A stretch of DNA of 32,000 nt. It comes from Candidatus Electrothrix sp. GW3-4. Its GTDB lineage: Bacteria; Desulfobacterota; Desulfobulbia; Desulfobulbales; Desulfobulbaceae. A model generated the notes under the pieces. The model did not search any database. It was not told the DNA's origin and saw only the letters and a list, made by a program, of their open reading frames with translations. Within the stretch, counting starts at the first letter, position 1; each line of letters opens with the position of its first letter. Of the stretch, positions 1 through 32,000 are shown one piece after another. Where the stretch lies: the NCBI RefSeq assembly GCF_037902255.1, contig NZ_CP147990.1, positions 2,700,001 through 2,732,000 of the forward strand. Direction: 5' to 3'. The position numbers were made by a program, and so were the translations under genes.

Positions 1-113
1 AGGCGCTGCAAAACAGCAGCAGCAGCAGAGCCGCTGATACGAATCACACCGATACCACCAATCCCCGGTGCTGTGGCAATAGCGGCTATAGTCTCATCAG
101 CTGTCAGAAGCAC
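1..113 (-). CDS. mnmE: tRNA modification GTPase MnmE, N-terminal fragment (continues beyond window)
   Basis: Minus-strand translation reads (M/V)LLTADETIAAIATAPGIGGIGVIRISGSAAAAVLQR, the conserved MnmE N-terminal motif. It occupies the expected position after jag. The start is assigned to GTG at 113..111 and overlaps the jag 3' end. The ATG at 97..95 is followed by an in-frame TAG, so it is not the start. The start remains uncertain. Confidence 0.8.
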   Translation of the reverse strand, partial: MLLTADETIAAIATAPGIGGIGVIRISGSAAAAVLQR

Positions 114-1035
114 GATCAGTCTGCTGCCCCTTTTTCCCTTTGCCCTTCCGTGCATAGTTTTTTTTCCGGCCCGGCTTATAGATCAATACCTTCTTAAATA
201 AGCCTGCCCCCACAGAACGACTGCGTATGGTCTTATCATCCTGCAAAACCATGTGAACCACCCGTCGCTCCGAAGGATTCAAGGCCGGAATTGCCTGGGT
301 TTTCCCTTCTTCCCGGACGCGGGCAGCAAGCTCCAGAGCCAGTTCTTTGAGTTCCTCGGCCCGACGTTCCCGGTAGGTGCCCACATCAAGAGAAAACATG
401 ATCCGTTCTGGCAGACGCCTGGAGGTTATTTTGCGCAACAAGTATTGGAGGCTGTCCAAAGTCCTGCCTTCTCTGCCAACAAGCTCCTCTTCGTAATCAT
501 CACTGATATGACAGGCAACAGTGTAGTTTTCCAGGGTAACCGTCACTGTTGAGGGAAAGCCCATAATCCTGAGCATGGCCGTGATGTCTTCCTGGATCTC
601 TGCCAATACTTCATCCGTGGGAAGCTCCGGCGGGGGCAGTTCAGCGTCGGCACGCCGTTCAGTTCGTGGCGCGGTCTTCTTGCTATTTTTCCGAGCACCA
701 TTCCTTGGCGCAGACTCCTGGGATATTTGTGAGGTTTCCGAATCTTGCCCTGGCACGTCATCGGCCTTGGGAGCGGATGCTTTTTTCCCACTCTCCGTCC
801 TTCTTCTCCCTTGGACGGCTTGTTCCGTTACGCCGGGCTCCTTGCCAGAAGAGCCGCCCTCTTCTTTCTTTGTTACGCGGATATGCGCTTTTTTTCGGCA
901 TAACCCGAAGATTCCCGAGGACCCGGTCTCCAGAATTTCAATATCCAGTCCTTCCTGTGAGGTCGAGAATTCCTGACACGCCTCGGCTATGGCATCGGTA
1001 ACGGTGCCGCCGTAAAAATCTTTTCCTTGTACCAT
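97..1035 (-). CDS. jag: Jag/KhpB RNA-binding protein (Jag_N + KH + R3H)
   Basis: 312-aa ORF. The N-terminus MVQGKDFYGGTVTDAIAEACQEF...GIFGLCRKKAHIRV is Jag_N-like. A low-complexity linker follows. The C-terminus ...LNPSERRVVHMVLQDDKTIRSRSVGAGLFKKVLI is R3H-like. It lies directly downstream of yidC. Confidence 0.9.
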   Translation of the reverse strand: MVQGKDFYGGTVTDAIAEACQEFSTSQEGLDIEILETGSSGIFGLCRKKAHIRVTKKEEGGSSGKEPGVTEQAVQGRRRTESGKKASAPKADDVPGQDSETSQISQESAPRNGARKNSKKTAPRTERRADAELPPPELPTDEVLAEIQEDITAMLRIMGFPSTVTVTLENYTVACHISDDYEEELVGREGRTLDSLQYLLRKITSRRLPERIMFSLDVGTYRERRAEELKELALELAARVREEGKTQAIPALNPSERRVVHMVLQDDKTIRSRSVGAGLFKKVLIYKPGRKKNYARKGKGKKGQQTDRASDS

Positions 1036-1063
1036 CTACACAGTTCCTTTAGATAATATTCTC

Positions 1064-2755
1064 TCAGGCAGCTATTGTTTTACTGCCTGTCTGCCGGTTG
1101 ATAAGCTGCTGCTGTAGAATAGAAAGCAGGTTATTGACAAACCAGTACAGAACCAGCCCGGATGCAAAATTAACAAACATCACGGTAAAAATAATAGGCA
1201 GAAACTGCATGACCTTGGCCTGGGTTGGATCTGCCGTTGTCGGTGTCATCTTCTGCTGTAAGTACATTGATGCGCCCATAAAAATAGTCAGCACGGGTAT
1301 TCCGTGCAGATAGGGAATATCAAAACCGATCATCAAGCGGTCCGGGGCAGACAGGTCATTGATCCAGAGCATGAACGGGGCATGGCGGAGCTCAATGGCT
1401 GCCATGAGAACCCGGTACAGGGCAAAGAAGAAGGGGATCTGAATCAGCATGGGAAGGCACCCCCCTATAGGATTAACCTTATAGGTCTTATACAGGGCCA
1501 TCATCTCCTGATTCATCTTCACCGGATCATCTTTATACTTCTCCCGCAGCTTCGCGACCTTGGGTTGCAGCTTCTGCATATTCTTCATGGACTTCATACC
1601 CTTTTGGGTAATCGGCCAGAAGGATCCCTTGACCAGACAGGTCAGCAAGATGATAGCGATACCGTAATTACCCAAAACAGCATAAAAAAAGTTAAGCAGA
1701 TACAGCATGGGCTTGGCCAGAATATCAAACCAGCCAAAGTTAATCGCCTCAGCAAGATCATAGCCGGTTGCCTTTAAATAAGCCAATTTTTTCGGGCCAA
1801 AAAATCCCTCATAGCGAAACTCCTTGCTTTCACCCGGAGCCAGCTTCAGAATACCGCCCGTCAAAACCGTACGGACCTTGTCCCCCCCCACGCCCCTAAA
1901 GGTGCCAGCGCTTCCCACTCCAGGAATCAGGGCATTCATGAAATAATTGTCCACATGGGCAGCCCACCTGACCTGACCTTGCAAGGGATAAGGACCTTCG
2001 GCCAGTTTTTTAGGTTTGATCTCTTCGAGGTTCCCGTTCACATACGCTGCAGGACCGCTAAACATGTAGCGACTGCTCGTGCTTCCAGAGGCAAAAGGAC
2101 CATTGGTCATCGCCATTGCCGGGCTTATCTGTAAGGGAACAGCACTGGTATTGCTCACCACATACCTGCTGTCGATAAGATAGGTCGTTGCGCTAAAGGT
2201 AAGATGCCGTTCAATCCGTATCCCGTCCGCCTGCACGGCGGTCATTGTCAACTCACCCTTCCCTCCCTCTTCGACACGAACAGAAATTGTCTCTGCCTTA
2301 AACAGCAGCAGGTCTGCCCCAGTACCGCTATCAAGGGAGAAAACCATGGGCAGCTCTGCCGGATTCGTGGTGGTAATCATCTCCATAGAGGGCGCATCTT
2401 CCGCTTTTGCTGTCCGATATTTTTTCAAGACAAAGCTTTTCAGGCCACCGCCCTGCTCGAAAAAGATCGCCGTATAGAGGGGGGTCTCAACGATAATCTC
2501 ACGGGCCTGCGGATTTACAGCAACCGGCTTTTTAACGGCAGGCTGGCCAGCCTGACCTGCCAGAGAGGATGTCTTTGGAGAGACCGGGTCCACAAGGTTC
2601 TCGCCCTGTTCTACCGGGGTGCCGGTCAATGCACCTCCCTGCTGCTCAACCTGTCCTGGAGGCACCGGGGGTGCAGAGGGTATAAAATAATACTGATACC
2701 CTATCAGGATGATAAATGAAATAATTATAGCCAAAAAGGCCCGTTGCATGTCCAT
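1064..2755 (-). CDS. yidC: membrane protein insertase YidC
   Basis: 563-aa ORF with an N-terminal TM segment, a large periplasmic domain and the conserved C-terminal core (WFDILAKPM...GIAIILLT...KMQKLQPK...YKTYKVNPIGGCLPMLIQIPFFFALY). Conserved operon context. Confidence 0.97.
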   Translation of the reverse strand: MDMQRAFLAIIISFIILIGYQYYFIPSAPPVPPGQVEQQGGALTGTPVEQGENLVDPVSPKTSSLAGQAGQPAVKKPVAVNPQAREIIVETPLYTAIFFEQGGGLKSFVLKKYRTAKAEDAPSMEMITTTNPAELPMVFSLDSGTGADLLLFKAETISVRVEEGGKGELTMTAVQADGIRIERHLTFSATTYLIDSRYVVSNTSAVPLQISPAMAMTNGPFASGSTSSRYMFSGPAAYVNGNLEEIKPKKLAEGPYPLQGQVRWAAHVDNYFMNALIPGVGSAGTFRGVGGDKVRTVLTGGILKLAPGESKEFRYEGFFGPKKLAYLKATGYDLAEAINFGWFDILAKPMLYLLNFFYAVLGNYGIAIILLTCLVKGSFWPITQKGMKSMKNMQKLQPKVAKLREKYKDDPVKMNQEMMALYKTYKVNPIGGCLPMLIQIPFFFALYRVLMAAIELRHAPFMLWINDLSAPDRLMIGFDIPYLHGIPVLTIFMGASMYLQQKMTPTTADPTQAKVMQFLPIIFTVMFVNFASGLVLYWFVNNLLSILQQQLINRQTGSKTIAA

Positions 2756-2825
2756 GAAAATCTATTCCTTGATATTGGTGGGTTCTCCGGGAGGGGAAAC
2801 TTTTGAGAACGGTGCGTATAAGAGA

Positions 2826-3122
2826 TTATTTGACCGGATCATAGCCGCCAGCGGCAAAGGGATGACAACGCAGGATACGACGGAGAGAGAGCCAGCCCCC
2901 GCGCAACGCACCGTATCGGGCAATGGCCTCAACAGCATATGCCGAACAGGTCGGTACATATCGGCAGCTCGGGGGAAAAAGCGGCGAGAGCCCATAGCGG
3001 TACCCTTTAATCAGCAGAAGCAGAAACATCGCCGCAATACCTGTTTTTTTTAGGGGCCAACTCTTGCCCGGCATGTCCAGAGGTTCGGATTGCCCGGATT
3101 GCCTCTCCGCTCGATCACACAT
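2826..3122 (-). CDS. yidD: membrane protein insertion efficiency factor YidD
   Basis: Contains [58 protein letters not shown]. The ATG at 3122 overlaps the rnpA TAA by 1 nt and has a GGAGGTGG Shine-Dalgarno about 8 nt upstream. An alternative ATG at 3074 lacks an SD. Confidence 0.9.
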
Positions 3123-3481
3123 TACTTGCCACCTCCAGAACGGGTCAGCTCAGCAACCGCATCGCGGACCGCCTGCATCCCGGCAAGAGGGAAGCCTGGC
3201 CGTACAGCAAAAACAACACTACCTTGGGGAAAGACCTCCCTGTGCAGGCGAAAAGCTTCACGAATAATCCGTTTTATCCTGTTGCGCTGCACGGCATTCC
3301 CGACCTTACGCGGCACAGAGATGCCGAGGCGGGCCCCAGAAAAGCGGTTGTCGGTGTGTTCATCGCGTAAGGAGATAAGGGTGAAACCTTTTCCGTACAA
3401 CCGCGCACCGTTTCGGTACACTCTATTAAAGTCCCCGGTCTTTCTGAGTCGTTCAGAGCTCCGCTGCCCGAACCGTTGCAT
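3122..3481 (-). CDS. rnpA: ribonuclease P protein component
   Basis: 119-aa basic protein with [15 protein letters not shown]...[26 protein letters not shown] (the RNR-K-R motif). It lies 14 nt downstream of rpmH. Confidence 0.95.
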
Positions 3482-3495
3482 ACGAGTCAGGTAAA

Positions 3496-3633
3496 TCAGG
3501 CAGAAAGGCGCTTCCGTCCTTTGGCCCGGCGGCGTTTAATGATTGCCTGTCCTGAACGGGTCTTCATGCGCACCCGAAAGCCGTGGGTCCGTTTACGCTT
3601 CAGATTACTGGGCTGAAATGTTCTCTTACTCAT
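3496..3633 (-). CDS. rpmH: 50S ribosomal protein L34
   Basis: Not in the ORF track (45 aa). Hand translation of the minus strand gives [45 protein letters not shown] followed by TGA. AAGGA lies about 9 nt upstream of the ATG. Confidence 0.95.
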
Positions 3634-3986
3634 GGTATAATTCCTTTATTCACTCTTGTTGTAAACCAGTTAAACCGGAATGTTATCTCTTTTTTCCCTT
3701 TGCTTATACGCACCTGTCTGGTATTCAGGACATGACAATAAAAAAATCATAACAATATAGCAGAACAGATTCCGACAGTATTGACGGACAAAACAGAGAC
3801 AAATAAAAACCGGCCATTTATTTCCAAAAAGGAGGTATTTTAATCACAGGCCCCCTTGCTGTCAAATCATTTCCCGCCGGAACAGCAGAAGCAGGCAAAT
3901 TATCCGGCAACAGCATCCTGACACCAGGGAAAATGCATAGCAGCTCCAACTGCTGAGCTCTCAATCTCGACCCATTGCTCTAACCC

Positions 3987-5411
3987 ATGCTGAACGCTCT
4001 GAAAAAGTTCAAGAAGAACGCAAAAGAATCAAAAAATTTCCTTATTCTCGGACTAGGGGGAATCGGTTACCATCTGGCAAAACGCCTATTGGATGAGGAT
4101 TACTCGGTCACAGTCATTGAAGCGGACCCGGATCTGGTGCGCCATGCCGATGATAATATGGACGCCCGCATTATCAACGGCAGTGCAATGAGTATCGAAT
4201 GTTGGCAGGAAGCCGGTGCCGAGCAGATGGATTACATGATCGCGGTAACAGACAACGATGCCGTCAACATGCTGACCTCCATGATTGCGGATAAATTTGG
4301 CATTTCCTGTAAGATTGCCCGGGTTCGCTCGTTAGATTTTGGCCATAACGAGGCTGTCCTCCAGGGCGATGATCTGAAAATCGACCTGTTTATCCATCCC
4401 GAGGAGCTGGCAGCCCAGGAAATCGCCCGCCTGATCAAACGGACCTCGGGTGATGAAATCATTGATATTGCCCTGGGGCAGATGCAGGTCCTGGCGGCCC
4501 GTATCCGTGACGACTCGCCACTGGCCCATAAAACCCTGTTTGATATTTCTAACATCTATAACGAATTTCCCTTTCGGGTGGTCGCCATATCACGGGGGAT
4601 CACCACTATCATCCCTGGCGGCCAACACGAGATCCTGCCCCATGACCAGGTCCTGATCATGGCCAACAAAGACGACCTTCCCCGCCTTATAGCCCTGACA
4701 GGTATTCAGCAACAGCGAAGAAACCGAATCATGATTCTCGGGGGCGGACTGGTTGGCAGCCGCCTGGCCGAACTCCTTGGTAAAGAAATCAATGTCCGCC
4801 TGATCGAACAGGATGAGCAACGGGCCACCGAACTCTCTTCCGCCCTCCCCTATACCGAGATCTTACACGGGGACGGTTCAGACAAACAGGTCCTGGAGGA
4901 GGCAGGCCTGCCGGACATGGACACCTTTATCGCGACCACCGGTCAGAACGAGACCAATATCATGAGCTGCCTGCTGGCAAAACAGCTCATGGAGCTGGAA
5001 ACAGAGCCCTCTCTCACTAACCTGAAGAAGACCATATGCATGGTCAATAATCAGGACTACATGGTCCTGGCCTCCACCAGTGGTTCCGATATTGTGCTGA
5101 ACAAAAAGATCCTGGCTGGCAACGAGATCCTCACCTATATCAGTCGCAGTGAGCTGCTTTCAGTGATGCATATGCACGGGTTTGACGCAGAGGTGGTGGA
5201 TCTGATCGCCGCTCCCGGCTCCCCCATTACCCGCAGACCTCTGGTCGCTCTGGACTCCTCCTTTACTGGCCACATCATTATCGGCAGCGTGTTTCGCGAC
5301 GGGGCCTGGCAGACAGCAGTGGGCTCAACCCATATCCAGGAAGGCAACCGGGCCATTGTGATCTGCAATTCAGATTATCTCAAGGAAGTGCGGAAGATGT
5401 TTACGGCCTAG
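3987..5411 (+). CDS. trkA: Trk potassium uptake system NAD-binding protein TrkA (two RCK modules)
   Basis: 474 aa with two Rossmann GxGxxG motifs (ILGLGGIGYHLAKRL and ILGGGLVGSRLAELL), each followed by an RCK_C-like segment. The length and layout are typical of TrkA. Confidence 0.9.
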   Translation: MLNALKKFKKNAKESKNFLILGLGGIGYHLAKRLLDEDYSVTVIEADPDLVRHADDNMDARIINGSAMSIECWQEAGAEQMDYMIAVTDNDAVNMLTSMIADKFGISCKIARVRSLDFGHNEAVLQGDDLKIDLFIHPEELAAQEIARLIKRTSGDEIIDIALGQMQVLAARIRDDSPLAHKTLFDISNIYNEFPFRVVAISRGITTIIPGGQHEILPHDQVLIMANKDDLPRLIALTGIQQQRRNRIMILGGGLVGSRLAELLGKEINVRLIEQDEQRATELSSALPYTEILHGDGSDKQVLEEAGLPDMDTFIATTGQNETNIMSCLLAKQLMELETEPSLTNLKKTICMVNNQDYMVLASTSGSDIVLNKKILAGNEILTYISRSELLSVMHMHGFDAEVVDLIAAPGSPITRRPLVALDSSFTGHIIIGSVFRDGAWQTAVGSTHIQEGNRAIVICNSDYLKEVRKMFTA

Positions 5412-5426
5412 CAGGACTTACACTAC

Positions 5427-7514
5427 CTACTCCTGATACCCCTGGGCAACCCGGAAGCCCACCCGGATGATACGCAGCCCTGGCGAGAGGCGAAAACGGA
5501 AGGAAGAGTGAATAGAGCGCTCACCACTATCCCAGGACCCGCCCCGCAGGACCCTGCCAGCCCCTCCATGTTCTGCGCCAGCAGGGTTGTTCATGGGCAA
5601 TTCGGTGTAATAATCCTTTTTATAGCTATCAGCGCACCATTCCCAGACATTACCATAGAGATCATGCAGACCCCAGGCATTGGCCTTTTTCCGGCCAACC
5701 GGATGGGTCATGTTACCGGCATTTTCGGCATACCAGGCATACTCATCCAGGAAGCGGGCATCATTGCCAAAGAAATACAGGGTATCCGTCCCTGCCCGGC
5801 ATCCGTACTCCCACTCCGCCTCTGTGGGGAGACGATAGGGCCTGCCCGTGACCATAGAGAGCCAATCGCAGTAATTATTGGCATCCTGCCAGCTCACGTC
5901 CACCACGGGTCGCCGTCCCCTGCCCCAGTCATTATCCGTGGGCCTGCGACTGCCTGTGACCATGCAGTAGAGATCATATTCCTCAAAGGTGACCGGATAG
6001 CGGCTCAGGGCAAAATTATCCAGTTCCACCTCATGCACGGGTCGGGCATCACCGGAACCCCCGCCCTGGATATCCCCCATCCTGAAACGTCCGCCAGGCA
6101 GCATGATCATTTCCGGACCTCTCATAACCCTGTTCCGTACCCGCCCCAACCGGTCCTGCCAGGAGAACATGGTCTTATAGGTCTCAGCGTAGCGAAAGGG
6201 GTTAAACTCGGCAAGATTGAGACGGTTCACATAATCGGTGATCCCGTGGGCCAGATCAAGAAAACGAACCATCTGATCCGTGGCCCGCAAAGGGGCAGGA
6301 AAGGGCCTGCTGTCATAGATCAAGGCATGGGCCAGAAGAAACTCCCGGTAGGTGCTATGGGTAAAACGGTAGGTCTGCTGTGTGGTCAGATGCAAAAGGG
6401 GCGGGGCGGGGCAACAATGAACAAACTGACAGATCTCGGCCTTTTCACAGAAGAGCTCCTGCAAGGCCCTCTCCCCGATCTCCCGGACCCCCTGTTCTTC
6501 CAGCCAACGGGCAAGACGAACATAGGCATTAAAGAGCTCAAAACGTTTGGGCGGACACCGGCAGCCGGTCTCATGCAGGGCGTCCACCTGCTGCTCCAAC
6601 CAATACTGAATCAGGGATTCATAGATCGTATAGGCGTCCCGGATCCGATGCTCTTCAATCTTGAGCAGGCTCTGAACATGCTGAAGGATCAGGGGCCGTC
6701 CTCCCAGCTCTCCCAGGCCTGCCAGGAGGAGGACGGCCTTTTTCCGCTGGCGCTCCACGCCGAAGCGCTGAAAGCCAATATAATTTCCCCTGTTGTGGGC
6801 AAGTCGCTTGCGCACGACCTGGCCAACCTGATGAGCCGCAAAGGGGGCCAGATAAAGGATCGGGCAATTATAGCCGGACAGGGCCCTGATCCGCAGTCGC
6901 CCGGTACTGTCCGGGGTCATGGCAGGGAAGAAATGGCTCCGGCAGGAAATCATCATCCGGTAAAAGGGTTCCCCGGCCCGCAGCAGGGGCAGGAGTCGCT
7001 CAAGGGGACGGCTCCGGGCCAGTCTATCCTCGTTCAGGGCATCAAGGAGCAGGACGGTTCGGGCCCGATTCTCCATGATCGCTATCTGGTCCAGGGTCTG
7101 CCCATCCAGCTTCAGGAGCTGGCAATCATATCCTTGGGGCCAAAACCCGGCCAGGTGCATCAACTTGATCATGAGCAGGAGAGAGCTCTTGCCCGCCCCT
7201 GGCTCCCCCAGCAGGAAGAGCTGGTGGCTTCCGTCCCGTTGCCCAGGAGGTCCGCTGGCAAGAAAGCTGTTGAGCAAGGAGAAGGCGGGCTGGCAGGGGT
7301 CAGAAGGGATCACACCGTGGCGGCGAGGGAGCGGTCGATAGGCCTGGAGACAGGGCTCAACATAGAATCGCGCGAGCTCCAGCGGGTTGGCAAAATCATC
7401 TCCTAACCGATCCAGCTCCTGTGCCTTCCCGCCGGTGGCTTGTTTGAGCTGTCGATACAGCTGCTTCATCCACTCGATATTGACAAAGGACAGTGCGTCC
7501 GGTCCCGATCCCAT
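5427..7514 (-). CDS. P-loop NTPase (NACHT/STAND-like) fused to C-terminal FGE/SUMF1-fold domain, paralog 1
   Basis: 695 aa. Walker A is GEPGAGKSS (about aa 103-110) and Walker B is TVLLLDALNED. A NACHT-like MMISCRSHFF strand follows. The C-terminal ~230 aa carry FGE-sulfatase family motifs (MLPGGRFRMGD, RYPVTFEEY, RLPTEAEWEYGCRAG, NAWGLHDLYGNVWEW, RVLRGGSWDS...VGFRV). No Cys occurs after RGGSW. Confidence 0.85.
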   Translation of the reverse strand: MGSGPDALSFVNIEWMKQLYRQLKQATGGKAQELDRLGDDFANPLELARFYVEPCLQAYRPLPRRHGVIPSDPCQPAFSLLNSFLASGPPGQRDGSHQLFLLGEPGAGKSSLLLMIKLMHLAGFWPQGYDCQLLKLDGQTLDQIAIMENRARTVLLLDALNEDRLARSRPLERLLPLLRAGEPFYRMMISCRSHFFPAMTPDSTGRLRIRALSGYNCPILYLAPFAAHQVGQVVRKRLAHNRGNYIGFQRFGVERQRKKAVLLLAGLGELGGRPLILQHVQSLLKIEEHRIRDAYTIYESLIQYWLEQQVDALHETGCRCPPKRFELFNAYVRLARWLEEQGVREIGERALQELFCEKAEICQFVHCCPAPPLLHLTTQQTYRFTHSTYREFLLAHALIYDSRPFPAPLRATDQMVRFLDLAHGITDYVNRLNLAEFNPFRYAETYKTMFSWQDRLGRVRNRVMRGPEMIMLPGGRFRMGDIQGGGSGDARPVHEVELDNFALSRYPVTFEEYDLYCMVTGSRRPTDNDWGRGRRPVVDVSWQDANNYCDWLSMVTGRPYRLPTEAEWEYGCRAGTDTLYFFGNDARFLDEYAWYAENAGNMTHPVGRKKANAWGLHDLYGNVWEWCADSYKKDYYTELPMNNPAGAEHGGAGRVLRGGSWDSGERSIHSSFRFRLSPGLRIIRVGFRVAQGYQE

Positions 7515-7845
7515 AGGTTCTTATCGTTGCAGTAACAGATTTAACTTACTCTAAAGGTAGCTGTATACACGGACAAAAAGAGACACACATCCCCGTCCCG
7601 CTATACTGCGATAAACATATTCCCTCCTCCCTCAAAAAAGATTATTTTTATTGTACCCTGAATGGGCCTGCGGCTCCACAGGTTATTTCGTTTTTGAAAG
7701 ACAGGTTGTTTGCTGGCAAGGATACGGGTGCTGCATCTGGTGAATGGTGGAATCAGGATGATGGGCGCGGGGCTGTCACCTGATGCGGGGGTCTTTCTAC
7801 GTTCGTCTCAAGGGGATGGTTATTATTTCCTATGTACGAAAGATA

Positions 7846-8139
7846 ATCCCCTGCCGCAGGATCATTCTTCGGTGGTGACGAGACGTTCGTCATCGTTGCC
7901 GGAACGTTCGAACATGTCGCAGCATGATTCCTCGGTGGTGCAGAAGCGTTCGTCACTGTCGCAGCATCATTCTTCAATGGTACCGAGACGTCCGTCACCG
8001 GTACAGGATCGTTCTTACCTCCCGCTGAGCCATTCTGCAGCGTCGCGGCATCGTTCGAACATAGCGCAGATTCATTCCTCGCTGGTGTCGAGGCATCCGT
8101 CACCGGTGCAGAACGTTCCTGATCTACCGCAGAGGCGTT
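7846..8139. repeat. degenerate tandem array, 14 units x 21 nt, open reading on both strands
   Basis: The minus strand parses exactly into 14 consecutive 21-mers: aacgcctctgcggtagatcag / gaacgttctgcaccggtgacg / gatgcctcgacaccagcgagg / aatgaatctgcgctatgttcg / ... / aatgatcctgcggcaggggat. The approximate pattern is RAY NNN NCN GYR NCR NNN NNG. It reads as heptads N-x-(S/A/P)-A-(P/T)-x-(T/K/R) on the minus strand and (R/H)-S-S-h-(V/S)-Q-x on the plus strand. Confidence 0.8.
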
Positions 8140-8221
8140 CTAAGATGATGCAGGAACATCCGGCGATGGCGTTGCAATATCAGGCAGGCCCATGCCCTGA
8201 AGGGGCAATATCTATCAGCCC

Positions 8222-8287
8222 GGGGTAACACCCTGGGCGAAACACCCTGAACCGGGTTCGCGGGGGAATTCCTCGGGGTGTTACCCC
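8222..8287. other. long-range perfect 12-bp inverted repeat enclosing smaller hairpins (candidate structured RNA or terminator-like element)
   Basis: ggggtaacaccc (8222-8233) pairs perfectly with gggtgttacccc (8276-8287), extendable by G-U/G-C pairs. The enclosed loop contains gaacc-g-ggttc and a GGAATTCC palindrome. It lies in the spacer between the two NTPase-FGE genes. Confidence 0.5.
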
Positions 8288-8397
8288 AAGCTGGGATTGT
8301 ATACCCCCGTTGGGGTATGGTGGTGGGGCGCGACGGGTCGGCTGGCGGCAGTGCCGTCCTGCTCCGCGACGGACAGGCATGCCTTGCGCCTCCCGTC

Positions 8398-10491
8398 TCA
8401 GCTGGCCTCCGGCCCCTGACCTGCCTGATGACCTGAGGCAAGGCGGAAGCCGTAGGAGGCGTAGCGGTCGCCCGGCGAGCTGCGGAGACGGTAGGCGGAA
8501 CGGACGTTCCCGCCGTCGTAGCTCCACGAGCCGCCCCGCATAACACGGTTGGAGCCAGATGAAGGCCCTTGGGGATTTTCCACCACCCCTTGTTTCTGAC
8601 ATTCAACATAGTATTTGCCACGATACCAATCCTGACACCACTCCCAGACATTGCCGTGCATATCGTGCACCCCCCAGCCATTGGCCCGCTTTTCCCCGAC
8701 TGGATGGGTCTTGTCACCGGAATTACCGAGATACCAGGCATACTCGCCCAGCGATCTTTCATCGTCTCCAAAACAATATACTGAATCACTGCCTGCCCGG
8801 CAGGCGTATTCCCATTCCGCCTCAGTGGGCAGGCGATATTGCTGCCCGGTCTCCCGGCTCAGCCACTGGCAATACTCCTGAGCATCCTGCCAGCTGACAT
8901 TGATCACTGGGCGTTGCCCCCTGCCCCATCCCTCATCCTTCGGCTTCTTCCTATCTGTAGCCGCACAAAAGGCATCGTACTCGGCAAAGGTCACCGGATA
9001 ACGTCCCAGGGCAAAGTTGTCCACCTCGACCTCATGGATCGGGCCGTTATCTTCATCACCCATCTGAAAACGCCCACCGGGCAGAAATATCATCTCCGGC
9101 CCTGCTGCGTCATTACTGAGTCGTCGATCCCGAAAAGCGGGAGCGCCATATGTATCTACGTACCCTTGCCAGTTGAATCCGGCCAGATCAAGCACCGTAT
9201 AGATCAAATAGAAACGATCCGCAAGCACAAGAAACCGCACCAGCTGGTCCGTGGCCCGCAGAGGTTCCTGGCCGACCAGCTGCTCATGCACCACGCCCCA
9301 GGCCAGCAGGAACTCCTGCACCGTATAATGACTGAAACGAAAGGCCCGGTCCGAGTTACGATTGAGCAGGGAACGCCCGCCCAGCTCAAACTTGTTCAGC
9401 CAGGCAATAGTTGGATCTTGCTGAATCAGCTGTTGCAGATCCCCTTCCGAGATGATCCGGGTGCTGTTTCCGTCCCGTTGTATCTGCTCCGCAATCCGTA
9501 GGCAGGCCAGGAAGAGCTCCTTGCGCTCCGGCACCTGTTGCCCCGGATACTGATCGCGGAGCTTGCGCACTTCCCTGTCCAGCCACTCATCCACCAAGGC
9601 CTCATAGACCGTATAGGCATTCCATTCCTGTTGGCAGTTCTTATCAAGAAGCTTGTCAATATGCTGCAAAAGCATGGGCCGCATGCGCAGATCCTGCATG
9701 TGCTCCAGCAGGCAGAAGGCCTTTTCCCGCTCTTTTTTTACCCGTCCGTATTGAAAACTGAAGTGATACCAGCGCAAGGGGAGTTTCCGCTCAATAAAAT
9801 CCCGTACCTGCGTGTCATTAAAAGGAGAGATAAAGAGCACCGGGCAATGGTGTCCGGAGAAAATTTTGATCTCGGCTCGTCCGAAGTTATCCGGTTCCAT
9901 CGCCGGGAAGAACTGGGTCCGGCTGGAGATGATCACCCGGCGAAAATCCTCACTGGCCTGCAGGAGTTCCAGCAGGCGTTCCTGAATCCGCTTCCAGGCC
10001 TTGGGGTCTTCATCCAGGGCATCCAGCAGCAACACGGTTTCGCTCTTATTGGGCAGGGCCTGCACCCGCTCCAGGGTATCAGCACCCAGCTTGAATAGCT
10101 CGCAATAATGCCCCGGCGGCCAGAACTTGGTCAGGTGCATGAGCTTGATCATGAGGAGCAGGGAGGTCTTGCCCATCCCGGCATCGGAGAGGATGAACAA
10201 CTGGTGGCTTCCGTCCTTTTCAAGCGGCATCTTTTTATTCTGAAAAAACTCGTTTATCCACTCGAAAGCCGCTTGCCGGGTCGCTGTCTGATGCTCATCC
10301 CGCAGCTCATCCGCCGAATTCCGATCCTGAAGATGCGGTTCAATGTAAATATCCCGGAGCTGCTCTGGATCAACAAACTCATCCCTCAGGCGATCCAGCT
10401 CCTTTTTCCGCTCTTCGCTTATCCGCCCCAGCTTTTTCCAGAGCGGCTTAATCCAGGCCGGTTTAACAAAGGTCAACACTTCCAGCGCCAT
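8398..10491 (-). CDS. P-loop NTPase (NACHT/STAND-like) fused to C-terminal FGE/SUMF1-fold domain, paralog 2
   Basis: It is colinear with paralog 1, with roughly half the residues identical by eye (DGSHQLFILSDAGMGKTSLLLMIKLMHL, TVLLLDALDED, VIISSRTQFFPAM, RLPTEAEWEYACRAG, NGWGVHDMHGNVWEW, RVMRGGSWSY...YGFRLA). The preferred start is the ATG at 10491, which has AGGAGGAG 5 nt upstream and aligns with the paralog 1 N-terminus. The ORF-track start at 10539 is less likely. Confidence 0.85.
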   Translation of the reverse strand: MALEVLTFVKPAWIKPLWKKLGRISEERKKELDRLRDEFVDPEQLRDIYIEPHLQDRNSADELRDEHQTATRQAAFEWINEFFQNKKMPLEKDGSHQLFILSDAGMGKTSLLLMIKLMHLTKFWPPGHYCELFKLGADTLERVQALPNKSETVLLLDALDEDPKAWKRIQERLLELLQASEDFRRVIISSRTQFFPAMEPDNFGRAEIKIFSGHHCPVLFISPFNDTQVRDFIERKLPLRWYHFSFQYGRVKKEREKAFCLLEHMQDLRMRPMLLQHIDKLLDKNCQQEWNAYTVYEALVDEWLDREVRKLRDQYPGQQVPERKELFLACLRIAEQIQRDGNSTRIISEGDLQQLIQQDPTIAWLNKFELGGRSLLNRNSDRAFRFSHYTVQEFLLAWGVVHEQLVGQEPLRATDQLVRFLVLADRFYLIYTVLDLAGFNWQGYVDTYGAPAFRDRRLSNDAAGPEMIFLPGGRFQMGDEDNGPIHEVEVDNFALGRYPVTFAEYDAFCAATDRKKPKDEGWGRGQRPVINVSWQDAQEYCQWLSRETGQQYRLPTEAEWEYACRAGSDSVYCFGDDERSLGEYAWYLGNSGDKTHPVGEKRANGWGVHDMHGNVWEWCQDWYRGKYYVECQKQGVVENPQGPSSGSNRVMRGGSWSYDGGNVRSAYRLRSSPGDRYASYGFRLASGHQAGQGPEAS

Positions 10492-10583
10492 TCTGCTCCT
10501 CCTTCCCCAAAAAACGTTTTCCGCTTGCCAATAGATCAAGCACAGGTTTAAACAACAGAGGATACCATAAAAGAGGAGAAGAG

Positions 10584-11639
10584 ATGAACAAGGATTTCAT
10601 ACAACAGGCCTGCCAGCTCCTGAGTACTGCTGGCGATGCCTGGCCAGCGGACAGGATCCACCTCAGTCCCCTGACCCCGGACGGCTCCCTGCGCCGCTTC
10701 TGCCGGATTCAGCACGAAGACGGCAGAACGCGCGTGGCGATTGCCCCGCCCCCCGATGATGCGGTCGGACTGCAAGAGGCCATTGCTGGCTGGCAGATCG
10801 GCAGGCACCTCTTTGCTGCTGGCGCCCCGGTCCCGGAGCTGTATGCCTTTGCAGAAGAGACGGGCCTGCTGGTCTGTGAGGATCTGGGGGAGCAGCGCCT
10901 GCACGATCTCGTACAGGAGAAGGGAGTAGATTCAGAGCAGGTCATCCAGTTCTATCAACAGACCGTGACTGAACTGGCCCGGATGCAGGTACGCGGCTGC
11001 CAAGGCTTTAACTCGGCCTGGTGCTGGGACACCCCGCGCTACGACCGCGTCCTGATGCTGGAACGGGAGTCTGGTTATTTCCTCCAGGCCCTGTGCCGCG
11101 ATCTCCTCCAGCTGGATATGGACGAAGAAAACATTGCCCAGGATTTTCAGACGCTGGCTGACCGGGCCTCCCAGGCCGATGCCTCTTTCTTCCTCCATCG
11201 GGATTTCCAAAGCCGCAACATCATGGTTCAGCAGGGACGGGTCCGCTTTATCGACTACCAGGCAGGCCGCCTGGGCCCTCTGGCCTACGATCTGGCCTCC
11301 CTGCTCATCGACCCCTATGCTGGCCTGCCTGCCCCGCTTCAGGAGGAGCTGCTGGAACAGTATCTCGCCACCCTGACCGCCCTGCTTCCCTACGACCGCA
11401 GCCAATTCCGGCAGGAATATCTTCTCCTGGCCCTGCAACGCAATCTCCAGATCCTGGGGGCCTTTGCCTTTCTCAGCCAGCAACGGGGCAGGCCCTTTTT
11501 CCGGCAATACCTCTCCCCTGCCCTGCATAACCTACAAGCCTTGCTTGCCAAAACCGCCACATCGGAGTACCTTTGTCTCAAAGCCGTCAGCCGTCAATGC
11601 CTGGAACGGCTGGAGATAGCCAGGCCCGATCGTACCTAG
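10584..11639 (+). CDS. aminoglycoside-phosphotransferase-fold kinase, AmgK-like (anomeric sugar kinase family)
   Basis: 351 aa with the catalytic-loop and DxD-type motifs HRDFQSRNIMV...VRFIDYQAGRLGPLAYDLASLL, typical of the APH/choline-kinase fold. A GAGGAG SD lies upstream of the ATG. Confidence 0.75.
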   Translation: MNKDFIQQACQLLSTAGDAWPADRIHLSPLTPDGSLRRFCRIQHEDGRTRVAIAPPPDDAVGLQEAIAGWQIGRHLFAAGAPVPELYAFAEETGLLVCEDLGEQRLHDLVQEKGVDSEQVIQFYQQTVTELARMQVRGCQGFNSAWCWDTPRYDRVLMLERESGYFLQALCRDLLQLDMDEENIAQDFQTLADRASQADASFFLHRDFQSRNIMVQQGRVRFIDYQAGRLGPLAYDLASLLIDPYAGLPAPLQEELLEQYLATLTALLPYDRSQFRQEYLLLALQRNLQILGAFAFLSQQRGRPFFRQYLSPALHNLQALLAKTATSEYLCLKAVSRQCLERLEIARPDRT

Positions 11640-11677
11640 CAGAAAACATATCCATCAACCCGAGCCGACAGGTAGCC

Positions 11678-12394
11678 ATGAACAAATATCTTCATCTCCT
11701 TTTCGCAGGCGCTGTTTTCCTCTTCCCGTTCCAGATACATGCCCAGGACAAGCTTGCTCCTGTGGAGCAAAAACGGCAGGAGACAATGCAAACCAATATG
11801 GCCAAGAATATGGCAGAAAATATCCGCCAAAATTCGACGCTGAGCGAACAGGAAAAGGCATATATGTTTCGCTTGAGCATGCGCAAGATGATGATGGAAA
11901 AGATGCGCAGGTCTGGTAGAACAATCTGGGACTGGGAACCCACGGAATGGCAAAAGACCTTACCAGCTATCGTGGTCCAGGACGGGGAGGCCACCCAGGA
12001 GTACAGCTTTACCGACCTCATCAACGCGGACGGTTATCTCTGCCCTGGTTCCGCCCGGGCCTATAAGGCGCTCCAGGTTGCCCTGCCCATCCTTTACGGG
12101 AACACCACACCGGTCAAGGGCGATTTCAAGATCACCCACGGCGCAGCCTTATGCACCTCCCTGGTCTATGATTTTTTTATGGAGGGCTATACAGAGAAAG
12201 AATTTCTTGAACTGGACATGGGCCTGAAAGAAAAACTCATCTCCATCGAACGGCTCTCCACCGGCAAGAAGGTAAGGCTCGTCTTCATACCCTCAGCAGT
12301 CCGGGGGCATGATCCGGCAGCAGCTCAAGCAGGTGACGTTATCCTCCATGCCCAGGAGGGGGAAGGCATGACGGTTTATATTGAGGAGGGGTGA
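11678..12394 (+). CDS. secreted hypothetical protein with Met-rich region; possible FmdE-like CPG motif
   Basis: The ATG at 11678 gives a signal-peptide-like MNKYLHLLFAGAVFLFPFQIHAQ. The Met-rich stretch is ETMQTNMAKNMAENI...MFRLSMRKMMMEKMRR. The C-terminal part has DGYLCPGSARAYKA. The upstream extension to 11573 in the ORF track is unlikely. The product call is weak. Confidence 0.6.
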   Translation: MNKYLHLLFAGAVFLFPFQIHAQDKLAPVEQKRQETMQTNMAKNMAENIRQNSTLSEQEKAYMFRLSMRKMMMEKMRRSGRTIWDWEPTEWQKTLPAIVVQDGEATQEYSFTDLINADGYLCPGSARAYKALQVALPILYGNTTPVKGDFKITHGAALCTSLVYDFFMEGYTEKEFLELDMGLKEKLISIERLSTGKKVRLVFIPSAVRGHDPAAAQAGDVILHAQEGEGMTVYIEEG

Positions 12395-13232
12395 GGCAGG
12401 ATCGGCCCAATCCTATCCCCGCCCTGGCCACTCTTCCACGTCCCTTCCTCCCACTCCCGCTCCTCCCAGAGTGGACAACGGGCGCGTATACACTCTGGGT
12501 TTTTCTCGTATTGGTTACAATGGAGAACAGCCTCTGCTGGCAGGGCTCGACCGAAAAAGGCGGCGGAGAGACGGGAGGCAGAGACCAGGGCCAGCCAGGA
12601 ATCACGCTGACAGCACCGCCCCCCTTTATTCGAGCAATCTCGGTCAGGATCTTCGCGGTAAAGGCCAGGGCATTCTGACGCTCAGCCGCCTTTAACGGGG
12701 TCGCCTCCAAGATCAGGGCAGCGGCAATGCCAGCACCCACAGCTGCACCACAGCAGCCCCAAAATCCACAGACCCCACCAGGCACATTCGAGCCCCGATT
12801 GATCCCGGTGCTAATGATATCCTGACTGATTTTCCCACCGCTATTGCGATAGGCAGCCAGGATCACGCCAGGCACCAGGGCATGATGTTCTGGTCCGTGC
12901 ATCGGGACCGCAGGATGGTTGCGGATACGATTCATCAGGGCAATCAGATCCTTTTCCCTGCTGTTCAGGCAGACCGAGCGGATAACCTCAAGGCCTTCCT
13001 GCTGGTGACAACTATCGCAGACATAATGACCAGCCCCGCAGATACAAGGAGTAATGGCCTCGCGACCGCAGAAAAAGCAGCTCGCCGCTGTGCAGCTATT
13101 GCTTTGATAGACCAGCTCTTCACCGCAGATGATGCAACCACTGACATGACGGATAAAGGCAGCGCCTCCTGACTTGACGGCATTATTCGGCCCGGTCTCA
13201 TCTGGGGGACAGCGCAGCAGCAGGCCTCCTGC
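12339..13232 (-). CDS. fragment 3 of the composite gene: Cys-rich domain (zinc-ribbon-like CxxC pairs, HGPEHH, GFWGCCGAAVG motifs)
   Basis: A frame open from 13232 encodes ...[48 protein letters not shown]...MHGPEHHALVPGVILAAYRNSGG...VCGFWGCCGAAVGAGIA. It has no ATG/GTG/TTG start before 12935. From memory it resembles a family annotated DUF5714; this is unverified. Confidence 0.7.
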   Translation of the reverse strand, partial: AGGLLLRCPPDETGPNNAVKSGGAAFIRHVSGCIICGEELVYQSNSCTAASCFFCGREAITPCICGAGHYVCDSCHQQEGLEVIRSVCLNSREKDLIALMNRIRNHPAVPMHGPEHHALVPGVILAAYRNSGGKISQDIISTGINRGSNVPGGVCGFWGCCGAAVGAGIAAALILEATPLKAAERQNALAFTAKILTEIARIKGGGAVSVIPGWPWSLPPVSPPPFSVEPCQQRLFSIVTNTRKTQSVYAPVVHSGRSGSGRKGRGRVARAGIGLGRSCLTPPQYKPSCLPPPGHGG

Positions 13233-13990
13233 TCAATATTAGCAACAGCTCCTTCCTCATCAAGCAGAAAGACCTGCTCACTAAGCTGTTCTGCTTCCCG
13301 ACGCGAGAGTGCAGTGATATGCCCGCGTTCCAGACGCACTCCTGAGGGTGTTTCCAGAGCTGGCGCAGGCCCCCGGAAGAGACAACGAACCCGCTCCTCT
13401 TCCCCCTCAGCCCGTTCTGCCTTGCCTGCCTCATAGGTCAAGGAGTAAAAGAAATGCCCATCCACCTCCCGATAGGAAAAACGTTTATGGAGATAGATTG
13501 AGGAAAACCCACAATCCTCTAACATGGCAACAAGGTCATCCTGCTGCATGGCCCCGCCCAGGCACTCACCCCGATACTTGGTGCTGTTCTTAATCGCTGC
13601 ACTGATCGGCGTATCGCTGACCACATCAGCCACCACCAGCCGACCGCCCGGTTTGAGGATCCGCATGATCTCCAGATAGGTCCTGCGCTTATCCGGACTG
13701 AGATTGATCACACAGTTAGAGATAACCACATCCGCTGTTTCATCAGCCAAGGGAATGGCCTCCAGATAGCCTTTGCGGAACTCGATATTATCATAGCCCA
13801 GGTCGGTCACCACATGCTTTTGAGAACTGCGAGCCAACTCCAGCATGGCATCGGTCATATCAATACCAAAGACCTGCCCGCTGGCCCCGACCTCAGCAGC
13901 GGCGAGAAAGCACTCCACCCCGCTGCCAGAGCCCAAATCCACCACAGTTTCCCCTTTTTGAGGGCAGCATCCTTGACCGGACTGCCGCAC
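12965..13990 (-). CDS. fragment 2 of the composite gene: SAM-dependent methyltransferase (ArsM/UbiE-like)
   Basis: Contains [39 protein letters not shown]...[39 protein letters not shown]. Only about 13204-13951 looks genuinely coding in this frame. The tail after AVPQ is low-complexity. Confidence 0.85.
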
Positions 13991-15573
13991 CCGTAGGATC
14001 GCTCTTTTGCCTCCTCAGGAATATAACCGTCCTGCCCTGCCGCCGGATGAAAGGGGTTAACGATCTCGGTATTGGCCTGCCGGGCAGCAGCACTGTAAAA
14101 CTCCTGCACTGGAGAATGGCCGTCGCTATCCGCCAGGGAGACCAGACAATTACAATGGGTCAGACGGACTGAGCCGTCCGAGCCGTTTTCTGTGTCCGGG
14201 CAATCATGGCGCACATCGCCCATCCGCAAGCGAAACAGCCCCTGATCAGGATATTGCATTGCCTGGCTCGTAATGAGCTGTAAGGCCAGCTGCTCATAGA
14301 GATCAATATAGGGATCATGCCCGACCAGCTCATGACCACTCACCCAGGAATGATCCGGGTCCCCACCGCCAGTTATCAACGATAAGGGACGCCTCCTCTC
14401 TTCCCCGGCGTCTATTTGACTGATCGTACGAATCTTGCGCAGCGTAAGGTTATTCTTCCAGATATCTGCCAGCCCCTGATCCAGATGCCCGCAGGCAAGC
14501 TCTTCCACCCGAATCAGGGCAGGGGAGGGATAGAGGGTCCCATCCGGGGCCACAGCCAGGGATTCCCAGGCCATATTGCTCAGGTCAAAACGGGCACCGG
14601 GAACGGCAAAGACCTGGGCCTTCATGGCCTCCAGATTATCGATCTTCATCCCTAACTCCTGACAGACCTCAGCGGCCTTAATAATCCGGGAGAAGAGGCG
14701 GACCACGGGCACAAACTGAGCGCTTGTTCCTTTGCCCTGGACAAAATGATACATTAGATGAAGGCCGCTGGCGCCCAGGGCATGGGCCTGACGGGCTATC
14801 TCATCCAGCCGTTCTACATTATCATTATTCACAGCCACGGAGACAGTAAAGGCCAGCCCTGCCTTGACAATGGCCTGAAGATTCACGCAAAGTCTACTGT
14901 AGGCATTCCGTCCCCGGAGAAAATCATGTTCTTCTTCCAAGCCGTCCAGGCTGACCTGGAGATGAATCCGCTCATGATCCATCGCCGCCAACTCGGCAAG
15001 ATGCTCCTGGAGGAGTAACCCATTGGTCAGGATCGCCACATGATGGGCCGGGTCCTGTTGCAGGACGTAGTCAACGGTCTGGCAAAAATCAGGATAGACA
15101 AAGGGCTCACCACCGGTGAAGTAAAAAAGATGGGTCCCCAGTGCCGTGGCCTGATCAATGGCATCGTGCAACCGTCCCCTCTTCATGCTTTCCTTCCTGC
15201 TTGGAGAGGCCGCAAAGAGGCAATGGACGCAGGAAAGATTGCAGGTATCGGTGAGATGAAACCAGATCTCTTGCAAAGACCCCAAACGCAGATGGTGATG
15301 GCGCCCCTGATAGGGCCGTGGCGCTCCTTGATCCAGGAGCTGTGCTAAACGGCGCAGATCGCGTCCGACCCTGTCTGGTTCTTCGTTGCGAAGATCACAG
15401 AATGCAGCCAGCCCGGCAGCCCGGTTGCCATGTTTATGACAGGCCCTGAGCAGTTCATCAATGCGGGTGGAAGGAACAAACCAATCCGGTCGCTCTTGGT
15501 CAATATACACCGGCATACCGGCATGTTCAATTCGATGCAGTCGTGTGAGCCATTGCATAGGCATGGAGAACAA
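13855..15573 (-). CDS. fragment 1 of the composite gene: radical SAM domain protein (CxxxCxxC) plus ArsM-like N-terminal region
   Basis: Contains [15 protein letters not shown] (a CX3CX2C radical SAM cluster motif) and FYFTGGEPF. The later [11 protein letters not shown]...YGCGSPV is the N-terminal part of ArsM-type methyltransferases. The last ~30 aa of the ORF-track product are out-of-frame read-through. Confidence 0.85.
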
Positions 15574-15674
15574 TCCTTGTTTTTATCTGTTGAATTGCTG
15601 GAGATCCCTCGAAAAAAACGTTACAACGCCAGCAGAGGAAAGGGACTACCCCGTCCCTGTCTTTGCAAACGAGA

Positions 15675-15715
15675 CCTGGAGGGCCGTAAGCGCGCATTGC
15701 CCGTTGCCCTCCAGG
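15675..15715. other. perfect 10-bp inverted repeat with 21-nt loop in the 514-bp divergent intergenic region
   Basis: cctggagggc (15675-15684) and gccctccagg (15706-15715). It lies about 100-140 nt upstream of the radical SAM gene start (15573, minus strand). Confidence 0.4.
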
Positions 15716-16087
15716 GCCTTTATACAGGGGTATTTCAGGATCTCGGCATGATATTGTAAGGATTTTCTCTTCAGAGCACAATCCTTTTTCCAAACCAGCC
15801 CCACAAGGCCTCTTGTTGTCTCTTTTTTTAGTTTTCACTTTGTCTGGAACATTCTCCGCGATATTATACACACCATGATGGCGCTTAAGGAATTATTCAG
15901 TCAGAACATTCGATACCGGCTTGACTTTTCCCAAGCACTCATTACGTTATACTCATTTAATACATACCTCTACTATCCTGCGACCCTAGGGTAGTAAAAA
16001 GCAGTGAAAAAAATAACGCTCACCGACGCCGCAAGCAGCAGAATAATCCCTACGCTTTGCGATACTGATCCAGAAAGGAGATGAGAT

Positions 16088-17149
16088 ATGAACCCATCCA
16101 TTACAACCTCACCGGTTCCCCAACCTCCGGTGGAACAAAATAATACCCCGGATGTTGCCCCGGAACAATCTGTCCAGGAGATAAACAGGGCTGTCCAGAA
16201 CAGCTCGGCCTGGGTGGGACTGCTGAAACGAGAAGTGGAAAAAAATATTATCGGTCAGGAGCGCCTGGTGGAACGCCTCCTCATCGGCCTGCTCTCAGGC
16301 GGCCATATCCTGCTGGAGGGGCTCCCCGGCCTGGCCAAAACCCTGGCCGTAAAGACCCTGGCTGCGGCCGTGTCCACGGATTTCCGTCGTATCCAGTTTA
16401 CCCCGGATATGCTGCCCGCAGATATCATGGGCACAGAGATCTACAATCCACAAAACACCTCCTTTGAGGTCAAACAGGGCCCGATCTTCTCCTCCATCAT
16501 CCTGGCGGACGAGATCAACCGGGCCCCTTCCAAGGTGCAATCGGCCCTACTGGAGGCCATGCAGGAAAAGCAGGTCACTATTGGTGAAACCACCTTTTCC
16601 CTGCCCGAACTCTTTCTGGTCCTGGCCACCCAGAACCCCATTGAGCAGGAAGGAACTTATCCCCTGCCCGAGGCCCAGGTGGACCGTTTCATGCTCAAGG
16701 TGGTGGTGAATTACCCCACCCGCAAGCAAGAGCGGCAGATCCTGGACATGGTGGAGCATACCGACTCCAAGCTCGCTGTGCAGCCGCTCATCGCTCCCGA
16801 GGATATCCTCGGGGCCCGCAAGGTGGTGGACACTATCTATCTGGACGACCGGATCAAGGAGTATATTGTGGATCTGGTCTTTGCCACCCGGGAACCAGAA
16901 GGCATCAGCACGGAGTTAAAAGACTATATCGAGACCGGGACCTCGCCCAGGGCCACTATCAACCTTAAGGCTGCGGCCCGGGCCCTGGCTTATCTCAATG
17001 GGCGCGGTTATGTGATCCCGGATGATATCAAAAACTGTGCCCCGGATGTGATGCGCCATCGCCTGCGGATCAGCTATGAAGCGGAGGCCGAAGGGGTCAC
17101 CAGCGAGGATATTATTCAGCGCCTGCTGGATACGGTACCGGTACCGTGA
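16088..17149 (+). CDS. moxR: MoxR-family AAA+ ATPase
   Basis: 353 aa with IIGQERLVERLLIGLLSGGHILLEGLPGLAKTLAVKTLA (Walker A), ILADEINRAPSKVQSALLEAMQE (Walker B and sensor) and ATQNPIEQEGTYPLPEAQVDRF. GGAG SD lies upstream. Confidence 0.95.
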   Translation: MNPSITTSPVPQPPVEQNNTPDVAPEQSVQEINRAVQNSSAWVGLLKREVEKNIIGQERLVERLLIGLLSGGHILLEGLPGLAKTLAVKTLAAAVSTDFRRIQFTPDMLPADIMGTEIYNPQNTSFEVKQGPIFSSIILADEINRAPSKVQSALLEAMQEKQVTIGETTFSLPELFLVLATQNPIEQEGTYPLPEAQVDRFMLKVVVNYPTRKQERQILDMVEHTDSKLAVQPLIAPEDILGARKVVDTIYLDDRIKEYIVDLVFATREPEGISTELKDYIETGTSPRATINLKAAARALAYLNGRGYVIPDDIKNCAPDVMRHRLRISYEAEAEGVTSEDIIQRLLDTVPVP

Positions 17150-17258
17150 TGTAAGAGGCAGAGGCCAAAAAAACGAAAGACAGCATTCGCAGTCCCTTTA
17201 AGGGCTTATATATCTTCACCCAGGGCAACACCTTGGGTCTGTGCAGCAGCCAAGATAC

Positions 17259-18174
17259 ATGGAAAAAGCAATCACCAAGGAAATCCTGAAAAAGGTCCGC
17301 CGTATTGAGGTGCGTACCCGCCACATGGTGGATAGTACCCTGGCCGGGAGCTACCACTCGGTCTTTAAGGGCCAGGGCATGAACTTCGACGAGGTTCGTG
17401 AATACGTGCCTGGCGATGAAATCCGCAGCATTGACTGGAACGTTACTGCCCGCACAGGGATCCCTCATGTGAAAAAATTCACTGAGGAGCGGGAACTGAC
17501 CATCATGCTGATGATCGATATCAGCGGCTCAGGCGGTTTTGGCTCCCAGGATCAATCCAAGCGGGAGATGATGGCTGAGCTGGGTTCGGTGCTGGCCTTT
17601 TCTGCGGTACGCAATAACGACAAGGTCGGCCTGATCCTGTTCTCTGATTTTGTGGAGCTCTTCATCCCACCAGATAAAGGGCGCAAGCATATCCTCCGGG
17701 TGATCCGGGAGATCCTCTTTTTCCAACCCAAGAATAAGGGCACGGGCATCACCGAGGCCCTGGATTTTGTTAACCGGGTGGCCAGACGTAAATGTGTGAC
17801 CTTTCTTCTCTCTGATTTCTGCCTACCTGGTGATTTTGACGATTCCCTGGCAGCACTGCGCCCCAAACTCCTGGTCACCGGGCGTCGTCACGACCTGATC
17901 ACGGTCTCGGTCACCGACCCCAGAGAGCAGGAGCTGCCCGATGTGGGCCATATTACCCTGGAAGACGCGGAAACCGGTGAGCAGCTGGTCCTCAACACCG
18001 CTGATCCCTGGACCCGCCAGGCCTATGCCAATCTGGCCCTTGATCGGAGCAGAGCGTTTTGCCCATACTGTGCGCAGTGCTGGCCTTGACCTGCTGCTGC
18101 TCTCCACGGACCGGCCCTACATCGGCCCGTTGATGGGATTTTTCAAAGCACGGGAAAGGAGGAAGGGACGATGA
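17259..18174 (+). CDS. DUF58 family protein (MoxR-operon partner), apparent 1-nt insertion frameshift
   Basis: Contains DUF58 motifs GSYHSVFKGQGMNFDEVREYVPGDEIRSIDWNVTAR. The annotated frame ends at 18089 (..RAFCPYCAQCWP). The +1 frame continues with a typical DUF58 C-terminus (FAHTVRSAGLDLLLLSTDRPYIGPLMGFFKARERRKGR) and ends at TGA 18172-18174, overlapping the next ATG as ATGA. The break is at the T4 run 18057-18060. Confidence 0.8.
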
Positions 18175-18932
18175 AATCATTCTTTTTTCGGTGCAGAACA
18201 GGAGGGGCCGCCCCCTGTGCCTGCCCGTTTATGTCCTCCAGCGGACGTTCAGGGCGAACACAGGGGGTCGCCCCTACAGCATTCCTACTCATTCTTTTCC
18301 TGACAATGCTCCCTGCCGCTGTCTCTGCGGATCAGGTGACGGCTCCCCTTGCGGATCCGGCACAAAAGTTAGGGCAGGGGCAAGCTGCGACCCAGCCAGA
18401 CCATCTGAAGGAACCAGCCCTTGCTGACAATCAGCTCTATGATATTCGGGAGCCTATCCCGATCCCGGACAGCAAACGATTTCTCTGGTGGATTGCCGCA
18501 ATACTGGCCGGGATCCTGCTGCTGGGCCTGCTCTTCTTTTTCTGGAAAAAAAGAACCCGCAGACAGAAGGCGGTGCTGGCCCACCAAACCGCCCTGCGTG
18601 AGCTGGATCGGGCTGGGCCCCTGATTGAGCAGCAGGACATCAACGCCTTTATCACCCTGATTGACCAGACCCTGCGTCGCTATATAGAGCAACGTTTCGG
18701 GATCTTCGCCCGCAGACAGACCACTCGGGAGTTTATCCACGGGCTGGCTGAAGGTCAAAAAAATGTGCCACAATCCTTGATGGAAAATTCTGATAACCTG
18801 AAGACCTGGCTCCAACATTGCGATCTGGTGAAATTCGCCAAGGCGGGCCTGAGCCAGGAGACCATGACCGATATGGTCGCAAACCTGCGTACCTTTATTG
18901 CATCAACCAAGATGGAGGCAAAAGAAAAATAA
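18171..18932 (+). CDS. membrane protein, DUF4381-like (Bat/MoxR operon)
   Basis: 253 aa with a central TM segment (WWIAAILAGILLLGLLFFFW) followed by KKRTRR and a helical domain ending ...WLQHCDLVKFAKAG, as in DUF4381 proteins of Bat operons. It is translationally coupled on both sides. Confidence 0.75.
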   Translation: MKSFFFRCRTGGAAPCACPFMSSSGRSGRTQGVAPTAFLLILFLTMLPAAVSADQVTAPLADPAQKLGQGQAATQPDHLKEPALADNQLYDIREPIPIPDSKRFLWWIAAILAGILLLGLLFFFWKKRTRRQKAVLAHQTALRELDRAGPLIEQQDINAFITLIDQTLRRYIEQRFGIFARRQTTREFIHGLAEGQKNVPQSLMENSDNLKTWLQHCDLVKFAKAGLSQETMTDMVANLRTFIASTKMEAKEK

Positions 18933-19927
18933 TGGACAGCCTTCGTTTTGTCTCTCCTGATCTGCTCTGGTTGCTGCTCCTCCTCCCTGTTCTGGCCTTC
19001 CTGCGAGGGCGACAAGGGCCAGCACCAAGCCTGGTTTTTTCCTCCATCTCGGTAGCCAAGGCCATCTCCGGTAGCCGCAAGGTCAGCCCCGGTAAATTCC
19101 TGGCCTGGTTGCGCCTGGCAGCTCTCGGTCTCCTCATCGTGGCTATGGCCGGGCCCCAATGGGGCAATACCAAGACCGAGGTGGAGGCCTCAGGCATTGA
19201 TATCCTGCTGGCCGTGGATGTTTCCGGCTCCATGCAGGCCATGGATTTCCGCCTGCAAGGAAGGAACGTGGACCGCCTGACCGTGGTCAAGGCCGTGGTG
19301 AAAAAATTCATTGAAGAGCGGCCTAACGACCGCATCGGGCTGGTGGCCTTTGCTGGCCGTCCCTATATGGTCTGCCCTCTGACCCTGGATCATGACTGGC
19401 TGCAGCTCCGCCTGGATTCGCTGCAAACAGGCATGATTGAAGACGGCACAGCCATTGGCTCTGCCATTGTCGCGGGTGTGAACCGGCTCCGGGACCAGGA
19501 GGCCAAATCCCGGATCGTGATCCTGCTCACCGACGGGGTCAATAATGCCGGTAAGGCCGCACCGCTCACAGCTGCCGAGGCCGCAGAGACCATGAAGATC
19601 AAGGTCTACACCATCGGCGCGGGCAAACGTGGGGTCGCCCCCATGCCGGTGGAAGATCAGTTCGGGCGCAAGCGGATTATTCGGGCCCAAGTGGATATTG
19701 ATGAAAAAACGTTGGGCAAAATCGCCGAGATGACTGGGGCCAAGTATTTCCGGGCTACCGACACCAAATCTCTGGAGAAGATCTACGAGGAGATCAACGC
19801 GATGGAGGCCACCACCCGAAAGATCAAGCATTTTGCTCGCTATCGGGAGCTGTTTTCCTGGCTGGTCCTTGCGGCCTTGGTCCTGCTGGGGGTGGAGTTG
19901 TTTATTTCGCGGAGAAGGTTGCCGTAG
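18932..19927 (+). CDS. von Willebrand factor A domain membrane protein, BatA-like
   Basis: The ATG at 18932 overlaps the upstream TAA and gives MDSLRFVSPDLLWLLLLLPVLAFL (TM). The MIDAS motif is DILLAVDVSGSM. It also has RIVILLTDGVNNAG and a C-terminal TM segment. The ORF-track start at 18818 is unlikely. Confidence 0.9.
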   Translation: MDSLRFVSPDLLWLLLLLPVLAFLRGRQGPAPSLVFSSISVAKAISGSRKVSPGKFLAWLRLAALGLLIVAMAGPQWGNTKTEVEASGIDILLAVDVSGSMQAMDFRLQGRNVDRLTVVKAVVKKFIEERPNDRIGLVAFAGRPYMVCPLTLDHDWLQLRLDSLQTGMIEDGTAIGSAIVAGVNRLRDQEAKSRIVILLTDGVNNAGKAAPLTAAEAAETMKIKVYTIGAGKRGVAPMPVEDQFGRKRIIRAQVDIDEKTLGKIAEMTGAKYFRATDTKSLEKIYEEINAMEATTRKIKHFARYRELFSWLVLAALVLLGVELFISRRRLP

Positions 19928-19947
19928 GCGAGGTTATAGGGCGATGG

Positions 19948-20994
19948 TCAGGAGTCGAACAACCGCCCTCGCCAGGCCCGCTGCCCTACCGGATAGGAAA
20001 ACTCCAACCGATCCCGAAACACACCCACCCGCAGGCCTTGCCCGAGATGGAGTTCACTATTCGTGCGACCGCTCTCCGCAGCCTTGATCACCAGGAGGAT
20101 ATGGTCATAGCCAGCCCGGCCCCCTATCCGCCAGAGCAGACGCTCTACCACCCGGCGCTGTAAGGCCGGATGCAGGGCGCGAAAAGGGGCCCGGAGAAGC
20201 TGAATCTTCGGTAATTCCCCCACTTCTTCTGATGGCAACACGCATGTTTTTTCCTCCGCCTCTGCGGTTAAGACAGCCAGCAGCTCCTCATCTGTGGCCA
20301 GACTGTCTGCGGTCTTACGCAAAGACTTCTTGATCCCTTGCGCAAAATGCCCCTCCAAAAAAGGCAGCAGCTGGTGGCGCACCCGATTTCTCAAAAAACG
20401 CATATCGTCATTGGAGGAGTCAAAACAGAAGGGGATTTCTTGCTCTGTCAACCAGGCCAGCAATTCTTTTTTCTCGATATTGAGGAGCGGGCGTATCAGA
20501 TCACGACTACGCATCCGCATCCCGGACACCCCCTGCCGACCGCTCCCCCGCAGGAGCCGCAACAGGACCTCTTCTGCCTGGTCATCCGCCGTATGGGCCA
20601 CCGCAATGTATTCCGCCCCCTTCTCACGGGCGGTGGTCCGCAGGGCGGCATAGCGCAGATCACGGGCAGCATGCTCCAGTGAGATCCCCTGCTCGCCAGC
20701 AGAGGATGCCACATCAACCCGGTGCCTGACGCAGGCGACCTTCAGTTGCTCTGCCGCAGAATGTACCGTCTGTTCTTCTGCTGGGGTTTCTTCCGGACGC
20801 AGACCATGGTCCACCCAAACCGCTGTCAGATCAAGATCGAACGGCTTACGCGCCTCTGCCAGGAGATGAAGCAGGGCCATGGAATCTGACCCACCGGAAA
20901 CCGCAATAATAATCTTACTTCCCTGAGGAACCTGGCAGGATGCTGTCAGTTCCCGCAAAAAAATACGGAGCAGAGGTTCTTCTTTTGTGCGCAT
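19948..20994 (-). CDS. tilS: tRNA(Ile)-lysidine synthase
   Basis: 348 aa with the PP-loop motif IIIAVSGGSDSMALLHLL, then AVWVDHGLRPE and AVAHTADDQAEEVLLRLLRGSG. Confidence 0.9.
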   Translation of the reverse strand: MRTKEEPLLRIFLRELTASCQVPQGSKIIIAVSGGSDSMALLHLLAEARKPFDLDLTAVWVDHGLRPEETPAEEQTVHSAAEQLKVACVRHRVDVASSAGEQGISLEHAARDLRYAALRTTAREKGAEYIAVAHTADDQAEEVLLRLLRGSGRQGVSGMRMRSRDLIRPLLNIEKKELLAWLTEQEIPFCFDSSNDDMRFLRNRVRHQLLPFLEGHFAQGIKKSLRKTADSLATDEELLAVLTAEAEEKTCVLPSEEVGELPKIQLLRAPFRALHPALQRRVVERLLWRIGGRAGYDHILLVIKAAESGRTNSELHLGQGLRVGVFRDRLEFSYPVGQRAWRGRLFDS

Positions 20995-21036
20995 AAAGAT
21001 ATGGACGAATTCAGGCTGAGGAAGGTGACAAAGTCA

Positions 21037-21064
21037 ATTATGATGTTGGATCCAACATCATAAT
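21037..21064. promoter_or_regulatory. perfect 28-bp palindrome (candidate operator or hairpin) 43 bp upstream of the tilS start
   Basis: attatgatgttgga|tccaacatcataat is an exact reverse-complement half-site pair with a GGATCC core. It lies between the tilS start (20994) and the 3' end of the two-CW gene (21234). Confidence 0.5.
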
Positions 21065-21233
21065 CAACAGGAAGGAAAACGCAATGGCTACGGGTGGATG
21101 AAACAAAAAATATGAAAGTACCAACGACTCGTTGGAGTCGTCTGACCAATTTTCATCCTTTGTTGTCCCTCCCCAGAGGGAGAGGGAGGGGTTATTATAC
21201 GAATTCAGGGGGAAAGGGAAGAACAGGTTTCTT

Positions 21234-21473
21234 TCAAACGATTTCCTTGTCTTTTCCATATGACTTATCGTAATTCTCGCTTTGATAAAAATCACATTTT
21301 ATACAGGACAGAAGCTTCATAACAAATTCTCCCTGAACCTTTCCCCCGCAGAGGGTACCTGCAACACGAGCACAGCCCTTGCCATGATGAGGATATGCCG
21401 GGCAAATGCCTTTCTTCTCCGCATGGATCCCACCTTTTTCCCGCCCACATTGCTTATATTCCCAACAATTCAT
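21234..21473 (-). CDS. small Cys-rich protein with two-CW-type domain
   Basis: The ATG at 21473 gives 79 aa: MNCWEYKQCGREKGGIHAEKKGICPAYPHHGKGCARVAGTLCGGKVQGEFVMKLLSCIKCDFYQSENY... This matches my recollection of the two-CW domain pattern NCWE-x-K-x-CGRE...CPA...C(W)..AGT.CGG...C..C.FY. The second CW is CA here. Confidence 0.75.
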   Translation of the reverse strand: MNCWEYKQCGREKGGIHAEKKGICPAYPHHGKGCARVAGTLCGGKVQGEFVMKLLSCIKCDFYQSENYDKSYGKDKEIV

Positions 21474-21867
21474 AATTTCCCCTCTTCTTCTCGTGTCAAC
21501 TTGGCGCGATACGCTCAATTTTTCGCCCCCCACACTCTCTGTCTCCCCCTGTTTTCCTTTGCGCAAGAGAAGAAAAATAATCATACCTCAATGTACAACT
21601 TTTTCCATGCTTAATTCATGCCACTCTACAATCAGTACGGCTCCCCTATATAGCTCACCGAAGCATAACAAAAATAATACTTTTTACTAACAGAGACTCA
21701 TTCACTGCTCAGAGTAACTGCGTATTTTCTATCCTCCAGAGGAGAGATCTCGAATATTTTTTACTCGCTGCATAACTGTTACCCTTCTTCATCTCTGGCG
21801 AAAAAAAATCAAGCCCTGCTCTGCTATTGGCCTTGCTCTGCCCGCTTCCATACAGTACATTTCTTTC

Positions 21868-23520
21868 ATGGACACCTTACTTACCATTGAGAATCTTTCG
21901 CTGACCTTCTGTTCAGACCAGGAGATTGGTGGCGACAGCCAGATCCTGCACGATATCAATCTGACCATTGAGCCGGGAAAGACCCATGCCTTGGTCGGGG
22001 AATCCGGCTCAGGAAAATCCGTTACCGCTATGTCTGTTTTGCGCCTACTTGAAGATGTGTCCACAGTGCGGGCCGAAGGGCGAATCCTGTTCAACGGACG
22101 GGATTTGCTGCAACTGAACAGGAAAGAGATCCGAGCGGTGCGGGGCAATGATATTGCCATGATTTTTCAGGAGCCCATGACCTCGCTCAATCCGGTCTAC
22201 ACCATTGGCAAGCAGCTCACCGAGCCCCTGATCCGCCACCGCAACCTGACAAAAGAAGAGGCTGCTCAAGAGGCTGTCACTCTGCTCGAACGAACCAGGA
22301 TCTCTGATCCAGCACAACGACTGAAATCCTACCCCCATCAACTCTCCGGGGGACAACGGCAACGGGTGATGATTGCCATGGCCCTGGCCTGCCGCCCTGC
22401 CCTGCTCATCGCAGACGAGCCAACCACCGCCTTGGACGTGACCATTCAGGCCCAGATCCTTGAGCTGATCAAAGATCTACAAAAAGAATTTAACATGGCT
22501 GTCCTGCTGATCACCCATGACCTGCCCCTGGTCCGCAAGACTGCGGATACTGTTTCCATCATGTATCAGGGACGAATTATCGAGCAGAGCCCAACAGAGT
22601 CCTTATTCAGCAATCCCCAGCAAGATTACACCCGCAAGCTCCTGAACGCCATCCCCCGCGTCCATCATCAACCTGCTGCCTTGGGCAGGCCACTTGTTCA
22701 ACTGCAGGATATCAACTGCGAATTCGTGGTGAGCAGGTCCTGGGAGGGCTTTTTCACGGGAAAAACGTACAAAAGGAAGAAGACCGTGGTCAGGGCGGTG
22801 GACCATGTCGATCTGACGGTCCGGCAGGGAACGACCTTAGGGATTATCGGTGAATCAGGCTCTGGCAAGAGCACCTTGGCCTTTTGCCTGCTCAAGCTGC
22901 AGGCCTTTAAGGGATCAGTCCAGTATTTTACTGAGGGAGGAGAAAAGCAAGGAGTATTGCTCTCTGAGCTGAGCAATCGCCAGATGCGCCCACTCCGCAA
23001 ACGAATGCAAATAGTCTTCCAGGATCCGTTTTCCTCGCTCTCGCCCCGGATGACCATTGAGCAGATTATTGCTGAAGGCCTGCAGGTGCATGACTCAGGA
23101 CATAACAAGAAAGAACGTCGCCGCCTGGTCCAGCAGGCCCTTGAGGAGGTGGAGCTCGACCCGGCTATGGCCAACCGTTTTCCCCATGAATTTTCCGGTG
23201 GTCAGCGCCAGCGTATTGCCATTGCCCGGGCAATTATCCTCAAGCCGGAACTCCTGATCCTTGACGAGCCCACCTCTGCCCTGGATACCACCATCCAGGC
23301 CCAGATCATTGCTTTATTGAAACGGCTCCAGGAGAGCCACGGCATGACCTATATCTTTATCACCCATGACCTCCGCGTCCTTCGTTCCCTAGCCGATGAG
23401 CTGGTGGTGATGCGAAACGGAAAAATCATCGAGCAGGGCATGGCCGATCATATCTTCAACCAGCCTGAACAGCCCTACACCAAGGAGTTGCTGCGGGCTG
23501 CCTTCTATGTGGAGCAGTGA
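21868..23520 (+). CDS. ABC transporter ATP-binding protein with duplicated ATPase domains (Dpp/Opp/YejF-like)
   Basis: 550 aa with two full cassettes ([11 protein letters not shown]...[15 protein letters not shown]...[12 protein letters not shown] and [11 protein letters not shown]...[15 protein letters not shown]...[12 protein letters not shown]). No permease or binding-protein gene is adjacent. Confidence 0.9.
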
Positions 23521-23681
23521 GAACCAATCTCCTCATTGCTTAAATCCACACTGCGCTCTTAGAGTTTACCACCCCTAACCTATAAGCTTCTCAGCTAATC
23601 CTACAGAACGAACCTCTCCAGAACCCTTTTAGGGCTCTTCAGTAAAGGATATCAAAGGTTCCCGTGCGGAACAACATCTAC

Positions 23682-26597
23682 CTACGCCTCTCTTTTCCAC
23701 ATTGTCTGCATTCCAAACCAGCTTAGCAGAACCATTGCTGCGGCAGGAATGAGCATCCACAGCCAACCGAAATGCATGGTCAACCAGGCAGAACCAACTA
23801 TAGGCATCAGCAGGGCTCGGGTGGCAGGACGTAGGATCATGTTACTGCTGATCACATCAGCAATGGGCGGTGAGTAGCGATAGTACAGATGCACCAGACC
23901 ACGGCTCACCGGGTTATCCAGCATAAAGCGATCACGGAAATCACGAAGGACTTTAACTGCCGGATGAAAGAGCGAACCATAGGCAGCTGTGGCGACAAAG
24001 CAGGAATCTGCGGTTTGAAAACCGACCTGGTTCCCGTAATAGGTGGTGCCACCGACCACGGCATAGGCCCGGGCATAGAAGAAGGTACCGGGTTTGAGGT
24101 CTTCCATCCTGACGGTAAAGCTTCCAGTGCCAGAGCCCCCGTCTGCGCTTCCCTCTTCCAGGAAATCACTATCCTCGGTGTCTTCGTCGTCGGTGGTGTC
24201 CATGGTATCGGTGCTATCTGTATCGTCTTGAGCTATCGCGGTGCTGACAAACAGGCTTCCTACACTCTCCAGGGCGGTGGCCAGGCCGGTTTGCATGGGG
24301 GATGTAGAAGCGACCTGATCTTCGGCAGAAAAGATGGGGTTTTTGTACAGGGATGTGGTTGTGGTAAACGAAATGACGGCTGAATCTACGGTGTCAGAGC
24401 TGGTAAAGGCACATCTGATATAGTAATTATACGAAGTAGCCGCCGACAGCCCGCTGATATCGGCACTATGCGCTGTGCCGCCAGTGACATCCATCTCCGT
24501 ATAATCAAAGATATTGCTGGAAGAACCTTCATGGTATCCACACCGAGCTGACTCACTGGTGGTAACGGTGAGAGTGACTTCGGTACTGCTTGTGGTCGTT
24601 GCGTAAGAGTCAGTAATAGTCGGCGTTGTTGTACTCGTGCTCGTCGTTGTCGCAGAAACTGTAAAGGTTATCTCTGTCCCTGCGGTGGTTATATTGTCTG
24701 ATTGATCTTTACAGCGTACGTAAAAGGTGTAAGGCTCTCCCACCTCTGTTTCCGGCAGTGTCCCCAAAATAACATGATGGCCAGTCCCAAAGGAGGAAGA
24801 GAGGATGCCACCCATCTCCCCGTAATCTTCGTCAAAGTTCGCATTATACCGGCAGGTGGCCTCCTCATCCGTAGAAACGACCAAAATAACTGGCTCTGTT
24901 GTTAAAAAAGAGCTCTCGGTGCTGCTGATGGGGACCGGACCTGTTTCATCGGTCGTGGAACTGGTGCTATCATCCGTCGTTGTATCATCAGTGCTATCAT
25001 CAGTTGTATCATCGCTCGTATCGTCGCTCGTATCGTCGGCTGCATCATCGCTCGTCGTATCGCTGTCTTGCAAAACAGGAAGAGGATCCTTGCTAAATAC
25101 AATTCCTCGCTCTTCGACAATACCCAAACCTGAAGAGATGGTCACCGGAATCAAGGCCGTTGTCCGGGTCACGTCTTCAGGTGTACCGGTCACAATATAC
25201 GAATTTCCCGTCGCCGTACCAAAGGAGGTACCGGTAACACTTGATTGAAAAATATTATATTGCATGACCTGCGCACTGGCGACTTCTTCAGCACCGCTGG
25301 CCCCCACCACAACCACACTCCCAACCCCAGTGGCCGCAAGGGAAAAGGCATAACTCTCTTCATTATCCATTTCCGTGGTGACGATCTGGGCCGTGAGTTC
25401 GCTTACGTCTGTTTCTTCATCACTGGCCTCTGCGCTATCACCTGGAGCAGCGGCCATCGCTGCCACCTGCTGCTGAAAGAGCTCGCTATTGCCTTTATCT
25501 TCTTTGGTATAGGTGATCAACAGGGACTCACGCATTCCATCTTCCCCGGTGGTCACGCCGGTTGCCGCGATCATCTCATCATTCACTAAGACATCGTAAA
25601 AAACCGTGTCCACGTCATCGTCAGTGACAAGCACGCCCAGCTTGCCGAACTCCCTATCTGGCAAGCCATCCTCGCCAAAAAGGAATAAGGCCCCATCCCG
25701 TTCTCCGTCTTCCCCGACAGAGCCAGCAACCAAAATACTGCCGTCGCTGCGGATTGCCATACCGTAACCCGCGCTGGGTACCGTGCCATCCAGGGGCACA
25801 GTCACGCCATCATAACCAAAAGAGGTATCCAAATCGCCGTTTTCATCATAGGCAAGCACCATGAGGGCAGCATTTTCTTTCTCCCGATAGGTACCGGCAA
25901 CAAGGATACGTCCCTCTTCAGTCAGCAGCAGACTTCCAGCCTGGGCATCTGTCCCCACAGCACTCAGGGTAAATCCCTCATCGGCAAAGGTCGAATCCGG
26001 GCTTCCGTTACTTTGATACCGAGCCAGCACCACGACCCGCCCCTCATCACCTAGGGCCGTTCCGGTCAGCAGGATCCTGCCATCCTCTTGCACAGCAATA
26101 CCGGTAATCTTATCATCAGAATCACTGACCGCCGTCACCACCATGCCCTCCAGGCCGAAATCCCGATCAAGGGAGCCGTCGCTGTTATAGCAAAGCAGGG
26201 CAAAATCTTGGCTCCCGTCCTCACTGGTGCTATAGCCCCCGGCCAGGATCTTGCCGTCCGCTTGCAGAGCCAGGGCAAAGACCTCATCGTCATGGGACCC
26301 AACCGCGGTGGAGACGGTGCCGTCAAGATTGAACTCGCTATCCAGGGATCCGTCCGCAAGGAGGCGAAAGAGCATGAAATCCAGATCAGCGGTGTTGGAG
26401 GTCGAACCTCCCACCAAGATCTTACCATCCGGCTGCACAAGCACGGCATTGGCCTGATCACCGTATGAACCAAGGTCCACAGCGACCTTTCCATTCTTGC
26501 CGAAACCGGTATCAAGGGAGGCTGCAAAGGATTGAGCAGTGAAGACAGCAATCGAGAAGAGACAGAGGGCAGTAAATGTGATCGGACGAATGCTCAT
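23682..26597 (-). CDS. large secreted/anchored surface protein with delta-60 repeats, acidic D/T/S linker, two Ig-like modules and a C-terminal CFVATAAYGS + TM anchor region
   Basis: 971 aa. The signal peptide is MSIRPITFTALCLFSIAVFTAQSFA. It has about 7 repeats of the pattern LD.SFG..G.V...........A.A...Q.DGKIL..G. The linker is DDTSDDTSDDTTDDSTDDTTTDD. Two ~95-aa modules share A.C.Y...Y.EM...H...Y.(F/Y)Y(V/I)RC. The C-terminus is CFVATAAYGSLFHPAVKVLRDFRDRFML... plus hydrophobic helices. Confidence 0.85.
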   Translation of the reverse strand: MSIRPITFTALCLFSIAVFTAQSFAASLDTGFGKNGKVAVDLGSYGDQANAVLVQPDGKILVGGSTSNTADLDFMLFRLLADGSLDSEFNLDGTVSTAVGSHDDEVFALALQADGKILAGGYSTSEDGSQDFALLCYNSDGSLDRDFGLEGMVVTAVSDSDDKITGIAVQEDGRILLTGTALGDEGRVVVLARYQSNGSPDSTFADEGFTLSAVGTDAQAGSLLLTEEGRILVAGTYREKENAALMVLAYDENGDLDTSFGYDGVTVPLDGTVPSAGYGMAIRSDGSILVAGSVGEDGERDGALFLFGEDGLPDREFGKLGVLVTDDDVDTVFYDVLVNDEMIAATGVTTGEDGMRESLLITYTKEDKGNSELFQQQVAAMAAAPGDSAEASDEETDVSELTAQIVTTEMDNEESYAFSLAATGVGSVVVVGASGAEEVASAQVMQYNIFQSSVTGTSFGTATGNSYIVTGTPEDVTRTTALIPVTISSGLGIVEERGIVFSKDPLPVLQDSDTTSDDAADDTSDDTSDDTTDDSTDDTTTDDSTSSTTDETGPVPISSTESSFLTTEPVILVVSTDEEATCRYNANFDEDYGEMGGILSSSFGTGHHVILGTLPETEVGEPYTFYVRCKDQSDNITTAGTEITFTVSATTTSTSTTTPTITDSYATTTSSTEVTLTVTTSESARCGYHEGSSSNIFDYTEMDVTGGTAHSADISGLSAATSYNYYIRCAFTSSDTVDSAVISFTTTTSLYKNPIFSAEDQVASTSPMQTGLATALESVGSLFVSTAIAQDDTDSTDTMDTTDDEDTEDSDFLEEGSADGGSGTGSFTVRMEDLKPGTFFYARAYAVVGGTTYYGNQVGFQTADSCFVATAAYGSLFHPAVKVLRDFRDRFMLDNPVSRGLVHLYYRYSPPIADVISSNMILRPATRALLMPIVGSAWLTMHFGWLWMLIPAAAMVLLSWFGMQTMWKREA

Positions 26598-26700
26598 GGT
26601 AGACTCTTACAGAAGGAAGATAAATGGAAATGTGTATGTCGTACGCTTCAGCTACTCAAATATAAGCGCGTTTTCCTCTCTCAAGGAGAGATGAATCTCT

Positions 26701-26799
26701 TCAAAAGCGCTCCCCCCCGGCCTACGGCCGAGAGCAAACACAGAAGTAACAGTGATGCACAACGTCATGTTACTTAGAAAAAGTTACTTAGAAGAAGAA
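26701..26799 (-). promoter_or_regulatory. conserved bipartite leader element, copy L (upstream of the surface protein gene)
   Basis: On the minus strand, block 1 is TTCTTCTTCTAAGTAAC (26799-26783), with an extra TCTAAGTAAC copy at 26778-26769. A 44-nt gap follows. Block 2 is TTTGCTCTCGGCCGTAGGCCGGGGGGGAGCGCTTTTGA (26738-26701). The element ends 103 nt before the ATG at 26597. It is near-identical to copy R. Confidence 0.6.
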
Positions 26800-26847
26800 A
26801 TATACCAGTAATAAAATATTACACAAGACGATATAATACACCAAGGG

Positions 26848-27882
26848 TTATTTGCCAAAATTACAAATCGGGTACTGACAATGCGTACATTGCCGACAGA
26901 GTCCTCCATGCCCCATAGCGGCAAACTGCTCCCGACCGATGGACTCACCGGTAAGAATACGGGGGAGAAGCAGGTCAAATACGGTAATTTTATGAAACAT
27001 ACCACAGGCAGGCAGACCAAGGACAGGTACCTCCCCAATCCGGCCGACAAGAAACATGGCCCCAGGCAGGACCGGGGTCCCGTACACGGTCTCCACGGCA
27101 CCGGCCTCCCGGATACCGGTGCGGGTGACATCGTCCGGGTCCACGGACATCCCCCCGGAGGTAATAATCAGACTGGCTCCAGCTTCCAGACAGAGACGGA
27201 TCTCCTCGGCAATTCGAGCGGCATCATCCGGGGCAAAGCCCACCCGCACCACCTCTGAGCCCAGCCAGGCCATCTTCTCCCGGAGCACGGCCTCAAATTT
27301 ATCCTCAATCCGACCATAATAGACCTCACTGCCGGTGACAACCAGCCCGGCCTTGACCTTGTTCAGGGGCAAGACCCGGACGAGCTTCTCACCCGATTCA
27401 GCAGAGGCAGCAATGGCCACCCCCTCTTCCACCAGAGAGCGTTCCCCCACCAAGGGAATCAGGCGGGTCGCAGCGACCTGTTCCCCTTTTTTGACCGGGG
27501 TATCGGTATGCAGGCTGGAACACATAATCTCGCCCAGCAGATTAAAACGATACAGGGCCTCTTTCTCGATCTTAAGCAGACCATCACAGGAGGCCCGCAG
27601 CGAGGCCTTGCCTTCTGTTATCTTATCAGAATGCTCAACTCCTGGTCCAGCAAGGGCCGTTGCCAGCAGGCGAGCCGCCTCGTTTTCATGAATCTCTCCC
27701 TCGGAAAGCTCCAAGGCGTAGATATGCTCCTTGCCCAGTCGACGGAAATGTTCAACATCTTCCAGGCGCAAAATATGCCCCTTCTTAAAGGCACATCCCT
27801 TAAACTCACCCTGCACAATCTCGGTGATATCATGGGCCAGCACCATACCAACGGCCTGATCTACCGGTATACGTTTTTTCAT
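26848..27882 (-). CDS. molybdopterin-binding (MoeA-like / MoCF-biosynthesis domain) protein
   Basis: 344 aa. The N-terminus IPVDQAVGMVLAHDI resembles MoeA. The central VKAGLVVTGSEVYYGRIEDKF...ASLIITSGGMSVDPDDVT is the MoaB/MogA/MoeA-type MPT-binding fold. The C-terminus is Cys-rich (CRQCTHCQYPIC). Confidence 0.8.
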   Translation of the reverse strand: MKKRIPVDQAVGMVLAHDITEIVQGEFKGCAFKKGHILRLEDVEHFRRLGKEHIYALELSEGEIHENEAARLLATALAGPGVEHSDKITEGKASLRASCDGLLKIEKEALYRFNLLGEIMCSSLHTDTPVKKGEQVAATRLIPLVGERSLVEEGVAIAASAESGEKLVRVLPLNKVKAGLVVTGSEVYYGRIEDKFEAVLREKMAWLGSEVVRVGFAPDDAARIAEEIRLCLEAGASLIITSGGMSVDPDDVTRTGIREAGAVETVYGTPVLPGAMFLVGRIGEVPVLGLPACGMFHKITVFDLLLPRILTGESIGREQFAAMGHGGLCRQCTHCQYPICNFGK

Positions 27883-27960
27883 CTTTTCTCCGGCTCCTGT
27901 TCGTGTTTTACTGTCAGCAACGCTTTTTTCTGGTACAATATTTCATTCCCATTCCATTTG

Positions 27961-28040
27961 CAAACGCTCCCCCCGGCCTGCGCCCGGGACCAAACTTCAA
28001 AACAACAACAACATAAACGTATTGTTACTTAGAAGAAGGA
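27961..28040 (-). promoter_or_regulatory. conserved bipartite leader element, copy R (upstream of the molybdopterin-binding protein gene)
   Basis: On the minus strand, block 1 is TCCTTCTTCTAAGTAAC (28040-28024). A 29-nt gap follows. Block 2 is TTTGGTCCCGGGCGCAGGCCGGGGGGAGCGTTTG (27994-27961). The element ends 78 nt before the ATG at 27882. Confidence 0.6.
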
Positions 28041-28194
28041 ATGACTCAGACTTTCGGCAACTCATCGCAAATAATCTTAACGCAGCTGAGGATAGAGCGC
28101 ATCATGAATTCGCAGTCTACCCGTCAACCCTGCTAGGCGGCATCTGTCGCCCCGATGAATCGCCCTGGACCAACAACTCGATCTCGTTAATAAA

Positions 28195-28377
28195 ATGAAA
28201 AAAGAACTCCTTGATATCCTCGCCTGTCCTAAGTGTAAAGGCAAGATAGAACTCAGTGAGGACCAAGAGGCCCTGCTCTGTCATGTCTGCCAGCTTGCCT
28301 ATCCAATCCGTGACGCCATTCCTATCATGATCATTGAGGAAGCCAGCCCCTTATCCCCGGAGCAGCAATCCACCTGA
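28195..28377 (+). CDS. Trm112/YcaR-family small zinc-ribbon protein
   Basis: 60 aa: MKKELLDILACPKCKGKIELSEDQEALLCHVCQLAYPIRDAIPIMIIEEA, the typical UPF0434/Trm112 pattern. Confidence 0.9.
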   Translation: MKKELLDILACPKCKGKIELSEDQEALLCHVCQLAYPIRDAIPIMIIEEASPLSPEQQST

Positions 28378-28395
28378 TCTCGCACAGGACACCCT

Positions 28396-29529
28396 ATGGA
28401 CCTCAGCACCCTGCCAAAGGCCTTTAGCCTCTGGTTCAGCACCTCCCTGCCCGATCTTGGCCAATACCAATTTGGCCAACGCTTCACTATTATCTGCCTC
28501 TATATCATCCTCAGCAAGGGAACGGATATTATTACCAGCAGAATCCTCCTCCCGCTTGCCACTCGAACCAGTTTTGATGTGGACGAACATTTTGTCCGCT
28601 TTATCCGGCGCCCGGCTGTCCTTTCTGTTTTTCTCCTCGGCATCCTCCACGCCGTCCTCCTGGAACCGACCTTTGCGCCCCCTTGGGATACGGCCTTGCC
28701 CAATCTGACCAAGACCCTGATCCTGGCGGTCTGGTGGATCGCCCTGATTCGGGAGATCACGGTCATGAATGAGAAGAACACTGGCTGGGCAGTGCGAAAG
28801 TTTGACAAGACCAGGTTCTACATGCTCAAGAACATCTCCCGGATTATCCTCCTCTTTATCGGGATTATCTGGGCCCTGATTATCTGGGAGGTTAACCTCA
28901 CCCCACTCTTCGCCTCAGCTGGTATTGTCGGTATCGCCATTGCCCTGGCTGCCAAGGACACCCTGGCCAACTTCTTTGGTGGCATTGCCCTGTTCACCGA
29001 TGCCGCCTATAAGGTGGGGGATTATATTATCCTTGGCAGCGGAGAACGGGGGGAGGTGGTGGAGCTGGGTATCCGTTCCACCAAGATCAAGACCCGGGAT
29101 GACGTACTGATCACCATCCCCAACTCCATCATGTCTACCACCAAGATCATCAATGAATCTGCCCCGGAGGTCAACTATCGTATCCGTATTGATGTGAACG
29201 TGAGTTATGATAGCAATCTTCGGGAGGTGGAAAAAGTGCTCCTCCAGGTTGCCGAGGAAAATACTGCGCTGGTAACAAAACCGGAACCCAGGGTCAGGGT
29301 GCGCAGTTTTGCTGATTCAGCCATCCTACTCCAACTCCTGGTCTGGGTGGAAGAACCGGCTCAAAGGGGCCTTCAAACCCACAATCTGCTCAAGATGATC
29401 CATATCGCCTTCCAAGAGCATGGAATTGAGATTCCTTTTCCTCAGCGCACTGTCCATTTTGATGCGGATAAAAGAGCCCCGAGAACTCTGGACATCGCCC
29501 CTACTCCCGCTCCTGATGATAACCCCTGA
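28396..29529 (+). CDS. mechanosensitive ion channel family protein (MscS-like)
   Basis: 377 aa with multiple N-terminal TM helices followed by the MscS core AAKDTLANFFGGIALFTDAAYKVGDYIILGSGERGEVVELGIRSTKIKTRDDVLITIPNS. Confidence 0.9.
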   Translation: MDLSTLPKAFSLWFSTSLPDLGQYQFGQRFTIICLYIILSKGTDIITSRILLPLATRTSFDVDEHFVRFIRRPAVLSVFLLGILHAVLLEPTFAPPWDTALPNLTKTLILAVWWIALIREITVMNEKNTGWAVRKFDKTRFYMLKNISRIILLFIGIIWALIIWEVNLTPLFASAGIVGIAIALAAKDTLANFFGGIALFTDAAYKVGDYIILGSGERGEVVELGIRSTKIKTRDDVLITIPNSIMSTTKIINESAPEVNYRIRIDVNVSYDSNLREVEKVLLQVAEENTALVTKPEPRVRVRSFADSAILLQLLVWVEEPAQRGLQTHNLLKMIHIAFQEHGIEIPFPQRTVHFDADKRAPRTLDIAPTPAPDDNP

Positions 29530-29803
29530 CAGCAACACCATTATTTTCTACACCTCGGCCCTTTGACCGCGCTGCCTGCTGGTCCGCCGGGTGCTGACCG
29601 AATTACAACAGGAATTCCCCGATCTCAGAGTAGAGTCGATGGATATCCTGACCCATCCCGGAAAGGCATTACAGCAGAGGATCAAAATGATTCCGACCTT
29701 ACAGGCCGGAGAGCAGAGGCTGAGCGGAATTTTTCTCCGCCCGGCCGCCATCAGGGCGTTTGTTGAGCGAATCCTGCGGGCCAGTCACGAGCCGAAGAAA
29801 TGA
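29516..29803 (+). CDS. thioredoxin-fold redox protein with in-frame TGA at the first Cys position of CxxC (candidate selenoprotein, U-P-R-C)
   Basis: Reading from ATG 29516 through TGA 29564-29566 gives MITPDSNTIIFYTSAL[U]PRCLLVRRVLTELQQEFPDLRVESMDILTHPGKALQQRIKMIPTLQAGEQRLSGIFLRPAAIRAFVERIL.... The order is a beta1 strand, U/CxxC, helix, cis-Pro (MIPT), then a GxxxxSG strand, which is a complete small Trx/Grx-like fold. The ORF-track version (GTG 29591, 70 aa) lacks beta1 and the redox motif. Confidence 0.65.
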
Positions 29804-30126
29804 CAGAGCCGACCAATCTGCCCTGTCATGCAACAGCAATTACCTCCACCTTGCTGCCTTGCTGCCTTTGTCCTTTTCTCGGGGCAAAATATTGCTCCTC
29901 AAAACAACTTCCCCACCCTATCACTCCCGCTCATCAAGAACCTGTCCCAGGGTAGAAACAACCACCTTACCGCTCAGAAAAAAATCACCTCTCACCCCTT
30001 CATCCGCTCCACCCGCCAAAGCGCAGGAGGTGACAGAGCCTCTTCTTTGCGGTATAGTACTCCCTGTACTCCAGCCAGACTCCGCTTGCACTATGCATTT
30101 ACTGAACTCTTTCCCCTTTCAATAAG

Positions 30127-31071
30127 ATGCAAACAAAAACACCTCCCCTCATCCTGGGCTGTTTCCTGAGCTGCTTGATCCTTTTCACGGGGACCGTGCT
30201 TCCAGCCCATGCAGAGTCCCTGCCCGTCTTTGTCTCCATTGCCCCGCAAAAATGGCTCGTTGACCAATTAGGCGGTGACCTCGTCAGCGTCCATATCCTG
30301 CTGGATAAAGGGCAGGAACCCCATACCTATCAGCCGACCCCGGAAAAGATGACCTTACTCTTTCGCTCCCGCCTCTATTTCACCCTGGGGATGCCATTTG
30401 AGCGAGAGATTGCCCGAAAAATAACCCACAAGAAAAACCCTGCCAGAGGGCTTCAGCTCATTGACGTGACAAGGGGCATCAAAAAGATTCCTCTGCTGGC
30501 CCATCATCATGGCGATGACCATGAAGAAGATCATGCGGAAGACGATGAAAACGACCATCAGGAAGTTGAGCAGCAGGAATACGCAGATCCACATGTCTGG
30601 CTTGACCCGCGCAATGGAAAAAAAATGGCCGCAGCTATAACAGAGGCCCTGATAAGCGCTGCCCCGGAACATGCCCCTGCCTTTCAAGAGAATTTAGCGG
30701 TCCTGCAAGAAAGACTCACCCGCCTCCATCAGGAACTTGCACAACAACTTGCCCCATTCCGAGGCACAACCTTTTTTGTTTTTCATCCCTCATTCGGTTA
30801 CTTTGCCCATGCCTATGAGCTACACCAAGAGGCTGTGGAGATAGAAGGCAAGGCACCCACACCCAAACAGCTCTACGCCCTTATCAAACAGGCAAGGGCG
30901 GATAAGATCAAGGTCCTCTTTGTTCAGCCCCAGTTTGACCGGAGAAGTGCCCAAACTGTGGCTCAGGCGATCAAGGGCAAGCTGGTGGAGCTGGACCCTT
31001 TGGCGGAAGATATCGAACAAAATCTCAAGTCGATGGCCGAGGCCATGCAAACGGCGCTCACACCTCAATAA
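30127..31071 (+). CDS. znuA: metal (zinc-type) ABC transporter periplasmic binding protein with His/Asp-rich loop
   Basis: 314 aa with a signal peptide and TroA/cluster-9 motifs (VFVSIAPQKWL, DPHVWLDP, FVFHPSFGYFA, VLFVQPQF). It has an acidic, His-rich insert (AHHHGDDHEEDHAEDDENDHQE) typical of ZnuA. Confidence 0.8.
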   Translation: MQTKTPPLILGCFLSCLILFTGTVLPAHAESLPVFVSIAPQKWLVDQLGGDLVSVHILLDKGQEPHTYQPTPEKMTLLFRSRLYFTLGMPFEREIARKITHKKNPARGLQLIDVTRGIKKIPLLAHHHGDDHEEDHAEDDENDHQEVEQQEYADPHVWLDPRNGKKMAAAITEALISAAPEHAPAFQENLAVLQERLTRLHQELAQQLAPFRGTTFFVFHPSFGYFAHAYELHQEAVEIEGKAPTPKQLYALIKQARADKIKVLFVQPQFDRRSAQTVAQAIKGKLVELDPLAEDIEQNLKSMAEAMQTALTPQ

Positions 31072-31092
31072 CGCGCAAAGCAAGATATCCCT

Positions 31093-31848
31093 ATGACAGA
31101 TGCTGCTATCCAGCTCAGAGACCTCAGTTATTCCTATGATGACATCCCCGTACTCACCGATGTTTGCCTGGATATCTTCCCTGGGGACACAGCCTCTATT
31201 ATTGGACCCAACGGCGGCGGCAAGACCACGTTGATCAAGTTGATCCTCGGCCTGGAGAGCCCGGACAAGGGAACGGTTCTGGTCTATGGAAATAAACCCG
31301 AGCACGAGCGCACCCGCATAGGTTATGTCCCCCAGTACGCCCGCTATGATCCTCATTTTCCTATCTCACTCCTGAACGTGGTATGCATGGGACGGATCGG
31401 CAGTTCCCTCAGTGGCCGTTATACTCGCCATGACAAGGAGATCGCCTTAGAGGCCTTGACTGCCGTCAATCTCGCGGATCTGGCCAAGCGCCCTTTCTCG
31501 GCCCTCTCAGGAGGACAACGACAACGGGTCCTCATCGCCCGGGCCTTGGCTACGGAAAGCGACATCCTCATCCTCGATGAACCCACAGCCAGCCTGGATC
31601 GTCAATCGGAGCAACAACTCTTTGCCCTGCTGGCAAAACTCAACAAAAACATGATTATTCTCATGGTGACCCATGAAATAGGGGTTTCGTCTACATTTTT
31701 CCAGCGGGTGATCTGCGTTAATAATCAGGTCTTTGTTCACCCGACCAGTGAACTGACCGGAGAGCTGCTCCGTGACATGTACGGTGGCGATCTGCGCATG
31801 ATTCGCCATGACCATCGTTGCGGCCCCGGAGGGCACGAACATGACTGA
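31093..31848 (+). CDS. znuC: metal ABC transporter ATP-binding protein
   Basis: 251 aa with [25 protein letters not shown] and ILILDEPTASLD. It lies between the znuA-like and permease genes. Confidence 0.85.
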   Translation: MTDAAIQLRDLSYSYDDIPVLTDVCLDIFPGDTASIIGPNGGGKTTLIKLILGLESPDKGTVLVYGNKPEHERTRIGYVPQYARYDPHFPISLLNVVCMGRIGSSLSGRYTRHDKEIALEALTAVNLADLAKRPFSALSGGQRQRVLIARALATESDILILDEPTASLDRQSEQQLFALLAKLNKNMIILMVTHEIGVSSTFFQRVICVNNQVFVHPTSELTGELLRDMYGGDLRMIRHDHRCGPGGHEHD

Positions 31849-32000
31849 ACTGTGGGCCGCACTCTTTGATCCGGATCTGCCCTTTCTCCGCTATGCCCTG
31901 ATTACCGGTCTACTGGCCTCTCTTTCCTTTGGTATCATCGGCACCTTTGTCGTTGTCCGCCGCATCAGTTATATTGCCGGAGCCATCTCCCATTGTGTTC
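31841..32000 (+). CDS. znuB: metal ABC transporter permease, N-terminal fragment (continues beyond window)
   Basis: The ATG at 31841 overlaps the znuC stop. Translation is MTELWAALFDPDLPFLRYALITGLLASLSFGIIGTFVVVRRISYIAGAISHCV, the typical ZnuB/TroC N-terminus. Confidence 0.8.
   Translation, partial: MTELWAALFDPDLPFLRYALITGLLASLSFGIIGTFVVVRRISYIAGAISHCV

Follow-up and report, generated by a model that had tools for sequence, protein, structure and literature searches.

Two paralogous genes, here called A and B, lie side by side on the minus strand of the window, that is, the whole 32-kb (32,000-nt) stretch of DNA that was analysed, which comes from Ca. Electrothrix sp. GW3-4, a cable bacterium. 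The original prediction had described two colinear, same-strand paralogous ORFs, and protein alignment agreed with this, as the two products are 46% identical from end to end (E = 0).

5427..7514, minus strand: gene A (695 aa; P0001), of the same architecture as B, its segment equivalent to the variable region (VR) of B being invariant
8398..10491, minus strand: gene B (697 aa; P0050), coding for N-terminal helices, a NACHT-like STAND NTPase and a C-terminal FGE/C-type-lectin (CLec) domain with a hypervariable VR of the type made by diversity-generating retroelements (DGRs)

When read from a TTG start, the ORF of B extends over 8398-10539; the database protein begins at the ATG at 10491. The gene order, amgK-like kinase / B / A / trkA / rpmH-rnpA-yidD-yidC-jag, was shared by E. 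scaldis and E. communis, and MFD10219 likewise retained the A-trkA end of the locus. The neighbours in the 32 kb include jag, yidC, rnpA, trkA, the amgK-like kinase gene, a Bat-like operon, tilS, ABC transporter genes, mscS and znuA; only housekeeping genes flank A and B, with no mobile or defence genes alongside, and no protease, TIR or nuclease gene adjoins them. The locus had been suggested to be an arms-race or accessory one; its synteny and its housekeeping neighbours contradict an accessory island. In Electronema, the A-type and B-type genes are found on separate contigs. Each Electrothrix genome holds at least two or three NTPase-FGS copies, and full-length homologues of A and B are almost exclusive to cable bacteria, which grow as centimetre-long multicellular filaments.

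The defence-system search that had been proposed gave no support, as PADLOC returned no match for A or B (best E 0.038 to 0.076), and the NCBIfam EruA model scored only 19-25 bits against a cutoff of 1000. Rfam at its gathering threshold found nothing in the window, and no tRNA genes were found there. Two possible links to neighbouring genes were considered and rejected. The amgK-like kinase beside B gave a weak TCAD9 match (E 1e-4) that might tie it to ternary systems; since NCBIfam places the kinase nearest to AmgK (below cutoff), the TCAD9 likeness probably reflects the kinase fold in general. At 16-20 kb, the MoxR/DUF58/vWA genes resemble an ordinary Bat-type operon.

Profile matches and motifs placed an NTPase module in front of the C-terminal domain in both proteins.

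6135..7514, minus strand: N-terminal helices and NACHT-like module of A (aa 1-460)
7182-7208, 7026-7052, 6936-6956 and 6330-6365, minus strand: Walker A, Walker B, sensor-1 strand and winged-helix (WHD) His motif of A, in that order
9073..10491, minus strand: N-terminal helices and NACHT-like module of B
10162-10188, 10006-10032, 9916-9936 and 9301-9336, minus strand: Walker A, Walker B, sensor-1 strand and WHD His motif of B, in that order

Walker A (reference pattern GxxxxGK[ST]) reads GEPGAGKSS in A and SDAGMGKTS in B, the latter with Ser instead of the first Gly, and Walker B (reference pattern hhhhD[GA]hDE) reads LLLDALNED and LLLDALDED, respectively. Residues G106, G108, K109, D158 and D163 were invariant in an alignment of 46 sequences. 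The sensor-1 strand, (M/V)IIS(C/S)R, is MMISCR in one protein and VIISSR in the other, and its R192 is invariant. The P-loop, Walker B and IS(C/S)R strand named in the original prediction were therefore all present. Both proteins also carry a winged-helix motif of NACHT type, F(T/S)H..(Y/V)(R/Q)EFLLA, which had not been listed there, with F384-x-H386…E391-F-L-L-A nearly invariant.

Against the Pfam profiles NACHT (PF05729) and nSTAND3 (PF20720), the NTPase regions of A and B stayed below cutoff, with nSTAND3 scoring 16.1 and 18.6 bits (cutoff 27.2) and NACHT 14.4 bits (cutoff 26.7). nSTAND3 matched 24 of 48 family members at E up to 0.01, and remoter relatives of the module exceeded its cutoff (P0389, 30.2 bits; P0331, 28.2 bits). 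The AlphaFold model of A residues 1-460 (pLDDT 84.6, pTM 0.88) aligned with the NACHT modules of NOD2, NLRP3 and NLRC4 over ~480 columns (E 4e-12 to 1e-8, TMq about 0.5), and the domain order in this predicted structure is NBD-HD1-WHD(-HD2). The NACHT/STAND assignment, together with its expected domain order, was thus upheld by the structure model, but not by the Pfam thresholds. Residues 1-95 form part of the conserved module, as homologues align from about residue 5-15. In other proteins the same module is fused to TIR, DUF4062, pentapeptide, WD40 or a second STAND NTPase, and the TIR, DUF4062 and second-NTPase fusions, where present, lie N-terminal to it. No effector or effector-associated domain was recognised in A or B, as had been predicted.

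The FGE-sulfatase profile (PF03781) matched the C-terminal domains of both proteins strongly, with E 4e-55 for A (residues 466-690) and 2e-56 for B (residues 481-701), in line with the FGE-sulfatase-family assignment made earlier.

5445..6119, minus strand: FGE/C-type-lectin-fold domain of A (aa 466-690), with TvpA (2y3c) as the closest structure

The AlphaFold model of A (pLDDT 86, pTM 0.84) was compared with the PDB, and the top match was TvpA (E 5e-18, TMt 0.73); FGE structures matched at E about 1e-16 and NOD2 at E 2.5e-11. The catalytic copper-binding Cys pair that follows GGS(Y/W) is absent from A (RGGSWDSGERSIHSSFRF) and from B (RGGSWSYDGGNVRSAYRL). As stated in the original prediction, no Cys occurs in RGGSW…(F/Y)R of either protein, and it is this variable segment that takes up the position of the pair.

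The database names of the two proteins ('formylglycine-generating enzyme family protein' and 'SUMF1/EgtB/PvdO family nonheme iron enzyme') and partial NCBIfam matches to PvdO and EgtB would make the C-terminal domains catalytic SUMF1/EgtB/PvdO members fused to a regulatory ATPase. We consider this exceedingly improbable, given that the Cys pair is missing with a variable segment in its place, that PvdO/EgtB scores reach 75-118 bits against curated cutoffs of 360-500, that the closest structure is the non-enzymatic TvpA, and that the 32 kb hold no sulfatase or biosynthetic partner. Pyoverdine genes are likewise not nearby, so that A and B share with FGE (SUMF1) and PvdO the fold and the Pfam family, but neither the Cys pair, nor the gene context, nor the curated scores. 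The view that they are not sulfatase maturases is hence retained, and the present database names ('formylglycine-generating enzyme', 'nonheme iron enzyme') are misleading. TvpA, the Treponema denticola variable protein 1, resembles A and B in its FGE-type lectin fold, its C-terminal VR and its non-catalytic nature, whereas it stands alone without an NTPase module; its cognate DGR adjoins its gene. Together, these results support A and B as STAND (NACHT-like) NTPases with a non-catalytic C-terminal FGE/CLec-fold sensor and without a recognisable effector.

The Cys-less RGGSW…GFR segment is the site where DGRs place their VR. The original prediction had taken it for a mere dead site; it proved to be a DGR-type VR, hypervariable and built of NNC codons in B and frozen in A.

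8428..8559, minus strand: block of B homologous to a template repeat (TR), SGSNRVMRGGSW…GFRLASGH, its scaffold common to P0226 and P0228
8452..8523, minus strand: VR core of B, SYDGGNVRSAYRLRSSPGDRYASY
5460..5531, minus strand: VR-equivalent of A, frozen, DSGERSIHSSFRFRLSPGLRIIRV

The variable positions of B fall within its last 45 residues, and its NTPase outside the VR is highly conserved. Column entropy in the VR window was 1.7 bits in the B clade vs. 0.35-0.55 bits in the A clade. In B-type VRs, 60-85% of the variable codons ended in C, vs. 18-34% in the remainder of the gene (Fisher p 1e-2 to 9e-8); this NNC bias was equally seen in the genuine DGR targets of loci L025, L037 and L055, and A-type genes were without it. 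The VR core of B, with 17 C-ending codons out of 20 variable ones, showed the strongest bias among the genes tested, indicating that synonymous sites have drifted little since homing last took place. Further, K/E/Q/M made up 3.6% of the VR positions in the B clade vs. 20.9% elsewhere (p 1e-25), and the VR differences between orthologues lay mainly at codon positions 1-2 (0.35-0.57 per site), with fewer at position 3, opposite to the remainder of the gene. That all variable columns fit one TR is a weak test alone, because A-rich codons reach any residue; what is informative is that the codons are restricted to NNC and that K/E/Q/M are depleted. By its hypervariable, discrete codons with an adenine-mutagenesis signature, B is a DGR-type variable protein, and so is the B clade.

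In contrast, the VR-equivalent of A was nearly invariant across Electrothrix and Electronema, its changes being mainly synonymous, and showed no NNC bias; A therefore fails the test of DGR adenine mutagenesis. A is probably an old duplicate whose VR still looks made from NNC codons and would have been frozen by purifying selection since before the split of Electrothrix and Electronema. Where duplication with divergence had been proposed, we read retroelement-driven targeted hypermutation of one copy, and the pair would offer a natural contrast between one receptor whose binding site has been re-randomised and a paralogue that has conserved this site in two genera.

Two lectin-only proteins of the same genome, P0226 and P0228, carry the SGSxRVMRGGSW…GFRLASGH scaffold of B, with 16 of 44 columns differing. 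At each column where the three proteins differ, the simplest template codon keeps the third base of B, nearly always C, and a template repeat can thus be tentatively deduced from the sequences of these three same-genome proteins. A discrete 126-129-nt DNA block of B is also common to the MFD10219 B gene and a non-orthologous lectin-only gene of E. marina. Between the latter two, the block spans 129 nt at 84% identity, 20 of its 21 mismatches fall at codon positions 1-2, and blastn found only one 47-nt match outside it. A scan for TR-like patterns gave 40 AAC-rich metagenome sequences resembling template repeats, and three loci were inspected. At locus L025, a TR and a lectin-only target accompany a reverse transcriptase (RT) that carries YMDD, and the VR of this locus (RGGSWNFYGRNVRSAYR…GFRLALGH) lines up in register with the B segment. 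Among real TRs, the nearest agree at 0.76-0.82 of non-A sites and so are not cognate.

These data also bear on whether a retroelement is needed at all. The C-terminus of B might vary through positive selection, relaxed constraint or gene conversion among paralogues, which would agree with TR and RT not having been directly observed and with the several paralogues per genome that could swap sequence. We regard such an origin as very unlikely, because NNC-restricted codons, a six-fold depletion of K/E/Q/M and a fixed third base are not made by ordinary substitution. The sharply bounded block in non-orthologous genes, with nearly all of its differences at the first two codon positions, and the resemblance of the scaffold to real TRs speak against it as well.

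Two independent short-read assemblies of GW3-4 samples both begin at window position 8552, at the first 31-mer to include base two of the codon that follows TGG, where the VR core starts. As the assemblies break there, another sequence in the sample agrees with the flank over 30 nt or more, AAC codon included, before diverging. This breakpoint is consistent with the behaviour expected of a TR copy.

The retroelement was searched for in the window and at related loci. No TR was found in the window by blastn of both gene 3′ ends and a TGGAACAAC scan; weak matches near 26,030-26,090 were rejected, as they lie out of frame, over 28 codons, within the gene for a DUF5122 beta-propeller. No RT motifs appeared when the 32-kb window was scanned in six frames, and Avd was also not found there. 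Gene tables were compared for seven related FGE-gene loci (L001, L003, L005, L006, L007, L053 and L054), and none had RT, Avd or TR within 8-10 kb or up to the contig end. No RT was found at L052, which has the two top FGE-domain matches in tandem, and at L055, the locus of P0216, where the order is Trypco2 / MoxR / long target / short target, the contig stops short of any RT. The E. marina target had no TR in the ~300 nt upstream of it. When a genome collection without GW3-4 was scanned with the VR pattern of B, the VRs recovered were all orthologous or related ones, from two other Electrothrix MAGs. Finally, the VR of B was identical in the reference and two sequencing runs.

These negative results could mean that B was once diversified by a DGR that has since been lost or inactivated in GW3-4, so that both genes are now static and the interspecies variation is historical. 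Such a relic would explain the absence of RT and TR from the window and from the surroundings of every paralogue examined as well as the identical VR in the reference and both read sets, and A shows that VR freezing occurs in this family. However, three GW3-4 proteins with one identical scaffold differ only where a template adenine is inferred, the NNC bias of B exceeds that of all other genes tested, and the assembly graphs are interrupted at the point where a TR copy is expected to branch off, and we therefore find a relic rather unlikely. B is best read as a remote DGR target, for which an RT and a template repeat would exist and whose diversification may be ongoing. A remote DGR target may thus be recognisable from codon and scaffold signatures with the retroelement out of view.

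Overall, we consider it probable that A and B are NLR-like STAND-FGS receptors, that a remote DGR targets B or did so until recently, and that A is an old frozen duplicate. Both would be cytoplasmic, NLR-like 'antigen-receptor-type' STAND proteins, with the last ~45 residues of the lectin-fold domain as the predicted ligand-binding surface. Elsewhere in the genome, the error-prone RT of a DGR would copy a template repeat rich in AAC codons, and the cDNA, mutated only at adenines, would overwrite the VR of B and re-randomise about 16 to 20 codons; one template appears to serve B and the two lectin-only proteins of the same genome. Ligand at the lectin surface may release the NTPase switch, with nucleotide exchange and oligomerisation to follow. 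Given that A and B have no fused effector, the output would be either to sequester what is bound or to signal through a partner in trans.

A role of A and B in conflict or immunity would fit such receptors. They might instead form a core, lineage-specific NTPase switch that responds to a ligand of the cable bacterium itself or of its environment, e.g., an envelope or filament component, and is unrelated to invaders. The syntenic housekeeping flanks in E. scaldis and E. communis with the A-trkA end retained in MFD10219, the conservation of the predicted binding surface of A across two genera, the lack of an effector and of a defence-island context, and the near restriction of full-length homologues to cable bacteria all agree with endogenous signalling. 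We nevertheless judge it fairly improbable, as the hypervariable DGR-type VR of B argues for a changing ligand, the module is elsewhere fused to TIR, DUF4062, pentapeptide and WD40 as in typical conflict-type STANDs, and the literature puts STAND-FGS proteins among conflict systems (PMC8195603).

STAND NTPase-FGS systems have already been described computationally (Kaur 2021, Kibby 2022, Doré 2024), and the expectation that this architecture is listed in computational surveys was correct (PMC8195603; bioRxiv 10.1101/2022.07.19.500537). In such systems the DGR lies near by or elsewhere in the genome (PMC8195603); DGR loci with two STAND-CLec targets each are described from multicellular bacteria, and no member of the class has been experimentally tested (PMC10907252). 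A and B share with the STAND NTPase-FGS systems (Kaur, Iyer, Burroughs & Aravind 2021, PMC8195603) and with the DGR clade 5D loci that have two STAND-CLec targets, e.g., Thiohalocapsa PB-PSB1 DGR 3 and 6 (Doré et al. 2024, PMC10907252), the N-terminal extension, the central STAND NTPase (NACHT or nSTAND), the C-terminal FGE/CLec domain with VR and the adjacent duplicate copies. Several copies per genome, a multicellular host and a DGR possibly elsewhere in the genome are also common to them. However, A and B differ from both in that they have no adjacent RT or TR, that only B is variable and its neighbour A is frozen, that N-terminal effector-associated or effector domains and neighbouring protease or TIR genes are absent, and that the locus is syntenic amid housekeeping genes. 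Cable bacteria were not found as hosts of STAND-FGS systems in the surveys and supplements searched. What is new here is the host, the variable/frozen tandem pair and the absence of any effector domain.

Compared with NOD2 (5irm), NLRP3 and NLRC4 as well as bNACHT/Avs, A and B have the same NBD-HD1-WHD order in the predicted structure, Walker A/B, sensor-1 Arg and FxHxxxQEFLAA-type WHD motif, and a C-terminal sensor after the NTPase. They differ in that the sensor is a single lectin-fold domain rather than LRR or TPR repeats, that CARD, PYD, nuclease and TIR effectors are absent, and that they stay below the Pfam NACHT and nSTAND3 thresholds and have no PADLOC match. By analogy only, the two genes also resemble paired plant sensor/helper NLRs, which are adjacent NLR-like paralogues with one fast-evolving and one conserved, although the A-type and B-type genes of Electronema lie on different contigs. 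On this analogy, A and B might form a fixed two-receptor module, B being the DGR-tuned sensor and A a helper or the guard of a conserved self ligand, which we hold to be doubtful. If true, it would be a bacterial counterpart of the plant pairs with added somatic-style diversification, retained by a multicellular filament as part of its core genome and functioning with no fused effector. DGR-diversified STAND-FGS 'antigen sensors' have been proposed as adaptive immunity in multicellular bacteria, and the A/B pair could serve to ask what such receptors bind, whether a frozen VR marks domesticated specificity, and how an effector-less NLR-like protein signals.

The 883-nt spacer between A and B contains three features.

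7857..8174, no strand assigned: block of tandem repeats (21-nt period) restricted to GW3-4 and E. scaldis
8170..8397, minus strand: hairpin-rich element just 3′ of the B stop codon, kept in all four Electrothrix species compared
7515..7700, minus strand: conserved region upstream of A, including …CCCATTCAGGGTACAAT… (alignment conservation)

The repeat, with a 21/42-nt period at 7857-8174, exists as the original prediction had noted. It was rejected as coding sequence, being open on both strands in GW3-4, interrupted by stops in E. scaldis and absent in two species, and is probably non-coding and incidental. Copies of the hairpin-rich element were also found downstream of other VR-bearing paralogues and elsewhere, and it looks like a dispersed REP-type element; its match to Acido-Lenti-1 in Rfam was sub-threshold. 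Conservation of the region upstream of A suggests that A may have its own promoter.

Genes A and B encode tandem STAND proteins with C-terminal lectin-fold domains and occupy the following positions.

5427-7514, minus strand: gene A (protein P0001), 695 aa
8398-10491, minus strand: gene B (protein P0050), 697 aa from its ATG; a TTG start at 10539 also opens the reading frame

The window matches the cable bacterium Candidatus Electrothrix sp. GW3-4, and protein A has 100% identity to a protein recorded for that genome. The two genes are colinear paralogues with 46% identity over the full length and are separated by an 883-nt spacer, and the original prediction's description of the pair from sequence (reading frames, paralogy, domains and motifs) was confirmed. 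Both C-termini matched PF03781 (FGE-sulfatase) strongly (E ~1e-55). At the sequence level, the NTPase region scored sub-threshold for nSTAND3 and NACHT, and matched the NACHT antiphage protein EruA weakly. AlphaFold models, built on input alignments of 46-48 sequences, had a pLDDT of 86 and a pTM of 0.84 for full-length A, and of 84.6 and 0.88 for residues 1-460. The NACHT modules of NOD2, NLRP3, and NLRC4 matched the N-terminal model over ~480 columns (E 4e-12 to 1e-8), and Walker A, Walker B, the sensor-1 arginine, and the NLR-type winged-helix motif FxHxxxQEFLLA are all kept in the family, so the predicted STAND/NACHT assignment was borne out for fold and motifs. The top PDB match of the full model was TvpA (E 5e-18), a variable protein of a diversity-generating retroelement (DGR) in Treponema denticola, followed by PvdO and FGE.

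A profile of both N-terminal modules found 2,036 cluster representatives, 663 of them at E ≤ 1e-30, and most of these relatives align starting at query residue 5-15. In nine relatives scanned, the C-termini carried FGE, pentapeptide or WD40 domains, or a second STAND NTPase, while TIR, DUF4062 and similar domains, where present, lie N-terminal to the module. Judged from these alignments, the N-terminal 95 residues of A and B are not an effector: most relatives align from residue 5-15, and extra domains lie ahead of the module. A and B thus belong to a large STAND family of antigen-receptor type and lack an effector themselves.

In real FGEs, the catalytic cysteines lie in the segment after RGGSW, and in lectin/FGE-fold variable proteins of DGRs that same segment is the variable region (VR). 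The original prediction had read the cysteine-less segment of A and B as a non-catalytic, ligand-binding FGE fold, and overlooked that it is the VR location, as the TvpA match and the hypervariability of B indicate. In the family alignment, the segment is near-invariant (RGGSWDSGERFIRSSFRFRLSPGLRIIRVGFRVA) in the A clade from Electrothrix to Electronema, whereas it is hypervariable at scattered positions in the B clade; column entropy was 0.35-0.55 bits in A vs. 1.7 bits in B. The NTPase is more conserved in B than in A, despite the variable segment of B.

AAC codons abound in DGR templates, and only adenines are mutated, so VR codons are expected to retain a third-position C and rarely to encode K, E, Q, or M. 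B carries this signature: 17 of its 20 variable codons end in C vs. 26% in the remaining gene (p 9e-8), and in the B clade K/E/Q/M make up 3.6% at VR positions vs. 20.9% in the remainder (p 1e-25). Other B-type genes had 60-70% C-ending VR codons vs. 18-34% elsewhere, and the genuine DGR targets used as controls (metagenome loci L025, L037, and L055) had 54-75%, while A-type genes had no such bias. Most syntenic orthologue pairs differ in the VR mainly at codon positions 1-2, and show the usual position 3 excess outside it. The residues in the frozen segment of A (window 5460-5531) are almost all NNC-reachable and its present variation is mainly synonymous, a pattern consistent with a VR that would once have been diversified and later fixed.

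The scaffold of the VR recurs in other proteins. Two lectin-only proteins of GW3-4, P0226 and P0228, end in SGS(D/F)RVMRGGSW…VRSA(Y/C)R…GFRLASGH, and B reads SGSNRVMRGGSW…GFRLASGH in the same frame. Across 44 columns, 16 set them apart from B; at each of these the simplest template codon retains the third base of B, nearly always C. The putative template derived from the three GW3-4 proteins reads TCT GGC TCC AAC CGT GTT ATG CGG GGC GGC TCG TGG AAC AAC AAC GGC AGG AAC GTC CGT TCC GCC TAC CGT AxC CAC AAC TCG CCG GAC AAC CGC AAC xAC AAC AAC GGC TTC CGC CTT GCC TCA GGT CAT. Further, B of MFD10219, another Electrothrix, and a lectin-only gene of E. marina that is not its orthologue have in common a sharply bounded 129-nt block with 84% identity, in which 20 of 21 mismatches fall at codon positions 1-2; outside it, blastn returned a single 47-nt match. 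Such a pattern is what cDNA from near-identical templates overwriting different genes would leave, and ordinary divergence would not produce it.

A pattern scan of metagenomes found 40 AAC-rich sequences resembling template repeats (TRs), and three of these loci were inspected. Locus L025 has the order reverse transcriptase (RT, with YMDD), TR, and lectin-only target, and the target VR, in register with that of B, differs from its TR at adenines only. Two classes of scaffold occur among the syntenic B genes, each nearest a different metagenomic TR group: the GW3-4 and MFD10219 genes are similar to the L025-type template, and those of E. scaldis and E. communis to the L023/L033 type. This suggests that B may have been retargeted by a different template as the species diverged. 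No cognate template for the B genes was found among the metagenome TRs compared. The first class (window 8428-8559; locus L008) reads …NVRSAYR…GFRL(A/V)(S/L)G(H/Q), and the second (E. scaldis, L001 6994-9099; E. communis, L006 10001-11998) reads …(D/V)CRSA(C/Y)R…GFRC(A/V)RVQ.

Lectin-only targets in Electrothrix (E. marina, L009 6805-7704; P0226 and P0228) have long read-through C-terminal tails. That of P0228 translates sequence resembling the intergenic region 5' of the E. marina gene, a likeness that suggests lectin-only targets in tandem. Contigs of just 0.8-3.4 kb carry many of the Electrothrix FGE-family matches, perhaps because assemblies break at variable regions.

Neither RT nor Avd nor TR turned up in the 32-kb window, and gene tables around seven related FGE-gene loci, reaching out 8-10 kb or as far as the contig ran, listed none. 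A clue came from assemblies. A short-read contig of the GW3-4 project matched 8,552 nt of the window with zero mismatches, and two independent GW3-4 short-read assemblies both start at window position 8552, the first 31-mer that holds the second base of the post-TGG codon, where the VR core starts. The shared breakpoint implies that a second sequence in the sample has at least 30 nt of the same flank, including the AAC codon, and then diverges. P0226 and P0228 were ruled out as this sequence, having D and F at that codon; a TR would fit such assembly behaviour. We infer that B is served by a retroelement elsewhere. The VR of B is identical in all three sources (the reference and the two short-read assemblies), so these give no sign of ongoing diversification.

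The order amgK-like kinase/B/A/trkA/rpmH-rnpA-yidD-yidC-jag recurs in the closed genomes of E. scaldis (CP138355) and E. communis (CP130629), and a short contig of MFD10219 keeps B/A/trkA. All window neighbours of the pair are housekeeping genes, PADLOC returned no match on the window, and family members are non-adjacent in the Electronema genomes sampled. The locus is not a defence island, and the accessory-locus reading of the original prediction was not borne out, given the synteny among housekeeping genes. The original prediction had set a syntenic, invariant core locus against its own reading; the synteny was partly found, but not the invariance, since nothing there varies more than B. 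In E. scaldis (L001 6222-6786) and E. communis (L006 9193-9757), a toxin-antitoxin pair of a PIN-domain toxin gene and a small partner is inserted next to B, on the side of the amgK-like kinase, without counterpart at the equivalent GW3-4 site (window ~10540-10583). A MoxR (AAA_3)/DUF58-vWA/DUF4381/BatA-vWA operon lies 5.5 kb from B (16088-19927); it was not linked to the pair, as it has an ordinary Bat-type look and showed neither VMAP nor effector domains.

The pair is a new member of a kind already defined by computation. ‘Neutralising’ FGS domains like these were proposed by Kaur et al. (PMC7159879), and STAND NTPase-FGS conflict systems were described computationally by Kaur et al. (2021; PMC8195603). 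FGS is one of two antigen-receptor-type C-termini in bacterial NACHT proteins (Kibby et al., bioRxiv 10.1101/2022.07.19.500537), and Doré et al. (2024; PMC10907252) describe DGR loci with two STAND-CLec targets in multicellular bacteria, noting that none of them has been tested. Our literature search found no paper joining cable bacteria to DGRs, and no mention in the text and supplements of Doré et al. What is new is the host, the tandem arrangement of one variable and one frozen gene, and the absence of an effector; the finding fits the existing prediction, overturns none, and offers it a tractable natural contrast. In the proposed mechanism, a ligand on the lectin surface would release the NACHT switch, allowing nucleotide exchange and oligomerisation. 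As A and B are without a fused effector, the output would come either from sequestering the bound molecule or through a trans-acting partner. The B binding site would be re-randomised by a DGR common to the lectin-only targets, while A would retain one old specificity, in a presumed immune role. Metagenome contig L055 (50-6678) carries Trypco2, a 493-aa protein, a MoxR-like AAA_5 ATPase, an 882-aa FGE target, and a 337-aa lectin-only target with 64% identity to the E. marina protein, and stops 125 nt past the last gene; its layout resembles clade 5A of Doré et al.

On the minus strand at 12339-15573, radical-SAM, methyltransferase, and DUF5714 regions form three ORFs, two overlapping by ~136 nt; the same regions are one gene of 1054-1072 aa in E. 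scaldis (L001 1145-4309) and E. communis (L006 4110-7328). The split may be a frameshift, pseudogene, or assembly error.

The spacer holds two elements, one with further sites elsewhere.

7857-8174: 21-nt-period tandem repeat, unit ~GAnGAAyGnTCnTGCnnCAnn with GAACGTTC palindromes, ~13 units by eye
8170-8397: hairpin-rich conserved element directly after the B stop, folding z-score -3.7
L002 578-621; L054 1683-1729; L005 ~12212; L006, several: other sites of the hairpin element

The hairpin element (CCCCAACGGGG; GGGGTAACACCCC paired with GGGTGTTACCC; GCCCCTTCAGGGC) occurs in each of the four Electrothrix species that were compared. With further copies both 3' of other paralogues that bear a VR and at unrelated sites, it has the look of a dispersed REP-type element. 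Rfam Acido-Lenti-1 matched sub-threshold at three loci (27.7-31.4 bits vs. a gathering score of 37), each time shortly past the 3' end of an FGE gene with a VR. The 21-nt repeat occurs in GW3-4 and E. scaldis only, being absent from E. communis and MFD10219; in GW3-4 both of its strands have open frames, in E. scaldis stops interrupt them, and given these stops it is probably a non-coding satellite. The stretch upstream of A is conserved in the alignment, which suggests that A may have its own promoter.

Follow-up and report, generated by a model that had tools for sequence, protein, structure and literature searches.

A predicted selenocysteine-containing mini-thioredoxin of cable bacteria and other Desulfobulbaceae, cut short in public annotation at an in-frame UGA

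Thioredoxin-fold (Trx-fold) proteins with a UxxC redox motif are the largest class in the table of prokaryotic selenoproteins given in a 2026 review (PMC13188914). The members listed there include a Sec-thioredoxin (PF00085, Treponema denticola type), a Sec-glutaredoxin (PF00462, Geobacter type), and an AhpF-N-terminal-like Grx-like protein (TIGR02187) (PMC13188914). Consensus rules for the bacterial SECIS element (bSECIS) call for an apical loop of 3–9 nt with G in the first two loop positions, an upper stem of 4–16 bp, a distance of 16–37 nt from the UGA, and an MFE <= -7.5 kcal/mol (PMC13188914). The locus that we describe here resembles the bacterial UxxC selenoproteins in its predicted Trx fold, in the apparent use of selenocysteine (Sec) for the N-terminal nucleophilic Cys of a CxxC motif, in having Cys homologs, in a predicted SECIS element directly 3' of the UGA within the coding region, and in a genomic Sec machinery of the type common in Deltaproteobacteria/Desulfobacterota. 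By sequence profile, its closest relatives of solved structure are the archaeal mini-thioredoxins MJ0307 and Mt0807, with which it shares an 85-residue b-a-b-a-b-b-a architecture, the lack of the classical thioredoxin N-terminal extension, and a C-P-x-C motif at the same position. The archaeal proteins, however, are Cys proteins that carry CPHC or CPYC, whereas the bacterial clade carries CPRC or UPRC.

The window, by which we mean the whole 32,000-nucleotide stretch of DNA that was analysed, corresponds to positions 2700001-2732000 on the 4.64-Mb single contig of the Candidatus Electrothrix sp. GW3-4 genome. Sixteen codons (MITPDSNTIIFYTSAL) lie between an ATG at 29516 and an in-frame TGA at 29564-29566, which is followed by CCG CGC TGC (P-R-C) and then by a frame that stays open to a second TGA at 29801-29803. 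An earlier, sequence-only reading of this DNA had proposed that the first TGA replaces the first Cys of a CxxC motif in a small thioredoxin-fold selenoprotein; the TGA, the ATG, the P-R-C codons, and the cis-Pro motif are all present exactly as it described them. The ORF lister returns only a 70-aa piece of this frame, beginning at GTG 29591. The features of the locus are as follows.

29516-29803, + strand: complete predicted selenoprotein gene, encoding a 95-residue mini-thioredoxin, MITPDSNTIIFYTSAL-U-PRC...HEPKK (from translation, the whole frame kept in orthologs, and AlphaFold)
29516-29518, + strand: start codon ATG (an in-frame ATG stands at the equivalent place, with the same mscS overlap, in Electrothrix orthologs)
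29564-29566, + strand: UGA, predicted selenocysteine codon, residue 17, first position of U-P-R-C (TGA in 35/35 Sec forms)
29573-29575, + strand: TGC, predicted resolving Cys, residue 20 of the UxxC motif (C20 invariant in the alignment)
29581-29599, + strand: predicted SECIS hairpin, GGUC(C)GC / GC(U)GACC, with apical loop CGGGU at 29588-29592 (from comparison of the Sec forms)
29687-29698, + strand: ATG-ATT-CCG-ACC, read as M-I-P-T, the cis-Pro motif
29693-29695, + strand: CCG, cis-proline P60 of the predicted thioredoxin fold (P60 invariant and directly before strand beta3 in the model)
29801-29803, + strand: TGA, terminator of the selenoprotein gene (from translation)
28396-29529, + strand: mscS-family gene, upstream context and not part of the selenoprotein (Pfam MS_channel domains in orthologous neighbours)

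The ATG at 29516 lies within the 3' end of the mscS ORF, and the 14-nt overlap is as the sequence-only reading had given it. That reading had also remarked on the lack of an obvious SD ahead of the ATG and had left the start uncertain on that account. We likewise found no obvious SD upstream of 29516; the uncertainty is eased by the ATGs conserved in orthologs, which support a predicted start at this codon. Translation from there gives (M)ITPDSNTIIFYTSAL-U-PR as the predicted tryptic peptide that covers residue 17.

The TGA is kept in all 35 distinct Sec-form orthologous sequences, which come from approximately 13 genera of Desulfobulbaceae, including Candidatus Electrothrix. A word-based protein search returned only seven close homologs, each annotated as a "hypothetical protein" of 54-75 aa whose start lies past the TGA. 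When their contigs are read upstream in frame, every one has a TGA at the same codon together with a conserved preceding peptide, as in MKKPDTVIILYTSAL-U-PRC and MEQQKNIITFYKSSI-U-PRC, and the consensus of the orthologous loci is ...(I/V)(I/T)FY(T/K)S(A/S)(L/I)-U-PRC.... When 119 genomes of the same family were searched in six frames, the protein turned up in 49 of them, spread over 13/16 genera; most matches contain exactly one in-frame TGA and eight contain none, and this search drew a blank in six genomes that belong to the same genus. Both flanks of the UGA are conserved at the protein level, and the persistence of the TGA with its flanking peptide in 35 distinct sequences is far beyond chance.

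The nine codons upstream of the TGA (-9..-1) have mean entropies of 0.70/0.66/1.29 at their three codon positions, compared with 1.02/0.53/1.46 downstream of it, a signature indicating that these nine codons evolve as coding sequence. The segment that had been taken for strand beta1 is conserved in orthologs with synonymous variation, and among the orthologs there is none that begins at the equivalent of 29591 with unconserved sequence upstream.

Homologs with Cys in place of the UGA-encoded residue, a point that had been proposed for checking, are found at two levels. Within the family, nine loci have TGC or TGT at the codon of the TGA (...FYKSSL-C-PRC...), and our comparisons of Sec and Cys forms use these nine and the 35 distinct Sec forms, all from the same family. 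In the databases, HMMER run exhaustively against 1.84 billion representatives gave 137 matches that fall into two groups, full-length proteins of approximately 82-116 aa and stubs of 52-73 aa that begin just past the motif. We aligned the window protein with 29 full-length database homologs (alignment A1, 30 members); C17-P18-R19-C20, P60, and F82 are invariant in those 29, so that the in-frame UGA aligns with Cys. One public gene call reads W-P-R-C, the TGA having been translated as Trp.

Among 401 genomes sampled evenly across the phylum, the clade occurs in six, including one further Sec form in a sister family of the same order, which suggests a distribution essentially confined to one order. 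In a tree of 120 sequences and 77 columns, the Sec label needs ≈5 changes, against ≈31 with shuffled labels, and the Sec forms make up coherent clades. Well-supported branches force at least two Sec/Cys changes in this tree, which is poorly resolved with only 77 columns.

The predicted 95-residue protein has the hallmarks of a thioredoxin fold. Given alignment A1, AlphaFold produced a model with a pLDDT of 91.1 and a pTM of 0.80, and the modelled topology is beta(8-13)-alpha(18-33)-beta(38-43)-alpha(48-53)-beta(61-64)-beta(67-70)-alpha(76-91). This order is the b-a-b-a-b-b-a of thioredoxins, with the CxxC position (residue 17) at the N-terminus of helix 1 and the cis-Pro (Pro60) just ahead of strand 3. 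Foldseek against the PDB places thioredoxins on top (TM 0.65-0.76, 16-27% identity), and a profile search of PDB sequences ranks MJ0307 (1FO5) first, at E=2.8e-13, with Mt0807 (1NHO) at E=8.6e-9.

No curated model that we tried claims the protein as a member. It misses the gathering thresholds of PF00085 Thioredoxin (22.2 vs 23.5 bits) and PF00462 Glutaredoxin (15.2 vs 22.9 bits), and it lies far below the cut-offs of TIGR02187 (PDO_seleno_TRX; 16.2 vs 185 bits) and of the model reported as NF045501 'HUGP_GUXX-star' (11.7 vs 325 bits). The SaoT (NF040730) and HUIPC (NF047660) models give no match at E<=1, and the Uxx-star models NF041212/NF041114 do not match the window protein. TIGR00411, the equivalog model for the MJ0307 family thioredoxin, matches all 30 members of A1, each below its cut-off (best 3.9e-10; window protein 30 vs 92.75 bits). 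By these scores, the window protein is a distant relative of the TIGR00411 family and not a member. The clade has its own signature, FY-K/T-S-x-L-[U/C]-P-R-C ... R-M-I-P-A/T-L ... L-S-G ... F, over a length of 85-95 residues, and these features, together with scores below all three cut-offs, set it apart from Sec-thioredoxin, Sec-glutaredoxin, and the TIGR02187 protein.

The four Sec-decoding genes for which a check had been proposed, selA, selB, selC, and selD, are all present in the genome. The tRNA-Sec (selC) scores 74.9 bits against a gathering score of 47, and selA (622 bits), selB (381 bits), and two selD genes (346 and 234 bits) exceed their curated cut-offs, each selD gene having an in-frame TGA of its own. 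On this gene content, the organism is able to decode Sec.

The hairpin 3' of the UGA spans +18..+36 relative to the UGA, positions 18-24 pairing with 30-36 around a 5-nt loop (25-29) of consensus C-G-(G/U)-G-N (CGKGN) that begins 21 nt after the UGA. In the window, the stem has seven positions, one of them a C.U mismatch, and the inner pairs G23-C31 and C24-G30, at 29586-29587 / 29593-29594, close the loop. The UGGUC/GACCG arms drawn in the sequence-only reading (29580-29584 / 29596-29600) are real and form the outer part of this hairpin; its apical loop, however, has 5 nt (CGGGU) and not 11 nt. Like the E. coli fdhF-type and consensus bSECIS (Zhang and Gladyshev, PMC13188914), it is a stem-loop inside the ORF, and like the consensus it has G at the second loop position, followed by G/U, and an upper stem of 5-7 bp. 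It differs from them in being short and weak, in lacking a conserved extended lower helix, and in its C.U mismatch. The window hairpin (loop CGGGU, spacing 21 nt) falls within the published bSECIS rules, narrowly so on energy, its value of -7.4 to -7.6 kcal/mol being borderline; in some genera the hairpin is weaker, at -3 to -5 kcal/mol, and in several it falls short of the energy threshold. The genome supplies an internal control, in that both selD SECIS loops (GAUC and GUUC) begin at +25, as the loop of the window hairpin does, and an FDH-like gene (...CARL-U-HAP...) has a SECIS loop GUC at +23.

Comparison of Sec and Cys forms tells more than the window sequence by itself. Third codon positions that vary in the nine Cys forms are frozen or restricted in the 35 Sec forms, as listed here.

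Position +24: always C in Sec forms (entropy 0.00); entropy 1.4-1.75 in Cys forms
Position +30: always G in Sec forms (entropy 0.00); entropy 1.4-1.75 in Cys forms
Position +33: always G in Sec forms (entropy 0.00); entropy 1.4-1.75 in Cys forms
Position +27: only G or T in Sec forms; entropy 1.35 in Cys forms (G, A, T)

At nearby synonymous sites the entropies of the Sec forms lie between 1.2 and 2.0 (1.2-2.0), and three-base periodicity is lost across +16..+33 of these sequences (0.56/0.44/0.43). Local MFE folding yields the hairpin in 34/35 Sec forms and in 0/9 Cys forms, with mean dG values of -6.5 and -1.5 kcal/mol, respectively. These contrasts show, at the level of sequence comparison, a constraint that is specific to Sec forms and acts on the RNA hairpin at 29581-29599; the stem-loop that had been drawn by eye is hence this conserved element.

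Base pairing in the gap-free alignment A2 conforms to the same structure, with 81% of cells paired; controls with a slid 3' arm reach 8-40%. Both C24-G30 and G23-C31 pair in 35/35 sequences, in three cases by way of a double change to A-U. Pairs 20-34 and 21-33 are held in 33 and 32 sequences and the two outer pairs in ≈60%; at 22-32, 22 sequences have G-U or A-U and 13, the window included, have a C.U mismatch. Formal covariation is weak (one compensatory pair, in three sequences; shuffle control 15/500), so the case leans on the contrast between Sec and Cys forms at synonymous sites. With 54 nt as input, RNAalifold finds no more than the four core pairs, at negligible energy. Taken singly, 29564-29625 folds no better than its shuffles (z=0.28), and the hairpin that it prefers is another one, in which GACC(G) from around the UGA codon pairs with (U)GGUC. 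An Rfam scan of 29400-29900 at E<=10 gave no SECIS family and only two spurious miRNA hits. The hairpin also overlies conserved codons (V-R/G-R-V/E-L), so its conservation is in part that of the protein.

Of the checks put forward in the sequence-only reading, each that was run came out in favour of a selenoprotein, and recoding of the TGA at 29564-29566 as selenocysteine, with 29516-29803 a real selenoprotein gene, appears highly probable from this comparative evidence. The conservation of the TGA and the coding signature upstream of it are facts that neither a true stop nor a pseudogene or sequencing error can explain. Were the TGA a genuine stop, the product would be the 70-aa ORF from GTG 29591 or a 54-aa ORF from ATG 29639, and the 16 upstream codons would be untranslated or would encode a micropeptide. 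Every public gene call that we saw is of that kind, a 'hypothetical protein' of 54-75 aa, and TGA is also the codon that terminates both the selenoprotein gene itself and mscS. The 70-aa product, however, would lack beta1 and the whole redox motif, and the fold with a pLDDT of 91 is obtained only for the full protein. The upstream codons moreover show coding periodicity and align to the N-termini of Cys homologs, and the called starts vary among orthologs (GTG, ATG, and TTG, at different codons), the GTG at 29591 falling within the SECIS loop. We consider termination at this codon very unlikely. A nonsense change of an ancestral TGC/TGT Cys codon, whether in a pseudogene or as an error of sequencing, would take only a single base (TGC/TGT to TGA), and Cys forms do exist in related genomes. 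The same TGA nevertheless stands in 35 distinct sequences from many genera and independent assemblies, in coherent clades and ahead of a remaining frame that is intact and under purifying selection. Its conservation across genomes excludes the sequencing error (TGC or TGT in truth) that the sequence-only reading had allowed for, and a nonsense mutation of either kind is scarcely credible.

A further alternative accepts that the UGA is read through and assigns the decoding to something other than SelB and a SECIS element, either near-cognate insertion of Trp or Cys or the loading of Cys on tRNA-Sec when selenium is scarce, so that residue 17 would be Cys or Trp at least in part. A UGA followed by C, as here, is a leaky context in model bacteria, and the hairpin is short and thermodynamically borderline. 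Leakiness leaves unexplained, however, why synonymous sites should be frozen in Sec forms specifically, and why the loop should lie at the position used by the genome's own SECIS elements. The full Sec machinery is present as well, and Trp at the position of the catalytic Cys would be inactive. This kind of decoding seems to us very improbable, and we favour SelB-dependent insertion of Sec at residue 17.

Under SelB-dependent insertion, 29516-29803 (+) would be one gene for a 95-residue cytoplasmic MJ0307-like mini-thioredoxin with the active site Sec17-Pro-Arg-Cys20. A SelB-GTP-Sec-tRNA(Sec) complex would bind the hairpin at 29581-29599 while the UGA at 29564-29566 is decoded, Sec would be inserted in place of termination, and translation would continue as far as 29801, where the TGA lacks a hairpin of this kind. 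The protein would presumably act as a thiol/selenol-disulfide oxidoreductase, in which the selenolate of Sec17, at the N-terminus of helix alpha1, would attack a disulfide of the substrate or a comparable form of oxidised sulfur. The mixed selenenylsulfide would then be resolved by Cys20, with the substrate held by the cis-Pro60 loop, and the oxidised Se-S form would be re-reduced by a thioredoxin-reductase-type or thiol system, as in the generic scheme for UxxC Trx-fold proteins.

Within the genus, the gene order is Trm112p-like, MscS, the selenoprotein gene, and ZnuA/C/B, and this Trm112p-MscS-gene-ZnuACB synteny is confined to the genus. A promoter-like site is present before znuA and none was found between mscS and the selenoprotein gene; because no such site lies ahead of it, the selenoprotein gene is probably co-transcribed with mscS, to which it may also be translationally coupled through the 14-nt overlap. 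Outside the genus, the neighbours are a divergent HDAC-family deacetylase at twelve loci (with a CBS-domain protein at eight of these), a convergent hybrid histidine kinase at five loci, and an ADP-forming acyl-CoA synthetase at four. No conserved co-oriented partner appears among the neighbouring genes of the loci examined, and the substrate is therefore not readable from context.

As a kind of protein, a UxxC Trx-fold selenoprotein is well known, and because this is the most common class of predicted bacterial selenoproteins, no concept is changed by the addition of another. The U/C-P-R-C clade itself is unmatched by the curated models that could be tested: none of the family models and catalogue entries tried covers it, and our literature searches on selenoproteins or selenocysteine in cable bacteria or Electrothrix, and on 'UPRC', found nothing. 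Even the full-length Cys homologs are named "hypothetical protein" in NCBI. A member of the clade may yet be hidden in older catalogues, where proteins are lumped together as "Trx-like" or "Grx-like". We judge the chances evenly balanced that this is a selenoprotein family absent from the catalogues, namely the Sec form of an unnamed bacterial MJ0307-like clade (U/C-P-R-C), near-universal in Desulfobulbaceae including cable bacteria, with the Sec form predominant over the Cys form, a minimal SECIS of 5-7 bp set in V-(R/G)-R-(V/E)-L codons, and at least two Sec/Cys exchanges in the family.

The main worth of the finding is a correction of annotation, since every public record that we saw wrongly presents the gene as a truncated "hypothetical protein". 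With a family model that places Sec at residue 17, the annotation of dozens of genomes of Desulfobulbaceae and cable bacteria could be corrected, and their selenoproteomes would gain one entry. The clade would also supply clean, naturally occurring Sec and Cys counterparts of a Trx-fold protein that is very small and easily expressed, together with a SECIS that is very compact. Minimal SelB recognition, and what catalysis gains from Sec, could conveniently be studied in such a system.

Selenocysteine use in the source genome appears to extend beyond the mini-thioredoxin, the predicted 95-residue selenoprotein with a U-P-R-C motif. Three further genes on its single contig, all outside the window, carry an in-frame TGA:

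G000:C1:2494348, selD copy (L001), above the curated cut-off
G000:C1:1922811, selD copy (L002), above the curated cut-off
G000:C1:2064545-2065282, (-) strand, FDH-like molybdopterin oxidoreductase (…CARL-U-HAP…)

In both selD copies, the TGA (…TCG-U-AAK… and …PCG-U-VAQ…) is followed on its 3' side by a strong hairpin, the loops of which (GAUC and GUUC) begin at +25, indicating that SelD is itself a selenoprotein in this genome, in two copies. The FDH-like gene has a SECIS loop, GUC, at +23, and because its model score lies under the TIGR01553 cut-off, the product is no classical FdhA equivalog.

In the mini-thioredoxin gene, the single-sequence minimum-free-energy fold contains a hairpin at window 29565-29584, in which the G-A-C-C(-G) of the UGA-CC(G) region pairs with (U-)G-G-U-C at 29580-29584. 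Its formation would leave the UGA sequestered and would compete with the SECIS stem for the latter's 5' arm. Among Sec forms (those with TGA at the first motif position), the two tetramers are near-invariant, and the hairpin may be an alternative fold or may reflect constraint on the coding sequence.

One metagenome-assembled genome (G110; 84% complete, 5% contamination) encodes the mini-thioredoxin in a Sec form as well as in a Cys form, the latter with TGC or TGT at that position:

G110:C193:2761-2991, mini-thioredoxin locus (L066)
G110:C345:1472-1702, mini-thioredoxin locus (L061)

The two share one well-supported clade in the mini-thioredoxin tree. A recent duplication accompanied by a Sec/Cys switch could account for the pair, as could a mixed bin. 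A further relative, the 86-aa JGI metagenome protein P0017, reads …FFKSGL-W-PRC… in the public gene call. Its tryptophan appears to be the family's TGA read as Trp, presumably through use of a code-4-type table, which would make P0017 a mis-translated selenoprotein.

Within the genus, a family-level six-frame search found no mini-thioredoxin match in 6 of 14 genomes (G097, G098, G100, G102, G104, and G105), of which three are single-contig assemblies. Either the gene was lost in particular lineages or the search's first-look filter passed over it.

The final part of the window holds what its gene content indicates is a zinc-uptake-type operon:

30030-30058, promoter-like site of this operon
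30127-31071, ZnuA-like substrate-binding protein with a His/Asp/Glu-rich loop, HHHGDDHEEDHAEDDENDH
31093-31848, ABC ATPase, after the ZnuA-like gene
31808-32000, permease, start of the gene only, after the ATPase

In genomes outside the source genus, a histone-deacetylase-family protein (PF00850) is the divergent neighbor of the mini-thioredoxin gene at loci L038-L043, L048-L051, L053, and L057, lying ≈200 bp upstream on the opposite strand and mostly followed by a CBS-domain protein to form an AcuC/AcuB-like pair. At L044-L046 and L054, the neighbor is an ADP-forming acyl-CoA synthetase. The mini-thioredoxin may possibly be tied to acyl-CoA metabolism or to the acetylation of proteins.
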